From NCBI GenBank assembly GCA_023382335.1, contig JAMCPM010000002.1, forward strand, positions 115,173-179,172: a DNA stretch of 64,000 nucleotides. Direction: 5' to 3'. Origin of the DNA: Actinomycetota bacterium. Lineage in GTDB: Bacteria; Actinomycetota; Thermoleophilia; BMS3ABIN01. Each line of letters starts with the position of its first letter. Positions within the stretch are counted from its first letter, which is position 1. The translations under genes were made by a program, and so were the position numbers. Positions 1-64,000 of the stretch are shown here, one piece after another. The notes beneath the pieces were generated by a model. It was not told where the DNA came from and searched no databases. It saw nothing but the letters and a program-made list of their open reading frames with translations.

Positions 1-537
1 ATGTTGGTTTCGATTTTGATCTTCTCAGTGATCATGGCGGGAATGTTCACCTTCCTTTGGGGGGCCAGTAGCCATTGGCAGACAGGCAAGAATTCCGCCG
101 ATATGACCGACAATGCCCGGACGGGTTTAAATCGTATGACCCGTGAAATACGCCAGGCTTCTATTGTGACGGCGGCGCAGATTAACCAAATATCCTTCTC
201 GGTGGATTTCGGCACAGGGGCGGAGGTCATTACTTACGGTTTTACTCCTGGTGATAATGGAGCTCCCGGTCTCATCTGGCGTAGCACCACATCCGCTCCC
301 GATGTGCAATTGACCCTGGTAAGCGATGTACAGAGCATGCAATTCAGTTATTACGGTAACGATTACAAATGCGATGCCGACGGGAACGGGGTCATAAACT
401 GGAGTGAACTGGTAGCCTGCAGTACATCGCCGGCCTCGAAGATCGCGAGGGTCGACATTAGTCTGGCAATGCGTGCTGGAAATGAGAATGACCAGACCTT
501 TACCGACCAAGCTTGGCTAAGAAACCGTGTTATTTAA
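1..537 (+). CDS. type IV pilus minor pilin-like protein (PilW/PulJ-like), 5'-truncated by window edge
   Basis: ORF runs in from the window start. A hydrophobic N-terminal stretch (prepilin-type helix) is followed by a beta-rich region. It overlaps the start of the PilX-like gene by 11 nt. Assigned by architecture only. Confidence 0.35.
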   Translation: MLVSILIFSVIMAGMFTFLWGASSHWQTGKNSADMTDNARTGLNRMTREIRQASIVTAAQINQISFSVDFGTGAEVITYGFTPGDNGAPGLIWRSTTSAPDVQLTLVSDVQSMQFSYYGNDYKCDADGNGVINWSELVACSTSPASKIARVDISLAMRAGNENDQTFTDQAWLRNRVI

Positions 538-1882
538 ACAAATGAAACTCGAAATGAAATCAGCGAAAATGGAAAAGATCAATTGGCATGATGAAGACGG
601 CGTGGCTCTTATCACGGTCATCTTTCTTGCTGCCATTCTTATGATGATGGGCGCAGGAATGTACTTCGTTGCCAGCCGGGAGGGCAAGATGTCCGCAGCT
701 GATTACGCTGGCGGTCAGGCTTTTTCGTACGCTGAAGGTGGGATTGAGAACGTAATGAACATCCTCAACTATGCAGGAACTGAATATCAATTGACTCGCC
801 AACGGGCCGACCAGAGCCCGGATGGATTCGGCTATCTTATGGATCCTGATCCAACCATGAGACAGACGCCTACAAACCCGATAGTGATGTCAATTGGGAA
901 CCAGAACTACACAGTGTCGGTCGACGAAGTCGACCAGAATGGCAATCATTGTGCGGGCTGTGGGTTGAACCTGTCCAATATTAGCCCTGCTTATTTGTTG
1001 ATTACGGCCGAGGGCCAGTCTTCCCAAGGTTATCGAAAACTGCAACAGCGCGTGCAGCTGGAGCCTAGCAATTACCCCCTGACATTCTTCATCGACGGAG
1101 ATGTCAACATGAACGGTAGCCCTGTTATCTCCGATCAAAGTATTTATGTGCGGGGCAATTTCTATGGCCGTGAGAAATTGACGATTTCGGGAACAGACCA
1201 GATCTATGGCGGCGGCGCCGGCGTCAGGTCAACAGGGTCAATATATGCAAAATCAAACGGCGGCAATACGCAGATATTTACCTCTTCCGGGGGACCCAGT
1301 AGTTACTGGGCGTCGAATTACGTCAATGACAGGGATAGTCGCGGGCCTACCGGCAATACTTTTTCCGCAGCTGAGCTCAACAATACGTTTAGCACCAGCG
1401 GCCTCACTGCCAGCCAGTTGGCTATTTTGAAATCTGCCGCAAAAGCGTCTGGCTATTACAACGGCAGTGCTAGTGGCAACATAACGATCCAGCAGAATGA
1501 TCTGCCTAATCGCGCGGGGGACGTGGTCATATATATCGAATATCCGTCAGGCACTCCCAATTCGAACGAGGTGGATCTCAAATTTGAATGGCCAAATCAA
1601 CCTACGTATACAACCGGTAAGGCTTTGGTGGTCGTAAAGAATGGCAGTGTTAAGCTTACCGGATCGGCCATAGGAGATATGCAAGGCGTAATCTATTGCC
1701 CCGATGGTCAGGCGAGATCCGACGGGAGCGGCAACGGTATCTTCACCGGTTATATCTGGTCCAAGGGACTGACGAACATCGGCAACTTCACTTTCAAGAT
1801 GGACACGCAAATGGTCGGAGATCCACCTTTCTTCGCTTGGACTGTGACACGCGATACCACCTGGACCGAAGTGGATAGGTAG
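527..1882 (+). CDS. PilX N-terminal domain-containing pilus assembly protein (large minor pilin)
   Basis: N-terminal segment DGVALITVIFLAAILMMMGAGMYFVASREGKMSAADYAGGQAFSYAEGGIE resembles the PilX_N domain (hydrophobic helix, then AxxAxxxAExG). Long Gly/Ser/Thr/Asn-rich C-terminal region is typical of large minor pilins/adhesins. Confidence 0.45.
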   Translation: MLFKQMKLEMKSAKMEKINWHDEDGVALITVIFLAAILMMMGAGMYFVASREGKMSAADYAGGQAFSYAEGGIENVMNILNYAGTEYQLTRQRADQSPDGFGYLMDPDPTMRQTPTNPIVMSIGNQNYTVSVDEVDQNGNHCAGCGLNLSNISPAYLLITAEGQSSQGYRKLQQRVQLEPSNYPLTFFIDGDVNMNGSPVISDQSIYVRGNFYGREKLTISGTDQIYGGGAGVRSTGSIYAKSNGGNTQIFTSSGGPSSYWASNYVNDRDSRGPTGNTFSAAELNNTFSTSGLTASQLAILKSAAKASGYYNGSASGNITIQQNDLPNRAGDVVIYIEYPSGTPNSNEVDLKFEWPNQPTYTTGKALVVVKNGSVKLTGSAIGDMQGVIYCPDGQARSDGSGNGIFTGYIWSKGLTNIGNFTFKMDTQMVGDPPFFAWTVTRDTTWTEVDR

Positions 1883-2066
1883 ATAGCCAACATAGATACC
1901 CGGACCGCTGACGCGGTCGTGCGGTTGTATTTAATAGGTAAACGGTTCGCGACAGCGGGCTGTTTAATTTTTTCAAAACTGTTTCGGCCGCAGGTAAACA
2001 GGAAATAATTGCGAACACTAGCTCGTCAACCTCGAATCCCGTCTGATCGTGAGGCTCGGAGCCGCG

Positions 2067-4865
2067 ATGGATTATCATCAGCTCTCCAACCAGGACCTGT
2101 TAAGTGAGCTCAAAACCGGAGCTGGCGGATTGGCGCCGGAAGAAGCGACTTCACGGTTGGAACATTATGGCCTCAACGAGATAACCGAGGCCAAGAAGAC
2201 TCCCCTCGTACTTCGCCTAGCTTCCAACTTCTATCATACATTCGCATTACTGCTGTGGGTGGCGGGAATCTTGGCGTTCATCGCTGGTTTGCCTGAACTG
2301 GGGTGGGCGATCATCGCGGTCATTTTTATTAATGCCATCTTCAGCTTCTGGCAGGAATATCAAGCGGAAAAAGCGGTTGAGGCCTTGAAACGGATTTTAC
2401 CTGCTCGAGCCCGTGTCATCCGGGGAGGGGAAATCACGGAAGTTCTGGCCCAGGAACTGGTTCCCGGTGACATGATGGTTCTCCAGGAAGGTGATAATAT
2501 CTCCGCCGATTCGCGACTGATCGAGGAAAGTAATCTAAGGGTCAACGCTGCCGTACTCACTGGTGAATCCGAGCCTGTCCGCAAGATGGCACAACCCGTT
2601 ACCGGAGAAGGACTCACCACGAGCGAGATACCCAACCTTGTGCTTGCGGGAACAAGTGTTGCCCTGGGGACTGCCAGGGCGGTCGTTTTTGCCACAGGTA
2701 TGAATACCGAGTTTGGCAAGATTGCCGCACTGACACAGACTGTCAAGGTCGAGCTGAGCCCGCTGCAAAAAGATGTTAACCGCGTAGCCCTGATTATCGC
2801 TGGCGTAGCCATCGTCATGGGCACCGCGCTATTTGGTGTCGCAGCCCTGTTTACTCCTTTAAGTTTGGGAACCGCTGCTATTTTTGCAATCGGCATGCTG
2901 GTCGCCAATGTTCCTGAAGGACTACTGCCGACAGTGACTCTCTCATTGGCGATGGCAGTCAAGCGAATGGTACACAGGCACGCTCTGGTCAAGCGTCTTT
3001 CGGGAGTCGAAACGCTAGGAAGTACGACGGTCATTTGCACGGACAAAACGGGAACTTTGACTCAGAATGAAATGACGGTTCGCCATTTGTGGGCGAGCGG
3101 CAGATTGATAGATGTCAGTGGGGTCGGTTATAAACCTAAAGGAGAATTCACAATTGACAATGCGCCAATTGATAAAGATGCGTCCGCAAAACTCGAGCCC
3201 TTGGCTCAAATAGCCGCTCTTTGCAATAACGCTCGCCTGATAAAACCAGAAGGAGAACATACTCGTTGGGGAATCGTCGGTGATCCCACGGAGGCGGCGT
3301 TACTTGTTGCCGCCGGCAAGTGGGGTTACGACTGGGCCGATGCCCTCAAGGCTAACCCACGAGTCAGCGAGCTTCCATTTGATTCGAAGCGTAAACGCAT
3401 GACCGTGATCCACCACATTGAAAGTTTCGCGAATTCCGGTGCCGTGGAGCCTGGCAATAAAGCGGCTTTTCCGTACATTGCTTACGTAAAGGGAGCTCCC
3501 AAAGAAATTCTCTCTTTATGCTCCCGAATCCTTATGAATGGGATAGAGATCGGTCTTTCCGACGAGCAGCGGCAAATAATCATCGACCAGAATGACGATC
3601 TGGCCCGAGGTGGCCTCAGGGTGCTGGCTATGGCTTTCCGAATGTTGCCTGATGGAATCGATATATCTCCAGAAAATATCGAGCAGGACCTGTCATTTAT
3701 GGGACTGATGGCAATGATGGATCCGCCTAGGACCGAAGTCGAGGCGGCAATCGGCCACTGCCAGGATGCCGGCATCAGGGTCATCATGATCACCGGTGAT
3801 TATGGACTCACGGCAGAGTCCGTGGCTCGGCGCATTGGACTGCTCGGTACCGAAGCGGCCCACATCGTTAATGGCGCCGACCTCGAGAAGATGCCGGACG
3901 CCCAGCTCAGGGAGGTCGTCGAGGAACCTCACATACTGTTTGCACGCGTATCACCAGAACACAAGATGCGAATCGCGGCGGCGTTGAAAGAAAAAGGCGA
4001 GATTGTCGCCATGACAGGTGACGGTGTTAATGATGCGCCCGCGCTTAAGACCGCCGATATCGGCATTGCCATGGGAATTTCTGGCACGGACGTCGCCAAA
4101 GAGGCGGCGACGATAGTACTCACTGATGATAATTTTGCCAGTATTGTCGGGGCCGTCGAAGAGGGACGGGTTGTCTACGATAATATGAAGAAGTTCCTGG
4201 CCTACATCTTTGCGCATCTGACTCCGGAGGTGGTACCGTTTGTAGCTTTTGTGCTTTTTGATGTGCCGCTGCCACTGACGGTGATGCAGATTCTGGCGAT
4301 CGATCTGGGCACTGAAACACTGCCCGCTCTTGCGCTTGGTGTAGAGAAAGCTGAGCCGGACATACTGAAGAGGCCTCCTAGATCGAGGAAGGAGAAGCTG
4401 GTGGATGTTTCGATGCTGTTACGGGCATGGGTTTTCCTCGGAGTCATAGAAGCAGCTCTGGTGATGGCAGGCTTTTTCTGGGTAATGTATTCAGGTGGCT
4501 GGAGTTGGGGTCAATCCCTAGCCGCTGATGACCATCTATACCTGGAGGCGACCACAATGACATGGGCCGGCATCGTTGCTACGCAGGTCGGGACCGCATT
4601 CGCCTGCAGGACCAATCGGGTTTCAGTCATTAAGGTAGGCTTCTGGTCAAACAGGTGGCTGCTATGGGGAATCCTGTTTGAGATAGTGCTGACTATATTG
4701 ATTGTTTACCTGCCGCCCCTGCAGAGAGTCTTCCAGACCACAGGCCTGGGTTGGCAGCAATGGGTTGTGCTGTCGACGTTTCCAATTATCATGTTTGTCA
4801 GCGATGAACTCCGGAAGTTGCTTTCGCGAAGATTGTCCGCAACCGCTAAAGGAGGAACGAAATGA
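2067..4865 (+). CDS. cation-transporting P-type ATPase (P2/P3-type, Ca2+/Mg2+-like)
   Basis: Phosphorylation motif CTDKTGTLTQNEM; hinge motif MTGDGVNDAPALKTADIGIAMG; TGES (LTGESEPV); PEGL in TM4; about 10 TM segments; cation-ATPase N-terminal domain. ATG at 2067 chosen over in-frame GTG at 2049. Confidence 0.9.
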   Translation: MDYHQLSNQDLLSELKTGAGGLAPEEATSRLEHYGLNEITEAKKTPLVLRLASNFYHTFALLLWVAGILAFIAGLPELGWAIIAVIFINAIFSFWQEYQAEKAVEALKRILPARARVIRGGEITEVLAQELVPGDMMVLQEGDNISADSRLIEESNLRVNAAVLTGESEPVRKMAQPVTGEGLTTSEIPNLVLAGTSVALGTARAVVFATGMNTEFGKIAALTQTVKVELSPLQKDVNRVALIIAGVAIVMGTALFGVAALFTPLSLGTAAIFAIGMLVANVPEGLLPTVTLSLAMAVKRMVHRHALVKRLSGVETLGSTTVICTDKTGTLTQNEMTVRHLWASGRLIDVSGVGYKPKGEFTIDNAPIDKDASAKLEPLAQIAALCNNARLIKPEGEHTRWGIVGDPTEAALLVAAGKWGYDWADALKANPRVSELPFDSKRKRMTVIHHIESFANSGAVEPGNKAAFPYIAYVKGAPKEILSLCSRILMNGIEIGLSDEQRQIIIDQNDDLARGGLRVLAMAFRMLPDGIDISPENIEQDLSFMGLMAMMDPPRTEVEAAIGHCQDAGIRVIMITGDYGLTAESVARRIGLLGTEAAHIVNGADLEKMPDAQLREVVEEPHILFARVSPEHKMRIAAALKEKGEIVAMTGDGVNDAPALKTADIGIAMGISGTDVAKEAATIVLTDDNFASIVGAVEEGRVVYDNMKKFLAYIFAHLTPEVVPFVAFVLFDVPLPLTVMQILAIDLGTETLPALALGVEKAEPDILKRPPRSRKEKLVDVSMLLRAWVFLGVIEAALVMAGFFWVMYSGGWSWGQSLAADDHLYLEATTMTWAGIVATQVGTAFACRTNRVSVIKVGFWSNRWLLWGILFEIVLTILIVYLPPLQRVFQTTGLGWQQWVVLSTFPIIMFVSDELRKLLSRRLSATAKGGTK

Positions 4866-5509
4866 AAATCGTAGTTCTCGGCTGTGGCAGAGTTGGCTCA
4901 CAGTTGGCCGGAGCCCTTTATGTCGAGGGTCACGACGTTTCCATTATCGATAAGGATCCCAAGGCGTTTCGACGGCTCAATCCATCATTTCAAGGGAAAA
5001 TCGTGACTGGTGTTGGTTTTGACCGGGATGTTCTCATCGATGCTGGCATCGAGCGCGCAGACGGCTTCGCCTCAGTGACAAATGGGGATAACAGCAATAT
5101 CATTTCCGCCTTGATAGCCAAACGCGTTTTCAGGGTTCCACGTGTGGTTACAAGGATTTACGACCCCATGCGAGCGAATATTTATAAACGGTTTGGAATT
5201 CCGACAATCTCCTCTACCGTCTGGGGCGCAAACGGTTTGCGCGAGCATCTGCTTTACCGGGAGATGAGGAGCGAGCTTAGTTTCGGCAGCGGTGAGGTCC
5301 TCCTGTTGGAGTTTGAGGTGCCTGTAGGCCTTGTCGGGCGCTCGGTGGCTGATCTCACTGTCGAAGGGCAGGCTCTGATTACATGCGTGGTCCGATTGGG
5401 GCAGGCCATGGTGCCTTCCGGCGCCACAGTCTTCAGAGAGGGCGATCTCATATTCGCCTGCGTCGCAAACGGCTTTCTTGGCAAATTCCGGGAATTACTC
5501 GGATATTAG
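4862..5509 (+). CDS. TrkA/KtrA-type RCK protein (TrkA-N NAD-binding + TrkA-C)
   Basis: MKIVVLGCGRVGSQLAGAL Rossmann GxGxxG at the N-terminus, 215 aa. ATGA overlap with the ATPase stop (translational coupling). Confidence 0.8.
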   Translation: MKIVVLGCGRVGSQLAGALYVEGHDVSIIDKDPKAFRRLNPSFQGKIVTGVGFDRDVLIDAGIERADGFASVTNGDNSNIISALIAKRVFRVPRVVTRIYDPMRANIYKRFGIPTISSTVWGANGLREHLLYREMRSELSFGSGEVLLLEFEVPVGLVGRSVADLTVEGQALITCVVRLGQAMVPSGATVFREGDLIFACVANGFLGKFRELLGY

Positions 5510-5518
5510 GAGGTTTCC

Positions 5519-6175
5519 ATGAATGTCCTTATCGTTGGCCGAGGCAGGACCGGCGCTTATCTAAGTGAGGCGCTGGCTGAAGCTGGCACACACAGGGTAG
5601 TGGTGGTGGAGTCGAGTGAGAGCCGTGCGGCGCAATCGGCGCCGGCTGGTGCCAGGGTGATGTGGGCTGATGGTTGCGATCCCTCCGTCCTCGAGGAGGC
5701 AGGAGTGCGAAACTCTGACCTCGTGGTAGCCACAACCGGGGACGATGAGGACAACCTCGTCGTCGCGCAGTTGGCAAAACTGCACTTCGGCGTGTCCAGG
5801 GTCATCGCCAGGGTGAACAATCCACGCAACTATTGGCTATATACCAAAGAATGGGGCGTGGATGTAGCTGTTTCGCCAACCGATATCATCACCAAGATAA
5901 TCGAAGAAGAGATGTCTCTGGGAGATCTGGTGACTCTGCTGAAGCTCAAGGGCGGCGAGGTCGCGCTGGCTGAGATCACCGTCACTTCGGGTTCCAAGGC
6001 AGCCGGAAAGCTCGTCAGCGATCTCTCTCTGCCTAAAGGATCGGTGATCGTCGCCATCATGCGTGGCGGTGAAGTGATTGTACCTGGCGGCCAGACACAG
6101 CTTCTGACCAACGATGAATTACTGGCTATAACCTCGGTGCAAAAAGAAAGCGAACTGATGCAGGCGCTGCAGTGA
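5519..6175 (+). CDS. TrkA/KtrA-type RCK protein (second copy)
   Basis: MNVLIVGRGRTGAYLSEALAEAG Rossmann motif; 218 aa with TrkA-N plus TrkA-C layout; 9 nt after the first copy. Confidence 0.8.
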   Translation: MNVLIVGRGRTGAYLSEALAEAGTHRVVVVESSESRAAQSAPAGARVMWADGCDPSVLEEAGVRNSDLVVATTGDDEDNLVVAQLAKLHFGVSRVIARVNNPRNYWLYTKEWGVDVAVSPTDIITKIIEEEMSLGDLVTLLKLKGGEVALAEITVTSGSKAAGKLVSDLSLPKGSVIVAIMRGGEVIVPGGQTQLLTNDELLAITSVQKESELMQALQ

Positions 6176-6810
6176 TGGATAATAGGAAAATTATTGACAT
6201 CTCGGTTCCGGTTTTTAGCGGCATGGCCTCTTATCCCGGAGACCCTGGAGCGGAAATAAAGCCGTATCTGGAGATATCGCGAGGCTCCGTAGCCAACATA
6301 TCCCAGTTGAAACTGGGCTCTCATACCGGAACCCATATCGATGCTCCTCGTCATTTCAAGGATGGCGCGATGCCGGTAGATGAACTATCGCTCGATATTC
6401 TGGTTGGTCCGGCGCGAGTCGTGGACATGTCCCGGGCAGAGTCATCGATTTCACGTGACGATATTGAGAACGAGGATCTTGGAAGCGTATCCAGGCTTCT
6501 GATCAAGACCACAAATTCTGCTCTTTGGGAAAAACCCGATTTCCAAAGGGATTACGTTCCGCTGTCGTCCGAAGCCGCGGACTATCTGGTGGAATTAGGG
6601 GTGAGCCTGGTGGGGATCGACTATCTTTCGATAGAGCGTTTCAAATCGGACACACATGCCGTGCACCATGCCCTGCTTGGATCTGGCGTCATCGTTCTCG
6701 AAGGCATCGATCTGCGCGGGGTCGAAACCGGCGATTACCAGCTCGTTTGCCTGCCGTTGAAAATTCGGGGTGGAGATGGCGCCCCGGCCAGAGCGATTCT
6801 GATTGCCTGA
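6172..6810 (+). CDS. cyclase-family protein (kynurenine formamidase-like metal-dependent hydrolase)
   Basis: Motif GSHTGTHIDAPRHF (HxGTHxDxPxH) characteristic of PF04199 cyclase/arylformamidase family. GTGATG start overlaps the TrkA stop. Confidence 0.75.
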   Translation: MMDNRKIIDISVPVFSGMASYPGDPGAEIKPYLEISRGSVANISQLKLGSHTGTHIDAPRHFKDGAMPVDELSLDILVGPARVVDMSRAESSISRDDIENEDLGSVSRLLIKTTNSALWEKPDFQRDYVPLSSEAADYLVELGVSLVGIDYLSIERFKSDTHAVHHALLGSGVIVLEGIDLRGVETGDYQLVCLPLKIRGGDGAPARAILIA

Positions 6811-6846
6811 TCCCGAGTTTTCGTGACCGAATCGAGAATCGTGTAA

Positions 6847-9072
6847 CTACTCTGTGACGATAGTCCTTATCGTCCCCATCTTCTCGGTCACGACGAAGGA
6901 AGTGACGTCGACGTCGCGGCGGAACTTCAGCGAGATTGCGGCCTTGCCGACCCGCAACCCCTTAACGTCGACCTCATTGAGCCACTTGGGAAGCACCGGA
7001 CTATTGACATAAAGTGTGTTTGAGGGGGCATCGGCCTCGATGCCGAGAAGCGCCTGGAGAATCATGAAAATGCTGCCTGCCGCCCAAGCCTGGGGACTAC
7101 AGGCGACCGGATAGTTAACCGGTCGGCTGATGGAACGCTTTGTGAAGCCGCAGAACAGCTCGGGTAGGCGGTAATAGTCATAATGCAGCGCCGCATCGAA
7201 AAGTCCGCTTGCTACCTTCGAAGCTTCCGGGTTGAAACCGTACTTTTTTAGCCCCCTGATGATGATGGCGTTATCGTGCGGCCAGACGCTACCATTGTGG
7301 TAGCTCATGGGGTTGTAGTTGATCGAGGCTTTGCTCATCGTCCTGATACCCCATCCAGAGAACATGTCGGGCTGCATCAGACGGTCGGCAACGAGCTGGC
7401 CTTTATCTTCATCGATGATGCGCGCCCAGAGGCCATGGGCAGGGTTTGAAGTGATGGTCTTAACCTGCCTCTTTTCTCTATCCAGAGCCATGGCATAAAA
7501 TCCTTCGCGGGGCATCCAGAAAGCCTCATTGAAACGGTGCTTGAGCGTTTCAGCTTGCCCGGAGAGCTCCTCTGCCCGTTCGCGGTCGCCAAGCAGCTCG
7601 AACAACTCAGCCATCCGTCGCTTTGCGTAATAAACGTATGCCTGTACTTCCGAGAGGGCTATAGGAGTTTCCGCCAGGCTACCATCGGTATGAACCACCG
7701 AATTACCAGAGTCTTTCCAGCCCTGATTGACGAGGCCGCGCCTGGATCGGGTTTCGTATTCGACAAAGCCATCCCCATCGATATCCCCATATTCATCGAT
7801 CCAGCCGAGAGCATTAGTGATGGCATCGCCCATGTTGCGCGCGATTTCGAGATTGCCCGTCCATTTCACGATATCGGAAAGCATTATCAGGTAAAGCGCT
7901 GTCGAGTCGGCGCTGCCAAAATACGGCGTATGAGGTATAGCCCGGATATTAGCCAGTTCCCCGCGTCTTACTTCGTGAAAGATTTTGCCCGGCTCCTCAT
8001 CTCGCCAGGGGTCGACTACTTTCCCTTGCAGTTGGGTGAATACATTGGCTGTGGCAGTAGCCGGATGCGAATCCAGCATCATGATCTGTAGGCAGGTAAT
8101 GATGGTGTCGCGGCCGAACGGGGTGACAAACCAGGGAACGCCTGCACTGAGGAAGTAGCCCATCTCAGTCTCGGTTTCGAGCATGCGGATATCCCGCTGA
8201 CTGCTTCTCAGCACAGCAGTGAACAGTTCGTTGTCGGTCTCGATCTGGCAAGAGCCTTTGAACCAGGACTCGTAGCTTTTTCTGACGTCGCCAATCGCCT
8301 TGTTGAAATCAGTGGCTACCGGCGGGTGCGTAGTTGGAAGGATAGGCTCGATACTGTATTTGACGACACGCCTCTCCCGCGGCTTCAGTTGGAAACGGAA
8401 GATCGCGGTTGTACCTTCAATGCGAGTGGGAGGCGTCTCCATACGGATGTCTGTCTTTCGAAGGATGGCATCGAGGCCGTGGTAGGCGAGCAGGATGGAA
8501 TCCTCGGTAACTTTGGGAGCCAAACGGGTCCCGTATTTGGTGCGCTTGGTGCCACGAACCTCGAACATGTCGGCAAAATCAGAGTCGAAATCAAACTCAA
8601 GCGAGATATCTACGGGAAAATGATTGTAATTCTTTATCCGGATGAGCTCGTAAAGTTTGCCATTTACGACACGGATGCGCCGGATATTGATCGTTTCCTG
8701 CGGCACCACCGTGCCGTCAGCGCTCATGAAGTCGGCATTGGTGAGTTCGATCTGGCTCATGAACCCCCGGTCTGCCGTTGAGGAAAGCAGCACAGGATTG
8801 GAGCCGAAAAGGGTCATGTCGAAAGTACTGAGGAAACGGGTGTCCTGGAAATATAAGCCCAGGCCGGACGTATCTTCCCGAGAAACATTCCCTTCGATAT
8901 CGCTGTAAAGAAACAGCTCACCTTCTTTAACGACGAGCTTTTCCTTTTTAACGTCAACGATGACAAAAGGCTCGCCCTGGGCAAGCACGCGGCTGGAGTC
9001 TTCCGTGAGAACCTGGAAGTACTCATCACCGATTTTGATCTGTTGTCCGTTGGTCACGTCTTGGCCTGGCAT
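6847..9072 (-). CDS. amylo-alpha-1,6-glucosidase / glycogen-debranching-enzyme-like glycoside hydrolase (GDE_N + six-hairpin GDE_C)
   Basis: 741 aa. C-terminal half has (alpha/alpha)6 glycosidase signatures (GLVNQGWKDSGNS, MSYHNGSVWPHDNAII). N-terminal beta-sandwich region resembles the GDE N-terminal domain. Confidence 0.6.
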   Translation of the reverse strand: MPGQDVTNGQQIKIGDEYFQVLTEDSSRVLAQGEPFVIVDVKKEKLVVKEGELFLYSDIEGNVSREDTSGLGLYFQDTRFLSTFDMTLFGSNPVLLSSTADRGFMSQIELTNADFMSADGTVVPQETINIRRIRVVNGKLYELIRIKNYNHFPVDISLEFDFDSDFADMFEVRGTKRTKYGTRLAPKVTEDSILLAYHGLDAILRKTDIRMETPPTRIEGTTAIFRFQLKPRERRVVKYSIEPILPTTHPPVATDFNKAIGDVRKSYESWFKGSCQIETDNELFTAVLRSSQRDIRMLETETEMGYFLSAGVPWFVTPFGRDTIITCLQIMMLDSHPATATANVFTQLQGKVVDPWRDEEPGKIFHEVRRGELANIRAIPHTPYFGSADSTALYLIMLSDIVKWTGNLEIARNMGDAITNALGWIDEYGDIDGDGFVEYETRSRRGLVNQGWKDSGNSVVHTDGSLAETPIALSEVQAYVYYAKRRMAELFELLGDRERAEELSGQAETLKHRFNEAFWMPREGFYAMALDREKRQVKTITSNPAHGLWARIIDEDKGQLVADRLMQPDMFSGWGIRTMSKASINYNPMSYHNGSVWPHDNAIIIRGLKKYGFNPEASKVASGLFDAALHYDYYRLPELFCGFTKRSISRPVNYPVACSPQAWAAGSIFMILQALLGIEADAPSNTLYVNSPVLPKWLNEVDVKGLRVGKAAISLKFRRDVDVTSFVVTEKMGTIRTIVTE

Positions 9073-9399
9073 GGCTTTCTCTTCGGTCTATAGCACAGAA
9101 TATGAAGTTTACTAACGGACTCTTGCGGGAATTGAACGTTCACAAGTTTTTGGAGCGGGTCCGGCGGCTGCCGTCTTTTCCCACAAAAAAATGATTAAGG
9201 ATCAGATTTATTGGCGTATTGTAGCACAACACCGGGCTGCACCCGGCAAGCAGAAACGCCATTGGCATCGCCATCGAGAACCGGGTTTTTCCGATTCTGA
9301 TCATTATTTCTTTTACCCGGATTACCGGGCTTCACAAGCAAGAATGAATATTGCTAAACAGGTCATGTATCCGTTTGGCTCGTTCAAAGGAGGCAAATA

Positions 9400-10869
9400 A
9401 TGGACGCGAAATTTTTCTCCCGGGGCAAGAGCGTCTATAACCGGGCCAAACACGAAGGGGCCGAGAGGCTGCTGAGCCAGGCGCTCAAGGTGTTGGCGCA
9501 CTCTCCGGACAGCAATTACCAGAGGTTGGCGCAAGCATTGGGGAAAATGGCGAAGAGCAAACAGCAGGCGTTGGTCGCTGACTGGTTCCAGGGTTATCTC
9601 GAGCCTGGAGGAGTCGGGACTCAATATTTTAACAGGCTGCTGAAGAATGTGGATCCCAACGTCCGCAAGAACTACATCGCCAAGACTATGGTTGGTCTGT
9701 TCTATCGCGATCCCGAGGTTTCCATCAAACTGATGGAGTCCGAAGGTATCAGCGCTCCCAATCTTGTAGTTATCTCACCCACAATGCGATGCAATCTCGA
9801 CTGCGTCGGCTGCTACGCTGGCAACTATACCAAGGCGGATGATCTCGATCCGGAGGTCATGGACAGGGTTATAACCGAGGCAAAGGAGCTTGGCATCCGC
9901 TTTTTTGTAATCACCGGCGGCGAGCCTTTTGTTTACCGGCCGCTGCTAGGGTTGTTTGAGAAGCATAGCGAAGTATCGTTTCAGGTATACACAAATGGCA
10001 CCCTGATAGACGAGATGATGGCGGAAAGACTGGTCGAGCTCGGAAATGTCGCGCCTGCGATCAGCATCGAGGGATTTCGCAAGGAAACCGACGCCAGACG
10101 CGGCGACGGCACCTACGACCGCGTGCTTCGCGCCATGGATAATTTAAGGGAAAAAGGCGCCGTATTCGCCTTCAGCGCTACCGCGTCAAGGCTGAACATA
10201 GGAACGATCACAAGTGACGAATTCGCTGACATGATGATTGAGAAAGGAGCCGCTTATGGCTACTACTTCTCCTATGTACCAATTGGCAAATCGCCTGATT
10301 TGACATACATGCCAACGGCCCAGGAACGAAACCGGCTTCGTCTGGGGGTAAGCAGGATACGAACGGAGAAGCCAATACTGGTCGCTGATTTTTGGAACGA
10401 TGGCTACCTGACCGGGGGTTGCCTCGCGGCTGGCCGCAAATATGTACACATCAACAATCATGGCGATGTGGAGCCGTGCGTGTTTTGCCACTTCGCCACG
10501 GATAATGTCAACGATGCGACACTACTCGAGGCTCTGCAGTCACCGTTTTTCAAGAGCATCAGGGCGCGTCAACCATTCGGGCACAACCTGCTAAGACCTT
10601 GTCCGCTCATCGATCATCCGGAAGTTCTTCGCCACGCGGTCAAAAAGCACGGCGCCTACGCTACTCACGATGGCGCCGAAAGCCTTGTGACCGACTTGAG
10701 CCAGGGCCTCGATAGCTATGCCAGGGACATTGAAGAAGTAGCCGATCCAGTGTGGCAAAACGATTTCAGTTGGACGGAGGATTGGCTGACGAATGAACAA
10801 AAGGCGGCAGCGGACAGATCCGAGGATCTGATGCGCCGCGATCGCGCCGCTCGTTCCCGGGTGGTCTGA
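9400..10869 (+). CDS. radical SAM protein with ~120-aa N-terminal extension and C-terminal Cys-rich (SPASM/twitch-like) region
   Basis: CX3CX2C motif (TMRCNLDCVGCYAGNY) and GGEPF glycine-rich SAM motif (ITGGEPF). Extra cysteines in GGCLAAG...EPCVFCH...RPCP. No clear match to a characterised subfamily. Confidence 0.75.
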   Translation: MDAKFFSRGKSVYNRAKHEGAERLLSQALKVLAHSPDSNYQRLAQALGKMAKSKQQALVADWFQGYLEPGGVGTQYFNRLLKNVDPNVRKNYIAKTMVGLFYRDPEVSIKLMESEGISAPNLVVISPTMRCNLDCVGCYAGNYTKADDLDPEVMDRVITEAKELGIRFFVITGGEPFVYRPLLGLFEKHSEVSFQVYTNGTLIDEMMAERLVELGNVAPAISIEGFRKETDARRGDGTYDRVLRAMDNLREKGAVFAFSATASRLNIGTITSDEFADMMIEKGAAYGYYFSYVPIGKSPDLTYMPTAQERNRLRLGVSRIRTEKPILVADFWNDGYLTGGCLAAGRKYVHINNHGDVEPCVFCHFATDNVNDATLLEALQSPFFKSIRARQPFGHNLLRPCPLIDHPEVLRHAVKKHGAYATHDGAESLVTDLSQGLDSYARDIEEVADPVWQNDFSWTEDWLTNEQKAAADRSEDLMRRDRAARSRVV

Positions 10870-10925
10870 GCCCGGCGATACACTATTTAAATAAAGCATG
10901 CACCGCTATACTTTTGGGGCGGAAC

Positions 10926-10955
10926 CTCGGTTCCGCCCTTTTTCCCTGTCCAATC
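10926..10955 (+). terminator. rho-independent terminator after the radical SAM gene
   Basis: GGGCGGAACC-tcg-GGTTCCGCCC hairpin followed by TTTTTCC. Confidence 0.7.
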
Positions 10956-10983
10956 TACACCTGGAGAAACGAGGTTTGGCGTC

Positions 10984-12717
10984 TTGAAATCTTTCAGGCT
11001 TCACAGCCAGGAGATGCGTTGGGGACCGGAAGTCGATCCTCTTAGAATCGGCTGTGGCTGGACCCCAGAAGAACTTGAGCGTCCCTGGCTTCTTATCGAG
11101 AGTTCCGCCGGCGATTCTCATCCCGGCAGCGTTCACCTTTCGGGGCTGGTTGAAGGTATCAGTAAGGGCGCCGGCAATGCGGGGCTGGCGGTAGGCCGCT
11201 ACAGTTGCACCGACATGTGTGACGGCATCGCACAGGGGACAGCGGCGATGAGCTACTCACTGGCATCCCGCGAGTTGCTGGCGATGGCGACAGAGCTTCA
11301 TTTCCACAGTGGGCATTTCGACGGATGGACAGCGGTTTCATCTTGCGACAAGGCGATCCCTGCCCATCTTATTGCGGCTGCCAGACTTGATGCTCCGGTA
11401 ATCTTCATGCCCGGCGGAGTTATGCATACGGGGCCAGGGGATGTTTCCATAGATCGGATGGCCGAACTCTACGCCCGGCTCAACCGGGGCCAGATCAGCG
11501 AAGCAGAGTATCGTTATCATAGCCTCACTGCTGCGCCTTGCGCCGGCGCATGCAACTTTCTGGGGACTGCGGTGACCATGCAGATTCTCATCGAGGCCAT
11601 GGGACTATGTCTGCCCTCGGCCGCCTGTTGCCCGACAACGGAAGCAGCGCAAATGCTCCTTGCGGAGGCTTCCGGGATGGCGGTGGCATCACTGATCAAG
11701 AGGCGCATCCCTGCACGAGAAATTATAACCGGTGATGCGATAGATAATGCTCTGGTGGTCCATGCCGCTGCCGGGGGTTCCACAAACGCCATGCTCCACC
11801 TGCCCGCACTTGCCGCTGAGCTAGGACTGGATTTTTCATGGAAAAGGGTGCGCGAGATCAACGAGCAGGTACCCTGGATTCTCGACCTAAGGCCTTCAGG
11901 AAAACATACTGCCGACCTCTTCTGGTACGCTGGCGGCGTGCCCCGGCTTATGTCCCAGGTAAGGGAACACCTGCATCTGGATGTAATGACGGTTACGGGG
12001 AAGACTCTGGGCGAAACCCTTCTTGAGGAGGAACGATCCGGAAATCCGTCTGAACGAGCCGAAAAACTGGCAAACTTTGGCCTGGCCGGTGAGGACATAA
12101 TCCGTCCTGCCGGGAAGCCGCTTTCCCCACGCGGAAGCCTGGTTGTGCTGGAAGGAAACCTGGCGCCAGGCAGCGCCGTTTGCAAGCGCTCGGCTGTGGT
12201 CCCGGCCATGAACAAATTTGAAGGCAGGGCGAGGGTTTTTGACGGACAGATGCCCGCGCTCGAGGCTGCCCTAGCCGGTGACATTCATCCCGGGGATGCG
12301 ATCGTGGTCCGCTTCGAAGGCCCTCGCGCCTCAGGCATGCCAGAAATGTTTTATCTTACCGCGGCGCTCTCAGCTGATACCGAATTAAACGAGAGCGTTG
12401 CCTTGATTACCGACGGCAGGTTCTCAGGCGCCACCCGGGGACCCTGCATCGGCCATGTTTGCCCGGAGGCGGCAGCCGGAGGCCCAATCGCATTGGTTGA
12501 GGATGGTGACATAATCACTGTGGACCTGGAAGCCGGGAAATTGGACCTCACAGGCATAGGCGATAGGCGTGAAACTGCCGAAAAGGTAATAGAGGGTTTA
12601 GAAAGGCGAAGTACTCGGCTTGCGCCCTGGCAGGCGCCGAAGAGGAGCGGTTTGCTGGATTTGTACACCAGGCACGCGGGTCCTTCGAACGAAGGCGCTC
12701 GAATGTCGCCGGGTTGA
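10984..12717 (+). CDS. ilvD: dihydroxy-acid dehydratase (IlvD/EDD family)
   Basis: Family hallmark motifs CDGIAQG, SCDKAIPAHL and GGSTNAMLHL; 577 aa; TTG start. Confidence 0.85.
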   Translation: MKSFRLHSQEMRWGPEVDPLRIGCGWTPEELERPWLLIESSAGDSHPGSVHLSGLVEGISKGAGNAGLAVGRYSCTDMCDGIAQGTAAMSYSLASRELLAMATELHFHSGHFDGWTAVSSCDKAIPAHLIAAARLDAPVIFMPGGVMHTGPGDVSIDRMAELYARLNRGQISEAEYRYHSLTAAPCAGACNFLGTAVTMQILIEAMGLCLPSAACCPTTEAAQMLLAEASGMAVASLIKRRIPAREIITGDAIDNALVVHAAAGGSTNAMLHLPALAAELGLDFSWKRVREINEQVPWILDLRPSGKHTADLFWYAGGVPRLMSQVREHLHLDVMTVTGKTLGETLLEEERSGNPSERAEKLANFGLAGEDIIRPAGKPLSPRGSLVVLEGNLAPGSAVCKRSAVVPAMNKFEGRARVFDGQMPALEAALAGDIHPGDAIVVRFEGPRASGMPEMFYLTAALSADTELNESVALITDGRFSGATRGPCIGHVCPEAAAGGPIALVEDGDIITVDLEAGKLDLTGIGDRRETAEKVIEGLERRSTRLAPWQAPKRSGLLDLYTRHAGPSNEGARMSPG

Positions 12718-12889
12718 GGCAGCGGGATCTCTGGAGGCTAGCTCCACGGATTTTTCCCACTTGGCTCTTTGTACTGACCCAGGTCAATCGCCGCGAAGTG
12801 GGAGAATTGCTTTGAAGCACCGGCTGAAGTCAATATTAGAAAGAGTCCTTCGCTTGACAAAGCGAGAGGCTGGGGGCAAGAAGTTCGGC

Positions 12890-15244
12890 ATGTACGAGCC
12901 GTATGTCCCGACGAGGGCTCGGCAGCAGGGGAAGAAGGTGCTGCGAGACCTCATCATCGTTTTCTCGGTTTTTTCGCTTGCATTCATTTTGACGACCGTA
13001 TTCGACCTTCACGGCTCATTCGAAGACGCCTCCCTGCAGATGAAAGACAGCCCATTCCAGTACGATGAGGTTGTGGTAGCGCTCGCATTTTTAGCAGCGG
13101 CTTTGGGCGTCTTCGCTCTCAGGCGCTGGCGGGAGCTGGAGAGTGAGATCATTGAAAGGATCCATATCGAAGAGGCGTTGGTCGACAGCGAAGAGCGCTA
13201 TCGCACGCTGGCCGAAGCCGCGCAGGATTTCATCTTCATAGTCGACAGGCAGGGTCTCATACGCTATTTGAATAGTTATGCGGCCAAAAAACTGGGAAGC
13301 ACTCAGGTAGAACTGATCGGCAAGAACCTTGATCTTGTGCTTCCCCAGGAAATGGCCCAGCAGCAGAATCAAGAACTCACGAAGGTTTTTTCCGAAGGCC
13401 ATCCGATTGAGGTTGAGACCCAGGCTCGTTTTGATGGAGAGGATTCATGGCTCAGCACTTCTCTGGTTCCCATTCATGACGAAAACGGCAGGTTCGAGAA
13501 TGTGCTTGGTATCTCACGCGATATCACCCAAAGGAAGCTTGCGCAGGATGCTCTCGAGCACAGCAAGGAAGGTTTGGAGGTCATGGTTACCAAACGAACG
13601 GAAGAGTTGGGTAGCGTCAACCAGCGCCTGAAGCTCGAACTGGACGAGAAGAAACTCGCTGAAGAGCGTTTGCAGGCCGTGAACCGCGCCCTGAGAACTT
13701 CCATGGCGGCCAGCCGGGCCCTTACGGCAGCTGGCGGAGAGGCCGAACTACTCAGGGAGATCTGCCAGGCTGTCGTCGCAATTGGCGGATACCGTTTTGC
13801 CTGGGTTGGATTCGCCGAGAAGAATCCGGGAAAAATGGTTCGTCCGGTTGCCTCCGCGGGTTTCGGAGATGGTTATCTGGACGCGGTCAAAGTCACTTGG
13901 GATGATTCTTCGAGTCTGGGTCTCGGCCCTGCCGGCACGGCAATTTGCACCGGCAAGCCCAGTGTTGTCCGCGACGTGCTGATAGATGAGTCCTACGCTC
14001 CCTGGCGGGGTGACGCCCTCAAGCGGGGATTTGCCTCGACCGTTTCTCTGCCGCTGAAAGCTGACGAAGAGAGCTTCGGGTCCCTTAACATTTACGCGGC
14101 CGAGCCGGAAGCATTCGATGCCGAGGAGGTCGAACATCTGAGCGAGCTGGCCAGCGATCTTTCTTACGGAATCTGCGCCATCAGGACTCGCGGTGAAAGG
14201 GATGAGCAGGCAGTGGCATTGCGAAGGACAGGCGAGCAGTTGTCACTGCTGCTGCAGTCTCTGCCGATCATTTTTTACACCAGTAGCGCCACCGATGATT
14301 TCGGCGTCACTTACGTCAGCGACAACGTGACTACGTTTACCGGTTATACGCCTGAAGAGGTAACCCTGGATTCATCGTTCTGGATGGACCGCATCCATCC
14401 TGATGATGCACCCAGGGCTTTCGAAGAAATTCCCAAGGTGTTCGATCGCGGATTCCATGAGTATGAATATCGCTGGCGCGGCGCTGACGGCAACTATAAG
14501 TGGTTCCTCGATATCCTTCGTCTTGTAAAGGCTCCTGAAGGGGAACAGGACTATATCGTGGGTATGTGGCTGGATATCACCGCACGCAAACAGGGTGAGG
14601 AAAAATTGTTGCAGGTCAAGGATCAACTCGAGGCGGATGCCCAGGTGAAGTTGGATGAGCTGACGGAGATTCGCCTCTGCCTCGATAAGACAGCTGAGAA
14701 GCTTGAAGACCGGAAGCGGCAAGATCATTTACTTAACAAGATGGACGAGTTGTTACAAAGTTGTCTAACCGTAGATGAAGCGTATGCGGTTTTCGCACGC
14801 TTTGCGAGCCGGCTCACGGAAGGGGACTCCGGAGCTTTATATCTACTGGATGAAGCCTCCCGAAGTTATACGCAGACCATTGGCTGGGGCAGCGAGCCTC
14901 CGCTGGAGAAAACGTTCGGACCCAGCGATTGCTGGTCGCTACGGCTTGGCAAGATCCACCTTTCCGCACAGGGCCAGACCGGCATGCGGTGCGCCCACGC
15001 CGGCACGGAACGGAAGTACCTTTGCACGCCGGTAAGGTTGGCGGGCAATGCCTTCGGCGTGTTGGTGCTTTCGCCATCCGATGGAGCTGATGATGAAAAG
15101 ATGGTGGAAAGGCGGGAGTTGGCGTCTTCCCTTGTGGGAAGAGTCGGCATGACCATCATCAATCTGCGGCGGCGAGAGGCAGCCGACATCATTGCCGGCA
15201 GCTCACCGGACACTTCCTGGCAAGGGAAGCTGCGGTCCCTCTAG
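12890..15244 (+). CDS. membrane-anchored multi-PAS/GAF sensor protein without recognisable output domain
   Basis: Two TM segments, then PAS modules (e.g. ERYRTLAEAAQDFIFIVD..., LQSLPIIFYTS...YRWRGADGNYKWFL...) alternating with two GAF-like regions. No HisKA/HATPase, GGDEF, EAL or HTH seen. ATG at 12890 chosen; the tool ORF start at 12620 overlaps ilvD. Confidence 0.65.
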   Translation: MYEPYVPTRARQQGKKVLRDLIIVFSVFSLAFILTTVFDLHGSFEDASLQMKDSPFQYDEVVVALAFLAAALGVFALRRWRELESEIIERIHIEEALVDSEERYRTLAEAAQDFIFIVDRQGLIRYLNSYAAKKLGSTQVELIGKNLDLVLPQEMAQQQNQELTKVFSEGHPIEVETQARFDGEDSWLSTSLVPIHDENGRFENVLGISRDITQRKLAQDALEHSKEGLEVMVTKRTEELGSVNQRLKLELDEKKLAEERLQAVNRALRTSMAASRALTAAGGEAELLREICQAVVAIGGYRFAWVGFAEKNPGKMVRPVASAGFGDGYLDAVKVTWDDSSSLGLGPAGTAICTGKPSVVRDVLIDESYAPWRGDALKRGFASTVSLPLKADEESFGSLNIYAAEPEAFDAEEVEHLSELASDLSYGICAIRTRGERDEQAVALRRTGEQLSLLLQSLPIIFYTSSATDDFGVTYVSDNVTTFTGYTPEEVTLDSSFWMDRIHPDDAPRAFEEIPKVFDRGFHEYEYRWRGADGNYKWFLDILRLVKAPEGEQDYIVGMWLDITARKQGEEKLLQVKDQLEADAQVKLDELTEIRLCLDKTAEKLEDRKRQDHLLNKMDELLQSCLTVDEAYAVFARFASRLTEGDSGALYLLDEASRSYTQTIGWGSEPPLEKTFGPSDCWSLRLGKIHLSAQGQTGMRCAHAGTERKYLCTPVRLAGNAFGVLVLSPSDGADDEKMVERRELASSLVGRVGMTIINLRRREAADIIAGSSPDTSWQGKLRSL

Positions 15245-15418
15245 CGATTTCCCGTCTTTCCCCCCGAAAAGCTGGGTTTTCTCATCCAAGTTTGGTTTTA
15301 AACAAAGGGAATAAGGGAATCAGCTAGAAAAGAAATCTACTAACTTAACTCACAACTGCGGCACGCGGACGGTTATTTTGCCGTTCGGCAGGGCGGAGCT
15401 GCAGACGTGGGGAGGCTC

Positions 15419-15465
15419 GGTAGGGACTTAACTCTAGGGCTTAAGTCCCTACCGCTATTTTTTTT
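15419..15465 (+). terminator. rho-independent terminator (13-bp stem GGTAGGGACTTAA/TTAAGTCCCTACC + T8)
   Basis: Perfect inverted repeat followed by GCTATTTTTTTT. Terminates the PAS/GAF sensor transcript and overlaps the 3' end of the convergent apgM-like gene. Confidence 0.8.
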
Positions 15466-16648
15466 CCAGACCTAAAAACCAGCCCATCAGATCCCAGCCG
15501 CGCTCGAACTTTAGCGCCGCGGATGACGCTGAGTCTTCGTCGAAGGATTGATCCCGGTCTGAAGCGGCCGCGGGATCGTAACAGACGAAGGGAACCGGTT
15601 CTGCAGTGTGTGTCCTGATACCGAGTGGAGTCGCATGATCAGGCAATATCAGGATGCGGTAATGGGTCGATGTAGCCAGTCCTTCAAGAAGGTTTCCCAG
15701 CAATAGAGCATCAAATCGCTCTATGGCCTCGACTTTTGCGGAGGAATCGCCCGAGTGGGACGCTTCGTCGGGAGACTCTACATGTACGTAGACGAAGTCC
15801 TTGTTTTTCAGCTCCTTGAGGGCGTACCGGGCTTTGGCGGCATAATCGGTATCCAGCCAGCCCGTTGCTCCGGGCACCTCGATGACCTCAAGGCCAGCAT
15901 ATTTGCCAAGCCCTTTGACCAGGTCAACTGCTGATATAACCGAGCCTTCCAGTCTGTAACGTTCCTTGAAGGTGGGCATTGAAGGAGCCGTGCCCTGACC
16001 CCAAAGCCAGATCATGTTGGCCGGCAGCTTGCCTTCAAGCTTTCGTTTTTCATTGATGGGGTGGCCGGCCAGCAGTTGGGCCGACTCCTGCATGAGCCCG
16101 CGAAGCCAGGCGGATTCTTCTCCTTGTGGCAGGTTAGGGTCGACCGGCTGTCCGGTGATGTCATGTGGCGGAGTGCATAAGGCTTGCAGTGCCTTGCCTT
16201 TCGATACCATGATATGACGGTAGCTCAACCCCGGGAAGAATGTCGCATCTTCGCCACCCAGGTTCTGCTGCAGGTAATCGATCAGTTCTGCGGCTGCAAC
16301 TGTGTCGATATGTCCGGCGGAGAAATCGCGCATCAGCCCATCTTCGACGCAGACGAGGTTGCAGCGGAAGGCAACGTCGCCTGACGCGAGATCGATCCCG
16401 AGGCTTGCCGCTTCCAAAGGAGCCCTGCCGGTGTAATATAAGTGAGGGTCGTAACCGAGTACGCAGAGGTTGGCGACATCGCTGCCGGGGGGAAAGCCTT
16501 CAGGAATGGTGCTTGTCAGACCGATCGTTCCCGACCTGGCTAGTCTGTCAAAATTGGGGGTATTTGCGGCCTGCAGCGGTGTGCGGCCGCCAAGTTCCGG
16601 CCTGTGCTCATCGGCTGAACCGTCAGGGATGAGAACCAGATATTTCAT
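15455..16648 (-). CDS. apgM: archaeal-type cofactor-independent phosphoglycerate mutase homologue (ApgM family)
   Basis: MKYLVLIPDGSADEHRPELGGRTPLQAANTPNFDRLARSGTIGL matches the ApgM/metalloenzyme-superfamily N-terminus. ATG at 16648 with upstream RBS; lies 8 nt downstream of thrC in the same operon. Confidence 0.8.
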   Translation of the reverse strand: MKYLVLIPDGSADEHRPELGGRTPLQAANTPNFDRLARSGTIGLTSTIPEGFPPGSDVANLCVLGYDPHLYYTGRAPLEAASLGIDLASGDVAFRCNLVCVEDGLMRDFSAGHIDTVAAAELIDYLQQNLGGEDATFFPGLSYRHIMVSKGKALQALCTPPHDITGQPVDPNLPQGEESAWLRGLMQESAQLLAGHPINEKRKLEGKLPANMIWLWGQGTAPSMPTFKERYRLEGSVISAVDLVKGLGKYAGLEVIEVPGATGWLDTDYAAKARYALKELKNKDFVYVHVESPDEASHSGDSSAKVEAIERFDALLLGNLLEGLATSTHYRILILPDHATPLGIRTHTAEPVPFVCYDPAAASDRDQSFDEDSASSAALKFERGWDLMGWFLGLEKK

Positions 16649-16656
16649 CATCCGTC

Positions 16657-17721
16657 CTAAAGCCCGAGGGTTTTGACTACCTGGTCGAAATCGGCAGCGA
16701 TACTGATTACCGCCGCGCCATTTGCGATGGCCGTGTCCGGATCCTTGAGGCCGTGTCCGGTGAGGACGCAAACGACCGTGTCGCCCTCCTGGAAAAGCCC
16801 TTCCCGGTGCTTCTTGATTACGCCGGCGATACTTGCCGCTGAAGCCGGCTCACAGAATGTCCCCTCAGTCGAGGCGACCAGCTTGTAGGCGGCGATTATC
16901 TCTTCGTCAGTGACTGAATCGATGAGGCCGCTGGAGTCGCCGGCCGCAGCAAGCGCCTGATCGCCGCGCGCAGGGTTGCCGATGCGGATTGCTGTGGCTA
17001 TTGTCTCTGGATCTTTGACTGGGTGGCCGATCACAAGCGGCGCTGCGCCGGCAGCCTGGAAGCCGATCATCCGGGGAACGCCATCGCACTTGCCAGCCTC
17101 TCGATACTCGTTAAAACCCTTCCAGTAGGCTGTTATGTTTCCGGCATTTCCAACCGGGATCGCCAGGAAGTCCGGCGCCCTGCCAAGTGAATCCACGACC
17201 TCGAAGGCGCCGGTCTTCTGTCCTTCGAGCCGGTACGGATTGATCGAGTTGACCAGTTGCACCGGGTGTTTGTCGACGATGCCACGGACGATTTCGAGCG
17301 CCTGATCGAAATTCCCTGATACAGACAGTACCTGGGCTCCATGCGTTACCGCCTGGGCCAGCTTGCCTGCCGCTATCTTGCCTTCAGGAATGATTACTAT
17401 GCAGCGGATGCCCGCCCGGCCGGCATAGGCTGCTGCCGAGGCCGAAGTGTTGCCGGTCGAAGCGCAGATGACGGCGCTGGCGCCTTCCTCAATTCCTTTG
17501 GACACGGCCAGGGTCATCCCGCGGTCCTTGAAGCTGCCCGTCGGGTTGAGCCCCTCAAGTTTGAGGAAAAGATTAAGGCCTAACCGTTCGCCCAACCGCG
17601 GCGCTGACAACAGTGGCGTGGAACCCTCGGCAAGACTGATTACCGGGGTAGCGTCGCTGACTGGAAGAAACTGCCGGTATCGTTCTATCAGGGATCTGTC
17701 CCGGGGACCGCTATTGCTCAT
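16657..17721 (-). CDS. thrC: threonine synthase
   Basis: PLP-lysine motif [12 protein letters not shown]; 354 aa. Confidence 0.9.
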
Positions 17722-18988
17722 TTTCGTTGTCTTCTACGCGGATTGGCCGCGGTTGTGATTTGACTACGGGCAGCCCGGCGATTTTTTCCAGAGCTTCCCG
17801 GAAGCCTGCTTCCTTGACCGGATGAAAGACCATTACCAGTTCGGCGTGTGCCCCCCGCCCCTGCTGGATCACGCTTTCGACACTGACTTCGTGATCGCCG
17901 AAGACCTGGGCTATCTCGGCCAGAACACCTGGCTCATCCTCTACTTCGAGACGCAGGTAAAATTTCGAGATGACCTCATCGTCGGGATAGAACTCCATCT
18001 CCCGCCACGAGGCGATGTTCTCGAACTCTCCGGGTTTTTCCCGGGCGATGATTGACGCTATGTCGCTGACGACCGCAGAAGCGGTCTCCATGCCGCCCGC
18101 TCCCGGACCCGAAAGCATGATCTCGTCGATCGCGTTTCCCTTAAGGAAGACGGCGTTGTAGGCGCCGCTGACGGTTGCCAGTGGATGGTCTTTTTTCAAG
18201 AGTGCCGGGTAGACGCGGACGTTGATCCGATCGCCGTAGAGTTTCGCCACGCCCAGCAGCTTGATCGTCAGGTCGAGATTGCGGGCGTAGGATATATCCA
18301 GGGAGTTGATATGCTCGATGCCGACGCAGGTGACGTCCTCGAGATCCACAGCGGTGTGAAAGGCGATGGATGCCAGGATCGCCATCTTGGCTGCCGCGTC
18401 TTTGCCGCTGATGTCTTCGGTTGGATCGGCTTCGGCGTATCCCCATTCCTGCGCATTGGCCAGCGCGTCTCCGTACTTGGCGCCGGTACGGCTCATTTCC
18501 GAGAGGATGAAATTCGTGGTTCCGTTGACGATTCCGTAAACGCTGGTGAGATCGGAGGCCACCATCGACTCGCGCAGAACCTTGATCACGGGGATCGCCC
18601 CGGCGACGCTGGCCTCAAATCCGATCTGTGTGTTGTTTTCGCGGGCCAGGCGGAAAAGATAAAAACCTTTTTGCGACAGAAGCTGTTTGTTGGCTGTGAC
18701 TACCGCCTTGCCACGTTCAAGAACGCTTGTGATGTAGTCGAACGCAGGCTCTAAGCCGCCGATGAGCTCGACAACCAGTGAGATCTCGGAATCCTCGAGA
18801 ATTTCCTCGAAGTTGTCCGTGAACAGATCCCGGGGGGCATCTTCCCGCGGGACGGAAATATCGCGGACCAATATCTTCTTGACGGAAACGGAGGTTCCGG
18901 TCGCCTGTGCGATCTCGATCGCCTGATTGTTGATGAGATTGTAAACGTTGGACCCAACCGTGCCATAACCGAGCAGACCGATGGATAT
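17711..18988 (-). CDS. hom: homoserine dehydrogenase with C-terminal ACT domain (start codon uncertain/non-canonical)
   Basis: NAD-binding N-terminus [20 protein letters not shown] and catalytic core, C-terminal ACT. The tool ORF begins at TTG 18871, but the GxGxxG segment is in frame upstream. No ATG/GTG/TTG lies between the in-frame TGA (19049-19051) and 18871; only ATA at 18988 or ATT at 19048. Confidence 0.8.
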
Positions 18989-19129
18989 TCTGTTTGTACT
19001 GGAATCAGCCGTTGCTAATTCTCTCCCAATAACGTAGACAGATGAAATTCATGGCGCGCTATTGCACACGAGGAAGTGCACAAGGCCAAATGTTATCAGG
19101 AGAACCTTACCGAGGGAAGCGCCGAAACG

Positions 19130-20260
19130 CTAGAGCCGACAGGCTCCGGCGTAGCTGCCGCCATAGCCGACGCTGGTAATCGAGACGACCTGGCCCTCGA
19201 AGGGGGCATGGATCATGCTGCCGCCGCCAATATAGATGCCGACGTGGCTGATCGGATGTCCGAAGAATACCAGGTCGCCCGGAGCGAGATCCGAGCGGCT
19301 GATCGGTGTGCCTGAATAATATTGAGCTGACGCCGAGTGGGGGAGGTAGATGCCCATCTGGCCGTAAACGTACATGACCAGGCCGGAACAGTCGAAACCG
19401 CTGGGTGAGGCGCCGCCCCAGACATAAGGGACGCCAAGGTACTGCATCGCTATCGACACTGCGCCCGCGGCTGATGGCGGGGGCGGGCTGCTTGACCCTG
19501 GATCGGGGTCTGGTGATGGAGCTGGCGTTTGCCCGTCCTGTGATGAATCGCTGCCCTGGTCACCGCCGCTTTGTCCTGCCGGTGGAGCCGCCGTCGGGGC
19601 AGACCCGGGAGCTGCGGGGGCCGGTTGTTGTTGCGCCAACATCTGGGCAACGTCGCCCTCGGCGCTTGAGAGCACCGCTTGCCTTGCGGCCAGTTGTGAT
19701 TCTACCGCCGATTTTTCCGAAGCGACCGTGTCGACTAATTCCTGCTGGCGCTGCAGGGTTCGATCAAGTTCATCCCTCGCATTTTCTGCGTCGCTTTTGT
19801 ATCCCAACACCTCATCGATGTCGGACTTGTCCTGGGCGCCGATCTTTCCCAGCAAGTCAAAACGTGACATGAATTCGTTGAATGAGGTGGTGTTTAGAAC
19901 CACTTCCATGAAACTCATGGATCCCTGGCGGTAGATGTTTTCCAAGCGCTTATCAAGCCGCTTCTGGGCTTCGCTTAGCTTGGCGGTAGCGTCGGCCAGC
20001 GCTTTTTCATTCTCTGAAATCTGGCGCCGGGTTTCTTCCAGCTGGGAATTGGCCTGATTGTAACGTTCGACAGCCTGTTCGGCCTCGGAATTGATTGAGG
20101 AAACTTCATTGCGGACGCGGTCCACTTCGGCCTGTTTTGCAGACAGGTCCGTGTCTGCGGCGGCGGTTCCACCCACTAAAAGCAGGGCCGACAAAAGTGC
20201 GCCTGCCACTACCAGCGCCGTCAAGGAGAGATTATGCCGGCTATTTTTGAGGGGCTTCAT
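19130..20260 (-). CDS. NlpC/P60 (C40) peptidoglycan endopeptidase with N-terminal coiled coil and Pro-rich linker (RipA-like)
   Basis: C-terminal catalytic motif YVWGGASPSGFDCSGLVMYVY...HVGIYIG; long coiled-coil region; PAPxPxP linker; signal/TM segment from MKPLKNSRHNLSLTALVVAGALL (ATG at 20260). Confidence 0.8.
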   Translation of the reverse strand: MKPLKNSRHNLSLTALVVAGALLSALLLVGGTAAADTDLSAKQAEVDRVRNEVSSINSEAEQAVERYNQANSQLEETRRQISENEKALADATAKLSEAQKRLDKRLENIYRQGSMSFMEVVLNTTSFNEFMSRFDLLGKIGAQDKSDIDEVLGYKSDAENARDELDRTLQRQQELVDTVASEKSAVESQLAARQAVLSSAEGDVAQMLAQQQPAPAAPGSAPTAAPPAGQSGGDQGSDSSQDGQTPAPSPDPDPGSSSPPPPSAAGAVSIAMQYLGVPYVWGGASPSGFDCSGLVMYVYGQMGIYLPHSASAQYYSGTPISRSDLAPGDLVFFGHPISHVGIYIGGGSMIHAPFEGQVVSITSVGYGGSYAGACRL

Positions 20261-20455
20261 TTTAATGACCGCTTTCGTTTCCGTTTTTGACGTGGGGACG
20301 CCAGTGATCTTCCCCGCATCCGGGCCTTGAATCGCCACAATAGTCTGTTTCAACCCTGATCTGCGAACCCCTGCAAAAAGGTTCAGGCCATTAAAGGATG
20401 TTCAAAAGGGACCGATGGGACCAGTAATCTGCAGGTTTCACCATTTGGGGCGGTA

Positions 20456-22213
20456 ATGCGATCTTCTTTTACGCGGACCAGGGCATTTCTTTATTGCGTA
20501 GCAGGGGCGGCAGCGGGTCTGATCTATGCCGTCTTTGCCTATCTCATCGTTGCCAGGTTCGGCAGTGACCATGAAGCCATGCATATAGGTGTAGCGCCCA
20601 TCCTTGCAGGAGCTGCCGCCTATGTGATTGGCAGGGAAGCCGACCGCATAAACAAGCAGTCACAAATGCTTGCCGACGCCAAACAGCAATTCTCCGCCCT
20701 GACCCATGCCGCCATCACCCAGCGAGACTGGAATGTCAGCTTTGAAGATCCTCAGATTCCCACTTGCTGGGAAGTGAAGAACTGTGAGGCCAAGGATTGC
20801 CCTTCATACGGTAAACATCATGTCCGTTGCTGGCTGGTCGCCGGGACCTTCTGCCGCGGTGAAGTCCAGGGGCGCTTTGCCCAGAAGCTCGGTGACTGCG
20901 CTAAATGCGAGGTCTACCAGCTTTCGACCGAACGGGATCCCATCGATGAGATCGGTGAGAATTTCAACAGTCTGATGTGGGCCTTGCGCGAGAAAGAAGA
21001 GATGCTCTCCGAAACGAATGATGAGTTGCAGAGCCAGTACGGTGAACTCGAGCTGTTGCACAGGCAGGCACGTGAGCGAGCGGATACGGATATGTTAACC
21101 GGCTTGCGCAATCACGCGCATTTTCAGGATCACCTTCACAGTGAAGTCGAAAAGGCCCTGGCGCTAAAACAGCCGCTGTCACTAATCATGCTCGACCTGG
21201 ACCGGTTTAAATCCGTCAATGATGAATTCGGCCATCAGAAAGGGGATGAGGTCCTGCAGCTGGTTGGCAAGCTGATCCGCGATGAGATCGGGAATTCGGC
21301 TTATGGAGCGCGGTATGGGGGCGAGGAGTTCGCTATCGTCATGCCTTCGACATCAGCGAAGCTGGCAATTGAGACAGCTGATAACCTGCGTCGCCGAATG
21401 AAATCTTTAGAAGATGAAGTCAGTCTGCCGCCGGGATTCGTAGGCGGCAGCTTTGGAGTGGCTGATCTGCCCCATTGTGCCAGTGACGCCGACAGCCTGA
21501 TATCCGCATCTGATGCGGCCCTTCTGTTCGCCAAACGCAAAGGGAGGGACCGGGTAGCATATTTCCGTGATCTTTCTGACACGGAGCTTCGCGCTGGTGA
21601 CATGGACAAGCTTCACAGCCGTCTCGAGGGAGCCAGCCTGCAGACTATTCGTGCGCTGGCCGAGGCGGTCGACGCCAGCGATCAATATTCCAAATGCGAC
21701 CAGTCGCAGATGGCCAGAGTTGCAGCAGCAATGGCTGAGCGGCTTGGTATGGAGGAGGAGAAAGCCGATGCCCTGGCACTGGCGGCGAGGCTGCACGACA
21801 TAGGCAAAGTGGGTGTCCCGAGCTCGATCCTGCGGAAGAAGGAAAAACTGTCGCCGGCAGAGCTGTTACTGGTTCAGCAGCACCCTGCGATCGGCCAACG
21901 TCTCCTAAAGGAAGTCGAACAGATACAGGAGTTGATCCAGGCAATCCTCTATCATCACGAGCGCTGGGACGGCCAGGGATATCCCGAGAAGCTCAGGGGA
22001 GAACAGATTCCGGTAATGGCCCGCGTGATCGGTATCATGGATGCTTACCGGGCGATGCTCAGCGATCGCCCCTATCGCAAGGCGCTCACTCCCGCCGCAG
22101 CGATTCAGGAGTTGCGCAAGGGAGCCGGGAGCCAGTTTGATCCGCAGCTCGTAGAGATATTTGTCGAGTTGATCGGCAAAGACCAGGCTCCGAAGCTGCG
22201 GCATGCCGGATGA
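20456..22213 (+). CDS. membrane protein with conserved 8-Cys module + GGDEF diguanylate cyclase + HD-GYP phosphodiesterase domains
   Basis: Two TM helices; Cys module CWEVKNCEAKDCPSYGKHHVRCWLVAGTFCRGEVQGRFAQKLGDCAKCEVY; GGDEF with RYGGEEF; HD-GYP with HDIGKVGVP and HHERWDGQGYP. Confidence 0.85.
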   Translation: MRSSFTRTRAFLYCVAGAAAGLIYAVFAYLIVARFGSDHEAMHIGVAPILAGAAAYVIGREADRINKQSQMLADAKQQFSALTHAAITQRDWNVSFEDPQIPTCWEVKNCEAKDCPSYGKHHVRCWLVAGTFCRGEVQGRFAQKLGDCAKCEVYQLSTERDPIDEIGENFNSLMWALREKEEMLSETNDELQSQYGELELLHRQARERADTDMLTGLRNHAHFQDHLHSEVEKALALKQPLSLIMLDLDRFKSVNDEFGHQKGDEVLQLVGKLIRDEIGNSAYGARYGGEEFAIVMPSTSAKLAIETADNLRRRMKSLEDEVSLPPGFVGGSFGVADLPHCASDADSLISASDAALLFAKRKGRDRVAYFRDLSDTELRAGDMDKLHSRLEGASLQTIRALAEAVDASDQYSKCDQSQMARVAAAMAERLGMEEEKADALALAARLHDIGKVGVPSSILRKKEKLSPAELLLVQQHPAIGQRLLKEVEQIQELIQAILYHHERWDGQGYPEKLRGEQIPVMARVIGIMDAYRAMLSDRPYRKALTPAAAIQELRKGAGSQFDPQLVEIFVELIGKDQAPKLRHAG

Positions 22214-22235
22214 TTAGCCGGGCGATGCTCTCGTT

Positions 22236-24032
22236 ATGATCGATTTCCTCTCGAAAAGATTGTCATCAATGAAGCGGATCCTGTTTGTGATGCTAGCTTT
22301 CGGCTTGTCCATAGGCCTGGTGTTCCCATATATCGCCAGCCCCTTTGTCACATGGGATCCAGAAAAGAAGATCTATTTCCGCCTTGCATGCCTGGCCGCG
22401 GGTCTGGCCGTAGGCTCATTCTGTTATTACCTCGTTAAGATCACCCTTTATCAGCGCAACAAGATGCTTGCCCTCCAGAAACGCGAACTGGAGGAAGCCA
22501 AATCTCGCTTCGGTTCATTGACCCATAATGCCATCGAATCGCAGATGTGGGATGTGAGCTTCGAAGATTCACGGGTTCCGACCTGCTGGCAGACCAAGGA
22601 TTGCAGCCAGGGGGATTGTCCCGCTTTCGGACGGGAACATCTGCGCTGTTGGTTGATAGCCGGGACTTACTGTGGGGGCCAGATACAGGGCCGGTTTGCC
22701 CAGAAGCTCGGTGACTGTTCCAAATGCGATGTCTATTTGCAGGCGGTTGGAGAAAATCCTATCAGCGAGATCGGTGAAAACTTCAACAGCCTGATGCTGG
22801 CCGTCAGGGAGAAGGAGGACCTGCTGGCGGCTGCTAACGAGGAACTGAAAGATCAATATATTGAGCTGGAGCTGCTGCACAGGCAGGCGCGTGAGATGGC
22901 AAACACGGATCTGCTCACAGGGTTGCGAAACCATGCCCATTTTCAGCATCATATCCGCTGGGAGATCGATAAGGCCGGGCAAGGCAGCCTGCCGCTTTCT
23001 CTGATCATGCTCGATCTCGACCATTTCAAGTCAATTAACGACAGCTACGGGCATCAAAAAGGAGACGAAGTCCTCAAGCGGGTCGGCAAGAAGCTCAGTG
23101 AAGAGATTAAGAGTGGGGGCTACGCCGCCAGATACGGCGGCGAGGAGTTTGTCGTCCTGTTGCCGGGCTCGGTGGCAGAAAAGGCGATGGCCATCGCCGA
23201 CAGGTTGAGAGACAGCATCAAGGAGATCGCCGGCGAGATCGAGCTGCCCCAACGGGCAGTCGGCGCCAGCTTCGGTGTGGCCGATCTGCCTGAGTGTGCC
23301 AGCGATGCCGGCAGCCTTATCTCTGCGGCCGATTCGGCGTTGCTTTTTGCCAAGCGCCGGGGGCGCGACCGGGTAGCATATTTCAAGGACCTCAACGGCA
23401 CCGAACTCCAGGAAGGCGATGTCGAGCGCCTGCACAATCGGCTCGAAGGCGCCAGCCTGCAAACGATCCGGGCGCTGGCCGAGGCGGTCGACGCCAACGA
23501 CGACTACACGCTAGAGGCCAGCAGTTCCATGGATGGCGTCGCGGCTGCCCTGGCCGAGCAGCTCGGCCTCGATAAGGAGCAGGCGGACACGCTGTTTCTG
23601 GCCTCGAGACTTCACGACATCGGCAAAATCGGTGTGCCGGGGTCCATCCTCAGGAAGACAGAGAAACTTTCAGTGGAAGAACTGGCAAAGCTGCAACAAC
23701 ATCCCGAAATCGGGCAGCGGATACTCCAGGAAGCGATGCAACTCCAGGATCTGATCTCCGCCATTCTCTATCATCACGAGCGCTGGGATGGGACCGGCTA
23801 TCCCGAGAGGCTTCATGGTAAGCAGATTCCTCTGACGGCGCGGATCGTCGGCATCATGGATGCGTACCGGGCAATGCGCTCTGACCGCCCTTACCGCAAA
23901 GCGCTTAGCCGCGAGAACGCGATCACCGAACTCGAGAAGGGAGCCGGCACCCAGTTCGATCCACGGCTGGTAAAGAAGTTCGTCGAGCTTGCCCGCCAGG
24001 ACAACGTCGAGAAATTTCGCCGCGCCGGTTAG
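22236..24032 (+). CDS. paralogous 8-Cys module + GGDEF + HD-GYP membrane protein (tandem duplicate)
   Basis: Same architecture: CWQTKDCSQGDCPAFGREHLRCWLIAGTYCGGQIQGRFAQKLGDCSKCDVY; RYGGEEF; HDIGKIGVP; HHERWDGTGYP. Confidence 0.85.
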   Translation: MIDFLSKRLSSMKRILFVMLAFGLSIGLVFPYIASPFVTWDPEKKIYFRLACLAAGLAVGSFCYYLVKITLYQRNKMLALQKRELEEAKSRFGSLTHNAIESQMWDVSFEDSRVPTCWQTKDCSQGDCPAFGREHLRCWLIAGTYCGGQIQGRFAQKLGDCSKCDVYLQAVGENPISEIGENFNSLMLAVREKEDLLAAANEELKDQYIELELLHRQAREMANTDLLTGLRNHAHFQHHIRWEIDKAGQGSLPLSLIMLDLDHFKSINDSYGHQKGDEVLKRVGKKLSEEIKSGGYAARYGGEEFVVLLPGSVAEKAMAIADRLRDSIKEIAGEIELPQRAVGASFGVADLPECASDAGSLISAADSALLFAKRRGRDRVAYFKDLNGTELQEGDVERLHNRLEGASLQTIRALAEAVDANDDYTLEASSSMDGVAAALAEQLGLDKEQADTLFLASRLHDIGKIGVPGSILRKTEKLSVEELAKLQQHPEIGQRILQEAMQLQDLISAILYHHERWDGTGYPERLHGKQIPLTARIVGIMDAYRAMRSDRPYRKALSRENAITELEKGAGTQFDPRLVKKFVELARQDNVEKFRRAG

Positions 24033-24155
24033 CAGACCGCTCCGCCTTAAGTTGAAATCTTCCTCGAACTTCAATATCATACTTTCCCAATGGCCTCAGT
24101 TGTTGCGAACAATTCTGTTGCGCAGGAACCGGCCTCCCCCGCGGGAGGCAGTTTA

Positions 24156-24221
24156 GTGCTGCCCGCCGCGATCTCCCTCCAGAGCTTGCTTCTCCTCCCC
24201 CTGTCGGGGGAGATTATCTAG
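24156..24221 (+). CDS. putative leu operon leader peptide (Leu-codon-rich): VLPAAISLQSLLLLPLSGEII
   Basis: GGGAGG Shine-Dalgarno 7 nt before GTG 24156 (alternative ATG at 24090). Run TTG CTT CTC CTC ... CTG encodes LLLL-P-L within a GC hairpin; a further hairpin plus T-rich tract lies before leuA. Confidence 0.4.
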   Translation: MLPAAISLQSLLLLPLSGEII

Positions 24222-24223
24222 TA

Positions 24224-24262
24224 GTTTGCCCGTGCGGCAAACCTGCCATCTTTATTCCGTTT
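24224..24262 (+). terminator. candidate attenuator terminator upstream of leuA
   Basis: GTTTGCC-cgtg-GGCAAAC hairpin followed by T-rich CTGCCATCTTTATTCCGTTTTATC. Confidence 0.4.
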
Positions 24263-24293
24263 TATCAAACCTTGGATGGTTTTAGGAGAAGCA

Positions 24294-25814
24294 ATGGACC
24301 CTCATCGTATTACCATATTTGACACGACGCTGCGGGACGGCGAACAGTCCCCCGGCATCAGTCTCAATTCCTTCGAGAAGCTGGAGATTGCCGAGCAGCT
24401 GGCGCGGCTGGGAGTCGACGTCATCGAAGCCGGCTTTCCGATATCGTCTCCCGGCGATTTCGAAGGCGTTGAAAAGATCGCCCGCAATGTTTCCGGTGTG
24501 ACTATCTGCGCCCTGGCGCGGGCCATGGAGAAAGACGTGCGCACAGCCTGGGACGCGATCAGGGAAGCTGAGCGCCCCCGCATCCATACTTTCATTTCAA
24601 CCAGCGACGTTCATCTCAAGCATCAGTTGCGCAAGACGCGCGAGGAAGTGCTGGAGGCAGCCAAACGCATAGTCGCGCTGGCTGTGAGCCTGTGCGATGA
24701 TGTCGAGTTCTCGGCCATGGATGCCACCCGTAGCGACCCAGACTACCTGGCCGCGGTGTTGCAGGCGGCAATCGACGAGGGCGCCACCACCATCAATATT
24801 CCTGATACCGTCGGTTACGCCATTCCCAGCGAGTTCGGCGATTTCATCCGGGAGCAGTTCAAGAAGGCCCCCGGCCTGAAAGACGTGGCCGTGAGCGTGC
24901 ATTGCCATAACGATCTGGGCCTGGCGGTTGCAAATTCCCTGGCGGCGGTAGAGAACGGCGCTACCCAAGTGGAATGCGCTATCAACGGTCTGGGGGAACG
25001 TGCGGGCAATGCTTCCCTGGAAGAGATCGTTATGATCCTGGAGACCCGCAAGCGCACGCTGGGACGGGCGACCGGCGTCAAGACCGTGGAGATTGCGCGC
25101 ACCAGCCGCCTGGTGAGCCAGCTGACCGGGTACGACGTGCAGCCCAACAAGGCGATTGTGGGCAAGAACGCTTTTGCTCACGAGTCCGGCATCCACCAGG
25201 ACGGCGTGCTGAAGGAGCGCACAACCTATGAGATCATGAATGCGGCCAGCGTCGGCCGGGGGCAGAGCGACCTGGTGCTGGGCAAGCACTCCGGGCGCCA
25301 CGCTCTCAAGGCGGCGATGGAAGAGCTGGGTTATAACCTGAGCGAGGAGGACCTCAACCAGGCTTTTGTGCATTTCAAGAAGGTCGCGGACAAGAAGAAG
25401 CAGATCACCGCGGTCGACCTGGAGCATCTGGTCAGCGAAGAGATACGCGAGCTCACGGATATATATGAGCTGAAGTCATACGAGGTCAGTTCCAGTTCGG
25501 AGTTCGTCCCGACCTGTCAGGTGATCATAGAAAAGGAAGGGGAGAAGCTGCTGGGCAAGAGTTTCTCCGGCGGATCGATGGAATCTATCTTCAAGGCCAT
25601 CGATGACGCCGTAGGCACCAAGGGCAAGCTGAAGGATTACCAGGTGCGTTCCGTGACCGAGGGCAAGGATTCCCTCGGCGAGGTGCGCGTCGTGGTCGAG
25701 GTACAAGGCAAGGCGTATGCGGGCACGGCGCTGTCGATCGATGTGGTCGAGGCCAGCGCCAAGGCATATGTCCGCGCGCTCAATAATGCATACAGAGCCG
25801 GGGCGGTGACATAG
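24294..25814 (+). CDS. leuA: 2-isopropylmalate synthase
   Basis: ITIFDTTLRDGEQSPGIS HMGL-like TIM barrel plus LeuA dimerisation domain. AGGAG RBS before ATG 24294 (in-frame ATG also at 24276). Confidence 0.9.
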   Translation: MDPHRITIFDTTLRDGEQSPGISLNSFEKLEIAEQLARLGVDVIEAGFPISSPGDFEGVEKIARNVSGVTICALARAMEKDVRTAWDAIREAERPRIHTFISTSDVHLKHQLRKTREEVLEAAKRIVALAVSLCDDVEFSAMDATRSDPDYLAAVLQAAIDEGATTINIPDTVGYAIPSEFGDFIREQFKKAPGLKDVAVSVHCHNDLGLAVANSLAAVENGATQVECAINGLGERAGNASLEEIVMILETRKRTLGRATGVKTVEIARTSRLVSQLTGYDVQPNKAIVGKNAFAHESGIHQDGVLKERTTYEIMNAASVGRGQSDLVLGKHSGRHALKAAMEELGYNLSEEDLNQAFVHFKKVADKKKQITAVDLEHLVSEEIRELTDIYELKSYEVSSSSEFVPTCQVIIEKEGEKLLGKSFSGGSMESIFKAIDDAVGTKGKLKDYQVRSVTEGKDSLGEVRVVVEVQGKAYAGTALSIDVVEASAKAYVRALNNAYRAGAVT

Positions 25815-27086
25815 ATGGCAAGACCAATGAATATAACCGAGAAGATCCTGGCGCGCTCCTGCGGCCGGGAGGATGTTCAGCCCGGCGATTTCATCAACGC
25901 CAGGCTGGATCTGGCGCTGGCAAACGACATCACGGCGCCGCTGGCTATCAAGGAGTTTGAGTCGGCGGGAATCGAGCGGGTCTGGGACCCGGAGAAAGTC
26001 GTCATGGTATGCGACCACTTTGTTCCCAATAAGGACATAAAATCAGCCGAGCAGACCAAGCTGGTGCGCGATTTCGCGCGTCGTCAGGGGCTGGTTAATT
26101 TCTTTGACGTCGGACGGATGGGCATCGAGCATGTGATCCTGCCGGAGAAAGGCCTGGTTGTGCCCGGAGATGTCGTGATAGGCGCCGATTCCCATACCTG
26201 CACATACGGGGCGCTGGGAGCTTTCGCCACGGGCGTCGGCAGCACGGATCTGGCGGCCGGCATGGCCACCGGGGAAGTCTGGTTGCGGGTTCCGGAGACG
26301 ATCAGGTTCAATTACGAAGGCGAGCCGGGGCGCTATGTGACCGGCAAGGATTACATCCTCTACACCATCGGCATGGTCGGCGTCGACGGGGCGCTCTACC
26401 AGTCCATGGAGTTCGCTGGCGGCGCCATCAGGAACCTGTCGATGGACGGACGCTTCACCATGTGCAACATGGCCATCGAGGCCGGCGGCAAGAGCGGCAT
26501 CGTCGAACCCGACGCAGTCACCGAGGAATATTGCCGCGGGCGGGCCCTGCGGGAGCCTGTGATGCTGGCGAGCGATGAGGCGGCCGGCTACATGCGCGTC
26601 ATAGATATAGACGTCTGCACGATCGAGCCGCAGGTGGCAAAGCCGCATCTGCCTTCCAATTCCGTGCCGGCCTCCGAGCTTGCCGGTCTGAAGATCGATC
26701 AGGTGGTCATAGGTTCCTGCACCAACGGTCGTATCGAGGACTTGAGGATGGCGGCGGAGGTGCTCAAGGGGCACAAGGTCCATCCTGACATCAGGACCCT
26801 GGTCTTCCCCGGAAGCCAGCAGGTCTATCGGCAGGCTATGAAGGAAGGGCTGATAGACATCTTCGTCGAGGCTGAGGCCGCGGTCAGCACGCCGACGTGC
26901 GGTCCCTGCCTGGGTGGCCACATGGGCATTCTGGCTGCCGGCGAGCGTTGCGTCTCGACGACCAACCGCAATTTCGTTGGCCGGATGGGCCACCCCGAGA
27001 GCGAAGTATATCTGGCCGGGCCTTATGTGGCCGCGGCCACGGCGGTAGCCGGTACGGTGACGGTTCCACAGGAGGTGCTGGCATGA
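25815..27086 (+). CDS. leuC: 3-isopropylmalate dehydratase large subunit
   Basis: Aconitase-family catalytic domain, 423 aa (short LeuC/HACN type); ATAGATG junction with the leuA stop. Confidence 0.85.
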
Positions 27087-27123
27087 CGATCGATTTCGGC
27101 AATTGCGACAGGGCGGTGCCCTC

Positions 27124-27627
27124 ATGATCTTCGAAGGCACAGCACACACATATGGGCGCGACGTCGATACCGACGTCATCATCCCGGCGCGGTATCTGAA
27201 CACGCATGATCCCGACGAGCTCGCGGCCCATTGCATGGAAGACATCGACAAGGATTTCATCGAGCGGGTGCAACCGGGCGACATCATCGTCGCCGGGGAG
27301 AACTTCGGCTGCGGCTCTTCCAGGGAACAGGCGCCGGTAGCGATCAAGGCTGCGGGGGTTTCCTGCGTGGTCGCGGCTTCGTTTGCGCGGATCTTCTATC
27401 GCAACGCCATCAACATCGGGCTGCCGATCCTGGTATGTCCGGAGGCGGCGCGCGATGTGAAGAGCGGCGACCGGCTCAAGGTTGATCTGGACAAGGGCGA
27501 GGTCGAGGACCTGACCCAGGACCGCACATTCCAGGCGGACCGGTTTCCCGAATTCATGCAGAAGATCGTGACTGCGGGAGGCCTGATGAACTATGTCAAG
27601 GAACGGAGCGGAGGATCGAATGCATAA
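27124..27627 (+). CDS. leuD: 3-isopropylmalate dehydratase small subunit
   Basis: MIFEGTAHTYGRDVDTDVIIPARYL aconitase swivel domain, about 167 aa. Confidence 0.85.
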   Translation: MIFEGTAHTYGRDVDTDVIIPARYLNTHDPDELAAHCMEDIDKDFIERVQPGDIIVAGENFGCGSSREQAPVAIKAAGVSCVVAASFARIFYRNAINIGLPILVCPEAARDVKSGDRLKVDLDKGEVEDLTQDRTFQADRFPEFMQKIVTAGGLMNYVKERSGGSNA

Positions 27628-28678
27628 CATAGCTGTCATGCCCGGCGACGGAACCGGACCCGAAGTCGTTCGCGAAGGGCTGAAGGTCCTCGCCGCGGCT
27701 GCGTTGCGATTCGGTTTCGAGTACGAGACCACCGACTATGATTTTGGCGGCGACCGGTATCTGAAGACCGGTGAGACCCTGCCGGACTCGGCCCTGGAGG
27801 AGCTCAAGGGCCACGACGCCATCTTCCTGGGCGCCATCGGGCATCCCGACGTCAAGCCGGGCATACTGGAGCAGGGAATCCTGCTCAAGGCGCGTTTCGA
27901 GCTGGACCAGTATATAAATCTGCGGCCGGTCAAGTTGTTCCCCGGTGTGGAGACGCCGGTCAAGGACAAGGGACCGGAAGACATCGATTTCGTGGTCGTC
28001 CGCGAGAACACCGAGGGCCTCTATGTCGGCGCCGGCGGCTTCCTCAAAAAGGGAAAGCCCGATGAGGTGGCCATACAGGAGAGCATCAACACCCGCAAGG
28101 GCGTCGAGCGTTGCATCCGCTACGCATTTGATTATTGCCAGCGCCGTGGCAAGGACAACAAGCTGACCATGTGCGGCAAGACCAACGTGCTCAACTATTC
28201 GCAGGACCTGTGGATGCGGACCTTCAACGAGACGGCGCCGGATTATCCGGGAGTGAAGCCCGATTACGCGCACGTGGACGCCATCTGCATGTGGTTCATC
28301 AAGAACCCGGAATGGTTCGACGTCATCGTCACCGACAACATCTTCGGCGACATCATCACCGACCTCGGGGCGATGATCCAGGGCGGCATGGGCATCGCCG
28401 CGGGCGGCAACATCAATCCTGAGGGCGTTTCCATGTTCGAGCCGATCGGCGGCTCGGCCCCGAAATACACGGGCCAGAATGTGATCAACCCTCTTGCGGC
28501 GATAGCCGCAGTGCAGATGATGCTCGAGTTTTTGGGAGAAAACGAGGCGGGCGCCGCGGTCGAGGCCGCGATAACGGATGTCACGGCCAACAAGCTCGAC
28601 AGCCTGGCGGTCGGCCGGACTGGATATTCAACATCAGAGATCGGCGACATGGTGGCCGAGAGGGTAGCCACTAGCTAA
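27620..28678 (+). CDS. leuB: 3-isopropylmalate dehydrogenase
   Basis: MHNIAVMPGDGTGPEVV isocitrate/isopropylmalate dehydrogenase family N-terminus; operon context; overlaps the leuD end. Confidence 0.85.
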   Translation: MHNIAVMPGDGTGPEVVREGLKVLAAAALRFGFEYETTDYDFGGDRYLKTGETLPDSALEELKGHDAIFLGAIGHPDVKPGILEQGILLKARFELDQYINLRPVKLFPGVETPVKDKGPEDIDFVVVRENTEGLYVGAGGFLKKGKPDEVAIQESINTRKGVERCIRYAFDYCQRRGKDNKLTMCGKTNVLNYSQDLWMRTFNETAPDYPGVKPDYAHVDAICMWFIKNPEWFDVIVTDNIFGDIITDLGAMIQGGMGIAAGGNINPEGVSMFEPIGGSAPKYTGQNVINPLAAIAAVQMMLEFLGENEAGAAVEAAITDVTANKLDSLAVGRTGYSTSEIGDMVAERVATS

Positions 28679-28721
28679 CCAGTCCGGAGCGCGCCGGCGC
28701 CGGAAGGCTGAAAGGAGTCTC

Positions 28722-29636
28722 ATGCCAATAACGGAAGTTTCCAAGATCTGGATGAACGGGAAGCTGGTGGACTGGGCTGATGCCCAGGTTCATCTGCTAA
28801 CCCATGCGTTGCACTACGGGTCGGGCGTATTTGAGGGAATCCGGGCCTACGATACCAAAAAAGGGACTCATGTCTATCGCCTGACCGAGCACATCGAGAG
28901 GCTGATGCGCTCCGCCAAGATATACATGATGGACGTGCCTTTCACGGTCGAGGAACTGGTGCAGGCGACCAAGGACGTCATCAGGGCCAACGAGCTGGAA
29001 AGCTGCTACGTCCGCCCGATAATCTATCGCGGCTACGGCGAGATGGGGCTCTTCCCCCTGCATGCGCCGGTTGACGTAGCGATCGCTGTCTGGCCTTGGG
29101 GGACCTATCTCGGCGACGAGGGAATCAAGCACGGCATCCGCGCCAAGATCTCCTCGTTCCGGCGTTTCGGGCCAAACAGCATGCCGCCGGCCGCCAAAGC
29201 CACCGGGCAGTACCTGAACTCGAGCCTGGCCAAGGTGGAGGCGGTCAAGGGCGGATACGAGGAGGCCATCCTGCTCGACGACCAGGGTAATCTTTCGGAG
29301 GGTTCCGGGGAAAACCTGTTCGTGGTCAGAAACGGAGTGGTGGCGACGCCGCCTACTTCCTCCGACGTCCTTGAAGGCATCACGGCGGATACCGTTGCCG
29401 CCATCTGCCGTGACGAGGGTATTCCTCTGGAGAAGAAGGTGATGGTGCGCTCGGATCTATATGTCGCTGACGAGGCGTTTCTCACCGGCACCGCGGCCGA
29501 AATCGTGCCGCTGCGAGAGGTCGATGACCGCGTCATCGGCGAGCCGGGCCCGATCACGAAGAAGATTCAGGATACTTTCTACGGCATCATCAAGGCCGAG
29601 AACGACAAATATGCTCACTATCTAGAGTGGGTTTGA
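28722..29636 (+). CDS. ilvE: branched-chain amino acid aminotransferase
   Basis: PLP fold type IV; MPITEVSKIWMNGKLVDWADAQVHLLTHALHYGSGVFEGIRAY. Confidence 0.85.
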   Translation: MPITEVSKIWMNGKLVDWADAQVHLLTHALHYGSGVFEGIRAYDTKKGTHVYRLTEHIERLMRSAKIYMMDVPFTVEELVQATKDVIRANELESCYVRPIIYRGYGEMGLFPLHAPVDVAIAVWPWGTYLGDEGIKHGIRAKISSFRRFGPNSMPPAAKATGQYLNSSLAKVEAVKGGYEEAILLDDQGNLSEGSGENLFVVRNGVVATPPTSSDVLEGITADTVAAICRDEGIPLEKKVMVRSDLYVADEAFLTGTAAEIVPLREVDDRVIGEPGPITKKIQDTFYGIIKAENDKYAHYLEWV

Positions 29637-29650
29637 ACGGCTAGGGCAAT

Positions 29651-31249
29651 ATGACCAAGCGCATCGAAATATACGACACGACCTTGCGGGACGGCATGCA
29701 GCGGGAGGGCATGAGCGTCTCGGTGGACGAGAAGGTCCAGATCGCGCTGCGGCTGGACCGCCTCGGCGTGCACTATATCGAAGGCGGTTTCCCGGGGTCC
29801 AATCCCAAGGATGTGGAATTTTATCAAAAGATGGCCGCTCACAGGCTGCGCACCGCGCGGCTGGCTGCCTTCGGCATGACCCATCGCAAGGACCTGACGC
29901 CGGCCAAGGATCCCATGGTCAGGGAATTGCTGAAGGTGAACACTCCCGTGGTCGCGATCGTGGGCAAGAGCTGGAAGCTCCATACCGTCAAGGTGCTTCG
30001 TGTCAGCCTGCATGAAAACCTCAAACTGATATCGTCGACGGTCGGCTACCTGGCAAAGAAGGGGCGCGAAGTCTTTTTTGACGCGGAACATTTTTTTGAC
30101 GGGTTCAGGGACGATCGTGAGTATTCGCTGCAGACGCTGCGCGAGGCGGTGGAGGGCGGCGCTGCCAGACTGGTCCTTTGCGACACCAACGGAGCCACGT
30201 TGCCTGGCGAGGCCGCTGAGATAGTACGGGCCGTACGCCAGGAGCTTCCCGCGGTGCCGGTGGGCATCCATGCCCACAACGACTCCGACTGCGCGGTGGC
30301 AGTTTCCCTCATGGCCGTGGAGGCCGGAGCAACACAGGTTCAGGGTACTGTCAACGGATACGGCGAGCGTTGCGGCAACGCCAACCTGATCTCGGTCATT
30401 CCCGCTCTCAAGCTGAAGATGGGGCTCGATTGCGTCACCGACCGCAGGCTTGCCGAGCTGACGGAGACGTCACATTACGTGGCCGAGGTGGTAAATGTCA
30501 GCCCCGAGACCCATCAGCCTTATGTAGGCGAGAACGCCTTCGCTCACAAGGGCGGCCTGCACGTGAGCGCCGCCCTCAGGGACGCACGCACGTTCGAGCA
30601 TGTGGATCCGGCGCTGGTTGGCAATCAGCAGCGCATACTCGTGAGCGAGCTGGCTGGCCGCGCGACCGTTCTCAAGAAAGCCGCGGAGATGGGCATCGAC
30701 CTGGCCGGCGAGAAGGACAAGGAGAAACTGGACCGCCTGCTTCGCCGCCTCAAGGAAAAGGAACACGCCGGCTACCATTATGAGGTCGCCGACGCTTCCT
30801 TCGAGCTATTCTTACGCCGTGAGCTGGGTCTGCATAAATCGATGATCGAACTGGATAACTTCCGTGTGATTGTCCAGAAACGAAAGAGCGCCGTCATCAG
30901 CGAAGCCAAGATAGTCCTCAAGGGGAACGGCGGCGGCGAGCTGCCGATCGCTTTCTCCGAAGGCAACGGACCCGTGAATGCTCTTGATATCGCCCTGAGA
31001 AAGCTGCTGCCGGCCAGATTCCCGAAGCTGGTTGAAGAGCTTTCACGCATCCATCTGGTCAACTACAAGGTGCGGATCCTGAATGAGCACAAGGGCACGG
31101 GCGCGGTTACCCGCGTACTGCTCGACTCCAGCGACGGCCAGGACACCTGGGGGACCATCGGCGTCTCGGAAAACATCATCGAGGCCAGCTGGGAAGCCCT
31201 GGTAGACAGCATCGAGTACGGCATGGTCAAGCGCCACCGGCGCCGATAG
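29651..31249 (+). CDS. cimA: (R)-citramalate synthase
   Basis: MTKRIEIYDTTLRDGMQREGMSVSVDEKVQIALRLDRLGVHYIEGGFPGSNPKD, 532 aa; LeuA-like but of the CimA long-form type with DGMQ motif. Confidence 0.8.
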   Translation: MTKRIEIYDTTLRDGMQREGMSVSVDEKVQIALRLDRLGVHYIEGGFPGSNPKDVEFYQKMAAHRLRTARLAAFGMTHRKDLTPAKDPMVRELLKVNTPVVAIVGKSWKLHTVKVLRVSLHENLKLISSTVGYLAKKGREVFFDAEHFFDGFRDDREYSLQTLREAVEGGAARLVLCDTNGATLPGEAAEIVRAVRQELPAVPVGIHAHNDSDCAVAVSLMAVEAGATQVQGTVNGYGERCGNANLISVIPALKLKMGLDCVTDRRLAELTETSHYVAEVVNVSPETHQPYVGENAFAHKGGLHVSAALRDARTFEHVDPALVGNQQRILVSELAGRATVLKKAAEMGIDLAGEKDKEKLDRLLRRLKEKEHAGYHYEVADASFELFLRRELGLHKSMIELDNFRVIVQKRKSAVISEAKIVLKGNGGGELPIAFSEGNGPVNALDIALRKLLPARFPKLVEELSRIHLVNYKVRILNEHKGTGAVTRVLLDSSDGQDTWGTIGVSENIIEASWEALVDSIEYGMVKRHRRR

Positions 31250-31270
31250 CTGCAGGGAGAGGCAGACGCG

Positions 31271-31903
31271 ATGGCTCGACTCCAGCTTCAGCCTCCGGGC
31301 AAGATCATCGCCGTCGGCCTCAATTACCGTTCCCATGCCGCCGAGTTGGGGATGGAGCCTGCTCCCGATCCGGTTCTCTTCATGAAACCGCCTTCCGCCG
31401 TCATCGGTGAGGGGGACGCGATCGTCTTGCCCGCTGCCTCCCGCCAGGTCGACTATGAAGCCGAACTGGCGTTAGTCATAGGCGGGACTGCGCGCGGCGT
31501 CTCTCAAGCCGACGCCGCCGATTATATCCTGGGCTATACCTGCGCCAATGATGTCACCGCCCGCGATCTGCAACAGAGCGACGGACAGTGGACGCGTTCT
31601 AAGGGTTTTGACACTTTCTGTCCGCTGGGACCGTGGGTCGAGACCGATCCGCCGGCTTTAGAAGCCCTGGTCGAACTGGTGCTCAACGGCGAGGTGCGGC
31701 AAAGCGCCGCCATTGCCGACATGATTTTTCCCCCCTTCCAACTCGTGGCATTCATCTCCGGGATCATGACCCTGGAGCGGCACGATGTCATCCTGACCGG
31801 GACCCCTCCCGGCGTGGGGCCGCTGAAGGCCGGAGATGAGGTCGAGGTGCGCATCTCCGGAGTTGGCGCGCTGAACAACAGGGTGGTCTCGGGAAGCGCC
31901 TGA
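31271..31903 (+). CDS. fumarylacetoacetate hydrolase (FAH) family protein
   Basis: LNYRSHAAE...FMKPPSAVIG...DYEAELALVIG FAH-fold motifs; 210 aa; last gene of the BCAA operon. Confidence 0.75.
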   Translation: MARLQLQPPGKIIAVGLNYRSHAAELGMEPAPDPVLFMKPPSAVIGEGDAIVLPAASRQVDYEAELALVIGGTARGVSQADAADYILGYTCANDVTARDLQQSDGQWTRSKGFDTFCPLGPWVETDPPALEALVELVLNGEVRQSAAIADMIFPPFQLVAFISGIMTLERHDVILTGTPPGVGPLKAGDEVEVRISGVGALNNRVVSGSA

Positions 31904-31917
31904 TTGTTTCGGTGGCC

Positions 31918-32001
31918 GGCAATTAAGTAATGTGTCCCTGAAATTGGCAATTTAGTTATGTGTCCCTAAAACTATGAATTAAGTTATGTGTCCCCCTGGT
32001 T
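31918..32001. repeat. three tandem ~28-bp AT-rich direct repeats (GGCAATTAAGTAATGTGTCCCTGAAATT / GGCAATTTAGTTATGTGTCCCTAAAACT / ATGAATTAAGTTATGTGTCCCCCTGGTT) with further GGCAA-phased copies to ~32030
   Basis: Read directly; shared core TTATGTGTCCC. AT-rich island in a GC-rich genome, between the FAH gene and a small membrane ORF/dnaE. Confidence 0.8.
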
Positions 32002-32125
32002 GGCAAAATAGGAGAAGTCCCTCGGCAAGGAATTATCCTGCTCTTCATCGAATTTTAAAGTGGCAGCACGGCGGCTGCCACTTTGGGCATACACAACCGC
32101 CGGCAAGCCTGGAAAGGAGCACCAA

Positions 32126-32467
32126 ATGCGATTCAAGGGTGGACTGGCAAACGGGGCCCTGGCGTCGATCTACGGCGCCGCCTCGTATATCTGTCTCTTC
32201 ATGGCAACGAACCAGCACGACACGATGAAGACCATCTGTTACGTGCTGGGAGCAGCCGGCATCATCCTGGCCATATACTGGTTTGTCACCAGTGAGGTCA
32301 TGGGAATTCCCATTCTCTTGACGGGCATCTGCCACATAGGTCTGGGCGCTCGAGCCGATCACGTCGGCATGCAGATCGGTTGTACCGGCCTGGCGGTAGT
32401 AGCCTTCGCCATCGGCGTCATCATGCTGACCATGGTCAAATCCGGGGAGCTGGGATCGCGTTCCTGA
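32126..32467 (+). CDS. small hydrophobic membrane protein (3-4 TM), hypothetical
   Basis: GGAAAGGAG RBS then ATG at 32126; TM segments GALASIYGAASYICLFMA, ICYVLGAAGIILAIYWFV, GIPILLTGICHIGLG, CTGLAVVAFAIGVIMLTMV. Confidence 0.5.
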   Translation: MRFKGGLANGALASIYGAASYICLFMATNQHDTMKTICYVLGAAGIILAIYWFVTSEVMGIPILLTGICHIGLGARADHVGMQIGCTGLAVVAFAIGVIMLTMVKSGELGSRS

Positions 32468-32582
32468 TCGCACCCGCTTTGTTGCCCGGGCAGAATACGG
32501 TATGAACGTCCAGGCCTCGTAATTTGTTGAACCGCTTGCACGACGGGGATAGAATCCTCGTCGTGAGGGTAAGGGAGAACTC

Positions 32583-35500
32583 TTGAGCAAGGCAAACGCC
32601 AATGATGTTGGCGAGACGCCGGCAACCCCGCCGGAGTCCGGTTTTGTCCACCTTCACGTCCACAGCGAATATTCCGTGCTCGATGGCGCCGTCAGAGTGG
32701 TGCCGCTGCTGGAGCGCTGCCAGGAGCTTGGGATGCCCGCCGTCGCCATCACCGACCACGGCGTCCTTTCCAGCGCCGTGGAATTCTATCGTGAGGCCAC
32801 CGCCCGCGGCATCAAGCCGATCATCGGCTTCGAAGCCTATGTGGTCGAGGACCGCAACGAAAAATCCAGCATGCGCGAGGACCGTTACCATCTGACCCTG
32901 CTGGCCGAGAACGACACCGGCTACCAGAACCTGGTCAGGATCTCCTCGCGGGGATTCCTCGAAGGTTACTATTACAAGCCGCGCGTGGATATGCAGGTCC
33001 TCAGGGAACATTCCGAGGGCATCATCGCCCTTACCGGCTGTCTCAACGGCAGGCTTTCACATCTGCTGTTCACCGGCGACCGCGAGGGCGCCGTCGCCGA
33101 GGTCCGCACCCTGCAGGAGATCTTCGGCGAGGATAACGTCTACATCGAGATCCAGTATCAGGGCCTGGCCGAGCAGGAAAAGGTGAACCCGCTGGTCCGG
33201 GAGGTTGCCGCCGAGGTGGGCCGGCCGCTTGTGGCCACTAACGACGTCCACTATCTTCTGCACGAGGATGCCTCCTCACACGACGCCCTGCTCTGCATCC
33301 AGACCGGCAGCAACCTGCTCGATACCAAGCGCCTCAAGTTCCAGGGGGATCAGTTTTATCTGAAGAGCGCCGGCGAGATGTCCCAGTCGTTCCCCGATGT
33401 GCCGGAGGCGCTGGCGAGTTCTCTGGAGATAGCCGAGCGATGCAACGTCACCCTGGATTTCAGCAGGCTGCTCATCCCCGGGTTCGACACACCCGACGCC
33501 AGCGACGGCGATACCTTCCTGCGAAGCCTTTGCGAGGAGGGGCTCGCCCGGCGCTATCCGGAGGGTCCGCCGCCGGAGGCCCGCGAGCGGCTGGAATTCG
33601 AACTGACGACGATCCGGGAGATGGGCTTCGCCTCATACTTCCTCATTGTCTGGGATTTCGTCAGATATGCGCGCGACAACGATGTCGCCGTCGGTCCCGG
33701 GCGTGGTTCGGCCGCCGGCAGCCTGGTGGCTTATTGCCTGAGCATCACCGATATCGATCCGCTCAGATACGATCTGCTCTTCGAGCGGTTTCTCAACCCC
33801 GGGCGCAAGAGCATGCCCGATATCGACATCGATTTCTCGCCGATCGACCGGGAAAAAGTGCTGGCCTATGTAACAGAACGCTACGGCCGCCAGAACGTGG
33901 CCCAGATCATAACCTTTGGAACCATGGCGGCGCGGCAGGCCACCCGTGACGCCGGCCGGGTCATGGGCCTGCCCTACGGCACGGTAGACAAGATCGTCAA
34001 GTTCATCCCCGAAGGCCCCGGGGTCACCCTCGAGGAATGCCTCAAGCCGGGGCAGGAGCTGCGGGCAGCCTATGAGAGCGACAGTCAGACGCGCGAGGTC
34101 ATCGACCTGGCGCTGCCGCTGGAGGGGCTCATCCGTCAGGATTCCATCCACGCCGCCGGCGTCGTCATCTCGGACCGGGCCCTGACCGATTACGTGCCGC
34201 TGCAGCAGAAGGGCGGCGAGGCCGAGGTGGTGACACAGTTCACCATGGATCACGTGGAGAAACTGGGCCTGCTGAAGATGGACTTCCTGGGCCTGCGAAA
34301 CCTCGATATCCTCAAGGCGGCGGTCAAGCTCATCCGCGACAGCAGGGGCGTGGAGATAGAGCTGTCATCTTTGCCCCTGGATGATGAAAAAACCTTTGAG
34401 ATGCTGCGCCAGGGCCAGAGCGACGGTGTCTTCCAGCTGGAGAGCTCGGGCATGAAGGAATCCCTGCGCGACGTGGGGCCCACCGCCTTTGAAGACATCA
34501 TCGCCATGGTGGCGCTCTATCGTCCCGGACCGATGGAATACATCCCTGCCTACGCCAAGAACAAGCGCAACCCTGGCGGCGTCAAGTATCTCGACCCGAG
34601 GCTCAAGGAGATCCTGGAGCCGACGTATGGCGTCGCCATCTATCAGGAACAGCTGATGGAGATCGCCAAGAAGGTGGGCGGTCTCACCCCCGCCGAGGCT
34701 GATGATCTGCGCAAGTCGATCGGCAAGAAGAACCGCGAGCTGCTGGCGACGCTGAAGAGCAAATTCGTGGAGGGCTGCAAACAGAACCAGGTCGCCGCCG
34801 GCGCCATCGAAAAGCTCTGGAAGCTGATGGAAGCCGCCGCCGGTTATTCCTTCAATAAATCGCACGCCGCGGCCTATGCCATGGTCGCCTACCAGACCGC
34901 CTGGCTGAAGGCGAACTATCCCGTGGAATACATGGCGGCTACCATATCGAGCGTCATGTCAACAAAGGACAAGGTCCCGTTCTACGTCGATGTCTGCTCG
35001 CGCATGGGCATCGAGGTGCTACCGCCCGACGTCAACGAAAGCGGCAGCGATTTCAGGGTTGTCGACGACCGCATCCGTTTCGGCCTCACCGCGGTCAAGA
35101 ACGTCGGCGCCAAGGTGATCGATTCCATCATCGAGGCGCGGCAGGCCGAGGGGCCTTATACCTCGATCTTTGATTTCTGCCGCCGGGTGGATTCCCAGCA
35201 GCTGAAGAAGAACGCCCTCGAGAGCCTGATCAAATGCGGGGCGCTCGATTCCACCGGCGCCAGCCGCAAGGGCATGCTCGATGTCATGGCCCAGGCGCTG
35301 TCTATGGGCTCCCAGAGCCAGCAGGACAGCCTCCTGGGGCAGGGCTCGATCTTCGACCTTGGCGAGGACACGGGCTCCCAGGAAGTGCACGATCCCGAGA
35401 TCCCGGCCGGGGAGTTCGGCTCGCAGGACCTGTCCCGCCTCGAAAAGGAGACCCTGGGCATATTCGTTTCCGGGCACCCCCTAATAGGACTGGAGGATGA

Positions 35501-36101
35501 GATCGCCCGCTTTGGCGCCCTGACGATCTCCGGCCTGCAGGAAGTGCGCGACAAGACCAGCGTCACCGTCATCGGCATGGTCGGCAAGGTCAAGCGGCTG
35601 ACCACCAAGAAGGGTGACCCCATGGCCTTCGTCAATCTCGAGGACCTGGGCGGAAGCACCGAGGTGGTCGTCTTCAGCGATCTATTCAACAAATGCAAAG
35701 AGCTTCTTGTCGAGGATGAAGTGCTGATCGTCAGCGGCCGCGCCGACCTCAAGGGCATCGATGAGGAAGGAAACCGCGAGGTCAAGATCATCGCTACCGA
35801 GATCCGCGCTTTCATCCGCCAGGACGGCGGCGATGGCGAAGACGGCGGCGACGATATTGTCCAACTCTCTCTCGATCGGGACAGCTTCGATCCCGGACTC
35901 CTGAACGATATGAAGGAGCTATGCCGCAGCTATCCCGGCGGCACCCCGGTCGTCGTCAGCATGATGACCTCTGACGGGGTAAGGCGGTTGAAGCTGGGAC
36001 ATCAGGTGCGGCCGGAAAGAGGATTCCTGGCCGGCATCGGTGAGCTGGCGGGCATCCGGGGCGTGAAGCTCGCGCGCGGCGTATCGCATGAAGCCGTTTA
36101 A
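32583..36101 (+). CDS. dnaE: DNA polymerase III alpha subunit
   Basis: PHP domain FVHLHVHSEYSVLDGA; pol III alpha core; OB-fold; 1172 aa. Confidence 0.95.
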   Translation: MSKANANDVGETPATPPESGFVHLHVHSEYSVLDGAVRVVPLLERCQELGMPAVAITDHGVLSSAVEFYREATARGIKPIIGFEAYVVEDRNEKSSMREDRYHLTLLAENDTGYQNLVRISSRGFLEGYYYKPRVDMQVLREHSEGIIALTGCLNGRLSHLLFTGDREGAVAEVRTLQEIFGEDNVYIEIQYQGLAEQEKVNPLVREVAAEVGRPLVATNDVHYLLHEDASSHDALLCIQTGSNLLDTKRLKFQGDQFYLKSAGEMSQSFPDVPEALASSLEIAERCNVTLDFSRLLIPGFDTPDASDGDTFLRSLCEEGLARRYPEGPPPEARERLEFELTTIREMGFASYFLIVWDFVRYARDNDVAVGPGRGSAAGSLVAYCLSITDIDPLRYDLLFERFLNPGRKSMPDIDIDFSPIDREKVLAYVTERYGRQNVAQIITFGTMAARQATRDAGRVMGLPYGTVDKIVKFIPEGPGVTLEECLKPGQELRAAYESDSQTREVIDLALPLEGLIRQDSIHAAGVVISDRALTDYVPLQQKGGEAEVVTQFTMDHVEKLGLLKMDFLGLRNLDILKAAVKLIRDSRGVEIELSSLPLDDEKTFEMLRQGQSDGVFQLESSGMKESLRDVGPTAFEDIIAMVALYRPGPMEYIPAYAKNKRNPGGVKYLDPRLKEILEPTYGVAIYQEQLMEIAKKVGGLTPAEADDLRKSIGKKNRELLATLKSKFVEGCKQNQVAAGAIEKLWKLMEAAAGYSFNKSHAAAYAMVAYQTAWLKANYPVEYMAATISSVMSTKDKVPFYVDVCSRMGIEVLPPDVNESGSDFRVVDDRIRFGLTAVKNVGAKVIDSIIEARQAEGPYTSIFDFCRRVDSQQLKKNALESLIKCGALDSTGASRKGMLDVMAQALSMGSQSQQDSLLGQGSIFDLGEDTGSQEVHDPEIPAGEFGSQDLSRLEKETLGIFVSGHPLIGLEDEIARFGALTISGLQEVRDKTSVTVIGMVGKVKRLTTKKGDPMAFVNLEDLGGSTEVVVFSDLFNKCKELLVEDEVLIVSGRADLKGIDEEGNREVKIIATEIRAFIRQDGGDGEDGGDDIVQLSLDRDSFDPGLLNDMKELCRSYPGGTPVVVSMMTSDGVRRLKLGHQVRPERGFLAGIGELAGIRGVKLARGVSHEAV

Positions 36102-36196
36102 CCGGGACGTTCCCCCCTATCTTTAGAGGCTCCTTGTCTCCCGCCTCGGGTTATGATAGCTTCCCCTCTTACCGACCCGAGTAGTCAAGGAGAGAG

Positions 36197-36577
36197 ATGC
36201 CGAGCGCCAAGGAAGCGATACAGGAACTGCTTGAGATGTCACCGAGCATCCGCCACGCCGTGCTTGTGCGCGGCGAGAGTGAAGTCCTTGCCAGCACTTT
36301 CGCCAACAGCCAGTCGGAAGCCGTGATGGTGGAGATGTCGCGCCGGATGCTGGAGGAAGGGCGCATGTCGGCCAAAGAGATGGACCGGCCTGAACTGACC
36401 CAGCTCTTTATCGAGGCCAACAGCGGCTGCGTTTTCATCGTCGCCGGCGAGAAGGACACCTGGCTCGCGGTTTCAACCGGTTCCAACCCCACCGTGGGCC
36501 TCGTGCTCTACGACGTCAACACCGCCCTTCGGACCGCCCTCGAGGGCGAAGCCGATGAAGGCGATTACGGAAAGTAG
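36197..36577 (+). CDS. roadblock/LC7 (MglB-like) domain protein
   Basis: 126 aa with the alpha-beta-alpha roadblock pattern (AVLVRGESEVLAS...GCVFIVAGEKDTWLAVSTG...VGLVLYDVNTA). Confidence 0.5.
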   Translation: MPSAKEAIQELLEMSPSIRHAVLVRGESEVLASTFANSQSEAVMVEMSRRMLEEGRMSAKEMDRPELTQLFIEANSGCVFIVAGEKDTWLAVSTGSNPTVGLVLYDVNTALRTALEGEADEGDYGK

Positions 36578-36582
36578 GGGTA

Positions 36583-36789
36583 ATGGCCAGGGGAAGATTC
36601 TTCTTTGGATTTCTGCTCTCGATCGCCTCGGCGCTGGGGCTTACCTGGCTGGTAAGGCGCATCCGCCACCAGGCCAGGGTCGAGCTCTACTTTGATGATG
36701 GCTCGATGCTGGCGATCAACAACAAGACCTCTGAACTGTCGCAAAAGTTGACCTCAATGGCCGATGAGCTGGTCAAGCGGGCTCTGTAG
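36583..36789 (+). CDS. small single-TM protein, hypothetical
   Basis: 68 aa, FFFGFLLSIASALGLTWLV TM, 5 nt after the roadblock gene. Confidence 0.4.
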   Translation: MARGRFFFGFLLSIASALGLTWLVRRIRHQARVELYFDDGSMLAINNKTSELSQKLTSMADELVKRAL

Positions 36790-36806
36790 TCAGGATCACG
36801 CGCAAG

Positions 36807-39026
36807 TCAGGACAGCCCTGTAACCGGACTCGGACCGTTTTCACCTGATTCGAGTATCCCGGAGACACGCATTGCCAGTTTGTGAGCTTCGACCCGGGAC
36901 TGATCCGGCAGCTCCGCCTCTTCGTAGCGCAACCTCTCCACGATCAGTGAAAGCCTGGCGAATTCTGACGTATCCAGACGCCTGGAAACCCGGCGGGCAA
37001 ATTCCCTTAAAGTCTCCTCAGGCCGCCTGATCAATCCCCGCTTTTGCAGGCGCATGGCCAGATCCAGATAATCATGCAGGACTTCCTCGCGCGTGTAGGC
37101 GCTCTCCAGGCTTCCCAGGACCAGCCGGCGCCGGTGGCGCTCGTTGATGAACCGGCGTCCCAGCCGGCGGCTTGCCTCGATCAGCGCTATCGCACCCAGA
37201 ATGACCGCTAATGTCAAAAGCAGCGGCAGCGCCATCGCCAGGCTCACAGCGCCCCGGGCGGCTCCGCCGAAAGCTGAGAACGCGCTTCCGGCAGGTCCGC
37301 TTCCGAGCGCGTCACCCAGATATGAGAAGATCTTGCCGGCCAGCCACGGGCTCTGACTCTGGGCCTTGGCGCCGGGTGTATCGAAACCGGGCGTAGGGTC
37401 GAACGGCACCCAGCCAGCCGCGCCGAAGTTTATCTCGACCCAGGCGTGCGCATCGCTCTGCTTGATCTCCCACAAACCGGTGAAGGGATTAAAAGAGCCG
37501 CCGCTGTATCCGGTGACGACGCGGGCCGGGATGCCGGCGCTACGGGCCATTACCGCCATCGCTGAAGCGAAGTGCTCGCAATAGCCGCGCTTTTCATCGA
37601 AGAGGAAATAGGACACGGCGTCCCCGTCCCTCTGCTGGGGAGGAACGCTGAGGTCATACGTATAGTTGTCCTTGAGATATTTCTGCAGGGCCATCATCTG
37701 GTCGTAGCGGTTCGTGTAAGGCGCAATGATCTCCCTGGCGAGGCGGCTTACCCGATCCATGTCGCCGCCGGCGGGAAGGCTGGTGTACTGCGGCGGCGCC
37801 GGTTGGTCGGCGGCGCGAGGAAAATTGCTCAATAGCGTCGAGGTATAAAGCGGCTGAGCGGAGATCACCGAATAGACGGTCCCCTCGGTCAACTGGAACG
37901 GGCTTCTGAGGCTGCCGAAGGCATCGACCTTGACCTGGTTGGTGGGAAAGTAGAGCTGGTCCGGCTTCCAGGACGCGAAGATGATATTTGGCAGATCGGT
38001 CTCGATATAAAAGCTCTGGATCTTGGAGGTAACCGGCACTACGGGATTTGCGCTCAGATTGAGCATGATCGGAGCGCTTGCGGCGCTGACGTCGCTGCTG
38101 CTGTCGGAGCTCATCTCCCAGCCTTTGCCGTTATAGACATCGAAGACAACGCCGCGGTAGTAGTCATATCCATCGGAGCGGACCTTCATGACGATGTCGT
38201 CAGACAGATTGCCGCGCGATCGCAGGTCCATGTAGGGGTTGAAACCGTAGTATGAATCAGACTTGAACTGTGGCGGCTGGTCAAAGGGATTGCCGCCTGT
38301 CGCGTATGAGGGGTTGATCACCTCCGGGGTGAAGTCGCCAAGGATGCTGTGAAGGTCGGAAGTGGGAAGGGTGTGCAGCCTCGCCTGCGTGCTTTGGGGG
38401 ACGATCAGAAGCAGGGGAACCGCGGTGGCGATGCCTGCCAGCCAGACCAGCGCCCCGTAGGCGGCCACATGGGCGGACCGGTTGCCGAGCACGTGATCCG
38501 CTCTCTGGGATTCTTCGGATATGTGGAAAAAGACCAGCGCCACGACGGCCGTTATCGAAAAGAGCGCCAGGCCGACCATGTAGAGCATGCCCGTCGAGAG
38601 CACCGCTCCGGCGGCTATAAGAGTAAGGCCGCTTGCCAGAGAGAATTTCAGATCCCTACGGGCGGGCAGATCGAATGAGTGCAGCACCTGCAGCCACATC
38701 AGCAGCTTGATCAGTGGCAGACGCGTGTCAAAGAAACTGATGGCCAGCTCCCGGGCGAAAAGCACGGCTACGGCGATGACCATCAGTGAAAGGATCAATT
38801 TGAGCAGCAGGTTGCGGTCCCGCCGGTATTTCCAGCTGCAGGCGAAGCCTGCCACGGTCAGGATTGGGATGCCGACGGCATTGGCGATGCTGTAGAGACC
38901 CATGGCAAGGACGGTCAGCTCCGCGATCAGGATCGCGGCCAGGACGCTGAGTCGCAACCAGGCGCTGTCTTCGGGAGTGCGCGGCGGATTGATTCGTTCG
39001 TATGCTCTTATAAATCCGTTAAACAA
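36807..39026 (-). CDS. transglutaminase-like domain membrane protein (DUF3488 N-terminal TM region + TGase core)
   Basis: Catalytic core EKRGYCEHFASAMAVMARSAGIPARVVTGY ... DAHAWVEI (Cys-His-Asp); multiple N-terminal TM helices. Confidence 0.8.
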   Translation of the reverse strand: MFNGFIRAYERINPPRTPEDSAWLRLSVLAAILIAELTVLAMGLYSIANAVGIPILTVAGFACSWKYRRDRNLLLKLILSLMVIAVAVLFARELAISFFDTRLPLIKLLMWLQVLHSFDLPARRDLKFSLASGLTLIAAGAVLSTGMLYMVGLALFSITAVVALVFFHISEESQRADHVLGNRSAHVAAYGALVWLAGIATAVPLLLIVPQSTQARLHTLPTSDLHSILGDFTPEVINPSYATGGNPFDQPPQFKSDSYYGFNPYMDLRSRGNLSDDIVMKVRSDGYDYYRGVVFDVYNGKGWEMSSDSSSDVSAASAPIMLNLSANPVVPVTSKIQSFYIETDLPNIIFASWKPDQLYFPTNQVKVDAFGSLRSPFQLTEGTVYSVISAQPLYTSTLLSNFPRAADQPAPPQYTSLPAGGDMDRVSRLAREIIAPYTNRYDQMMALQKYLKDNYTYDLSVPPQQRDGDAVSYFLFDEKRGYCEHFASAMAVMARSAGIPARVVTGYSGGSFNPFTGLWEIKQSDAHAWVEINFGAAGWVPFDPTPGFDTPGAKAQSQSPWLAGKIFSYLGDALGSGPAGSAFSAFGGAARGAVSLAMALPLLLTLAVILGAIALIEASRRLGRRFINERHRRRLVLGSLESAYTREEVLHDYLDLAMRLQKRGLIRRPEETLREFARRVSRRLDTSEFARLSLIVERLRYEEAELPDQSRVEAHKLAMRVSGILESGENGPSPVTGLS

Positions 39027-40204
39027 AACGGCACCTCGTCGGGCCCGGTGACGAGCAGGAAGCGGACGCCTATAGTCTCCAGGCGGCCGGTTAACTTCTC
39101 GATGCTTGAGGCGTTCATGAAACGTGACCTCCTGGAATCCCCGAACCTCGAACCATCGAGCATGATGACTATGGAATAAGGAAACGCCTGCAGGAATTGC
39201 GACCTGTCCATGTCGGCATAAGCGCCGTGACTGGTCAGAAGCAGTACGGGAGTCACTTCCGGCCAGGGCAGGCTCCCCAGCGAGAGGTCCATGGGTTTCT
39301 TCGAATCGGCCTGCACTTCAGCCAGCCATCGCATCGCCTCAAGGGAGCTGTTTTCCAGGCCCCTGATCGCTGCGTCGGTGGGAGAGAATCCGATAGCCGA
39401 GCGCCGGTTATTGCTGGATTCACGCTGTGCCAGCGAAGCGGCGATAGTGACTGCGGTCTCGAAAGTGGAAAGAGTGCCTTCGCCCTGCTCGCCATCGGCG
39501 AAGGTGTCAACCAGAAACACCGGTGTGATCGCAGTCTGCCGCGCATATTCAATGACCGCAAGGCTGCCGGTGCGCGCCGCGGTGCGCCAGTGTATCGAAC
39601 GGGGGCTATCGCCGGACCGGTAATCACGGACTCCCAGGTAATCGCTTGCGGTGTTGCGAGTGGGGATGGCGCTGGAGACCATGTAACCCGAATTCTTCTG
39701 TCCCGTCACCCAGTCGCTGGCGAGTTTGTGCCAGTGGGGGAATACCAGCAGCGGCGCCTCGGCTTTGAGCCGCCGGCGCCGGCGGGCAAGGCCAGCCGGC
39801 GCCGCACTCGAAAGACGGACGTCCGCACCGGGAAAGAATCCCCGCCTGGGGTCATCGATTCCTATCTCCACCAGGCGCGATTCTCTGGAGCCTAGTGCTG
39901 GCAGAAACAGCTTCAGCTTCGAGCCGGCATACTTAATATCAATATCGAGAAAAAAACGGGGCAGCAGGGAGGCGTTGCTGATCTCGACCGACACCGGCAG
40001 ATCCTCACCGCTACTGACTGAAGCGGGCGCCCGCAATTCTACGGTCACCCTGCTTATGTTTACCCTGCTGATGATTATCGATGCAATCGGGAGAGCGGCC
40101 AGCAGGAGCGCCAGAATGTAGAGCCAGCCGGAACCTACATTCCAGGCGATCAGGTAGAGGCAGGACGCGCCGATGAGCCAGAAGAGTGTCTTGCGCGTCG
40201 GCAT
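39008..40204 (-). CDS. DUF58 (vWA-like) protein
   Basis: GVRDYRSGDSPRSIHWRTAARTGSLAVIEY DUF58 signature; typical MoxR partner. Confidence 0.75.
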   Translation of the reverse strand: MPTRKTLFWLIGASCLYLIAWNVGSGWLYILALLLAALPIASIIISRVNISRVTVELRAPASVSSGEDLPVSVEISNASLLPRFFLDIDIKYAGSKLKLFLPALGSRESRLVEIGIDDPRRGFFPGADVRLSSAAPAGLARRRRRLKAEAPLLVFPHWHKLASDWVTGQKNSGYMVSSAIPTRNTASDYLGVRDYRSGDSPRSIHWRTAARTGSLAVIEYARQTAITPVFLVDTFADGEQGEGTLSTFETAVTIAASLAQRESSNNRRSAIGFSPTDAAIRGLENSSLEAMRWLAEVQADSKKPMDLSLGSLPWPEVTPVLLLTSHGAYADMDRSQFLQAFPYSIVIMLDGSRFGDSRRSRFMNASSIEKLTGRLETIGVRFLLVTGPDEVPFCLTDL

Positions 40205-40224
40205 GGTACTGGGGGAACGGCAGC

Positions 40225-41316
40225 CTAGACCGGTACGCGGCGTGAAGCGAGGATACCGGAGATGATACCGGCCGCGTCTTCCCCTTTCAGAGATGATTTA
40301 CGCTTAAGGACAATTCGGTGCGCCAGAGCCGGAACAGCCGCGCTCTGCACGTCGTCCGGTATCACGAAAGAACGGCCCTGGGCGAACGCCAGACCCTGGC
40401 AGATGTGAATCAGGGCAACAGCCGCGCGGGGCGAGGCTCCCAAAGAGACATCAGCGTGGTTACGGGTTGCATCGATGATATCGAGCGCATAGCCGAGAAT
40501 GCTGTCGGCGACCCTGATGCCGCGCACGGCGGTCTGCATGGCGATGATCTCGGCAGCGTCCACGGCCGGCTCCAACTTCTCGAGCGGATGCCTTTCAAGC
40601 TGCTGACGCACGAGTGCATGTTCGCTGCGCCGGTCGGGAAGACCGACTGACAACGAGATCAGGAAGCGGTCGGTCTGGCCTTCCGGCAACGGGAACGTCC
40701 CGTGGACTTCGTATGGATTCTGGGTGGCGATGACAAAGAAGGGCTCGGGCATCAGGTGTGTGGTGCAGTCGACCGTCACCTGGTTTTCTTCCATTGCCTC
40801 CAGCAGCGCCGATTGAGTCCTGGGGCTGGTCCGGTTGATCTCATCGGCCAGCACGATGTTGGCAAACAGCGGCCCCGGCGACCAGAAGAAGCGCTCTTCT
40901 TTAGGCGAATAGATGGTGCTGCCGGTGATGTCTGAAGGCAGCAGGTCGGGCGTGAACTGGATGCGGGCAAAGGATGCCGAGATCGAACGGGCGATGCTCT
41001 TGGCCAGTGTGGTCTTGCCGACGCCGGGAATATCCTCGAGGAGGACGTGGCCACGGCCGACAAGCGCCGCCAGCACCATGGTGACCACATCGGATTTGCC
41101 CACGATCACGCGTGAGATGTTCTCGTGAAGTCTGGCGAAAGTAGCGGTCAGTTCCGCGAAAGAACCCAAAGGATCCACTGTCTCTGCGGCGTCTGGCTGT
41201 GATTGGCCGCGCAGATCTCGCGCGAGATTGTCTCCCCACTGATTTTCCGTCATGACCGCCCCAAAATCGAGTGTGCAAACGCCCGGCAAATTCGCCTTAA
41301 GCACGTTCAAGGGCAC
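40225..41316 (-). CDS. MoxR-family AAA+ ATPase
   Basis: Walker A GVGKTTLAKSIARSI, Walker B VLLADEINR, MoxR C-terminal lid. Confidence 0.85.
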   Translation of the reverse strand: MPLNVLKANLPGVCTLDFGAVMTENQWGDNLARDLRGQSQPDAAETVDPLGSFAELTATFARLHENISRVIVGKSDVVTMVLAALVGRGHVLLEDIPGVGKTTLAKSIARSISASFARIQFTPDLLPSDITGSTIYSPKEERFFWSPGPLFANIVLADEINRTSPRTQSALLEAMEENQVTVDCTTHLMPEPFFVIATQNPYEVHGTFPLPEGQTDRFLISLSVGLPDRRSEHALVRQQLERHPLEKLEPAVDAAEIIAMQTAVRGIRVADSILGYALDIIDATRNHADVSLGASPRAAVALIHICQGLAFAQGRSFVIPDDVQSAAVPALAHRIVLKRKSSLKGEDAAGIISGILASRRVPV

Positions 41317-41523
41317 CGGCTAGGTGCTCTAAAACTGCTATCGGAAATGCGGCGGGCGGCCATTAGGAAAGGCCAGGCGGCGCCAGATTCTGGAAATTAG
41401 GCCGTCCGGGTGTTATAAGATGGGCGCAACCGGTCAGAATAGAACTCAGTGAAACCGGGCATACGAAGCTTCATCCGTCCACCTACAGTCGTGGACGTCG
41501 TTTTTGACCAGAGCCCCGAGAGG

Positions 41524-42915
41524 ATGGATATGCTGCTAGACGAGCGCACGGCAAGCAAGGTGCTGGAGGCCGCCCTGGAAGAGGGCGGAGAATTCGCAGA
41601 ACTCTATGCCGAGCGCCGGCGCTCGACATCGCTGAGCCTGGAGGACAGCCGCATCGAGAGCAGCTCCACGGGCCTGGATGCCGGCGTCTCCATCCGCGTC
41701 ACCCGCGGCCGCGACATATCCTTCGTCTCAACCGACAGCATGGAGGAGAGTTCAATGCTGGAAGCGGCGAGACTGGTGGGTGAAGGCCTGGCCGGCGGCA
41801 GCGACGGCTTGAAACAGCTTAAGCTGATCGAGCATCCTTCCCCCCACATGATTGCGATTGCGCCCTCCTCGGTGGCGGCGCGTGAAAAGGCAGATATGCT
41901 CCGCGCCGCTGATGCGGCTGCTCGCGGAGCCGGCAGCGAGATCGTCCAGGCCTCGATCGGCTACAGCGACGAGTTCAGCGAGATCATGATCGCCAATTCC
42001 GAGGGAACCCTGGCGGCGGAATCCCGTACCCGGGTACGGCTCTCGGCGCGCGCCGTGGGCGTCCGCGGTCAGGTCATGCAGACCGGAGCCGACAGTCTGG
42101 GCGCCCATAAAGGCATGGAGCTCTTCAGTGAGCGCGAGCCGGCCGATGTCGGCCTGGTTGCGGCGCAAAAAGCGCTGATAATGCTGGATTCACAGCCTTC
42201 CCCCAGCGGCAAGATGACAGTGGTCATGCATCGCGGCTTCGGCGGCGTCCTCTTCCACGAGGCCTGCGGCCACGGGCTTGAGGCCGACACCATCGAGAAG
42301 GGCTCGAGCGTCTTTACCGGGCGCATGGGTGAGCTGGTCGCCTCGGAGCTGGTGACCCTGGTCGATGACGGCAGCATTCCAGGGGAATGGGGCTCGAACG
42401 CGTTCGATGACGAGGGGGTTCCCACCGGGCGCACTGTGCTGATCGAGAAAGGACGGCTGGCGGGCTTCATGTACGACGGCCTCAGGGCGCGGGCGCTGGG
42501 CGAGAAGTCTACCGGAAACGGGCGGCGCCAGTCTTTCCGGCATCCGCCGATCCCCAGGATGACCAATACTTTCATTTTGGCGGGCGAGCACAAGCCTGAA
42601 GATATTTTTGCCGCCACCGAAAAGGGATTTTACGCCAAGACGCTTGCCGGCGGTCAGGTCGAGCCGGCAACCGGGGATTTTGTTTTCGGCGTCTCGGAAG
42701 GGTACCTGATCGAGAACGGCAGAATCACGACGCCGCTGCGCGGCGCCACCCTGATCGGCAACGGCCTGACGGCGCTTGGCAACATCGACATGATCGCGGA
42801 CGATTTCGAGATGCACATAGGCATCTGCGGCAAGGACGGGCAGGGCGTCCCGGTCGGAAGCGGCCAGCCTACCTTGCGGATCCTTGATATGACCGTCGGC
42901 GGGACTGAGGTTTAA
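41524..42915 (+). CDS. tldD: TldD-family metalloprotease
   Basis: HEACGHGLEAD HExxxH motif in a PmbA_TldD fold. Confidence 0.8.
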   Translation: MDMLLDERTASKVLEAALEEGGEFAELYAERRRSTSLSLEDSRIESSSTGLDAGVSIRVTRGRDISFVSTDSMEESSMLEAARLVGEGLAGGSDGLKQLKLIEHPSPHMIAIAPSSVAAREKADMLRAADAAARGAGSEIVQASIGYSDEFSEIMIANSEGTLAAESRTRVRLSARAVGVRGQVMQTGADSLGAHKGMELFSEREPADVGLVAAQKALIMLDSQPSPSGKMTVVMHRGFGGVLFHEACGHGLEADTIEKGSSVFTGRMGELVASELVTLVDDGSIPGEWGSNAFDDEGVPTGRTVLIEKGRLAGFMYDGLRARALGEKSTGNGRRQSFRHPPIPRMTNTFILAGEHKPEDIFAATEKGFYAKTLAGGQVEPATGDFVFGVSEGYLIENGRITTPLRGATLIGNGLTALGNIDMIADDFEMHIGICGKDGQGVPVGSGQPTLRILDMTVGGTEV

Positions 42916-42958
42916 ATGTGCGGCTTCGCTGGCCGACCGCTTGCAGAAAGGCATTGCC

Positions 42959-44302
42959 ATGCTTGATATAGCCAAAAAAACTCTGGAAATGGCCTCGGCC
43001 GCATCGGTGGACCAGGCTGAAGTGTTCGCCTCCCGGACCCGCTCGACGCGGATCAGGGTCTACCGGCAGCAGGTTGAGGAGCTGGCCAGCTCGACCGGCA
43101 GCGGCGTCGGTGTCCGCGTTTTCCGCGGAGATTCGGTCGGCTACGCCTATACCAGCGATCTCTCTGATGAGAGCCTTGCCGCTATCGTCCGGGCCGCGGC
43201 AGACAATGCCGAGGTGACCGCAGGCGACGAATTCATGGGGCTTCCTGAACCGTCTGATTCATTTCCCGAGCTGGATCTCTATTCCGAAAGGCTGGCCGAA
43301 GTGCCTCTGGCCGCCAAGATCGAGCTGGCAAAACGCATGGAAAAAACGGCGCTGGACCGCGACCCTCGCATCTCACAGGTCGATTCCGCTACATATGCGG
43401 AAGGGGAAGGCCTGGTGGCAATCGCCAATTCTCTCGGTTTTTCACAGCAGTTTGAGGAGAATACCTGTTACGCCTTCCTGCAGGCTATAGCCGAGGCAGA
43501 CGGTCAGATGCAGACGGGTATGTCGTTCACCACGGGAAGGGATCCGGAACAACTCGACATCGATGCCAGCGGCGTCGAAGCCGCGGACCGGGCGCTGTCC
43601 CTGCTGGGCAGCCGGCAATGCGAGAGCATGAGCTGTCCGGTGGTCATGGATCCCTTCGTGACTTCGGGCCTGGTCGGCGTGATCGGCTCGGTGCTGACAG
43701 GAGAAGCCGTGCAAAAACAGCGCTCGATGTTCGCCGGGCTGGAAGGAAAACAGGTCGCCAGCGGCATCTTCAATCTCGTGGATGACGGCATTCACCCGCA
43801 AGGGCTGGCAAGTGCGCCATTTGATGGCGAAGGTGTGCCCTCGCGGCTTACCGGTCTGATAAAAGACGGTATTTTGCAGGGATTTCTATATGACGCCTAC
43901 ACGGCCCGCAAAGACGGGCGGCAGTCTACCGGCAACGGCATGAGAGGCTCGTACCGCAGCCAGCCGCACGTGAGCGCCACCAACCTGCGTCTGACCGGGG
44001 GCGATCGGACGCTGGCGAAGATCATCTCGTCGGTTGACAAGGGGTTCTATGTCATGGATGTCAGCGGTATCCACTCCGGCGCCAACGGAGTGTCGGGTGA
44101 TTTCTCGGTGGGAGCGACGGGCAGGTTGATAAGTGGAGGAGAATTGTCAGACCCGGTCCGCGAAGTCGTCATCGCCGGCAACCTTATGACAATTCTGAAA
44201 GGTATCAAAACGGTCGGTAACGACAACCGTTGGGTCCCGTTCGGCGGCAGCATTCACGCACCGTCCCTTCTCATCGGTGAAATGACCGTTAGCGGAAAAT
44301 GA
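42959..44302 (+). CDS. pmbA: PmbA/TldE-family protein (TldD partner)
   Basis: PmbA_TldD fold without HExxxH; tandem to tldD. Confidence 0.75.
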   Translation: MLDIAKKTLEMASAASVDQAEVFASRTRSTRIRVYRQQVEELASSTGSGVGVRVFRGDSVGYAYTSDLSDESLAAIVRAAADNAEVTAGDEFMGLPEPSDSFPELDLYSERLAEVPLAAKIELAKRMEKTALDRDPRISQVDSATYAEGEGLVAIANSLGFSQQFEENTCYAFLQAIAEADGQMQTGMSFTTGRDPEQLDIDASGVEAADRALSLLGSRQCESMSCPVVMDPFVTSGLVGVIGSVLTGEAVQKQRSMFAGLEGKQVASGIFNLVDDGIHPQGLASAPFDGEGVPSRLTGLIKDGILQGFLYDAYTARKDGRQSTGNGMRGSYRSQPHVSATNLRLTGGDRTLAKIISSVDKGFYVMDVSGIHSGANGVSGDFSVGATGRLISGGELSDPVREVVIAGNLMTILKGIKTVGNDNRWVPFGGSIHAPSLLIGEMTVSGK

Positions 44303-44391
44303 AAAAAAGGCGGTTTTTCGCCTTGCCAAGGGCAATTGCGTCTGATAGTGTCGATAACCGCCAGCTTCTGAAACCCTTAAAACCAGGAGGT

Positions 44392-44670
44392 ATGGAAGTG
44401 GGAAAATCTGAGTTTGTTAGCGCAGTCGCTGCCAAGACCGATCTTAACAAGACGCAGGCAGCTGCCGCCGTTGACGCATTCATCGACGTGGTTACCGAGT
44501 CTTTAAAGAATGGTGAGGAGGTTCAATTCACCGGGTTCGGTAAGTTCAGCGTCCAGAACCGCGCTGCCCGTGAGGGTATCAACCCGCAGACGAAAGAGAA
44601 GATTCAGATCAAGGCCAGCAAGGTGCCAAAGTTCAGCGCCGGCAGCGCCTTGAAGCAGGCGGTAAAGTAG
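44392..44670 (+). CDS. hup: HU/IHF-family nucleoid-associated DNA-binding protein
   Basis: MEVGKSEFVSAVAAKTDLNKTQAAAAVDAFIDVVTESLKNGEEVQFTGFGKFSV...; AGGAGG RBS. Confidence 0.85.
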   Translation: MEVGKSEFVSAVAAKTDLNKTQAAAAVDAFIDVVTESLKNGEEVQFTGFGKFSVQNRAAREGINPQTKEKIQIKASKVPKFSAGSALKQAVK

Positions 44671-44715
44671 TAGTATTTCCGCCGCGTTAAGCAGCAACTG
44701 ATAATCTGAACTGAC

Positions 44716-44754
44716 GGGGCGCGGGCTCGAAAGAGCCCGCGCCCCTTGTTATTG
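44716..44754 (+). terminator. rho-independent terminator after hup
   Basis: 13-bp GC stem GGGGCGCGGGCTC-gaaa-GAGCCCGCGCCCC followed by TTGTTATTG. Confidence 0.8.
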
Positions 44755-45133
44755 AAAAAAACAGGGCTCTGCCCGGCGTTCCTTCGCAGCTCGCCTGCAT
44801 GCTCCCGCGCCTTCTTCCTCCCAAAACAGCCGTGGCGCCGATCCGGCTCATAGTTTAAAACCGCAGTTGGCAGGACAAAAGCAGCCAACGGCAAAATCTA
44901 CTGCGAGGTAGGAGCTTGAAGTAATGGCATGCAATCCAAACATCATCGGGACCATGGGGCTGGCCGCGGCCGGGCGGGCAATCCCTGCCGGTTGCCGCGA
45001 TTCGAGATCCCCGGAGGCGGCCGCGGGCGCACGCAGGGCCGGCGCTTCTTCAGCCCGTAGGAGGGCCGGCGCTTCTTCAGCCGTCGGCGCCATATCAGTT
45101 TCCTGGGGCCCGGTGCCGCGCCGGGAGCAAGCT

Positions 45134-45547
45134 GTGTTCGAACTGCCGGTCCTGGGGCTGCTGCTGCTGGTCTTCTCGGTTTCCATCCTGCTTACTCCCG
45201 ATCTCCAAATCAGAGGGACTTCCTTGAGCGTGCCGCTGGCATATGGCTGTCCGCTTTTCACCCTGATGGGCATTCCCTGCCTCCTCTGCGGCATGACCAG
45301 ATCGTTCCTGGCGATGGGCGGCCTGGATCTCGGTGGAGCTTTCACCTTCCATCCGCTGGGGCCAATGGTTTTCATCGCGCTGGCCGGCCTGGCGGCGGCC
45401 ATATCCTGGTCGCTGGCCCGGGGCAGGCGGATAAAGATTTCAATCGATCGGCAAACGCGTGGCCGCTTGATAACCACCGGAGCCCTGGTGCTGCTGATTG
45501 CCTGGGCCGTCAAGCTTATCGTCTGGCGCCGGACAGGGCTGATCTGA
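45134..45547 (+). CDS. DUF2752 family membrane protein
   Basis: CPLFTLMGIPCLLCGMTRSF matches the DUF2752 CPxCGxTR motif. Start placed at in-frame GTG 45134; upstream part of the tool ORF is Arg/Ala-rich, probably non-coding. Confidence 0.5.
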   Translation: MFELPVLGLLLLVFSVSILLTPDLQIRGTSLSVPLAYGCPLFTLMGIPCLLCGMTRSFLAMGGLDLGGAFTFHPLGPMVFIALAGLAAAISWSLARGRRIKISIDRQTRGRLITTGALVLLIAWAVKLIVWRRTGLI

Positions 45548-45629
45548 TGGCGCCGGACAGGATGATTGATGGCGCCGGCATAAGCGATCGCCGGCGTTTT
45601 CCCGCATGAAAATCTGAACAGGAGGAGCA

Positions 45630-46283
45630 ATGGACAGCATCAATTACCTGGAAGCGGACGTTCGCCAACGGAACATGACCGACTGGCAGACGGCTTTCTG
45701 GCCGACCTTCTTCCTGTCGATCATCACCTGCGGCATCTACTGGTTCTATGTCCTTTACAAGCTCCTGGAAAGGCGCGAGCAGCATTTTGAACGGATGGTG
45801 TCTTTCCGCACGCATCTCCTTGACGTGCTCAAGGAGAAGGCCGCTGCGGCCGGAAGGGCCGATGAGATGCAGGCTGACATCAATGAGCTGGAAGGAATGA
45901 ACCTCGACGCCACCAACCGAGATCGCGCCGGCGAGAAATCACCGGTCCTTTGGCTGGTTTTGAGCATCGTCATCGGCGTCGTCGTCTATTACGTCTATTA
46001 CTTCCTCAATGATGATTTCCGGGCTCATGAAGCCAGTGAACACGATTTCATGCTCAAGGCCAGCGAGGTCATGAACAAGCTCGGGATCTCGACAGGGCAG
46101 GTAATGACTCCCGTGGTCGTGCCTGAGCGCAATTTCGTCAAATATCTGATCCTGACGATCATCACCTGCGGAATTTATGGGATCTACTGGATCTATACAC
46201 TGATAACCGATCCGAACTATCACTTCGACAACCATGCGGTCTGGGAGCAGCAGGTGATGTCGATGGTGCAGCCGTCAAAATGA
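45630..46283 (+). CDS. membrane protein with two DUF4234-like repeats
   Basis: Repeated motif ITCGIYWFYVLYKL / ITCGIYGIYWIYTLI at the start of each half, each followed by a TM segment. Confidence 0.5.
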   Translation: MDSINYLEADVRQRNMTDWQTAFWPTFFLSIITCGIYWFYVLYKLLERREQHFERMVSFRTHLLDVLKEKAAAAGRADEMQADINELEGMNLDATNRDRAGEKSPVLWLVLSIVIGVVVYYVYYFLNDDFRAHEASEHDFMLKASEVMNKLGISTGQVMTPVVVPERNFVKYLILTIITCGIYGIYWIYTLITDPNYHFDNHAVWEQQVMSMVQPSK

Positions 46284-46547
46284 CGGATTACGAGTGTCGG
46301 CATCGTTGCCGTCGCGATCAATTTCCTCTCGACCGCGTACCTGATCTCGACGGGCGGGGGTTTCCTTCGACGCGGGCTCCGGCTGACCGGATTCCCCGGA
46401 TAACTTAATTTACACACAAGTCCTGATCATGGTTCAAATGCTGCGCGACTCCAGTAATTGCAGGTCTCGCTTCGGCATTGTCGAAATAGTGACGGCATCG
46501 CTAATCCAAACGGTGACAATCCGGCAAAGACAGAGGGGGAATAGCTC

Positions 46548-46892
46548 GTGAATAAATCCAAGGTAAATGATTTTTTAACTTTTAGAACGATGATAACTCC
46601 TGTGTTAATACAGATCATCTTTTTCCTCGGCGTCCTGGCAATCGTTATCTTTGGCATTTATGAGATCGTCACCGGATCAGGCAAGCGCAATGGCGGCGAT
46701 ATGGTCTGGAGCGGCATCTTGACGATCATTCTGGGGCCACTCGCTCTACGTTTTTATCTCGAGGTAATTGTCGTCGTTTTCAGCATCAACCGATCGGTCA
46801 CAGAGATAAAGAGGAATACGGATATTATGGCCGGCCCGCAGCTTCCACCTGCTGCTGCTCCGGTGATCGAGGGTCCTGTCACGCAAACCTAG
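46548..46892 (+). CDS. DUF4282 family small membrane protein
   Basis: DFLTFRTMITPVLIQIIFFLGVLAIV matches the DUF4282 N-terminal signature; GTG start with GAGGGGG RBS. Confidence 0.6.
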   Translation: MNKSKVNDFLTFRTMITPVLIQIIFFLGVLAIVIFGIYEIVTGSGKRNGGDMVWSGILTIILGPLALRFYLEVIVVVFSINRSVTEIKRNTDIMAGPQLPPAAAPVIEGPVTQT

Positions 46893-46948
46893 ACTCAACG
46901 ATTGCCGCGCGATATTTTCATTGCGGCCGATGTGTTAGAATCACCCGC

Positions 46949-47641
46949 GTGAGCGACGAACTCATCAACACTTATCAGCTGGCCCCGTCGATCCTGTCGG
47001 CCGATTTCTCACATCTCGGCGATGATATCAAAACCGTCATGGACGCCGGCGTGCGCGTCATCCACGTCGACGTCATGGACGGCCAGTTCGTTCCCAACAT
47101 CACCATCGGGCCGGTAGTCATCGAGGGCATCCGCGACCAGGTACACGAAGCCGGCGGCATCCTCGACGTGCACCTGATGATCGACGCGCCCGAGCGCTAC
47201 ATCGAAGACTTCGCCCGCGCCGGCTCCGACTGGATCTCGGTGCACGTCGAAGCCTGCACCCATCTTAATATGACCCTTTCACAGATACGCGCCGCCGGCT
47301 GCAAGGCGGGCGCCGTGCTCAATCCGGCGACGCCGTTGAACCTCCTGCAGGAAGTCACCGGCGACATCGATTATGCCCTGATGATGACGGTGAATCCCGG
47401 TTTCAGCGGCCAGAAGTTCATTGCCTCGGTGCTTCCCAAGATCGAGCGGGCGCGGCATCTGCTTCCCAGGGAAGTAGCCATCCAGGTCGACGGAGGCGTC
47501 GGCGCCGATACCATCGAACCCGTGCTTGATACCGGCGCCAACCTGTTCGTGGCCGGCTCCGCGGTCTTTGGAGCGCCAGACCCGGCCGCAGCGGCGCGCG
47601 GGCTCATGGACGCCATGGCCGCTCGCGCTTCCGCCGAATAG
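46949..47641 (+). CDS. rpe: ribulose-phosphate 3-epimerase
   Basis: LAPSILSADFSHLGDDIKTVMDAGVRVIHVDVMDGQFVPNITIGP; GTG start. Confidence 0.9.
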   Translation: MSDELINTYQLAPSILSADFSHLGDDIKTVMDAGVRVIHVDVMDGQFVPNITIGPVVIEGIRDQVHEAGGILDVHLMIDAPERYIEDFARAGSDWISVHVEACTHLNMTLSQIRAAGCKAGAVLNPATPLNLLQEVTGDIDYALMMTVNPGFSGQKFIASVLPKIERARHLLPREVAIQVDGGVGADTIEPVLDTGANLFVAGSAVFGAPDPAAAARGLMDAMAARASAE

Positions 47642-47769
47642 CCGCTGGGCTCAGGCCGGCCTGCGTGGCGTCGGCCCGCCAAAAATTCTCCTGTGAAAAT
47701 CTCCGATCTTTCTGCTATTATTTCCGTGTATGGCTTGACGGCCATACGACAATTGAATAGCTGTTTATC

Positions 47770-47940
47770 AGCAATGTCTTCGGGGCGGGGTGGAATTCCC
47801 CACCGGCGGTAAGAGCCCGCGACCCTCTTTCGAGAGGCTGACCAGGTGCAAGTCCTGGGCCGACAGTCAAAGTCTGGATGGGAGAAGATAAGCTATCGGC
47901 TTTGCCCTGGGATGGTCTGTGTCCAGGGTACTTTTTTTTG
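47770..47940 (+). promoter_or_regulatory. FMN riboswitch (RFN element) with intrinsic terminator expression platform
   Basis: Conserved RFN cores GTCTTCGGGGCGGGGTGGAATTCCCCACCGGCGGTAAGAGCCCGCGACC and GACCAGGTGCAAGTCCTGGGCCGACAGTCAAAGTCTGGATGGGAGAAG (P1 CTTC...GAAG). Followed by CCCTGGGATGGTCTGTGTCCAGGG + T8 terminator. Immediately upstream of ribD. Confidence 0.85.
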
Positions 47941-48082
47941 GACGGCCGTCCCCGGCGGCCGCGGGTCCGTGCGGGCCTGACTTGCGTACGGATCTTCCTC
48001 CCTCGATTCCCCGAGATTATCAGTGCCAGCGCCGATGTTTAACGAAATCGCGGCGCCTGGCGATAAGGGAAGATATTTTACG

Positions 48083-49207
48083 ATGGTATCGGGACTCGAC
48101 ATAAGCTTTATGCAAAGGGCGCTCAACCTGGCCGACCTGGCCCGGGGCAAGACCAGCCCCAACCCCACTGTGGGCGCCGTTATCGCCATGGGGGACACCG
48201 TGATCGGCGAGGGCTATCACAAGCGCGCCGGTGAGGATCACGCCGAGGTGGCCGCCATCAAGGCGGCTGCGGGCGATGTCCGCGGCGCCACCATCTTCGT
48301 CACCCTGGAGCCCTGTTGCCACACCGGCCGCACCGGCCCCTGCAGCCAGGCGCTGATCGAGGCGGGAATCGCCCGCGTCGTGGTCGCATCTCTCGATCCC
48401 TCAGCCAAGGTCAACGGCAAGGGGCTTGAGGACTTGCGCGCCGCCGGCATCGAGGTCGAGGTGCTCGACGGCCTGCTGGCCGCCCGCGCCCGGGCCCAGA
48501 ACGAAGCTTTCCGCAAGCATGCCGTGACCGGCCTTCCCTTTGTCATCTTCAAGAGCGCCATGAGCCTCGACGGCAAGATCGCCACATCGACCGGCGACTC
48601 CAAGTGGATATCCGGCGAGGAGAGCCGGGCGCTGGTGCACGCGCTCCGGGGCGAGGTCGACGCCATCGCCGTCGGCAGCGGCACCGCCCAGATCGACGAT
48701 CCGCTGCTGACCTGCCGCATCCCGGGCGACAACCTCCAGCCGTTGCGCATAGTCTTTGATTCGCGGGCGGGGCTCTCGCTCGAGAGCCAGCTGGTGCGGA
48801 CCGCCGGCGAGGTCTCGACGCTGGTGTTCGTTACCGGCGATGCTTCCCCGGAAAAGATCAAGGCGCTGGAAGCTGCCGGGGTCGAGGTGGCCCGGGTGGG
48901 CACGCTCGACGGGCAGGTCGATGTCGGCGATGCGCTGCTGTACCTGGGCTCGCGCGAGCCCGAGGTCATGAGCCTGCTGCTCGAGGGCGGGCCGACGCTG
49001 GCTGCATCCTTTGTGGAATCCGGAGCCATAGACAAGGTCATGGCCTTCATCGCGCCGAAATTCATCGGCGGCAAGGAGGCGCGCACTCCCGTCGAGGGCC
49101 GCGGCTTTCGCATGGTGGGCGAGGCCTTGCCTCTCTACCGTGTCACCCATAAGGCTGTAGGTGACGACATTCTCATCACCGCCTATACAAACCAGGAGGA
49201 ATGGTAG
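48083..49207 (+). CDS. ribD: bifunctional riboflavin biosynthesis deaminase/reductase
   Basis: CMP/dCMP deaminase zinc motif HAEVAAI...PCCHTGRTGPC; C-terminal RibG reductase domain. Confidence 0.85.
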   Translation: MVSGLDISFMQRALNLADLARGKTSPNPTVGAVIAMGDTVIGEGYHKRAGEDHAEVAAIKAAAGDVRGATIFVTLEPCCHTGRTGPCSQALIEAGIARVVVASLDPSAKVNGKGLEDLRAAGIEVEVLDGLLAARARAQNEAFRKHAVTGLPFVIFKSAMSLDGKIATSTGDSKWISGEESRALVHALRGEVDAIAVGSGTAQIDDPLLTCRIPGDNLQPLRIVFDSRAGLSLESQLVRTAGEVSTLVFVTGDASPEKIKALEAAGVEVARVGTLDGQVDVGDALLYLGSREPEVMSLLLEGGPTLAASFVESGAIDKVMAFIAPKFIGGKEARTPVEGRGFRMVGEALPLYRVTHKAVGDDILITAYTNQEEW

Positions 49208-49861
49208 ATGTTCACCGGTATCGTGGAAGAGCTCGGCAAACTGGTCAGCCTGGAGATGGGCTCGGACTCCGGCGTCATCACCGTCGAGGCTGACAAAGTG
49301 CTCGAGGGTTGCCAGCTGGGCGATTCTATCGCCGTCAACGGCGTCTGCCTGACGGCCCGCGCCTTCGGCTCGGGCACCTTCTCAGCCGACGTCATGCCGG
49401 AAACGCTCAGGAAGACCAATCTGGGGAACCTCAAGCGCGGCAGCCTGGTCAACCTGGAGCGGGCGCTGACCCTTTCGTCGCGGCTGGGCGGGCATCTGAT
49501 GCTCGGCCACGTGGACGCCACCGGCAAGATCATCTCCATCCGTCCGGAAGGAAACGCGATCTTTTACACCTTTTCCGCTCCCGAGGATATCCGCCGCTAC
49601 CTGCTGCCGCAGGGGTCGGTGGGCATCGACGGCATCAGCCTGACGATAGCCAGGCTGGAACGCGACCAGTTCAGCGTCTCACTGATCCCCCATACGGTGA
49701 AGGTGACGACCCTGGGACACAACGGAGTCGGCTATGAAGTCAACCTCGAGGCCGATGTGCTCGGCAAATATGTGGCGAAGATCATGCAGGGCAGCCTCCC
49801 CGGAGGACAGGGGGAAGGCGGCCTGACTCTCGACAAACTGGCGGAGGGGGGATTTTTGTAG
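49208..49861 (+). CDS. ribE: riboflavin synthase alpha chain
   Basis: MFTGIVEELGKL N-terminus; two lumazine-binding repeats. Confidence 0.85.
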   Translation: MFTGIVEELGKLVSLEMGSDSGVITVEADKVLEGCQLGDSIAVNGVCLTARAFGSGTFSADVMPETLRKTNLGNLKRGSLVNLERALTLSSRLGGHLMLGHVDATGKIISIRPEGNAIFYTFSAPEDIRRYLLPQGSVGIDGISLTIARLERDQFSVSLIPHTVKVTTLGHNGVGYEVNLEADVLGKYVAKIMQGSLPGGQGEGGLTLDKLAEGGFL

Positions 49862-49983
49862 GAAAGCGCGAAGCGGAAGGTCCGGGCCGGGAGCGGGGCC
49901 AGCTGCTGTAGCAGACCGCACCAGGCTCCCGAAACGAAACAATATTTTCAGGAAATCAGAAAACCAGAAGCAGGAAGGAAAAA

Positions 49984-51258
49984 ATGGCAGATCAGGATAA
50001 CAACGAAAGCACGAAAGAGTCGCCGTTCAGCAGCATCGCGGACGCGATCGAGGACATCAAGGCCGGAAAGATGGTCGTGGTATGTGACGACGAGGACCGC
50101 GAGAACGAAGGCGACCTCACCCTGGCGGCGCAGTTCGCCACCCCCGAGGCCATCAACTTCATGGCCATGTACGGACGCGGCCTCATCTGTCTGGCGATGA
50201 CTCCGGAAAAATGCGTGGAGCTCGACCTGCCGCAGATGGTCCAGAACAACGAGGCCACCTTCAGCACCGCCTTCACGGTTTCTGTCGAGGCGCGCCACGG
50301 CGTGACCACCGGCATCTCCGCGGCCGACCGCGCCCATACGATCCAGACGGCGATCAAGCCGGGCGCCGTATCCAACGACCTGGTGCAGCCGGGGCACGTC
50401 TTCCCGCTGCGCGCCAAGCCGGGCGGGGTGCTGGAGCGCACCGGCCAGACGGAAGCCGCGGTCGACCTGGCAAGGCTGGCCGGCCTCGAGCCCGCCGGCG
50501 TCATCTGCGAGATCATGAACGAGGACGGCACCATGTCGCGTGTCCCGGACCTCGTGCCGTACTGCAAGAAGCACGATCTCAAGATCGTGACCGTCGCCGA
50601 TCTGATCAAGTACCGGCGCAAGAACGAGAAGCTGGTCGAGCGCGTCGCCGAAGCGCGGCTCCCGACCAGATATGGCGATTTCCGCGCCATCGGCTACAGG
50701 AGCATTCTCGACGGCGAGGAGCACGTGGCCCTGGTCAAGGGCGACGTCGAAGGCGCCGAGGACGTGCTGATCCGGGTGCACTCCGAGTGCCTCACCGGGG
50801 ACGTCTTCCACTCGATGCGCTGCGACTGCGGCGAGCAGCTCAACCACGCGCTGCGCATGATCGAGGAGGAAGGCAAGGGCGTGCTGCTCTACATGTCACA
50901 GGAAGGCCGCGGCATCGGCATCCTCAACAAGCTGCGGGCTTACGAGCTGCAGGAGCGCGGCCGCGACACCGTCGAGGCCAACGAGGAGCTCGGCTTCCCC
51001 GCCGACCTGCGTGATTATGGCATCGGCGCCCAGATCCTGGTAGACCTCGGCCTGACCACAATCCGGCAGATGACCAACAACCCCAAGAAGCTCAAGGGGC
51101 TGGAAGGATATGGCCTCAAGATCGTGGAAAGAGTGCCCATCGAGATGCCGCCACAGTGCGAGAACGTCGCCTACCTGGCGACCAAGAAGGCCAAGATGGG
51201 GCATATCCTGCACCATCAGGACCTCAGGTTCGAAAAGGACGAGGAAGAGAGCAAGTAG
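49984..51258 (+). CDS. ribBA: bifunctional 3,4-dihydroxy-2-butanone-4-phosphate synthase / GTP cyclohydrolase II
   Basis: DHBP synthase region ([11 protein letters not shown]) plus GTP cyclohydrolase II region ([15 protein letters not shown]). Confidence 0.9.
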
Positions 51259-51376
51259 CAGTTAAAGATCAAGTTAAAGATCAGGTAGCTGTCACTGGAG
51301 CTATGACGGCCGGCGGGCGCGCATGCGGCGCGCCCGCCGGCTCAACCCAAGACAAACAGACAGAAAGGATCAGCCG

Positions 51377-51853
51377 ATGGCAGAAAACTACAAGAGCTAT
51401 GAGGGCATGCTCGACGCCAAGGGCCTCAAGTTCGGCATCGTCGTCGCGCGTTTCAACGAGTTTATCTCCAGCCGCCTGCTGGACGGCGCGGTGGATTGCG
51501 TCATCCGTCACGGGGCCGGCAAGGGCGCCGTCGAGGTAGCCTGGGTCCCCGGAGCTTTCGAGATTCCTCTGGTTGCTTCCAAGATGGCCGAGAGCGGCAA
51601 GTACGACGCCGTCATCGCCCTGGGCGCGGTCATCCGCGGCGGCACGCCGCACTTTGAATACGTCGCCGGCGAAGTGTCAAAGGGCATCGCCAAGATCTCC
51701 CTGGATACCAAGGTTCCGGTGGCGATGGGCGTGCTGACCACCGACTCGATCGAGCAGGCCGTCGAGCGCGCCGGCACCAAGGCCGGCAACAAGGGCTGGC
51801 AGGCCGCCGCCGGCGCCATCGAGATAGCGCAGCTGCTCAAGACCATGAAATAA
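51377..51853 (+). CDS. ribH: 6,7-dimethyl-8-ribityllumazine synthase
   Basis: [30 protein letters not shown]. Confidence 0.9.
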
Positions 51854-51890
51854 AATCGCGCGCGCATCAGCGCTCGAAATATGTTCATGC

Positions 51891-51915
51891 AAAACCCCCG
51901 TCAGGGGGTTTTGTG
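51891..51915. terminator. bidirectional rho-independent terminator (AAAACCCCC-gtca-GGGGGTTTTG)
   Basis: A-run before and T-run after a GC stem, so it can terminate the rib operon (+) and the convergent minus-strand gene. Confidence 0.7.
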
Positions 51916-52010
51916 TTATCGGGATGCGAAAGCCGCCTGACGGCGGCTTTCGCATGGACCGTTACTCAAAGAGCCGGCCGCGAATCAGCCGGGCCCTTGT
52001 ATTTGATCGG

Positions 52011-52385
52011 TCAGTGGTGGATCGGCCTGCCAGTCGTCATGGGCTCGTGATCGGTGAACGCCAGGTAACCCGGGACGATGATGTTCACCAGAGGCACCAG
52101 CATCATGATCCCCCACCATCCGGGGAAGCCTCGGGCTTCGGCGATGCCCATCCAGACGATCACCAGCATCACTACGTTGACCAGCGGCACCAGCATCAGC
52201 ACCAGCCACCAGCCCGGCCTTCCGGCGATCTTGCACATCAGATAGAGGTTGAGGACCGGGATCCACGCCATCCATCCGTTTTCGGTGCTGGTCTTGGCAG
52301 CAATCGTCATCAGCGAGAAAGAGTAGTAGACGTAAGCTGCAACCACGAACAGCACCGGCAAGAATCCGATTGTAAATGTATCCAT
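52011..52385 (-). CDS. small polytopic membrane protein (DUF5684-like), hypothetical
   Basis: AAAGGGG RBS + ATG at 52385; TM-rich with WMAWIPVLNLYLMCKIAG and duplicated GWWxxxMLVPLVN motif. Confidence 0.45.
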   Translation of the reverse strand: MDTFTIGFLPVLFVVAAYVYYSFSLMTIAAKTSTENGWMAWIPVLNLYLMCKIAGRPGWWLVLMLVPLVNVVMLVIVWMGIAEARGFPGWWGIMMLVPLVNIIVPGYLAFTDHEPMTTGRPIHH

Positions 52386-52571
52386 GACAACCCCTTTCAG
52401 ATTACCGCCGGTTCCCCGGCCTATATAACTTATTTTCGGCTGCGAAAAGTGATTGGATAGCATTTCTCTACCAATAAAAAAGCTCCCTTTCGGGAGCTTT
52501 CTCAAATCTTTTTCTTTTGCTCTTCACCGTACGATTCGCGGCTTCAATGCGGTGACCTGCGCCGGGTTCAG

Positions 52572-52763
52572 CTAGACCGCTTTTTGTACCTTGCCGGCGC
52601 TGATGCACTTGGCGCAGACGTAAGCGCGAGTAGGCGAGCCGTTCTGTATGACCCTGATCTTCTGCAGGTTGGGATTGAACCGGCGCCGCGTGGCGCGGTT
52701 CGAATGGCTGCGGTTATTGCCGTAACCCGGTTTCTTGCCGCAGACTGTGCAAACTTTTGACAT
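52572..52763 (-). CDS. rpmB: 50S ribosomal protein L28
   Basis: [38 protein letters not shown]. Confidence 0.9.
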
Positions 52764-52877
52764 CGTATTCCCTGACTGTTAAGGCGCCGGCGGACATATC
52801 CACGCCAAACGCTCCTTGCTTTTTACACAAGGCGACATTATGCTATAGCGGCTCCGGAATTGCAAGAAGGAGAGGCC

Positions 52878-55046
52878 ATGAATAAAGCCCGGTGCCTTAC
52901 CGTTTTCGCCGGGTCGGCCCCTCTCCAAATCAGGAAACTTCCCCGTACATCCAAGGCTGCATTCAACCCCAGTGAACTCGGAGACCCACTGACGACGCTG
53001 CCCGGAGTAGGCCCGGCGCTCGCATCCCATGCGGCAAAGATAGGCCTTCATACCCTGGGCGACCTGCTTTTCCATTTCCCCAGCCGCCATGAGGATTTTA
53101 CCTTGAGCCGGCGGGTCGGGGAGCTGAAATGGGGCGAAGAGGCGACCGTCCGCGTCAAGATCGAAAAGATCTCCCTGCAGCGGACCCGCCGCCGCAATCT
53201 GAGGCTGGTCAAGGCGCTTGTCAGGGACGACACCGGCTTCATGGAAGCGGTCTGGTACAACCAGGATTATCTTGCCGGCCAGCTAGGGCCGGGAGACGAG
53301 CTCCTGCTCCGTGGCACATACGAGGGCGGCGGCGCCTCGGTCTACAAGGTCCGTACCTTCGAGTTGCTGGAAAAGGCCGGCGCCGGCCTGCACACCACCG
53401 GTTTTGTTCCCGTCTATCCTACCACGGAAAAGATTTCTGTCAAAAGGCTGCGCGGCTGGCTGGCGCGGGTGGCGCCGCTGGCGGATCAGTTGGCCGATCC
53501 GCTGCCGGCGGCGCTGCGGGCCGAGCTGCGGCTGCCGTGGCGCTCCGATGCCGTGGCCGCGATGCACTTCCCGGATTCCCCGGCCGATTTCGAGACCGCC
53601 AGGCGCCGGCTTGTCTTCGAGGAGCTCTACCTGATGCAGGTAGGCCTGCTCTCACACCGGCGGCTGTTCGAGAAACAGCGCCAGGGTATGGCGCTATCGG
53701 AAGTGGGGCAGCTGACGCGCGATTTCATACACAGCCTCCCTTTTAAGTTGACCGACGATCAGTTCCATGTTTGTGAGGAGATATCAGCCGATCTGCGGCG
53801 CGCCGTGCCCATGCAGCGCCTGCTGCAGGGAGACGTCGGTTCCGGCAAGACCGTGGTCGCGGTCTATGCGATGCTGCGCGCAGTCGAGAGCGGGAAGCAG
53901 GCGGCGCTCATGGCTCCTACGGAGGTCCTGGCCGAGCAGCACTATTTCAGTCTGCAGCGGATGCTCGAAGGCCTGGACGTGAAGGCAGGATTCTTTTCCA
54001 GCAGGCTCAAGCCGGCCGAACGGGCCAGGCTGCTCAAAGAGCTCGCCGATGGCTCCATCGACATCGCTGTCGGGACGCAGGCGCTTATCCAGCAGGACGT
54101 CGATTTCAAACAGCTGTCGGTCGTGGTCGTTGACGAGCAGCACCGCTTCGGCGTCAGCCAGCGCGACGACCTCGCGGAAAAAGCCACCCGCGGCGGCATC
54201 ACGCCCCACGTGCTGCACATGACGGCGACGCCGATTCCCCGCACGCTGGCGCTGACTCTCTACGGAGACCTCGAGGTCAGCACCATATTCGCTTTGCCCG
54301 CCGGCAGGCAGCCGGTCAAGACGCGGCTGGTTCCCGAATCCGGACGCGCCGGCGCCTATAGTTTCATTCGCGATCAGCTGGACGCCGGGCGGCAGTGTTA
54401 CGTCGTCTGCCCATTGATCGAGGAATCTGAAGCTATCGAGGCCAGGGCGGTAGAGACCGAGGCCGCGCGCCTGGCGGCGGGGGAATTCAAGGGTTATCGC
54501 GTGGCGGTTCTCCACGGCCAGATGCCGGCCGCTGACAAACAGGAGGCGATGCGGCGCTTCGCCGCCGGCGAGACACAGATACTGGTCACCACCACCGTGA
54601 TCGAGGTCGGCGTCGACGTCGCCAACGCCAGTGTCATGATGATCGAGGAAGCGGACCGCTTCGGCCTGGCCCAGCTCCACCAGCTGCGAGGGCGAGTCGG
54701 CCGCGGCGCCCATGAGTCGTATTGCCTGCTCTTTGGCGACGCCCGGACCGAGCAGGCGGAGAGGCGCCTCGAGGCGATGACTTCGAACGCCGACGGCTTT
54801 GCCCTGGCTGACATCGATCTGGAGATCCGCGGCGAGGGGCAGCTGTTCGGCGCGCGGCAGTCTGGCCTGCCGGACCTGAAGCTGGCGCGCCTCACCCGCG
54901 ACCAGGAACTGCTCGGCCTGGCTCGGCGGGAAGCCGCACAACTTGTCGCCGCCGACCCGGAGCTGCGCCTTCCTCAGAATGCGCTTCTTCGAGACGAGAC
55001 CGTTCGGGTCTTCGGCGATTCGGTGGCCTGGCTGCGGCGCGTATAA
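52878..55046 (+). CDS. recG: ATP-dependent DNA helicase RecG
   Basis: Wedge/OB domain, Walker A GSGKTVVA, DEQH box, helicase C-terminal domain. Confidence 0.9.
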   Translation: MNKARCLTVFAGSAPLQIRKLPRTSKAAFNPSELGDPLTTLPGVGPALASHAAKIGLHTLGDLLFHFPSRHEDFTLSRRVGELKWGEEATVRVKIEKISLQRTRRRNLRLVKALVRDDTGFMEAVWYNQDYLAGQLGPGDELLLRGTYEGGGASVYKVRTFELLEKAGAGLHTTGFVPVYPTTEKISVKRLRGWLARVAPLADQLADPLPAALRAELRLPWRSDAVAAMHFPDSPADFETARRRLVFEELYLMQVGLLSHRRLFEKQRQGMALSEVGQLTRDFIHSLPFKLTDDQFHVCEEISADLRRAVPMQRLLQGDVGSGKTVVAVYAMLRAVESGKQAALMAPTEVLAEQHYFSLQRMLEGLDVKAGFFSSRLKPAERARLLKELADGSIDIAVGTQALIQQDVDFKQLSVVVVDEQHRFGVSQRDDLAEKATRGGITPHVLHMTATPIPRTLALTLYGDLEVSTIFALPAGRQPVKTRLVPESGRAGAYSFIRDQLDAGRQCYVVCPLIEESEAIEARAVETEAARLAAGEFKGYRVAVLHGQMPAADKQEAMRRFAAGETQILVTTTVIEVGVDVANASVMMIEEADRFGLAQLHQLRGRVGRGAHESYCLLFGDARTEQAERRLEAMTSNADGFALADIDLEIRGEGQLFGARQSGLPDLKLARLTRDQELLGLARREAAQLVAADPELRLPQNALLRDETVRVFGDSVAWLRRV

Positions 55047-55104
55047 GGATCCGATCCGGTCTTGCTGCGGCGCGTAAAGCTCGCCGCAGTGGGTATAAAT
55101 AGGT

Positions 55105-56412
55105 GTGAAGCTTCTCCCCAAAAGCAACAGCCGGGCGGCCAGAGATCTGCTGATAATCGCAAGCCTGTCTGTCGTCGTCTTCATCCTTTCCTTTGTCTTT
55201 GAGATCTTTGAGGTATTCGTGGAATTCTCCCAGAGTCACGAGTACACGCAGCTCGACGAGCTGATTCCGGTTTTTGTCTACCTATCGATAGCGTTTATGA
55301 TATTCGCCGTGAGGCGATGGCGGGAGGCGGAGAAAGAAAAGGGGCAGCGCGGCGAGGCGGAAAAACATGCGCTGGCAAGAAACCTGGAGCTGTCTTCCCT
55401 TTACGAGATAACCTCGGCCATCGGCAGGACCATGGATATGCGAGAGCTGTTCGCGGCTGTGCTCGACAAGATCGTCAATCTGGATATGCTCGGGATGGAA
55501 ATCACCGGCGGCGTCGCCTTCGTGTCCGATGAAAGGCGTTTGAGGCTGCTGGCTTCAGAGGGCATGTCGCCTAAGTTTCTGGAGTTGCACAGCGACATGA
55601 GGCCCGGTCAGTGTCTCTGCGGCCTCTGCGCCGAAAATGGAGAGATCATCACTTCCGAGGATTGCGATGAAGACGAGCGCCATACGATGATCGATCACTC
55701 GATCCCCAGGCACGGCCGCGTCATCGTGCCGCTGAAGGCCAAGGACCGCGTCGAAGGGGTCCTCGCCCTTTACACCGAAGCCGGAGTTCATATGGAAACC
55801 GGGACGCTGCAGGTCCTCGGCTACGTAGGCAACCAGATGGGCATCGCTCTGGAGAACCTCAAGCTGTACGAGCGGACGCGGCAGATGTCGCTGCACGACC
55901 CCCTGACGGGCCTGGCCAACCGGCGCCTCCTTTTCAGCGAGCTGGAGCATATGTACGCCGGCGCCAGGCGCCATAGCCGGCCGCTTTCGGTCATAATGCT
56001 GGACCTCGACCATTTCAAGGATTACAACGATGCCCACGGTCATGCTGCCGGAGACCGGGTGCTCTCGAGAGTCGCCTCGATCGTCACCAGGGAGACCCGC
56101 AAGGAAGACGTGGCCGCCCGGTATGGCGGCGAGGAATTCCTGCTGGTGCTGCCGGAGGCGGACTCGAAGTGGGCGATCGCCATCGCCGAGAGGATCAGGA
56201 GGGATGTTGAATCAGCCGGGTTTGCCACCGAAGAGGAAACGGCCGGCTTTTCCCGAATTACGCTGAGCCTGGGAGTCGCTTCCCTGACCCCGGGCACTCA
56301 GAGCGGGGAAGCGCTGATCGGCCTGGCCGACCGCGCCCTCTATGCCGCCAAGAGAAAGGGCAGGAACAGGGTTGAGATCTATCACCAGGACGATGCCGCC
56401 GCGGCTTCCTGA
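55105..56412 (+). CDS. membrane-anchored GAF-GGDEF diguanylate cyclase
   Basis: Two TM segments, GAF region, GGDEF with RYGGEEF and MLDLDHFKDYND. Confidence 0.8.
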   Translation: MKLLPKSNSRAARDLLIIASLSVVVFILSFVFEIFEVFVEFSQSHEYTQLDELIPVFVYLSIAFMIFAVRRWREAEKEKGQRGEAEKHALARNLELSSLYEITSAIGRTMDMRELFAAVLDKIVNLDMLGMEITGGVAFVSDERRLRLLASEGMSPKFLELHSDMRPGQCLCGLCAENGEIITSEDCDEDERHTMIDHSIPRHGRVIVPLKAKDRVEGVLALYTEAGVHMETGTLQVLGYVGNQMGIALENLKLYERTRQMSLHDPLTGLANRRLLFSELEHMYAGARRHSRPLSVIMLDLDHFKDYNDAHGHAAGDRVLSRVASIVTRETRKEDVAARYGGEEFLLVLPEADSKWAIAIAERIRRDVESAGFATEEETAGFSRITLSLGVASLTPGTQSGEALIGLADRALYAAKRKGRNRVEIYHQDDAAAAS

Positions 56413-56466
56413 GCCTGCCGCCGGCGTCAGCCCAAATGGGCCCGGCGACTACGGGGACAGCCGGCT

Positions 56467-57030
56467 GTGCGCATAATCGCCGGCTCCTGCAAAGGGGCTG
56501 CCATAACCGCGCCGCGGGGCGGCCGCACGCGGCCGACCGCCGACAAGGTCCGTGGCGCCATCTTCAACATGCTCGGCGACATCGAGGGCTTGAGCGCCCT
56601 GGACCTCTTCGCCGGCAGCGGCGCCCTGGGCCTGGAGGCCCTCAGCCGCGGCGCTTCCTCGGCGGTGCTGGTCGACAACCGCGCCACGGCGCTGGCGGCC
56701 ATCCACCGGAATATCACAAAACTGAAGCTCGAGAACGTGCGCGCCGTGCGCCGGGATTACCTTGCTTTCCTCAAAGATGCAGCCAAAAAGCAGCTGCGCC
56801 ATGATTTGATTTTTGTTGACCCTCCCTATAGAATGCACCGCGTTATCCAGCCAGAGCTGGGACGCTGGCTGCCGCGCATTGCCGCGGCGGGAGCCAGGGT
56901 AATTGTCGAGAGTGATTCCCGCGAGGAGGTTTCCCTGCCACTGGAGCTCGTCGCTGACAAGGTTTACGGCGACACCAGGGTCCGAATTTTCCTGGCCCCG
57001 GAGAGCATCCACCCGATTCCCCATGAATAA
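56467..57030 (+). CDS. rsmD: 16S rRNA (guanine966-N2)-methyltransferase
   Basis: MRIIAGSCKGAAITAPRGGRTRPTADKVRGAIFNML ... DPPY motif (FVDPPYR). Confidence 0.85.
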   Translation: MRIIAGSCKGAAITAPRGGRTRPTADKVRGAIFNMLGDIEGLSALDLFAGSGALGLEALSRGASSAVLVDNRATALAAIHRNITKLKLENVRAVRRDYLAFLKDAAKKQLRHDLIFVDPPYRMHRVIQPELGRWLPRIAAAGARVIVESDSREEVSLPLELVADKVYGDTRVRIFLAPESIHPIPHE

Positions 57031-57514
57031 TGCCGAAACCATCGCCGTCTGCCCCGGGACCTATGACCCGGTCACCGAGGGACATCTGGATATCATCCGT
57101 CGCTCCGCGGAGCTGTTCGATCGCGTGATTGTGGGCGTGGTTGCTTCGCCGCCGCGCAAGGACGCCATGTTCAGCGCCGAGGACCGTGTCGCCTTCCTCG
57201 AGACCTCGCTGGCGGGCGCAACTAATATCGAGGTCGACCTGTTTGATACACTACTGGTGGACTTCGCCCACAAATGGGGGGCGAGGGCGCTGGTCAAGGG
57301 GCTGAGGGCCATCAGCGACTTCGAGTACGAGTTCCAGATGGCGCAGCTAAACAGGAAACTGGCCCCGGACCTAGAAACTGTTTATCTGATGGCGTCGCCG
57401 GAGTACAGCTTTCTGAGCTCCAGCGGCGTAAAAGAGATTGCCCGATTCGGCGGCAAAGTGGACGACCTGGTGCCCGAGGTGGTAGCCAGGCGCTTTGCCG
57501 AGTTACTAAAATAA
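57023..57514 (+). CDS. coaD: phosphopantetheine adenylyltransferase
   Basis: IAVCPGTYDPVTEGHLDIIRRS (T/HxGH nucleotidyltransferase motif). Confidence 0.9.
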   Translation: MNNAETIAVCPGTYDPVTEGHLDIIRRSAELFDRVIVGVVASPPRKDAMFSAEDRVAFLETSLAGATNIEVDLFDTLLVDFAHKWGARALVKGLRAISDFEYEFQMAQLNRKLAPDLETVYLMASPEYSFLSSSGVKEIARFGGKVDDLVPEVVARRFAELLK

Positions 57515-57590
57515 CCGCGGCACGCGGCCCGGTGGCCGCGGAGGCGCCGGAAGTCGCTGACAACTAAAACCAGGAACACTGGAGGCAAAA

Positions 57591-58073
57591 GTGGACGTAC
57601 TGGTACTGATAGACAAGCTCGACGAGATCGTTAACAACGCCAGGCCGATGCCCATGACCGACAAGGTCATGATCGACCGTGAGGAGATCTACGACATCCT
57701 CGATCAGATGCGCACCACCATCCCCGAGGAGATCAAGCAGGCGCGCTGGATAGTCAAGGAGCGCCAGGAGATGCTCGCCGAAGCCAAGACCGAGAGCGAC
57801 CGTATCATCAAGGAAGCCAACGATCAGGCCGAGCGGCTGGTTTCCGAGCAGGAAGTCGTGAAGATGGCCGAGCGCAACGCCGCCCAGATAATGGAAGACG
57901 CTCGCGCGCGCGAGCGTGAGATCCGCCTCGGCGCCGAGGATTACGCCGACGAGGTCCTGGAGACGCTGGAGACCAATCTCGGCAAGTTCCTGGCGGCGGT
58001 GCAGAGGGGGCGCGAGCGTCTGCAGGGCAAGGCCGAGCTCGAAGAGGGCGAAGAAGCCCGCGCCGAGGAATAA
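57591..58073 (+). CDS. hypothetical coiled-coil protein (charged, Glu/Arg/Ala-rich)
   Basis: GGAGG RBS + GTG; 160 aa; conserved position between coaD and yceD; no recognisable catalytic motif. Confidence 0.4.
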   Translation: MDVLVLIDKLDEIVNNARPMPMTDKVMIDREEIYDILDQMRTTIPEEIKQARWIVKERQEMLAEAKTESDRIIKEANDQAERLVSEQEVVKMAERNAAQIMEDARAREREIRLGAEDYADEVLETLETNLGKFLAAVQRGRERLQGKAELEEGEEARAEE

Positions 58074-58219
58074 GCCCGCCGGCAGGCCGGGTCCGCGGGC
58101 GCGGCCCGGAACCAAGATCGACCGTTTTCCTGCGGAAGGCCCGTGTTTAAGCGGCGGGCGATCGGCAGATAATCCCCTCATGATACCCATCCTGTAAGCC
58201 TCACCCCTGGAGACCTTCC

Positions 58220-58756
58220 ATGCCTGACCGCAGTCCCACGACACTCGAACTCGCCACCCTTCCCCTGGAACCGGGAACACCCATGGTTTTCGAGCGCAAG
58301 ATCTGGCTGCCGCCGATCCGTCTTGCCGGCCAGGCCTATACATTTGTGCCTGACGTCGTCCCGGCGGCCATCAAGGTGATCGACGTCCGGCGGGGCTATG
58401 ACGTCACCATGACTTTTTCCTGCCGTCTGGAGGGACCCTGCTGGCGGTGCCTGGAGCCTGCTGACCTCGACATGGACGTCAGCGTCGAGGACTTCTTCGA
58501 GGCCGAGCTGCCGCCGCTGGAGGAGCTCGGGGAAGAAGACGAGCCCACGCTCTGGTATGAAGAGGATGGCATCCTCAACCTCTCCGAGTGGGCCCGCGAC
58601 GCCATCGCTGAGCTTCTGCCGCCGAAGATCCTCTGCCGTCCCGAGTGCAAGGGCCTCTGCCCCCAGTGCGGCGCCGACCTCAATCTCGCCGAGTGCGGCT
58701 GTGAGCCCCCGGCGGATTTCCGCTGGGACAAGCTCAGGTACTGGAAGCCTGAATGA
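58220..58756 (+). CDS. yceD: YceD/DUF177 family protein (large ribosomal subunit accumulation)
   Basis: C-terminal CRPECKGLCPQCGADLNLAECGC four-Cys motif; classic position directly upstream of rpmF. Confidence 0.8.
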   Translation: MPDRSPTTLELATLPLEPGTPMVFERKIWLPPIRLAGQAYTFVPDVVPAAIKVIDVRRGYDVTMTFSCRLEGPCWRCLEPADLDMDVSVEDFFEAELPPLEELGEEDEPTLWYEEDGILNLSEWARDAIAELLPPKILCRPECKGLCPQCGADLNLAECGCEPPADFRWDKLRYWKPE

Positions 58757-58885
58757 GCTTTGAACCGGGGTCGAGTTCTCTGGAACCGGCCGCGCCTGCC
58801 ACCGCCGTCCGGGCCCGGCGCAGTTTACTTTGAAGCCTTCTTCCGCTATCCTACATCCTTGGTAAAACGAAAGAGGTAATCACTA

Positions 58886-59065
58886 ATGGCCGTACCCAAA
58901 AGAAAAACTTCCAAGAGACGGCGGGACCAGCGCCGGGCCCACGACAGCCTGTCGAGCCCGACGATAAACTCCTGTCCGCAATGCCACAGCCCCAAGCAGC
59001 CACACCGCGTATGCCCGGTTTGCGGCACCTATAAGGGCCGCGAAGTAATCTCGTTCGAGGAGTAA
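58886..59065 (+). CDS. rpmF: 50S ribosomal protein L32
   Basis: My own translation: [59 protein letters not shown] (59 aa, hence absent from the ORF track); AAGAGG RBS. Confidence 0.85.
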
Positions 59066-59066
59066 C

Positions 59067-61295
59067 GTGGGCGGGGGGCGCCTGACCCCGCTTTTCTTCC
59101 CCAACTCGGTCGCCGTAGTTGGCGCATCCCGCGAGCCTTCAAAAGTCGGACACGTCATCATGGCGAATCTCATCGCCGGCGGCTACAAGGGCTCGATCCT
59201 TCCCGTAAATCCCAAGGCCCGGCGCATTCTGGGCCGAAAGTGCTTTCCCACAGTCGAGGCCGCAGGCGCCTCCCTTGCCGCCGGCGCTTCACGCCGAGCC
59301 GGCGATTCACGCAGCACCAGCTCGCGGCCGGCTAATGTCGACCTCGCCGTGATCGCCATTCCCGCCACGCTCGTTCCCGAAATCATCGAAGATTGCGGCC
59401 GCGCCGGCGTCGGCGCCGCGATAGTCATCAGTTCGGGCTTCCGTGAGACCGGCAAGGAAGGCATGCTGCTGGAGAAACAGCTCGTGGCCGCGGCTCGCCG
59501 TCACCGTATCGCTCTGCTCGGCCCCAACTGTCTGGGACTCATCTGCAGCCAGTCACTTCTCAATGCCACCTTTGCCCGTTCCATGCCCAGCCCCGGCGGC
59601 ATCGCGCTGATGTCGCAGTCGGGCGCGCTTTGCACCTCGATCCTGGACTGGTCGGCCCGCGAACGCGCCGGTTTCAGCCGCTTTGTCAGCATGGGCAACG
59701 AGGCGGACGTCAATGAAGCTGACCTGCTGCGCGACTGGCGCGACGACGACGGCATCACCGTCGTGGCGGCGTATCTCGAGCAGGTGTCGGACGGACAACG
59801 TTTCCTGAGCGAGGCCCGGCGGATCTCGAAAAAGAAACCATTTGTAATGCTGAAGGCGGGCGTGACCGATGCCGGGGCCCGCGCTTCTTCATCGCACACC
59901 GGCTCTCTCGCCGGCTCGGAAAAGGCGTATATGGCGGCGGCGAGGCAGACCAACTCACTCATGGCCGGCAGCATGGAGGAGCTCTTCGACCTCATCGATC
60001 TGGCGGCCAAACAGCCACTGCCCCGGAAGGCGGGAGTCGCCATCGTCACCAACGCCGGCGGGCCCGGCATCCTGGCGGCTGACGCCTGCGAGAAGGCGGA
60101 CCTGGCGCCGGCGTCCTTTTCCAGCCGCACCATAAAGAAATTGCGTGAAGCGCTGCCTGCCGCAGCCGCGGTCTACAACCCGGTTGACCTCATGGGCGAT
60201 GCGGCCGCCGGCCGTTTCCGCGATGCTCTGGATATAATCGCCGCCGACCGTGGCGTCGGATCCATAGTAGTGTTGCTCTCACCCCAGGCTGTGACCGATA
60301 TCGAGGGAACGGCCGCCGAGATCGTCGAGCACTCGCGCTCTTCCCGGAAACCTGTCGCCGCCTGCTTCCTGGGAGGGAAGGACGTCGAGTCCGGCTTCGA
60401 GGTTCTGCGCCGGGGCGGCGTCCCCGCATTTCCTTTTCCTGAAAGGGCGGTCCGGGCGCTGGCAGATCTGACCCGCTATGCCTTGCGGCGGCGGGAGAGA
60501 TTTGAAGAGCCAAACGCTTTCCGTGTTAACCACGGCAGCGTAAAAAGGATTTTTAAGGCCGCCCGGCGTGACGGCCAGCTACATATCGGCGGCCTGCAGG
60601 CGCTCGAGATCTTCAAGGCTTATGGACTGGAGGTCCCGGCCGGGCGGCTGGCCCACAACTCTTCCGAGGCGGAGGAGATCGGCCGGGAGATCGGTTTTCC
60701 CGTCGTGATGAAGGCGGTGTCGCCAGGGCTGATGCACAAGTCTGACGTCGGCGGTGTGCGCGTCGGAGTCACCAGCGCCGCCGCCGCCAGGCGGGCCTTC
60801 GAGGAGATCGACGCCTCGGTGGAAGCCCATATGCCCGGAGCGCTGCTGACCGGGGTCGCGGTTCAGCGGCAGATCGAGGGAGCCCGCGAGGTCATCATCG
60901 GCTCGTCGCGCGATCCCCAGTTCGGCCCGCTGTTGATGTTCGGCCTGGGAGGCATCTACGTCGAGGTGATGAAGGATGTCTCGTTTCGTATCGCCCCGAT
61001 CGGCGGCGCCGAGGCCAGGTCGATGCTCACCGAGATCAAATCGTTCCCGTTGCTCGCCGGCAGCCGCGGCGAGCGGCCCGCCGACATCGACGCCATCATC
61101 GACGCCATTCTGCGCTGCTCGCAACTGGTCACTGATTTTCCCGAAATCGTCGAGCTCGACATCAATCCGCTGCTGGTGAGGGAGAAGGCCCGGGGCGGGA
61201 AGGGCAGAGGCGGGGCGGGCAGAGGCGGGGCGGGGAATGATGGCCGCGAAGGCGGCGCCTGGGCTGCCGACGCCAGGCTGGTGATCAAACCTTGA
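59067..61295 (+). CDS. ADP-forming acetyl-CoA synthetase (fused CoA-binding alpha + ATP-grasp beta domains)
   Basis: N-terminal CoA-binding Rossmann domain (SVAVVGASREPSKVGHVIMANL), succinyl-CoA-synthetase-like ligase domain, C-terminal ATP-grasp. Low-complexity inserts (GASLAAGASRRAGDSRSTSSR; GGKGRGGAGRGGAG). 742 aa. Confidence 0.75.
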   Translation: MGGGRLTPLFFPNSVAVVGASREPSKVGHVIMANLIAGGYKGSILPVNPKARRILGRKCFPTVEAAGASLAAGASRRAGDSRSTSSRPANVDLAVIAIPATLVPEIIEDCGRAGVGAAIVISSGFRETGKEGMLLEKQLVAAARRHRIALLGPNCLGLICSQSLLNATFARSMPSPGGIALMSQSGALCTSILDWSARERAGFSRFVSMGNEADVNEADLLRDWRDDDGITVVAAYLEQVSDGQRFLSEARRISKKKPFVMLKAGVTDAGARASSSHTGSLAGSEKAYMAAARQTNSLMAGSMEELFDLIDLAAKQPLPRKAGVAIVTNAGGPGILAADACEKADLAPASFSSRTIKKLREALPAAAAVYNPVDLMGDAAAGRFRDALDIIAADRGVGSIVVLLSPQAVTDIEGTAAEIVEHSRSSRKPVAACFLGGKDVESGFEVLRRGGVPAFPFPERAVRALADLTRYALRRRERFEEPNAFRVNHGSVKRIFKAARRDGQLHIGGLQALEIFKAYGLEVPAGRLAHNSSEAEEIGREIGFPVVMKAVSPGLMHKSDVGGVRVGVTSAAAARRAFEEIDASVEAHMPGALLTGVAVQRQIEGAREVIIGSSRDPQFGPLLMFGLGGIYVEVMKDVSFRIAPIGGAEARSMLTEIKSFPLLAGSRGERPADIDAIIDAILRCSQLVTDFPEIVELDINPLLVREKARGGKGRGGAGRGGAGNDGREGGAWAADARLVIKP

Positions 61296-61381
61296 TGCAA
61301 TCCAAGAGCACAACGGCCGGGAGCCCAGTGTATCTTCCCGGAAATCAAAGGGTATAGAATCCAACAAAGGAGATGACCGCC

Positions 61382-62467
61382 ATGAGCGCAAAGAAACGGG
61401 GGCCGCTCGGGCCGCTATACGTAATCGCCGCCGGGGAGCACGATGGCAAGAGCGCCATCGCCCTGGGCATGTGCCTGGCGCTGCGCAAGCGCGGCTATGA
61501 CGCCGGCTATTTCAAGCCGGTGGGAATCATGGCCAGGCACGAGGGCAAGGTCCGCGCTGATGCCGACGCGCTGGCGGCCAGTGAAGTTCTCGACCTCGCC
61601 GACGACCTCGCCGACGTCTGCCCGGTGACGCTCACCGCCCGGATGACCGACGACGCGCTGTCGGGCAAGAAGAAGACCAAGAGCTACGCCGCCGCCATCA
61701 GTATGGCGCTCTCGCGAGTGTCGCAGAAGCGCGACGTGATGGTGATGGAAGCCCTGGGCGACCCGGGCAGAGGCGCCTTTCTCGGACTCGGGGCCGCCGA
61801 AGTGGCGGAACTCACCAAAGCGCACGCGCTTCTGGTTGCGGGTTTCGGCGGCACGGCGATGCTCGATCGCATTCTCGCCGGCAGGCAGCTCCTGGGGCGC
61901 AGGCTCATGGCTGCTGTCATCAACCGGGTGCCGAAGGCGCGGCTGGAGCGCGTCGAGACCGGCTATCATTCCTTCCTCGAGCAACGCGGCGTCGACCTAT
62001 TCGGCGTCATCCGTGACGAGCCCAGGCTGTCGGCTGTCTCTGTTGCCGAGATCCGCGAGCGCCTGGGCGCCGAGATCCTGAGCGCCAACAGCGGTGAGGG
62101 GAAGCTCGTCTCCTCGGTCCTGGTCGGCGCCATGAACCAGGAGCACGCGCTCCGTTACTTTCAGAGGGTAAAAGACAAGGCGGTAATCACCGGCGGCGAC
62201 CGGTCGGATATTATTCTTGCGGCGCTGGAGACTCCGACCTCGGTGGTGGTTTTGACCGGGCATCTGCATCCGGCGCCGTCCGTGATCGGCCGCGCCGAGG
62301 AGCTGGGAGTGCCGCTGCTTTTGACCGGTCAGGACACCATGTCCGCCGCCGCCGAGATACACGAGCTGTTCGGGCACATGCACGTGCGCGAGAGGGGCCG
62401 GCTGGAAGTGATTGCCAAACTGATCGAGAAGAGCATGGACGTGGACGCGATCGTGGCCAGGCTGTGA
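61382..62467 (+). CDS. stand-alone phosphotransacetylase N-terminal-domain-like protein (P-loop CobQ/BioD-like + DRTGG domain)
   Basis: P-loop LYVIAAGEHDGKSAIALGMCLAL; C-terminal DRTGG-like region GGDRSDIILAAL; no PTA_PTB catalytic domain. Confidence 0.6.
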   Translation: MSAKKRGPLGPLYVIAAGEHDGKSAIALGMCLALRKRGYDAGYFKPVGIMARHEGKVRADADALAASEVLDLADDLADVCPVTLTARMTDDALSGKKKTKSYAAAISMALSRVSQKRDVMVMEALGDPGRGAFLGLGAAEVAELTKAHALLVAGFGGTAMLDRILAGRQLLGRRLMAAVINRVPKARLERVETGYHSFLEQRGVDLFGVIRDEPRLSAVSVAEIRERLGAEILSANSGEGKLVSSVLVGAMNQEHALRYFQRVKDKAVITGGDRSDIILAALETPTSVVVLTGHLHPAPSVIGRAEELGVPLLLTGQDTMSAAAEIHELFGHMHVRERGRLEVIAKLIEKSMDVDAIVARL

Positions 62468-62564
62468 GGCGTTTGGAGCTGATCGTCGCCGTGCTTAGCA
62501 GTCGGTCTTTTTCTGGCATCGCAGCTCGGGAAAAAGGATGTGTATTCTTTCAGGAAAAGAAAAA

Positions 62565-62596
62565 GACCGCCCTTTCGGGCGGCCTTTAAAGGTTTG
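62565..62596. terminator. rho-independent terminator (GACCGCCC-tttc-GGGCGGCC + T-rich), A-run upstream allows bidirectional use
   Basis: Read directly downstream of the DRTGG gene. Confidence 0.65.
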
Positions 62597-63037
62597 CTCG
62601 CGCGTCCACCTGTGGAGGGCAGGATGCGCAGTCGAAGACATTCTACGGCACATGGCATTCGGGCTGCGCTGGTCTCTCTTACCCACACGAGCAAATCACG
62701 AAGACAGAAGAAGTACGCAACAATTCTGCCCTCGTTTGAATAAATCGTCCTCAAGGAAGGCTAGTTTTACCCTTCGGTGAGGCTCGCATAAAACCATTGT
62801 ACGCATATATGACTATATTGCAATACTTTCCCGGTTTGCAGGCTATTCGGGAGTCTTAATGGTCCCATCTCCTTTCCTTATTAAATCTGACAATTTCAGT
62901 AATATTTTCGCTCGGCGTGATAGCCTGTCTTTGCAATGGACATCCGGCTGGTTGTTCGGCCCTCGACCGGGCATCGGCTGACGGCAGGGAGACGGTCCGG
63001 AGGGGGCGAATATGGAACCGGAAAGGATTTTCAATCG

Positions 63038-63232
63038 ATGAAAAATCCAGAAGAAGAAAACACGATCTCAGTGACCAAGCGCTATCCGTGTCACTGCTGC
63101 CACAAGAAAGCGACCATTTACTGGTCGGAGAAACGGCGCTGCTTCATCTGCGAGAACTGTCTCAAGACTTTCGACCCGGCGATCATCGCCGCGCGCAACG
63201 ACACGACCGTGGAGCAGCTCACCCTCTGCTGA
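63038..63232 (+). CDS. small zinc-ribbon protein (CxxC...CxxC), hypothetical
   Basis: MKNPEEENTISVTKRYPCHCCHKKATIYWSEKRRCFICENCLKTFDPAIIAARNDTTVEQLTLC, 64 aa. Shorter in-frame version of the tool ORF at 62936. Preceded by a 9-codon mini-ORF (63012-63041) whose TGA overlaps this ATG. Confidence 0.4.
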   Translation: MKNPEEENTISVTKRYPCHCCHKKATIYWSEKRRCFICENCLKTFDPAIIAARNDTTVEQLTLC

Positions 63233-63381
63233 GACTCAGCCGGCGCTTCCGTTCCATCCTTCCAAAAGATATTATTCCCCTTGTCAATTCCTGGTTGAGC
63301 CCTGGCGGGCATCGAGAATCGATCCCGAAGATATCGCGGCTGTGACCGAGGCCTGTAGACCTACGAACTGGAGGTTGTCTG

Positions 63382-64000
63382 ATGGGTAAGAAAGTAGCTA
63401 TCCTCACCGGCGGCGGCGACTGTCCCGGGCTGAACGCGGTCATCCGCGCGGCGACGCTCAAGCTGACCCGAGCCGGTTACGAGATGGTAGGTGTGCGCAG
63501 AGGCTGGCGCGGCCTGCTCGACAACGATTATATCCCACTTGATCTGACGCATATTTCTGGTATTTTGCACCGGGGCGGCACCATCCTCGGGACCTCGCGC
63601 ACCAACCCCATGAAAGAGGAAGGCGGCGTCGACCTGCTGGTGGACAACCTGCGCCAGAACGAGATCTGGGCGACGATCGCCATCGGCGGCGACGACACCC
63701 TCGGCGTCGCCAACCAGCTGCACGGCAAATACGCGCTCAACATGGTGGGCGTTCCCAAGACCATCGATAACGACCTCTCCGGCACCGACTACACCTTTGG
63801 ATTCGACACCGCCGTCCAGATAGCGACCGAGAACATCGACCGACTGCATACGACCGCCGAATCGCACGACCGTGTCATCGTCGTCGAGATCATGGGCCGG
63901 CATACCGGCTGGATCACGATCATGGCCGGCATCGCCGGAGGCGCCGACGCCATCCTGATCCCGGAGTTTGACATGTCGGTAGAAGAGGTCTGCGAAGTCG
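63382..64000 (+). CDS. pfkA: 6-phosphofructokinase (ATP/PPi-dependent PFK family), 3'-truncated by window edge
   Basis: My own translation: MGKKVAILTGGGDCPGLNAVIRAATLKL... with GGDCPGLNAVIR and GGDDTLGVA hallmarks; GGAGG RBS; absent from the ORF track because it runs off the window end. Confidence 0.85.
   Translation, partial: MGKKVAILTGGGDCPGLNAVIRAATLKLTRAGYEMVGVRRGWRGLLDNDYIPLDLTHISGILHRGGTILGTSRTNPMKEEGGVDLLVDNLRQNEIWATIAIGGDDTLGVANQLHGKYALNMVGVPKTIDNDLSGTDYTFGFDTAVQIATENIDRLHTTAESHDRVIVVEIMGRHTGWITIMAGIAGGADAILIPEFDMSVEEVCEV

Follow-up and report, generated by a model that had tools for sequence, protein, structure and literature searches.

The locus described here raises the question of what two TrkA-type RCK proteins do in the operon of a P-type cation pump. 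In the window, by which we mean the whole 64-kb stretch of DNA analysed, neither an ad hoc TrkH HMM run over six frames nor Pfam scans of the large ORFs detected a TrkH or KtrB gene, as the earlier note on this DNA had stated. Four genes, all on the + strand in the ORF list of the window, follow a terminator-like hairpin and T-run (1939..1975, + strand; a 12-bp stem at 1939-1966, then ATTTTTTCAA), which lies after a pilin-like ORF ending at 1882 and marks the 5' limit of the operon. The first gene encodes a P2-type cation-transporting ATPase (2067..4865) of 932 aa when read from ATG 2067, with GGAG 5 nt upstream; the 938 aa given in the earlier note apply to the alternative start GTG 2049 and not to the ATG that it quoted. 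At the ATPase/RCK1 translational-coupling junction (4849..4865, + strand), the Shine-Dalgarno sequence AAAGGAGG stands 5 nt upstream of an ATGA stop/start overlap (aATGAaa), in which the ATPase stop TGA occupies 4863-4865 and the RCK1 gene (4862..5509, 215 aa) begins at ATG 4862. RCK2 (5519..6175, 218 aa) comes after a gap of 9 nt, its Shine-Dalgarno sequence TAGGAGG spanning the RCK1 stop, and at the junction gTGATGg its stop (TGA 6173-6175) shares one base with the ATG 6175 of a gene for a cyclase-family, arylformamidase-like hydrolase (6175..6810, alternative start 6172). Public gene calls also start this last gene at 6175, which gives 211 aa, and a convergent gene (6847-9072) lies beyond it. 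The two overlaps and the 9-nt gap had been described correctly in the earlier note.

Both RCK proteins had been said to combine TrkA_N and TrkA_C. By Pfam they match both domains, with the qualification that the TrkA_C match of RCK1 is weak (24.7 bits, slightly below the cut-off of 27). On the NCBIfam TrkA model of 446 positions, RCK1 covers positions 1-217 and RCK2 positions 230-444; the PDB matches are TrkA residues 1-217 and TM1088A for RCK1, and TrkA residues 235-435 and TM1088B for RCK2. Adjacent RCK genes equivalent to the N- and C-terminal halves of TrkA characterize a two-subunit TrkA, and judged by these alignments RCK1 and RCK2 together are assigned to that class. A single-chain TrkA was rejected, as each protein aligned with half of the NCBIfam PRK09496 models and scored 129 (RCK1) and 145 bits (RCK2) against a cut-off of 293. 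The nucleotide-binding motif of PF02254 (GxGxxG followed by an acidic residue where beta-2 ends) is present in RCK1 (GCGRVG...IID) and in RCK2 (GRGRTG...VVE). Among 21 RCK1 orthologues, G7, G9 and G12 never vary and D30 is kept in at least 90%, and GxGxxG occurs in 45/49 RCK1 and 41/44 RCK2 sequences. The existence of RCK1-RCK2 fusion proteins (450-471 aa) suggests that the two act jointly; no ATPase-RCK fusion was seen among the 150 best representatives, the longest of which has 471 aa. The c-di-AMP signature of RCK_C domains, (I/L)(I/L)x2DxRx5N(I/L)(I/L) (PMC10117811), was absent from all 49 RCK1 and all 44 RCK2 sequences, in its strict and relaxed forms as well as in its core DxRx5N, and c-di-AMP, one of the ligands that the earlier note had considered, is therefore disfavoured.

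The pump had been classified as P2/P3-type. It carries the Pfam domains Cation_ATPase_N, E1-E2_ATPase, Cation_ATPase, Hydrolase and Cation_ATPase_C, exceeds the cut-off of the P-type superfamily model TIGR01494 (HAD-IC; 276 versus 62 bits) and retains all catalytic motifs (DKTGTLT, TGES, MITGD, GDGVNDAPAL). Although all its scores with the NCBIfam subtype models are below the curated cut-offs, those for IIC (646 bits) and IIA2 (614 bits) place it in the P2 class and those for IIIA (388) and IIIB (373) argue against P3. With the P2C alpha model TIGR01106, the 646 bits fall short of the cut-off of 946 and the match covers mainly residues 1-594. A P2A Ca2+-ATPase was also rejected (PMR1 TIGR01522, 614 versus 798 bits; SERCA TIGR01116, 566 versus 703 bits). 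In the PDB, the pump is most similar to Na,K-ATPase alpha chains (E ~1e-164). In Na,K-ATPase numbering, with TM5 reading YIFAHLTPE and TM6 reading DLGTE, the window pump keeps E327, E779 and D804 of K+ sites I/II and has the changes S775H, N776L and D808E. In most triad pumps, that is, those followed by RCK1-type and RCK2-type genes, all of the ligands E327, S775, N776, E779, D804 and D808 are present. D926 of Na+ site III is replaced by T (TM8) in the window pump and by N in most triad pumps. Because K+-site ligands are lost (S775H, N776L), K+ transport is less certain for the window pump than for its family. The operon contains no candidate gene for a beta subunit, and we found no feature of the pump sequences that cleanly splits RCK-linked from RCK-less members.

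We then turned to the neighbourhoods of the ATPase homologues, a survey that the earlier note had suggested, with a lack of co-conservation named as an outcome against the coupling. Co-conservation is what was found. ATPase, RCK1-type and RCK2-type genes occur in this order in 40/80 loci, a recurrence that puts the adjacency far beyond chance, and in seven phyla (Actinomycetota, Chloroflexota, Bacillota, Bipolaricaulota, Thermotogae, Desulfuromonadaceae and a Pseudomonadota MAG); the arrangement, which had been called uncommon, is widespread. RCK1 begins -4 to 45 nt after the ATPase in ~30/40 loci, with the ATGA (-4) overlap in 12 loci besides the window, and RCK2 mostly begins 0-18 nt after RCK1. 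The three proteins co-diverge: distance matrices of the ATPase correlate at 0.87 with those of RCK1 and at 0.86 with those of RCK2 (Mantel test, 0/2000). In the reverse survey from RCK1 homologues, the ATPase was directly upstream in five of the six sampled clusters and in the window's own cluster; in Streptomyces fungicidicus p1, it is directly 5' of the RCK1 homologue and the annotated genes overlap. As the genes 3' of RCK2 are unrelated across loci (rpoB, HtrA, AadA, hydrolases), the unit consists of three genes. The cyclase-family gene, which the earlier note had named among the coupled genes, is confined to the window and its nearest relatives (L001, L097-L099) and is a lineage-specific last gene of the operon, outside the conserved module; its product matches PF04199 (89 bits), and arylformamidase proper was rejected (TIGR03035, 165 bits versus a cut-off of 223). 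The RCK pair is missing from several nested clades of the ATPase, and the pump is thus able to function alone. We found no published description of a pump-RCK1-RCK2 module. Two further layouts were observed: in some Actinomycetota loci, five RCK units follow the pump and adjoin a V-type ATPase operon, and at locus L009 a single RCK pair is flanked by two pump paralogues.

Gene neighbourhoods tie the pump family to K+ homeostasis. The gene order is kdpABCD-ATPase-RCK1-RCK2 at L047 and kdpB-x-kdpC-ATPase-RCK1-RCK2-kdpD-kdpE at L096, and at L063 the triad comes after kdp genes. At L026, genes for a DUF4118 (KdpD-type) kinase, confirmed by Pfam, and a regulator lie 5' of the triad, a layout that L033 and L066 share, judged by tblastn and ORF size. 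In Methanobacterium, the archaeal pumps most closely related to that of the window are encoded in the order ATPase-TrkH-TrkA(-TrkH).

Combined, these results bear out that the pump is coupled to two TrkA-type RCK genes at the level of the operon, through overlaps, short gaps and conservation in seven phyla. Of the earlier reading as a whole, the coupling and the co-conservation stood, whereas uncommonness, membership of the cyclase-family gene and c-di-AMP did not; direct regulation of the pump is proposed here in conditional terms. We give an even chance to the reading that a nucleotide-sensing RCK ring controls the pump directly and that the three-gene locus is a self-contained K+-homeostasis module. 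Its more specific form, in which a P2 pump resembling Na,K-ATPase is gated, on nucleotide binding, by a TrkA-type ring physically docked on it, is put forward a little more tentatively. We infer, as follows, that the ring assembles and contacts the pump, which ligand it binds, and which ions the pump moves and in which direction. The membrane component would be a P2-type cation pump resembling Na,K-/H,K-ATPase, and RCK1 and RCK2, co-translated with it, would form a hetero-oligomeric ring, probably 4+4 like TM1088A/B and TrkA. The Rossmann domains of the ring may bind a nucleotide of the adenine (ATP/ADP) or nicotinamide (NAD(H)) kind, and the ring would dock to the pump from the cytoplasm and switch it on or off. 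Pumping would then track the energy and K+ state of the cell, most likely importing K+ and exporting H+ or Na+ in return, with the pump standing where canonical two-subunit TrkA operons have TrkH.

The main alternative, unlikely in our view though it must be taken seriously, is that RCK1/RCK2 are an ordinary two-subunit TrkA gating a TrkH or KtrB encoded elsewhere, with the P2 ATPase as a co-expressed companion rather than a client. Such a companion could be an electrogenic H+/Na+ pump that provides membrane potential for Trk, or could remove co-transported Na+. The partnership would resemble that of Pma1 with Trk1,2 in fungi, and the Methanobacterium gene order would fit it. The match of RCK1/RCK2 to the halves of TrkA and to TM1088A/B also speaks for it, as the latter pair, a two-subunit TrkA of Thermotoga maritima, works with the TrkH TM1089 (PMC4380455). 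Pairs of the RCK1/RCK2 family unlinked to any ATPase were found at L081, in Nonomuraea (L101) and in Streptomyces BHT-5-2 (L108), nested within triad clades; in addition, the full-length unlinked pair of Nonomuraea is accompanied by a TrkH without an RCK gene within 5 kb, and the best P2 ATPase of this genome (35-40% identical, without the TM4 and TM6 motifs of the family) leaves no clear triad-pump orthologue. In Subdoligranulum, a short-A/B pair with an N-only A and a TrkH are both unlinked. An unlinked TrkH as client thus stays alive because such pairs occur apart from the pump, in Nonomuraea also with this TrkH. Against it, TrkH was never found inside the operon among ~45 bacterial triads, although trkA-trkH adjacency is common elsewhere, and the sole TrkH near a bacterial triad (adjoining that of L017) has an RCK gene of its own. 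None of ~50 full-length RCK1-type pairs adjoins a TrkH lacking its own RCK gene. The pairs that are linked to TrkH belong to a different subfamily: canonical two-subunit operons run short A, B, TrkH (Acaryochloris, Cetobacterium), with N-only A subunits of 137-143 aa as against the 215 aa of RCK1 with its C-terminal lobe, and B subunits only 28-30% identical to RCK2. Direct control of the pump would, in turn, account for the spread of all three genes together across distant phyla, as expected of a self-contained functional unit, and for the pump/RCK1 stop/start overlap, which is typical of subunits made in a fixed ratio.

It is improbable, but a step short of far-fetched, that the ring serves several clients as a shared nucleotide sensor, the P2 pump being one and another K+ transporter (TrkH, KimA-like or other) a second. 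One RCK family is indeed both pump-linked and unlinked, the runs of five RCK units after the pump suggest combinatorial RCK assemblies, and L009 places pump paralogues on both sides of one pair; this explanation is less parsimonious than either model with a single client. That the adjacency is meaningless (chance, hitch-hiking or an annotation artefact) finds its only foothold in the pump relatives without RCK genes and is scarcely credible given the co-divergence of the three proteins, the overlapping or near-abutting order kept in half of the loci across seven phyla, and the strong domain matches and conserved motifs of both RCK ORFs.

The closest known system on the RCK side is TM1088A/B, whose ring (PDB 3L4B) is likewise encoded by separate, adjacent, overlapping RCK genes, each equivalent to one half (N or C) of TrkA; both pairs have nucleotide-binding Rossmann domains, RCK1 corresponding to TM1088A and RCK2 to TM1088B. 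In contrast, RCK1 is full-length (215 aa) rather than N-only (~140 aa), and the membrane gene of the operon is an upstream P2 ATPase instead of a downstream TrkH, the TrkH of a two-subunit TrkA operon being missing from the window and from all triad operons. An analogy may also be drawn with KtrAB/KtrCD and KhtTU, in which a soluble RCK_N+RCK_C protein is encoded beside a cation transporter and confers ligand-dependent regulation; RCK1/RCK2 differ in lacking the c-di-AMP signature (0/93 sequences) and in being of the TrkA-half rather than the KtrA type. KdpFABC, a P-type system of K+ homeostasis driven by ATP, has to be shut off post-translationally. The triad is linked to it by its position inside two kdp operons and after kdp genes at a third locus, but the triad pump is of the 10-TM P2 type, has no KdpA-like subunit and is accompanied by soluble RCK proteins. 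With the Na,K-/H,K-ATPase alpha chains (P2C), the window pump shares the PEGLL motif of TM4 and the TM5/TM6 architecture, and in most triad pumps no side-chain ligand of K+ sites I/II has been lost; the operon, however, has no beta subunit gene, and the eukaryotic pumps have no counterpart of the soluble RCK partner. If direct control is correct, the RCK ring would give the P-type ATPases their first known example of a soluble, ligand-gated regulatory ring, and ion pumps, besides channels, may be switched by TrkA-type regulator rings. The RCK1/RCK2 family includes the unlinked pairs of the actinomycetes Nonomuraea and Streptomyces, and mycobacterial CeoB/CeoC may be members as well. This adjacent full-length TrkA-like pair figures in the literature as a K+ uptake system, TrkH being unmentioned (PMC13163235). 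Unlike the triad genes, it is not known to adjoin a P2 ATPase. Under direct control, regulated K+ pumping would be the role of the prokaryotic P2C-like pumps, enigmatic and so far uncharacterised (Palmgren 2023, PMC10654040), and it might become clear why actinobacteria, mycobacteria among them, keep TrkA-like pairs (CeoB/CeoC) without a described TrkH partner.

Four ORFs of the window lie in the same direction. The first encodes a P-type ATPase (the pump, 2067-4865, + strand) which, from the ATG at 2067, is 932 aa long; the length of 938 aa quoted for this start in the earlier note corresponds to an in-frame GTG at 2049. The stop codon (TGA) of the pump and the ATG of RCK1 (4862-5509, +) share bases in aATGAaa, with AAAGGAGG just 5' of this overlap. 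RCK2 (5519-6175, +) starts 9 nt past the RCK1 stop and is preceded by TAGGAGG, and a cyclase-family gene (6175-6810, +) has its ATG at 6175 within the RCK2 stop (gTGATGg). These three junctions are as the earlier note described them, as is the absence of TrkH and KtrB genes from the 64-kb window. Pfam searches assigned a complete P2-type architecture to the pump, TrkA_N and TrkA_C to both RCK1 and RCK2, and PF04199 to the fourth gene. Because a terminator-like hairpin followed by a T-run (1939-1975, 3' of the upstream gene) is present on the 5' side and a convergent glycogen-debranching-type gene begins at 6847 on the 3' side, the four genes form one operon. The upstream genes (1-1882, +) resemble type IV pilus minor pilins, with a weak PilX_N match and N_methyl pilin motifs in their relatives. 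The G+C content is 0.50-0.54 in positions 1-10000 compared to 0.60-0.66 in positions 26000-64000; pilin-like genes, pump operon and debranching-enzyme gene all fall in the low-G+C stretch. Horizontal acquisition of the pump region is possible and would fit the patchy distribution among taxa of the module formed by the pump and the two RCK genes.

RCK1 aligned with positions 1-217 of the TrkA model and with TM1088A, and RCK2 with positions 230-444 and with TM1088B, TM1088A and TM1088B being the two subunits of Thermotoga maritima TrkA. Judged from these alignments, RCK1 and RCK2 constitute a split, two-subunit TrkA. In the crystal structure, a two-subunit TrkA pair forms an octameric gating ring (PMC4380455). 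Both RCK1 and RCK2 carry GxGxxG and an acidic ribose-binding residue, and all close RCK1 homologues are publicly annotated as 'TrkA family potassium uptake protein'. Because the Rossmann motifs are conserved, the ligand would be ATP/ADP or NAD(H), as in TrkA. Control of the module by c-di-AMP, another ligand considered in the earlier note, is unlikely: the published RCK_C signature, as quoted in PMC10117811, was present in none of 49 RCK1 and none of 44 RCK2 sequences (0/93 together), and no riboswitch, of the ydaO/c-di-AMP type or other, was found 5' of the operon. The sole Rfam match of the window is an FMN riboswitch (RF00050, 47772-47893, +, 112.6 bits) located 5' of an ORF block that begins at position 48023. 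The window also contains a c-di-GMP signalling gene cluster with two tandem paralogous GGDEF and HD-GYP-type (HD_5) proteins (20456-24032, +) and, as a further member, a GAF-GGDEF protein (55105-56412, +). Among the best 150 RCK1-family representatives, the longest of which has 471 aa, no pump-RCK fusion protein was found and RCK1-RCK2 fusions were the only fusions seen.

To follow the arrangement across genomes, one genome per species was scanned, yielding 80 loci with pump relatives of 43-75% identity. The earlier note had proposed surveying the neighbourhoods of orthologous ATPases for RCK co-occurrence, and the pump followed by RCK1-type and RCK2-type genes on the same strand (the triad) was present in 40 of the 80, a spread at odds with its description there as uncommon. 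According to record titles, the triad loci belong to Chloroflexota (14/40), Bacillota (14/40, including Acetobacterium, Lachnospiraceae, Erysipelothrix and Marinilactibacillus) and Actinomycetota (7/40), with one each in Bipolaricaulota, Thermotogae, Desulfuromonadaceae, a Pseudomonadota MAG and an unclassified bacterium. About 30 triad loci have a gap of between -4 and 45 nt from pump to RCK1, 12 of the triads show the same ATGA overlap as the window, and RCK1 and RCK2 are separated by 0-18 nt in most. Since the genes 3' of RCK2 vary between loci and the cyclase gene is shared with the closest relatives of the window only, the conserved unit consists of three genes; the cyclase-family gene, which the earlier note had included in the arrangement, is incidental. 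Pairwise distances of pump, RCK1 and RCK2 correlate at 0.86-0.88 (Mantel test, 0/2000). A rough neighbour-joining tree scatters the RCK-linked pumps through a large clade, in or beside which groups of RCK-less pumps are nested (cyanobacteria, lactobacilli, Terriglobia and Methanobacterium). The triad is genuine, ancient and widespread, with ties to K+ homeostasis.

Several loci depart from the simple triad. Several triads (L017, 13565-13981; L087, 8657-9296; L094, 5742-6173) have a short, N-only RCK2 of 138-143 aa. The end of this short RCK2 is overlapped by a 93-aa ORF in L087 and the identical contigs of other samples, a configuration reminiscent of the frameshifted TM1088 locus of T. maritima, which could be a genuine two-piece gene or a recurrent frameshift. 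In L009 (9968-17004), one RCK pair is flanked by two pump paralogues, in the order pump with a canonical S-N K+ site, RCK1, RCK2 and pump with a window-like H-L site. Five RCK units follow the pump in some Ca. Solincola-like Actinomycetota (L018, L023, L025, L032 and L109, 2467-15416): besides RCK1 and RCK2 there are a double-RCK fusion of about 470 aa and one further unit. In L109 the set is directly followed by a V/A-type ATPase operon. Genes around the triad of Streptomyces fungicidicus p1 (L100, 297683-301811) are of a stress or dormancy type and encode three universal stress proteins, Hsp20, a nitroreductase, and proteins with DUF1876 and BON domains.

All catalytic motifs are present in the pump. 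Its best PDB matches are Na,K-ATPase alpha chains (E about 1e-164), followed by H,K-ATPases, the Listeria Ca2+-ATPase, SPCA and SERCA, and no close relative with a solved structure was found in this comparison. As the pump reaches none of the curated NCBIfam subfamily cut-offs, it is an unclassified P2 ATPase nearest to type IIC; the same scores rule out the P3 half of its previous P2/P3 designation. The pump was aligned to Na,K-ATPase alpha-3 and the ion sites of all 87 sequences were compared (Na,K-ATPase numbering). Most RCK-linked pumps keep E327 (PEGLL), S775, N776 and E779 in TM5 (YIFTSNxPE) and D804 and D808 in TM6 (DLGTD), that is, all side-chain ligands of the two K+ sites, and in the pumps that keep them D926 of Na+ site III is replaced by Asn. 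The window's pump and that of L001 form a divergent subgroup with YIFAHLTPE in TM5, DLGTE in TM6 and Thr at 926; related forms retaining the TM5 His with DLGTD in TM6 are found in L019, the second L009 pump and the Methanobacterium clade. K+ counter-transport can reasonably be inferred for the family; for the window's own pump, specificity and stoichiometry are less certain. No position cleanly separated RCK-linked from RCK-less pumps; only a weak cluster around residues 502-538 emerged, and it is confounded by phylogeny.

In three unrelated lineages the pump, whether or not accompanied by the RCK pair, is located inside or directly 3' of kdp operons: kdpA-kdpB-kdpC-kdpD-pump-RCK1-RCK2 in Flexilinea (L047, 2463-14115), kdpB-x-kdpC-pump-RCK1-RCK2-kdpD-kdpE in L096 (1-9751), and kdpABC with two KdpD sensor-domain genes, then the RCK-less pump, in Terriglobia (L063, 2685-12712). 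A DUF4118/HisKA kinase (KdpD-type core) and a response regulator lie directly upstream in [Clostridium] aerotolerans (L026), two further loci (L033, L066) have the same layout as judged by tblastn and ORF size, and the same kind of kinase accompanies the trkA-trkH operon of Cetobacterium. Among archaea, the nearest relatives of the window's pump come from Methanobacterium (L003, L005, L012 and L064), where TrkH, one KtrA-like RCK gene and often another TrkH lie 3' of the pump; in L064 a convergent kdp operon adjoins this locus. These neighbourhoods, together with the conserved K+-site residues, point to a role of prokaryotic Na,K-ATPase-like pumps in K+ homeostasis. Prokaryotic P2C-like pumps are entered as uncharacterised, and the function of the Na,K-ATPase-like ones has been posed as an enigma (Palmgren 2023, PMC10654040), on which the module gives a handle.

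The best reading is that the RCK1/RCK2 ring would be the regulatory subunit of the pump, a proposal to which we give an even chance. Direct gating of the pump by the RCK pair, putative and about equally likely to prove right or wrong, is the leading hypothesis, and it can be tested directly in cultured organisms that carry the triad (Flexilinea flocculi, Ornatilinea apprima, [Clostridium] aerotolerans, Erysipelothrix, Marinilactibacillus and Streptomyces fungicidicus). From the earlier interpretation, the operon-level coupling of pump and RCK genes is upheld by the translational overlap and the 40 triads, and its c-di-AMP option is disfavoured. The main rival, which we consider possible but doubtful, is that the RCK pair would serve as TrkA to an unlinked TrkH, with the pump as a co-expressed companion. 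When full-length RCK1-type pairs were placed in context, seven had a pump immediately upstream (clusters P0094, P0084, P0066, P0109 and P0065, the window's own cluster and S. fungicidicus p1), three stood alone (L081, Nonomuraea L101 and Streptomyces BHT-5-2 L108) and none lay beside TrkH; the stand-alone pairs nest within triad clades. Several PLSDB 'plasmid' records are multi-megabase replicons resembling chromosomes (NZ_LT559118.1, NZ_OL790811.1, NZ_AP026896.1 and others, for example an 11.85-Mb Nonomuraea record and Proteus records of 4 Mb), a caveat for any plasmid statistics. Nonomuraea, which has no clear orthologue of the pump, carries its stand-alone pair and a TrkH without an RCK gene within 5 kb, in keeping with the rival, but TrkH is present in none of about 45 bacterial triad operons and the only one that adjoins a triad, in L017, comes with an RCK gene of its own. 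Similarly, Subdoligranulum has a short pair and a TrkH that each stand alone and the Methanobacterium layout equally fits a pump-plus-Trk partnership, whereas the spread of the module between phyla as pump, RCK1 and RCK2 and the translational coupling of pump and RCK1 argue against the rival. That the ring serves both the pump and another K+ transporter is improbable, and pure coincidence of the pump-RCK adjacency is scarcely credible.

No description of a P2 ATPase linked to RCK/TrkA proteins was found in the full-text literature searched, which leaves most subscription journals outside. Control of P-type ATPases otherwise acts through terminal autoinhibitory domains, small single-helix subunits or phosphorylation; a soluble ligand-gated ring on such an ATPase would, if true, be a new mode of regulation. 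RCK proteins are known to regulate channels and secondary transporters (TrkH, KtrB, Kef, KhtU and MthK among them), and a primary P-type pump as conserved partner would widen this range by a new class of clients. Whether the arrangement is an RCK-regulated cation transporter whose membrane unit is a primary pump is, in our estimate, evenly balanced. Canonical TrkH-linked two-subunit systems (Acaryochloris pMB03 and a Cetobacterium plasmid) consist, in gene order, of a short N-only A subunit (137-142 aa), a B subunit only 28-30% identical to RCK2, and TrkH; in operon terms, the pump occupies the place of TrkH.

Follow-up and report, generated by a model that had tools for sequence, protein, structure and literature searches.

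A probable HomK/ThrB2 homoserine phosphotransferase, named as a phosphoglycerate mutase, in the threonine operon of a Thermoleophilia-like actinobacterium

The third gene of a hom-thrC operon from an actinobacterial (Thermoleophilia-like) MAG probably encodes HomK/ThrB2, which would supply the homoserine phosphorylation step within a threonine operon; judged from the sequence, we give this reading a probability of about 0.85. Within the HomK/ThrB2 family, which has been described before and takes the place of homoserine kinase, the protein is unremarkable. The function put forward in the original prediction, that of a non-orthologous homoserine kinase, is supported by TIGR02535 ("proposed homoserine kinase"; 551 bits against a trusted cutoff of 446.3) and by all the residue hallmarks of BT2402, the family member from Bacteroides thetaiotaomicron. 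However, the gene is no longer an open candidate, because the role of the family is not new: it has been published and is built into annotation models. The BT2402 mutant is a threonine auxotroph (bioRxiv 10.1101/2024.10.14.618325; PMC9026213), and E. coli thrB::kan is rescued by BT2402 and by DET_RS08350 of Dehalococcoides mccartyi (bioRxiv 10.1101/2024.10.14.618325, the GapMind 2026 preprint; the family is named HomK or ThrB2). An earlier attempt at complementation by BT2402 had been unsuccessful, and in the later, weak rescue the OD rose by 0.14 over 47 h; no in vitro reconstitution of the family reaction was found in the literature searched.

ORF calls and profile searches of the window, which is the whole 64 kb stretch of DNA that was analysed, revealed three co-directional minus-strand genes in the order hom-thrC-homK. 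The features of the locus, from upstream to downstream of the operon, are as follows:

19085 to 19102, minus strand: CTCCTGATAACATTTGGC, a conserved block of non-coding DNA some 65 nt ahead of the hom start
19021 to 19027, minus strand: Shine-Dalgarno sequence GGGAGAG, with 2 nt between it and the downstream TTA/TTG start position of hom
17711 to about 19018, minus strand: hom, homoserine dehydrogenase (NF004976, 508 bits; Pfam NAD_binding_3, Homoserine_dh and a C-terminal ACT domain)
16657 to 17721, minus strand: thrC, PLP-dependent threonine synthase of 354 aa (TIGR00260, 334.6 bits against a cutoff of 167.1; Pfam PALP)
15455 to 16648, minus strand: homK (= thrB2; TIGR02535), predicted ApgM-like homoserine phosphotransferase of 397 aa (PF10143, PhosphMutase, and PF01676, Metalloenzyme)
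15418 to 15454, strand not assigned: perfect 14-bp hairpin directly past the homK stop, with a fold of -23.7 kcal/mol

The minus-strand operon of hom, thrC and an apgM-like gene had been proposed from the letters alone, and its genes are confirmed by NF004976, TIGR00260 and PF10143/PF01676, as is the ACT domain ascribed to hom. The thrC ATG (17719-17721) lies inside the end of hom (stop codon 17711-17713), which gives an overlap of 11 nt, and the NCBI ATG of the third gene (16646-16648) is located 8 nt past the thrC stop (16657-16659). The previously described junctions of 8-11 nt are therefore right in size, but the hom/thrC junction is an overlap and not a gap. An alternative ATG is adjacent to the NCBI start of homK, 5 nt from the thrC stop; the NCBI protein that is 100% identical to the window HomK has 397 aa and starts at the second ATG. 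At the 3´ side, the previously given boundary 15455 is exactly the last base of the TAG stop of homK, in contrast to the 5´ boundary 19051, which is not a start codon: 19049-19051 is a TGA in the frame of hom, which it closes on the upstream side. The hairpin marks the operon end. On the plus strand eight consecutive T come after it, positions 15435-15451 are flagged as terminator-like on that strand, and the hairpin could also serve as a terminator for the convergent PAS/GAF sensor gene.

The window HomK can be aligned from end to end with the solved mutases 2zkt (E = 3e-68) and 3idd (E = 2e-63), and the former alignment fixes its fold. With archaeal ApgM (2zkt from Pyrococcus horikoshii; 3idd and 3kd8 from Thermoplasma acidophilum) it has in common the PF10143 and PF01676 domains, the nucleophilic Ser and the two-metal site. 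This architecture and these alignments would suit a genuine glycolytic cofactor-independent phosphoglycerate mutase that is merely located in a threonine operon, as would the passing of NF003242 ("cofactor-independent phosphoglycerate mutase"; 563 bits, cutoff 426) and of the TIGR00306 subfamily model (525 bits), together with the name "cofactor-independent phosphoglycerate mutase" that the identical NCBI MAG protein bears. However, the genetically validated BT2402 also passes NF003242 (581 bits), and both solved mutases fail it (326 bits for 2zkt and 282 for 3idd), so the name of this model carries no functional weight. BT2402, the sequence of which was taken from a gut-metagenome contig located by the published cloning primer, shares 46% identity with the window HomK in a full-length alignment of 387 residues. 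Its score profile is alike (TIGR02535, 604; NF003104, 329), while 2zkt and 3idd show the opposite profile (NF003104, 598 and 530; TIGR02535, 325 and 276, respectively). With the archaeal mutase equivalogs, the scores of the window protein stay well under the cutoffs (NF003104, 321.9 against 489; NF003160, 189 against 468). The closest locus among the GTDB representatives is 77% identical.

The key residues of HomK are D9, S56 (catalytic), E291 (specificity), D294, H298, D337, H338 and H347. The catalytic Ser and metal ligands are conserved, with S56, D9, D337 and H338 corresponding to S56, D9, D346 and H347 of BT2402, and D294, H298 and H347 align with D302, H306 and H356 of the same protein. 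E291 (in VHVESPDEASH) is aligned with E299 of BT2402 (in LHIEASDEAGH); the position is occupied by Lys in 2zkt and 3idd and by Glu in all alignable homologues (76/76). The choice between Glu and Lys is the proposed specificity determinant (bioRxiv 10.1101/2024.10.14.618325). In addition, the conserved Arg residues of the mutases (in DRRAGR and IRGAG) are replaced in HomK by S110, H113 and W216. The change of Lys to Glu and the loss of three Arg remove positive charges expected for phosphoglycerate binding, which argues against a mutase.

The genomic setting points in the same direction. Related loci were considered informative when they hold at least 2.6 kb of upstream sequence; 55 of 64 such loci carry hom and thrC upstream of the homK homologue on the same strand, so the hom-thrC-homK arrangement is not by chance. 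The linked loci span Actinomycetota, Omnitrophota, Planctomycetota, Armatimonadota and FCPU426, and they bear out the earlier remark that the locus matches a pattern of ApgM homologues clustered with hom/thrC. Archaeal ApgM differs from the window protein in this respect too, as the latter sits in a threonine operon, and there is no rationale for a glycolytic enzyme being linked with hom and thrC in several phyla; a true mutase at this position is very unlikely. Of 80 loci, 54 have an aspartokinase ORF on the same strand. In other phyla, a CoaB-like DFP-domain ORF is a recurrent insert between thrC and homK, which is uninformative on the phosphate donor.

Canonical ThrB, a GHMP enzyme, performs the same step from homoserine to O-phosphohomoserine and has the same kind of operon partners, but it is not homologous to HomK, and it uses ATP, which HomK probably does not. 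thrB and thrB2 are present in complementary genome sets (PMC9026213). No GHMP motif of the PxGSGLGSSA type was detected in a six-frame translation of the 64 kb window, Pfam scans of about 40 further window ORFs identified neither a GHMP kinase nor a second phosphoglycerate mutase, and the HomK protein has no GHMP Pfam match; the earlier statement that no thrB is seen here thus holds true for the window. The known HomK system, with BT2402 as its type member and DET_RS08350 as a further one, shares with the window HomK the NCBIfam profile, the catalytic Ser, the metal ligands, the specificity Glu and the clustering with hom/thrC, and differs in source, being from Bacteroidota and Chloroflexota. 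The window operon has a stand-alone Hom, whereas the three-gene operon of most Bacteroidetes codes for a fused bifunctional enzyme with Hom as one part, written as Asd-Hom (PMC9026213).

Membership in the family leaves room for a phosphotransferase or phosphatase that acts on another amino-acid substrate, for instance one that makes threonine O-3-phosphate for cobalamin synthesis or one for phosphoserine. Glu291 would select for an amino group and not for homoserine specifically, Glu-bearing homologues lie unlinked to hom/thrC in 8 of the 64 informative loci, and Glu-bearing homologues adjacent to cobD have been speculated to be threonine phosphate makers (bioRxiv 10.1101/2024.10.14.618325). 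Yet translational linkage ties the window gene to thrC and hom, cobD is not nearby, and the protein lies above the TIGR02535 cutoff, unlike the published cobD-linked proteins. Moreover, the substrate of the thrC product is O-phosphohomoserine, which ThrC requires and no other operon gene supplies. We therefore regard a substrate other than homoserine as very improbable. A true ATP-dependent kinase, assumed by the enzyme assay of the original prediction, is very unlikely: Pfam finds no nucleotide-binding domain in the HomK protein, the nucleophilic Ser and two-metal site are typical of alkaline-phosphatase superfamily enzymes that transfer phosphoesters, and the donors proposed for the family are PEP (TIGRFAMs) and phosphoserine, with an argument against phosphoglycerate (GapMind 2026, bioRxiv 10.1101/2024.10.14.618325).

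No ATG, GTG or TTG was found in frame upstream of the Rossmann motif of hom. The start codon of hom is TTG in most of the relatives examined and ATG in four; the corresponding position is TTA here (19016-19018) as opposed to TTG in the closest relatives. Counted from this codon, hom has 435 codons, and NCBI PGAP places the start at an ATC (18980-18982), which gives a product of 423 aa. An ATG at 19050-19052 was rejected as the hom start, as it is out of frame and the relatives have no such extension; it opens a 15-codon uORF. The purine-rich Shine-Dalgarno core is retained with matching spacing in the relatives, as GGGAGAG in the three closest and as GGGAGAA, GGGAG or GAGGAGA elsewhere, and the codon after it is TTG in most and ATG in two (L006 and L007). 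Because hom is without a canonical start codon in this population, the operon may not be fully functional in it.

Further upstream, block CTCCTGATAACATTTGGC occurs once in the window, where 0.06 matches are expected. Seven related populations, of which five are GTDB-representative loci and two are closer MAG populations, have the identical core in the same place, with diverging flanks. Within the block, TGATAACAT is similar to an extended -10 element (TGnTAnnnT) and suggests that CTCCTGATAACATTTGGC is a probable promoter or operator of the operon. A structured RNA at this site was rejected: there is no Rfam match, and the consensus fold of six sequences upstream of hom has 3 weak pairs and zero covariation, which indicates no conserved RNA structure. 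The block is read as a DNA-level signal instead.

These results bear on annotation. Since the validated BT2402 passes the same NCBI model, the label "phosphoglycerate mutase" on the identical GenBank protein is a misnomer. The passing of BT2402 and the failure of both solved mutases tested suggest that NF003242 and TIGR02535 describe one and the same family and that the product name of the former needs revisiting. Relatives of the window HomK in GenBank are likewise named "cofactor-independent phosphoglycerate mutase"; owing to these names, reconstructions of Thermoleophilia-like MAGs would report a false threonine gap, and may count a spurious mutase.

The operon would produce threonine from aspartate semialdehyde. 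Hom would convert aspartate semialdehyde to homoserine, with the ACT domain suggesting feedback control, HomK would phosphorylate the gamma-hydroxyl of homoserine, and ThrC would convert O-phosphohomoserine to threonine. HomK is an enzyme of the alkaline-phosphatase superfamily with two metal ions. If it works like the homologous cofactor-independent phosphoglycerate mutases, phosphate would be transferred from a phosphorylated donor to Ser56 and then from Ser56 to homoserine; Ser56 would be held through D9, D337 and H338 at one metal and through D294, H298 and H347 at the other. Glu291, in place of the Lys of true mutases, would pair with the amino group of homoserine. The present data show family membership, conserved residues and gene linkage, and published work shows in vivo ThrB function for two further members of the family; the ping-pong course of the reaction, the part played by Glu291 and the kind of donor are inferred.

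The phosphate donor and the mechanism are a question for the whole HomK family and not for the window locus. The donor is probably not ATP but a metabolite with a phosphoester or enol phosphate, for example phosphoserine or PEP. With such a donor and a phosphoserine intermediate, an assay of HomK with homoserine and ATP may give a false negative. ThrH is usually counted among the HAD-family enzymes. This phosphoserine:homoserine phosphotransferase of Pseudomonas aeruginosa is not homologous to HomK, and it sets a precedent for the formation of O-phosphohomoserine from a non-ATP donor (bioRxiv 10.1101/2024.10.14.618325); the window protein contains only ApgM/metalloenzyme-type Pfam domains. HomK could tentatively be viewed as a phosphoserine:homoserine (or PEP:homoserine) phosphotransferase, in which Glu291 would bind donor and acceptor alike by their alpha-amino groups; we consider this specific form of the reaction possible but rather doubtful, and the idea is already in the GapMind 2026 preprint. 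If it is true, no ATP would be spent at homoserine phosphorylation in many lineages that lack thrB, and threonine synthesis would be tied stoichiometrically to the serine pathway or to glycolysis. The actinobacterial HomK would then be one more tractable representative for demonstrating non-ATP phosphotransfer.

The operon consists of three closely packed genes on the minus strand, which extend from 15455 to about 19050 and are flanked by a conserved block and a hairpin.

19085-19102, minus strand: 18-nt block CTCCTGATAACATTTGGC, about 65 nt upstream of hom
17711-19018, minus strand: hom, homoserine dehydrogenase (NF004976, 508 bits); NAD-binding, catalytic and ACT domains
16657-17721, minus strand: thrC, threonine synthase (TIGR00260, 335 bits; cutoff 167)
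15455-16648, minus strand: homK, whose PhosphMutase (PF10143) and Metalloenzyme (PF01676) domains are those of archaeal-type cofactor-independent phosphoglycerate mutases
15418-15454: perfect 14-bp hairpin, directly past the homK stop codon

These matches bear out the hom (ACT)-thrC-apgM-like operon of the original prediction. The predicted junctions of 8–11 nt are correct in size, but only one is a gap: 8 nt separate the thrC stop from the homK ATG (16646-16648), whereas the thrC ATG overlaps the final 11 nt of hom. The homK ATG is also the start of a 100% identical 397-aa GenBank protein and aligns with residue 1 of BT2402, the HomK of Bacteroides thetaiotaomicron. The hairpin may serve as a two-way terminator common to homK and the convergent PAS/GAF sensor gene (12620-15244). 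An eight-T run follows it on the plus strand and overlaps the Lys codons that end homK. The 64 kb window contains no GHMP kinase, in agreement with the lack of thrB already noted at the locus, and no second phosphoglycerate mutase besides homK.

The family defined by TIGR02535, termed ThrB2 (PMC9026213) or HomK (bioRxiv 10.1101/2024.10.14.618325), is already known: it was predicted about twenty years ago, has been given two names and is genetically validated. Among gut genomes, those with thrB and those with thrB2 form complementary sets (PMC9026213). A BT2402 mutant of B. thetaiotaomicron requires threonine, and E. coli thrB::kan is rescued both by BT2402 and by a diverged Dehalococcoides homologue (bioRxiv 10.1101/2024.10.14.618325). 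The same preprint proposes a Glu (BT2402 E299), in place of the Lys of mutases, as the specificity determinant, and argues against ATP as the phosphate donor, with phosphoglycerate also improbable in this role. No in vitro reconstitution of the HomK reaction was found in the literature searched.

The BT2402 sequence was obtained from metagenome contigs using the cloning primer given in the supplement of that preprint. The recovered ORF (5284-6507 of human-gut contig L087) encodes 407 aa, agrees with the two primers at both ends, and has D9, S56, E299, D346 and H347 where the preprint places them. The preprint's appendix lists D274, H278 and H325 as second-metal ligands of BT2402, where the recovered sequence has N, E and V; D302, H306 and H356 align with the conserved DxxxH...H ligands. 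Window HomK, BT2402 and two solved archaeal mutases (2zkt, Pyrococcus horikoshii; 3idd, Thermoplasma acidophilum) were compared with three NCBIfam models.

Bit scores against TIGR02535 ('proposed homoserine kinase', cutoff 446.3), NF003242 ('cofactor-independent phosphoglycerate mutase', cutoff 426) and NF003104 (archaeal mutase equivalog, cutoff 489), in this order.
Window HomK: 551, 563, 322 (the last below cutoff)
BT2402 (validated HomK): 604, 581, 329
2zkt (solved mutase): 325, 326, 598
3idd (solved mutase): 276, 282, 530

Window HomK shares 46% identity with BT2402. In a joint alignment of window HomK with the two solved mutases and 76 alignable homologues drawn from GTDB representative genomes, window residues D9, S56, D294, H298, D337, H338 and H347 are invariant. 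The E291 column holds E299 in BT2402, Glu in all 76 alignable homologues and Lys in 2zkt and 3idd, while Ser110, His113 and Trp216 of window HomK stand where the mutases have three Arg. Loss of the Lys and the three Arg would fit a switch from a doubly anionic substrate. Judged from its sequence, the third gene is an ordinary member of the HomK/ThrB2 family, as expected from the proposal that an ApgM homologue replaces the homoserine kinase here.

Contig JAMDCM010000016.1 of MAG GCA_023489075.1 (uncultured actinobacterium) carries an identical operon; in GTDB, the nearest representatives share 77% identity and are MAGs labelled Thermoleophilia. Of the 80 related loci compared, 64 are informative, since their sequence reaches 2.6 kb or more upstream of the homK homologue. 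In 55 of the 64, hom and thrC precede this homologue in the same orientation; these loci span Actinomycetota, Omnitrophota, Planctomycetota, Armatimonadota, FCPU426 and others. A same-strand aspartokinase ORF (AA_kinase and ACT domains) accompanies homK in 54/80 loci, outside the window's own lineage; in one of them (L012, 8225-9445) it starts 49 nt past homK. In 28 loci, many of them from Omnitrophota and Planctomycetota, thrC and homK are separated by a CoaB-like DFP-domain ORF of ~210 aa (e.g. L016:6286-6951). For eight Glu-bearing HomK-like genes (L032, L033, L039, L049, L056, L057, L060 and L076), some of them in MAGs of Methanotrichaceae, Methanosarcinales and Chloroflexota, neither hom nor thrC occurs in the upstream sequence covered per locus (~2.7 to 7 kb).

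ThrC requires O-phosphohomoserine as its substrate, and within the operon only HomK could make it. Homology with cofactor-independent mutases points to a likely two-step transfer: Ser56, at the two-metal centre, would receive phosphate from a donor (phosphoserine, PEP or another compound) and pass it on to the hydroxyl of homoserine, whose amino group Glu291 would hold. Since the donor is probably not ATP, the assay with ATP suggested in the original prediction could fail even if the HomK assignment is correct. An activity of this kind with a different amino acid (threonine phosphate or phosphoserine) would be compatible with the sequence but is unlikely here and lacks contextual support, since no cobD lies near the operon. 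A genuine glycolytic phosphoglycerate mutase is also unlikely, given the residue substitutions, the model scores and the conserved linkage to threonine genes. The identical protein is named 'cofactor-independent phosphoglycerate mutase' by NCBI via NF003242, but this product name is no evidence of mutase function: the NF003242 name looks wrong for its own family, because BT2402 passes the model and the solved archaeal mutases fail it. Judged on these three reference proteins, NF003242 looks like a second HomK-family model under an outdated name.

The predicted 5´ limit of 19051 does not hold as the start of hom, since 19049-19051 is an in-frame TGA upstream of the gene and the overlapping ATG (19050-19052) is out of frame. 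No ATG, GTG or TTG precedes the Rossmann motif of hom in the window. In ten related loci (67–83% Hom identity) a canonical start does (TTG in 6/10, ATG in 4/10), with a purine-rich Shine-Dalgarno (GGGAG or GGAG), where visible, just upstream. The nearest relatives, whose Hom is 97% and 92% identical, have TTG at precisely window codon 19016-19018 (minus), which is TTA in the window, in MAG GCA_023489075.1 and in a Logan assembly of SRR10267473; PGAP places the start at an ATC (18980-18982), 12 codons downstream. The TTA could reflect a recent start-codon loss, weak non-canonical initiation or a single read set assembled three times. The out-of-frame ATG opens a 15-codon uORF, MNFICLRYWERISNG (19005-19052, minus), which ends at a TGA just within the hom start; of the relatives, one (L003) has a similar uORF that stops at this TGA, and the others lack it. 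Further upstream, CTCCTGATAACATTTGGC occurs once in the window; its core recurs unchanged, at an equal position, in seven related populations, with diverging flanks, and no conserved RNA fold was found in it. Within it, TGATAACAT resembles an extended -10 promoter element; the block is probably the operon promoter or an operator.

The window also encodes the following features.

10984-12717: ilvD, separate from the cluster below
24276-31249: branched-chain amino-acid cluster leuA-leuCD-leuB-ilvE, with leuC, leuD, leuB, a class IV aminotransferase and two LeuA-like synthases (24276-25814 and 29651-31249)
47772-47893: FMN riboswitch (RF00050, 112.6 bits), in front of the riboflavin operon
48023-51853: ribD-ribE-ribBA-ribH riboflavin operon
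20456-24032: two tandem GGDEF and HD-GYP-type proteins, divergent from the NlpC/P60-hom region
55105-56412: GAF-GGDEF protein

The LeuA-like synthase at 29651-31249 may be a citramalate synthase. With ilvD and the leuA-leuCD-leuB-ilvE cluster, the organism looks biosynthetically competent. The residual value of the locus lies in the correction of the annotation and in the phosphate donor of the HomK family.

Follow-up and report, generated by a model that had tools for sequence, protein, structure and literature searches.

The pairing of GGDEF and HD-GYP domains has long been known, and cofactor-gated diguanylate cyclases include DgcZ (zinc-binding CZB domain), DosC (haem globin), and Bhr-DGC (hemerythrin). 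Two genes, here called A and B, were analysed in a 64-kb window (the whole stretch of DNA under study) of a Thermoleophilia-like actinobacterium. The logic proposed for their products (metal or cofactor input, helical linker, and GGDEF dimer) resembled that of the above three cyclases, but the latter use a 3His/1Cys four-helix bundle, haem, and a di-iron centre, respectively, none of which is a Cys7 module such as the two-CW domain of A and B. In system working, the closest analogues of two-CW would be the Fe-S sensor kinases NreB ([4Fe-4S] in a PAS domain), AirS, and chloroplast sensor kinase CSK (PMC6949291). These kinases place a cytoplasmic Cys-ligated cofactor domain upstream of the kinase output, and the relatives of two-CW, with its putative cofactor, were likewise mostly histidine kinases; however, no sequence or fold relation was seen, and the cluster of the known kinases lies inside a PAS or GAF fold with three or four Cys, whereas two-CW formed its own unit of some 55 aa, with seven Cys and no PDB neighbour.

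Gene A (positions 20456..22213, + strand; 585 aa; open reading frame list and domain profile matches) and gene B (22236..24032, + strand; 598 aa; open reading frame, domain profiles, and pairwise alignment) were paralogues with identical domain order: two transmembrane (TM) segments, a helix, two-CW, a heptad-periodic helix of about 50 aa, GGDEF, and HD-GYP. The N-terminus of A matched that of orthologue P0001. A preliminary description of this DNA had reported two adjacent genes of these lengths, their shared layout of two TM helices, a Cys module, GGDEF, and HD-GYP, and a separate GAF-GGDEF protein at 55105-56412, all of which were confirmed; the reading frames lay on the same strand at exactly these positions, each with two N-terminal hydrophobic segments and full-length GGDEF and HD-GYP domains. 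B lay downstream of A across a gap of 22 nt, in which no terminator-like site was found, and the two genes were probably co-transcribed. A and B shared 59% identity across their full lengths, and the TM region (20%) was the only diverged one: the module (33/51, 65%) was no better conserved than linker (64%), GGDEF (63%), and HD-GYP (68%), and thus the early picture of a near-identical module within diverged flanks was overstated. The tandem pair was kept in at least nine related metagenome-assembled genome (MAG) loci, and additional two-CW-GGDEF paralogues were present in those genomes. A and B were an old tandem duplication encoding membrane-anchored c-di-GMP enzymes.

The membrane anchor of A (20483..20632, + strand) was composed of two hydrophobic segments (about aa 10-32 and 43-59; Kyte-Doolittle windows >1.6), and B likewise had two N-terminal hydrophobic segments by the same measure. 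A loop of about 10 aa joined the segments of A, and the anchor had no periplasmic domain. Arg2, Arg7, and Arg9 preceded the first segment and Arg60, Arg64, and Lys67 followed the second, and thus the positive-inside rule would predict an N-in/C-in topology for A. Profile search and hydropathy left two-CW as the sole non-catalytic globular module in either protein, and the HAMP profile (PF00672) gave no match at E<=1 to A or B, in the module or its flanks.

The two-CW domain of A (aa 103-158; 20762..20929, + strand) contained Cys104, 110, 115, 125, 133, 148, and 151, and that of B (aa 116-170; 22581..22745, + strand) contained Cys117, 123, 128, 138, 146, 161, and 164; the CW dipeptides were C104-W105 and C125-W126 in A and C117-W118 and C138-W139 in B. 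These seven Cys were packed into 51 residues, compared to only three in the remaining 534 (A) or 547 (B). The module sequences had been quoted correctly in the preliminary description, but its count of eight invariant Cys was one too many, and its conserved His did not hold up, because the single His column shared by the paralogues was Asn in 59, Pro in 20, and Ala in 19 of 156 sequences. The module had also been taken as unrecognised. A Pfam profile search with it gave no match, but both copies scored above the curated 35-bit cutoff of NCBIfam NF045718 ("two-CW domain"; a domain-type model of 80 positions used in NCBI's PGAP annotation), with 40.4 bits for A, 38.2 bits for B, and 46.8 bits for the isolated 68-aa module; this is a name without a function, so no characterised domain of known function was matched.

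Full-scoring NF045718 members and the window modules alike had both Cys-Trp dipeptides, the same pattern of seven Cys, and an AGTxCxGxxQGxFAxK core, but they differed as follows: (i) the window modules spanned model positions 2-78 of 80 with 56 residues only, both variable loops being shorter than in full-scoring stand-alone members (compared with the longest forms, the Cys2-Cys3 loop lacked about 10 aa and the Cys3-Cys4 loop about 11 aa); and (ii) they were flanked by conserved F.(N/D)P before and DP..IGE.FN.M after, which the stand-alone proteins did not have. Scores of relatives ranged from 37 to 113 bits, and the stand-alone relatives aligning with the window modules reached 84-113 bits. 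The Cys module was therefore a member of a catalogued, uncharacterised family, in the short-loop form predominant in multidomain signalling proteins; this family comprised 1,370 clusters at 50% identity (E<=1e-3) in the library searched. Comparison was also made with DUF2769 (PF10967), itself an uncharacterised Pfam entry: in an alignment of the two window modules with 114 two-CW relatives, most of them stand-alone, 25 of the 116 members matched it weakly and below threshold (best E 4.8e-4), the match covering the Cys3-Cys7 half of two-CW in the first member. No member exceeded about 20 bits against a gathering score of 22.8, and the window module did not match at E<=1.

The conservation alignment contained 159 module copies from 150 representatives mutually <50% identical, and all seven Cys positions were 98-100% Cys, at the fixed spacings C-x5-C and C-x7-C-x14-C-x2-C; the Cys were thus retained in homologues, where the module co-occurred with signalling outputs. 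The alignment revealed no conserved His, Asp, or Glu that could serve as an eighth ligand, and with seven invariant Cys the eight-ligand arithmetic behind the earlier suggestion of two clusters or a Zn2Cys6-like site falls. The only CxxC pair was located at the end of the domain, and invariant Gly and Pro adjoined the cysteines. No relatives of two-CW were found in the PDB, the literature search returned nothing on it, and its predicted fold had no detectable neighbours. The AlphaFold2 (AF2) model of the window module was poor (pLDDT 60.7), while a stand-alone member modelled well (pLDDT 87.8, pTM 0.73) as a loop-rich fold with short helices and one beta-hairpin, which argues that two-CW folds autonomously.

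The module would plausibly bind Fe-S or zinc and be gated by redox state, O2, or NO. It was judged an evenly balanced proposition that two-CW is a metal- or Fe-S-binding redox or gas input domain steering the cyclase through a coiled coil. Tentatively, and with rather less than even expectation, two-CW may be a new-fold Fe-S sensor domain gating histidine kinases, diguanylate cyclases, and chemoreceptors throughout the anaerobic bacteria, for example by a [4Fe-4S] cluster plus an open 3-Cys site. The pointers to Fe-S were indirect: seven invariant Cys, a cytoplasmic location, and hosts from anoxic habitats. Two points weighed against the main proposition: seven Cys without an eighth ligand misfit two canonical four-ligand sites, and a lone CxxC within a small loop-rich fold would be just as typical of a zinc module. 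Alternatively, two-CW could be a structural zinc module [Zn(Cys)4 plus Zn(Cys)3-water, or a thiolate-bridged Zn2Cys7] that stiffens or dimerises the signalling helix without being a redox or gas sensor itself and at most reports, by releasing zinc, on the supply of this metal or on thiol oxidation. This was considered rather unlikely: the small fold with its short helices and hairpin, the terminal CxxC knuckle, the Gly and Pro beside the cysteines, and weak matches of 3/116 stand-alone members to the zf-primase zinc-finger model would suit it, but a zinc ribbon or treble clef would normally have two knuckles rather than one, a conserved His was lacking, fold comparison found no similarity to the solved zinc-finger classes, and A and B, which have no other input domain, would be left unregulated.

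Domains found alongside two-CW in 73 relatives were HATPase_c (45), HisKA (42), receiver (27), PAS (about 20), HAMP (13), and GGDEF (11), and seven proteins had tandem double two-CW modules. The histidine kinases displayed the order Cache, TM, HAMP, two-CW, and HisKA, which places two-CW in the cytoplasm directly ahead of the output helix, and the canonical HAMP of related kinases lay 40-60 aa ahead of two-CW as a domain of its own. Across the family, two-CW was thus cytoplasmic and in line between an upstream HAMP, PAS, or TM element and the helix entering DHp or GGDEF. The domain partners, the kinase layout, and the tandem copies, together with the lack of any other non-catalytic globular module in A and B, spoke for an input role. 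Because it often follows the true sensors Cache, PAS, and GAF, two-CW may be a transducer or structural element, a placement that would also suit the structural zinc site described above.

Free-standing two-CW proteins of 70-105 aa existed in many genomes, and one of their genes sat 17 nt past a gene with an MCP signalling domain. Two-CW might alternatively be a docking element (e.g., for such free-standing proteins) or a localisation element; control of the enzymes would in that case lie elsewhere, such as in the membrane segments or in the binding of GTP or c-di-GMP between the two catalytic domains. Both the free-standing proteins and the MCP-adjacent gene would fit this, as would the cross-regulation of GGDEF-phosphodiesterase hybrids, known from GGDEF-EAL proteins. 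It was nevertheless considered improbable: hundreds of architectures have two-CW at an in-line spot between helices directly ahead of DHp or GGDEF, as do PAS, GAF, and HAMP-type modules; the seven stand-alone gene neighbourhoods examined had no conserved partner gene and no recurring redox or Fe-S partner; and the 64-kb window contained no free-standing two-CW gene.

The family was hosted by Thermoleophilia/Gaiellales MAGs, with isolate names pointing to groundwater and deep-mine samples, and by Nitrospirota/Thermodesulfovibrionia, Desulfobulbales, Phycisphaerae, and Syntrophales, which are largely anaerobic lineages. Judged by MAG names at the best 78 loci, the two-CW genomes appeared to come mostly from the subsurface, groundwater, and sediment. 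Apparent confinement to lineages of anoxic habitats would be unexpected for a purely structural zinc site. Many hosts (e.g., Thermodesulfovibrionia and Desulfobulbales) metabolise sulfur or sulfate, which would suit a metal-free thiol switch, in which oxidants or reactive sulfur species drive reversible disulfides or persulfides and a shape change is passed to the output. The dense Cys of a cytoplasmic domain (7/51 residues) would agree with such a switch, and an odd Cys number would pose it no problem, but one or two conserved Cys normally suffice, whereas seven near-absolute Cys at fixed spacings are the signature of a cofactor cage, and we regarded the switch as very improbable.

The linker between two-CW and GGDEF in A (DPIDEIGENFNSLM...; 20933..21079, + strand) was probably a coiled coil, as judged from heptad analysis: the a/d positions were hydrophobic in 71% (A) and 86% (B) of cases, the motif E168/F170/N171 (A numbering) was kept across the family alignment, and AF2 placed a helix at model residues 77-91 at low confidence. 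The GGDEF domains followed at aa 209-366 in A (21080..21553, + strand; PF00990 E 2.9e-39; GGEEF at 288-292) and aa 222-379 in B (22899..23372, + strand; E 1.1e-41; GGEEF at 301-305). The scores, 134.9 bits for A and 142.7 bits for B, exceeded the 23.8-bit cutoff, and the matches spanned profile positions 1-161 of 161. Motif scans recovered the intact GGEEF site described earlier in both proteins, together with the D-x-D...FK..ND, RxGGEEF, and AK..GR motifs (LDLDRFKSVND, ARYGGEEF, and AKRKGRDRV), and no inhibitory allosteric RxxD site ahead of GGEEF in either. Both domains looked catalytically intact and were predicted to synthesise c-di-GMP from GTP.

The C-terminal HD-GYP domains, also as first described, occupied aa 401-565 in A (21656..22150, + strand; PF13487 E 3.8e-41; HD 447-448, HHE 500-502, and GYP 509-511) and aa 414-578 in B (23475..23969, + strand; E 2.9e-40; HD 460, HHE 513, and GYP 522), with HD_5 (PF13487) scores of 141.1 and 138.2 bits over profile positions 3-170 of 170. 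They aligned over their full length with PmGH (4MCW), PA4781 (4R8Z), V-cGAP3 (5Z7C), and RpfG (E 1e-27 to 1e-34) and kept HD, K, H, HHE, GYP, D, and RxYR, corresponding to D183, H221/D222, K225, H250, H276/H277, G-Y-P, D305, and R314-x-Y-(K/R) of PmGH. They differed from PmGH in three respects: (i) the Glu185 position was Tyr, a mark of the subfamily predicted to be binuclear; (ii) the KPG motif was KKE in A and KTE in B; and (iii) six of the seven metal ligands (H189, H221, D222, H250, H276, H277, and D305) were present but H189 was missing from both, its place being taken by Asp416 in A and by Ala in B when aligned to 5z7c, 4mcw, and 9rbz. A His189 equivalent was likewise absent from 37/37 HD-GYP domains of Thermoleophilia relatives. 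The H189A substitution abolishes activity in PmGH, while RpfG is active without His189 (PMC4159591). The label of bifunctional c-di-GMP synthase/hydrolase is thus plausible but uncertain for A and B. Their HD-GYP domains probably retain an RpfG-like proposed binuclear metal centre and might either break down c-di-GMP reciprocally or work constantly at a low rate.

In the preferred reading, two-CW would act as the input domain of A and B, its seven thiolates holding a metal cofactor, likeliest iron-sulfur with zinc as the main alternative. Four Cys might, for instance, hold one cluster while the other three form a site whose remaining position is open or exchangeable. Oxidation, nitrosylation, cofactor loss, or ligand binding would alter the shape of the module, which could move the downstream dimeric coiled coil into another register or spacing, and the two GGDEF domains would thereby toggle between a productive and a non-productive pair. 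Control through coiled coils is established in other diguanylate cyclases.

A and B were further members of a family already catalogued by NCBI, and in this respect the gain was modest. If the Fe-S sensor reading is true, redox, O2, or NO status would be tied directly to c-di-GMP in A and B, which would be, to our knowledge, the first Fe-S-regulated GGDEF/HD-GYP enzymes. The two proteins are good test subjects, with two-CW as the sole candidate input and c-di-GMP synthesis as an easily assayed output, and the free-standing members of the family are ideal for spectroscopy. Stimuli have been assigned to only a minority of the histidine kinases and c-di-GMP enzymes of bacteria, least of all in uncultured anaerobes; identifying the ligand of two-CW would give hundreds of signalling proteins a stimulus in one step and might add a new cofactor-binding fold.

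Genes A (20456-22213) and B (22236-24032) were adjacent ORFs on the plus strand, exactly where the preliminary description had placed them; they encoded proteins of 585 and 598 aa, respectively, and were separated by a 22-nt gap with no terminator-like site inside. A and B shared 59% full-length identity and the same organization: two TM segments, a two-CW module (aa 103-158 in A and aa 116-170 in B), a coiled coil, GGDEF, and HD-GYP. According to hydropathy, both N-termini had two hydrophobic segments with a connecting loop of only ~10 residues, and the basic residues flanking both TM segments (positive-inside rule) pointed to an N-in/C-in topology; therefore, all of A and B past the second TM segment would be cytoplasmic, and there would be no periplasmic sensor. 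The module had been described as near-identical between diverged flanks, but its A-B identity (65%) was on par with that of GGDEF (63%), linker (64%), and HD-GYP (68%), and the TM region (20% identity) was the sole diverged part.

The window contained no two-CW modules other than those of A and B. The tandem two-CW-GGDEF-HD-GYP pair was found again in at least nine of the related MAG loci, so the duplication was old, and genomes with the tandem pair carried additional two-CW-GGDEF paralogues. The region 16456-28032 was syntenic with a locus of 'Actinomycetes bacterium SKS1.bin55' (L004; accession number JAJZQT010000016.1), with 84-91% DNA identity, and several Thermoleophilia MAGs likewise had NlpC/P60, the two-CW genes A and B, and leuA in this order. 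Two LeuA/HMGL-type synthase paralogues (24276-25814 and 29651-31249, plus strand), presumably an isopropylmalate synthase and a citramalate- or homocitrate-type synthase, lay in one branched-chain amino-acid gene cluster, where a leuC-like gene started at 25815. Elsewhere in the window, the plus strand encoded a 489-aa radical SAM protein (9400-10869), a TldD/PmbA metallopeptidase gene pair (41449-44302), and an 874-aa ORF (12620-15244) with PAS, GAF, PAS, and GAF only and no recognised output domain; this sensor ORF was annotated from a TTG codon ~100 nt before the upstream ilvD-like gene (10984-12717) ended, and it therefore probably begins further downstream. The GAF-GGDEF protein reported at 55105-56412 was likewise present.

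The module, previously taken as unrecognised, was covered by the NCBIfam entry NF045718 ('two-CW domain'), which was matched by A (40.4 bits), B (38.2 bits), and the isolated module (46.8 bits) above the curated cutoff of 35 bits. Full-scoring members reached 84-113 bits; the window modules represented a short-loop form, in which just 56 residues matched profile positions 2-78 of 80, with ~10 residues fewer between Cys2 and Cys3 and ~11 fewer between Cys3 and Cys4 than in full-scoring members. Judged by sequence, A and B are members of this catalogued family, because the defining features tested were found in both. Eight cysteines and one conserved histidine had been proposed; A had seven cysteines (C104, C110, C115, C125, C133, C148, and C151), as did the module sequence quoted with that proposal, and the single His common to A and B was not conserved family-wide. 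The isolated module matched no Pfam family even at E<=1, and sequence and profile searches against PDB gave noise only, with no chain matched. Literature searches by the name of the domain, by its model number NF045718, by the motif CWEFKKCG, and for Cys-rich and Fe-S sensors found nothing relevant, and a module of this kind was not described in an HD-GYP survey (10.1101/2021.11.05.467447). Heliorhodopsin cysteine-rich extensions (10.1101/2021.02.01.429150) were considered as two-CW relatives and set aside, since the text without sequences allowed no link.

A word-indexed search with the two paralogues as the only queries yielded two proteins, and an exhaustive HMMER search over 1.84 billion representatives was needed; it gave 1,370 clusters at E<=1e-3, of which 526 reached E<=1e-10. 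The best 150 representatives contributed 159 module copies, and in these, conservation of the cysteines was confirmed, all seven being 98-100% conserved; residues R124, W126, G130, T131, G135, Q138, G139, F141, A142, and K144 (A numbering) and, following the module, the helix motif E168-x-F170-N171 were also nearly invariant, and no conserved His, Asp, or Glu was found inside the module. The family pattern was C-[WYH]-x4-C-x(4-16)-C-P-x(8-20)-C-W-x2-A-G-T-x-C-x-G-x2-Q-G-x-F-A-x-K-x3-C-x2-C, and an eighth cysteine ('CPC'), absent from A and B, occurred in 47 of the 159 copies. Seven of the 150 relatives (P0003, P0005, P0006, P0012, P0014, P0076, and P0126) had two modules in tandem; in such proteins, one copy sometimes lacked a cysteine (e.g., 'GTFSGD' in P0012). 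When each GTDB species was represented by a single genome, 244 relatives were recovered: (i) the nearest were from Thermoleophilia, Gaiellales, and 'Actinomycetes' MAGs, with isolate names suggesting groundwater, deep-mine, and sediment samples, and (ii) the next were from Nitrospirota/Thermodesulfovibrionia, Phycisphaerae, Desulfobulbales and other Deltaproteobacteria, and one Poribacteria MAG.

Co-occurrence with output domains was borne out among 73 relatives scanned, which included 45 with HATPase_c, 42 with HisKA, 27 with receiver, and 11 with GGDEF domains, in addition to PAS (~20), HAMP (13), Hpt (10), GAF (5), and EAL (1). Individual kinases displayed the order periplasmic Cache, TM, HAMP, ~40-60 aa, two-CW, ~25 aa, and HisKA, and therefore the module was cytoplasmic and in line directly before the output helix, a place that PAS and GAF input domains also take. 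Since two-CW often followed other sensor domains, it could be a transducer instead of a sensor; in A and B, it was the sole non-catalytic globular module. In multidomain proteins (P0003-P0152), a conserved helix start, 'DP..(I/L)GE.FN.MM', followed the module (20933-20986 in A and 22752-22805 in B); it resembled the HAMP AS2 motif 'DEIG.L...FN.M' but was three residues shorter. The similarity 'EIGE.FN.M' raised the idea of a module inserted inside HAMP, which was rejected as canonical HAMP was a separate upstream domain; A and B had no Pfam HAMP match. Free-standing proteins of 68-106 aa with the two-CW domain alone were also common (P0153-P0271; loci L079-L087), and some were already named 'two-CW domain-containing protein' by NCBI. 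Around seven stand-alone two-CW genes, no recurrent partner gene was found; one free-standing gene lay 17 nt downstream of a gene for an MCP signalling domain (L087).

Both output domains of A and B gave complete Pfam matches: (i) GGDEF (E-values 2.9e-39 in A and 1.1e-41 in B), with the motifs GGEEF, 'LDLDRFKSVND', 'RYGGEEF', and 'AKRKGRDRV' and no RxxD inhibitory site, and (ii) HD_5/HD, i.e., HD-GYP (21656-22150 in A, 3.8e-41; 23475-23969 in B, 2.9e-40). From these motifs, GGDEF looks fully competent. Relative to PmGH (an HD-GYP phosphodiesterase of known structure, PDB 4MCW), HD-GYP retained D183, H221/D222, K225, H250, H276/H277, GYP, D305, and RxYR; in place of the metal ligand His189, A and B had Asp and Ala, respectively, the Glu185 position was Tyr (a mark of the subfamily predicted to be binuclear), and the KPG motif was changed to KKE and KTE, respectively. 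The His189 equivalent was missing in all 37 HD-GYP domains of Thermoleophilia two-CW relatives (loci L001-L036). The H189A mutation abolished PmGH activity, but RpfG was active also without this His (PMC4159591); therefore, c-di-GMP hydrolysis by A and B is plausible, not assured, and their bifunctional synthase/hydrolase role is putative. The HD-GYP domains of A, B, and these relatives, which lack His189 and have Tyr at E185, may be a distinct subgroup with a reduced metal centre.

The AlphaFold2 model of the window's own module (pLDDT 60.7) was too uncertain to use, and in its place, the model of a stand-alone member, built on an alignment of 116 sequences, was confident (pLDDT 87.8; pTM 0.73) and predicted several short helices plus one beta-hairpin. 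Sub-threshold, weak matches to Pfam DUF2769, itself Cys-rich and uncharacterised, were found for 25 of the 116 members of the two-CW alignment, which suggests a distant relationship.

The seven thiolates of the module would hold a putative metal cofactor. An Fe-S centre is tentatively favoured because of the Cys-only ligand set, the Cys spacing (a C-x5-C-x4-C-P triad, then C-x7-C-x14-C-x2-C), and the anoxic-habitat distribution; zinc, the next candidate, appears rather unlikely. It counts against this reading that two classical sites of four ligands each would not match the seven present here. From the module, a ~50-residue heptad-periodic helix ran into GGDEF, with 71% (A) and 86% (B) of the a/d positions hydrophobic. 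A change in cofactor state would shift this coiled coil and thereby set GGDEF dimer geometry, a control that is established in other coiled-coil-coupled cyclases. The closest analogues in this proposed working, with no homology to A and B, were the Fe-S sensor kinases NreB, AirS, and CSK and the cofactor-gated cyclases DgcZ, DosC, and Bhr-DGC. The two-CW domain, already catalogued in NCBIfam yet uncharacterised in function and structure, constitutes a large family of cytoplasmic signalling domains that stand in line with the outputs and share seven invariant cysteines; it might also, at a confidence slightly lower than that for the Fe-S centre itself, be an Fe-S sensor domain with a new fold, through which anaerobes control c-di-GMP and two-component outputs.

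Follow-up and report, generated by a model that had tools for sequence, protein, structure and literature searches.

The repeats immediately downstream of the FAA-hydrolase-family gene (FAH) in the analyzed stretch of 64 kb (64,000 nucleotides, hereafter the window) most probably belong to a dispersed repeat family that is defined by the terminal inverted repeats of one RAYT-like Y1/HUH gene. Such a gene is called a TIRYT and forms a TIRtron together with its flanking repeats. We assign a probability of roughly 85% to this interpretation, according to which the window carries a satellite cluster of the family. The cluster comprises three full units and one decayed unit, all in the same orientation, and is located between the FAH stop codon and a promoter-like motif.

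Tandem Repeats Finder reported a single array at positions 31918-31994 with a period of 28, 2.8 copies, 83% matches and a score of 105. A separate repeat search found three copies spaced by 28 and 28 bp, and together both analyses delimit three head-to-tail units at 31918-32001 on the + strand. Unit 1 (31918-31945, GGCAATTAAGTAATGTGTCCCTGAAATT) is an exact match to the family 18-mer AATTAAGTAATGTGTCCC and as single-stranded DNA folds at 0 kcal/mol, without a hairpin. Unit 2 (31946-31973, GGCAATTTAGTTATGTGTCCCTAAAACT) represents a “middle” subtype, which was also detected in arrays at other loci (loci are designated by L and a number): it is identical in L051, near-identical in L134 and L078, and missing at the orthologous locus in L004/L005/L006 and L018. 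The reverse complement of unit 3 (31974-32001, ATGAATTAAGTTATGTGTCCCCCTGGTT) contains GGGGACAC, which fits the motif GGGGWSAS, and a unit of the unit 3 type (ATGAATTAAGTWATGTGTCCCCCTGGT) adjoins the transposase gene described below in L078/L144. Directly downstream on the + strand, a segment read off the sequence at 32002-32023 (GGCAAAATAGGAGAAGTCCCTC) is tentatively regarded as a decayed partial repeat unit; similar truncated remnants (TAGGTCC / GTCCCTRAAAC) trail the arrays in L048, L051, L080, and L143. The full form of the repeat unit is AATTAAGTAATGTGTCCC(Y)AAAAYT. An earlier interpretation made from the letters of the window (the sequence-only reading) had counted three to five units. 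The three units at 28-bp spacing stand, whereas the proposed fourth unit (GGCAAAATAGG...) is the degenerate partial one and the proposed fifth (GGCAAGGAATT...) is the start of the promoter-like motif. That the array is not a CRISPR was correctly recognized, as the units abut at a 28-bp period without spacers.

The array also coincides with the AT-rich stretch noted before, with a GC content of 0.41 over positions 31900-32049 versus roughly 0.55-0.70 in the flanks (the region as a whole has ~60-65% GC). Within the 64 kb, the core TWATGTGTCCC is present three times, always inside the array; shuffled sequences contained it 0.48 times on average, and none of 100 shuffles reached three. No further copies of the unit were found in the window when up to four mismatches of 18 positions were allowed. 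The repeats lack self-structure: the folding energy of a single unit is 0 kcal/mol for either strand, and shuffled sequences are more structured than the full array (z = +1.3 and +2.0 for the array). At gathering thresholds, no Rfam family matched in the array region. The only Rfam match in the window is an FMN riboswitch (RF00050, 112.6 bits, + strand, 47772-47893), which is unrelated to the array. A sigma-70 promoter scan revealed no convincing + strand promoter inside the array, and a terminator scan yielded just a weak terminator-like stem of five pairs at the FAH stop codon.

Outside the window the unit is dispersed. When one genome of each GTDB species was scanned with the 18-mer AATTWAGTWATGTGTCCC, at least 120 stretches matched, and this search for further copies, which the sequence-only reading had proposed as a check, was decisive in that the dispersed copies overturn the regulatory roles favored there. 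Among the matches listed, at least 18 loci with 33 units on separate contigs were found in SKS1.bin55, a related Thermoleophilia genome to which the orthologous locus L005 belongs as well. In this genome, some units stand alone, whereas others form inverted pairs or follow one another head to tail in arrays of two or three, including tandem arrays with a 28-bp period at the unlinked loci L023, L051, and L076. Nineteen of the 33 units lie outside open frames of at least 150 codons, with such frames making up 91% of that DNA, and most of the remaining 14 are located at or near a frame edge. Entire multi-unit blocks are common to unlinked loci: the window array and the three-unit array at the unrelated locus L051 are identical at 70 of 73 positions, and the match includes the distinctive middle unit as well as the junction between TAAAACY and ATGAATTAAGT. 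In the window's own lineage, the loci seen were the window array and L143.

Clustering of the open reading frames around the listed matches (at least 120) to find genes adjoining the unit revealed a recurrent family of 219-231 aa, which adjoins the unit in different phyla. Six proteins of this family were matched by the Pfam family Y1_Tnp (IS200-like HUH tyrosine transposase; E = 1e-11 to 1e-16), and NHIH and YIELNP motifs are visible in their sequences. The best NCBIfam match was NF047646, REP-associated tyrosine transposase (73.1 and 56.7 bits; equivalog cutoff 80), and the best PDB match was 4er8 (E. coli TnpA-REP; E = 2.7e-4). Pfam detected no C-terminal HTH or DnaA_C domain in these transposases. 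The family comprises 7,967 clusters at E ≤ 1e-20, and its members share ~60-65% identity across phyla. Inverted flanks of the form 5'-GGGACACATTACTTAATT ... AATTAAGTAATGTGTCCC-3' bracket the gene in four phyla, namely in L078 (Actinomycetota), L079 (Pseudomonadota), L082 and L097 (both Omnitrophota), and L091 (Planctomycetia); inverted units also flank it in L143/L144/L145. Two larger clusters of open reading frames near the listed matches (13 loci with several frame sizes, and 9 loci with ~170-530 aa) were set aside, as they are not positioned beside the unit in the way the transposase is.

The 64-kb window contains neither the transposase gene nor a second repeat locus, and the link to the window's own genome is made through a near-identical metagenome-assembled genome (GCA_054640975.1, which holds locus L003). 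This 99% twin of the window encodes a >90% identical member of the transposase family between dxs and tlyA, with three tandem units upstream and two units downstream of the gene in inverted orientation. The window array and the upstream transposase flank of the twin match at 75 of 89 aligned positions. In the three relatives examined, the TIRYT gene of this clade has one syntenic place between dxs and tlyA. The order dxs, transposase, tlyA-like methyltransferase, NAD kinase was observed in three related MAGs (L143, 1501-2178; L144 and L145, 1501-2196), and this conserved place suggests vertical inheritance within the clade.

The other matches listed originate from Omnitrophota (many MAGs), Planctomycetia, Nitrosomonas, other Proteobacteria, Acidobacteriota, Hydrogenedentes, and others, with at least 10 loci in one Oligoflexales MAG among the matches listed. 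The cross-phylum consensus compared with GGGGWSAS is CCGGGGACACATTACTTAATTC. These matches are not attributable to chance, because conservation reaches past the searched 18-mer to GAATTAAGTAATGTGTCCCCGGAATT and because inverted partners recur, being present within 160 nt at 31 of 99 loci among the matches listed. When folded, these inverted doublets give perfect hairpins (for example, −23.5 kcal/mol at z = −11). Outside Thermoleophilia, partners in direct tandem are rare (5 of 99 loci among the matches listed). Individual contexts vary: the unit ends perfect palindromes of ~100 nt that enclose a terminator-like hairpin in the Oligoflexales genome (L030, 2910-3012; at least 10 loci in that genome), lies inside a 139-bp tandem repeat in a Kangiella MAG (L058, 6805-7091), and occurs once in an archaeal MAG (L105). 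Of 2.9 million viral contigs only two contained the 18-mer (L148, 1678-1695, and L149, 865-882; one of these contigs has 676 kb), and this near-absence indicates that phages are no obvious vector. A full-text literature search for the unit sequence retrieved unrelated primers only, and the sequence is absent from the supplements of the two publications on related systems that are discussed below (PMC3733652 and PMC6006769).

We recovered the orthologous locus from 16 relatives. The number of units is identical (three) in L003, whereas two units are present in L004/L005/L006 and L018, which share 83-87% protein identity with the window, and two more diverged units in L021 (81% identity). The array thus behaves like a minisatellite (variable-number tandem repeat), with a copy number that changes between relatives, and the earlier suggestion of a minisatellite-like feature was right in this respect. 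Conservation at orthologous loci, another proposed check, holds for L003-L006, L018, and L021 but does not extend to relatives at 55-73% identity, which have no units and yet keep the promoter motif. In one of the recovered loci (L011), the end of the FAH gene overlaps the promoter-like motif. At 4-fold degenerate sites, the window is only 0.54-0.77 identical to the SKS1.bin55 genome and about 0.5 identical to L018 and L021. By comparison, the promoter-proximal unit, which is unit 3 in the window, is identical at 18 of 19 positions among the window, L004, and L018, versus 0.48-0.56 at 4-fold sites (probability 2e-4 at p = 0.55). This identity despite diverged 4-fold sites indicates that the units are under constraint or else are constantly replenished from a master copy.

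The same spacer contains other tandem duplications, such as a ~51-bp unit present twice in L018 (2239-2345) and a 13-bp duplication of GTCCCCCGGATTG in L004/L005 (L004, 3860-3885) that is absent from L006. These lineage-specific duplications mark the spacer as a hotspot for small duplications. In three more distant relatives, a recQ helicase gene is located between FAH and the membrane gene (L007, 1918-3840; L008, 1867-3813; L022, 419-2341). The window's clade lacks this gene and has the repeat array in the spacer instead.

The sequence-only reading had leaned toward a locus-specific operator, iteron, or activator array, in which a multimeric regulator or DnaA/IHF would bind the repeats upstream of the promoter-like motif and control the membrane gene or dnaE, or which would mark an origin. 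The position of the array directly upstream of this conserved motif, which places it about −40 to −145 relative to the inferred start, and the retention of units at the locus in four lineages would agree with such a function. We nevertheless consider it highly improbable, because identical units and arrays exist at 18 or more unrelated loci of one relative and in many phyla, where they are inverted around a Y1 transposase gene, and because the promoter motif persists without repeats in the relatives at 55-73% identity (in L011 the FAH end even overlaps it). The presence of the same units and arrays at unrelated loci likewise speaks against a meaningful link to dnaE. DnaA- or IHF-like sites had been suggested as well, but the DnaA-box consensus TTWTNCACA is absent from the intergenic region (31904-32125); its three matches in the 64-kb window, with ~1.5 expected by chance, all lie elsewhere. 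Moreover, the 28-bp period corresponds to 2.7 helical turns, so that successive sites would be expected to face different sides of the helix. A second explanation, to which we give a comparably slight chance, is that the array is a purely local minisatellite that arose by slipped-strand duplication and has no link to a mobile element. The change between three and two units among relatives, the additional 13-bp (L004/L005) and ~51-bp (L018) duplications in the spacer, and the breaks of short-read contigs inside the array would agree with this explanation. However, unit 2 and the junction of units 2 and 3 are common to arrays at unlinked loci and to the transposase flank, and the family is genome-wide and cross-phylum. 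Local slippage alone is insufficient to account for these common unit subtypes and junctions, and in its pure form this explanation is largely refuted by the dispersed copies, although slippage probably still contributes to the change in copy number.

It is also conceivable, but in our view unlikely, that the host has adopted the repeat as a promoter-boosting AT-rich upstream element, as an insulator or 3'-end element of the leu-FAH transcript, or as a site for a nucleoid protein. Such roles are known for the REP elements of E. coli, and effects of REPs on mRNA stability, on termination, and on the binding of IHF or gyrase have been reported. The array is AT-rich and directly precedes the promoter-like motif, and the near-identity of the promoter-proximal unit in lineages that are saturated at neutral sites could be due to a function for the host instead of turnover. 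Copying from a master sequence explains this conservation equally well, however, and more distant relatives lack repeats before the same promoter motif. In addition, the low predicted structure of the array, which falls below that of shuffled sequence, makes a role as a stabilizing hairpin unlikely. Among the candidates that we dropped, decayed tandem copies of the adjacent promoter motif do not account for a unit that is dispersed and linked to a transposase, and none of the sigma-54, NrdR, LexA, and PafBC-type motifs or a dif/Xer site fits when compared by eye.

Among known systems, the family defined by the inverted repeats of the Y1 transposase gene comes closest to the TIRtrons with their TIRYT genes, probably those of subclass 2.1 as defined by Quentin et al. 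In TIRtrons, a RAYT-like gene lies between terminal inverted repeats with a common GGGGWSAS motif. These repeats constitute moderately abundant families with single, dimeric, or grouped copies (Di Nocera 2013, PMC3733652). According to a later classification, the consensus is GGGG[AT][CG]A[CG], and most TIRYTs fall into TnpA-Y1 subclass 2.1; no REP-like sequences were found around subclass 2.1 genes (Quentin et al. 2018, PMC6006769). The published TIRYT examples assigned to this subclass all have a C-terminal domain of the HTH or DnaA_C type. Like a TIRtron, the family contains a RAYT-like Y1/HUH gene between non-palindromic inverted repeats carrying GGGGWSAS (here GGGGACAC), the unit itself is not a stem-loop, and copies are scattered as singles, dimers, and groups, as observed in SKS1.bin55. 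The fit to GGGGWSAS is complete for the reverse complement of unit 3 (GGGGGACAC), while units 1 and 2 have AGGGACAC, which agrees at seven of eight positions. Two features differ. In this Thermoleophilia clade, the repeats are mostly arranged head to tail at a strict period of 28 bp, and blocks of several units recur at different loci, whereas the published description of TIRtrons stresses dimers and clusters in general. Furthermore, unlike the subclass 2.1 examples, the proteins found here have ~220-230 aa and no C-terminal HTH/DnaA_C domain recognized by Pfam.

The similarity to REP/REPIN elements with their RAYT (TnpA-REP) and to the BIMEs of E. coli is more limited. Common features are short extragenic repeats at many loci and a cognate domesticated Y1 transposase gene between inverted copies, and the perfect inverted doublets that the unit forms in other phyla fold as hairpins in the manner of REPINs. 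Canonical REP identity was ruled out, as the unit is neither a palindrome nor a hairpin and the 5' GT[AG]G tag is absent at both unit ends (AGTAAT or AGTTAT is internal). BIMEs alternate in orientation, whereas all units of the window array have one orientation. The mycobacterial MIRUs are variable-number tandem repeats of 46-101 bp that are not known to have a cognate transposase. Like the array described here, they are intergenic tandem arrays in an actinobacterial genome, are built from a short unit that is dispersed, and differ in copy number among relatives. The unit studied here, however, is 28 bp long and linked to a Y1 transposase gene. With iterons and DnaA-box clusters the array shares direct repeats of ~20-30 bp, an AT-rich stretch, and a replication gene nearby; it differs from them in that its repeats are not locus-specific, are out of helical phase, match no DnaA box, and have no adjacent initiator gene.

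By analogy with E. coli TnpA-REP and the enzymes of IS200/IS605, the transposase would recognize the unit containing GGGGACAC on single-stranded DNA, cut it, and rejoin it; cutting and rejoining of the unit have been reported as demonstrated for E. coli TnpA-REP. This activity would seed new copies and hold old ones close to the master sequence, and head-to-tail arrays would grow when a copy inserts beside a unit already present, through gene conversion, or through slippage during replication. No TIRYT is known to have been characterized biochemically, and movement, binding, or cleavage is not known from any of them. As Y1 transposases normally need a hairpin, arrays of direct-orientation units without one are not readily accounted for by this scheme. 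The array in the window is most likely a passenger without a dedicated regulatory role, although the adjacent promoter or the 3' end of the upstream transcript might conceivably be influenced locally as a by-product. On a more speculative note, and with considerable doubt on our part, the matches might represent one unusually conserved TIRtron lineage that extends across at least 10 phyla with a near-invariant recognition sequence of 20-25 nt (GAATTAAGTAATGTGTCCCCGGAATT), and whose hairpin-less units propagate as head-to-tail multi-unit blocks in one Thermoleophilia clade. If this were true, it would imply a mode of Y1/HUH action, or a host-selected DNA-binding role of the domesticated transposase, that needs no intrinsic hairpin. 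Such a hairpin-free mode is not known from REP/RAYT systems.

The genes flanking the array are as described in the sequence-only reading, with a run of branched-chain amino acid (BCAA)-type genes and FAH upstream and a membrane open reading frame and dnaE downstream. FAH (31271-31903, + strand; Pfam FAA_hydrolase, E = 2.5e-69) is the last gene of a run consisting of a leuB-like gene, a class IV aminotransferase gene, a leuA-like gene, and FAH, and its stop codon precedes the array. The spacer (31904-32125) separates it from a gene for a predicted membrane protein of 113 aa (32126-32467, + strand), which has a ribosome-binding site (GGAAAGGAG) at 32111-32119. This protein matched no Pfam family. 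It is clade-specific, as its 35 homologues are all found in MAGs of Thermoleophilia or Gaiellales-type Actinomycetota, and it shows invariant His, Cys, and Gly positions. The dnaE gene (32583-36101) is located downstream of the membrane gene in the window and comes after it in every recovered locus that reaches far enough downstream.

Directly after the array comes the promoter-like motif CAAGGAAT-N13-ATCGAAT (32026-32053, + strand), which is conserved in relatives and is not part of the repeat. It was noted upstream of the membrane gene in the window, L004, L007, L008, L010-L018, L021, and L022. In 13 of 16 aligned relatives the motif has the ungapped form (Y)ACAGGAWW-N13-GTCGAAY and lies 67-86 nt upstream of the start codon of the membrane gene, and L007, L012, and L022 have a variant ending in GCGAAC. 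Based on this conservation, we infer that the motif is the promoter of the membrane gene, possibly one for an alternative (ECF-like?) sigma factor.

Downstream of the motif, the GC hairpin pointed out in the sequence-only reading is real and slightly longer than claimed: AAAGTGGCAGC-acggcg-GCTGCCACTTT spans 32057-32084 on the + strand, with 11 perfect pairs and a 6-nt loop. A leader RNA of 78 nt that includes this hairpin (32048-32125) folds at −27.9 kcal/mol (z = −2.4). No U-tract is present 3' of the stem, and the structure is not significantly conserved in more distant relatives. In the alignment with L003 and L004, substitutions in the hairpin preserve pairing only via G-U on the + strand, which suggests an RNA stem. 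The hairpin may form a stem-loop in the leader of the membrane-gene mRNA or, alternatively, be a terminator that lacks a U-tract.

The array is for the most part an ordinary feature, being a further case of a known but poorly studied kind of repeat. Its recognition as such removes a tempting false lead, as no specific conclusion on dnaE, replication, or the membrane gene follows from the array. Of interest are the invariance of the unit across phyla and the strict 28-bp head-to-tail arrays of a Y1 target that has no hairpin. TIRtron repeats are little studied, and the family offers a clean test case for how a Y1/HUH enzyme recognizes and multiplies such a sequence, with a short, near-invariant, hairpin-less target, one syntenic transposase gene in each of three related genomes, and arrays of one to three units.

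The repeat also disrupts assembly. Short-read contigs from the window's own sample end inside unit 1 (at ~31937-31945; L001 with its 3' end and L002 with its 5' end), and scaffold gaps of 100 N directly adjoin units in SKS1.bin55 (L025, 5685-5784; L062, 3424-3523). Arrays of this kind thus break short-read assemblies and leave scaffold gaps, which is relevant to the quality of MAGs.
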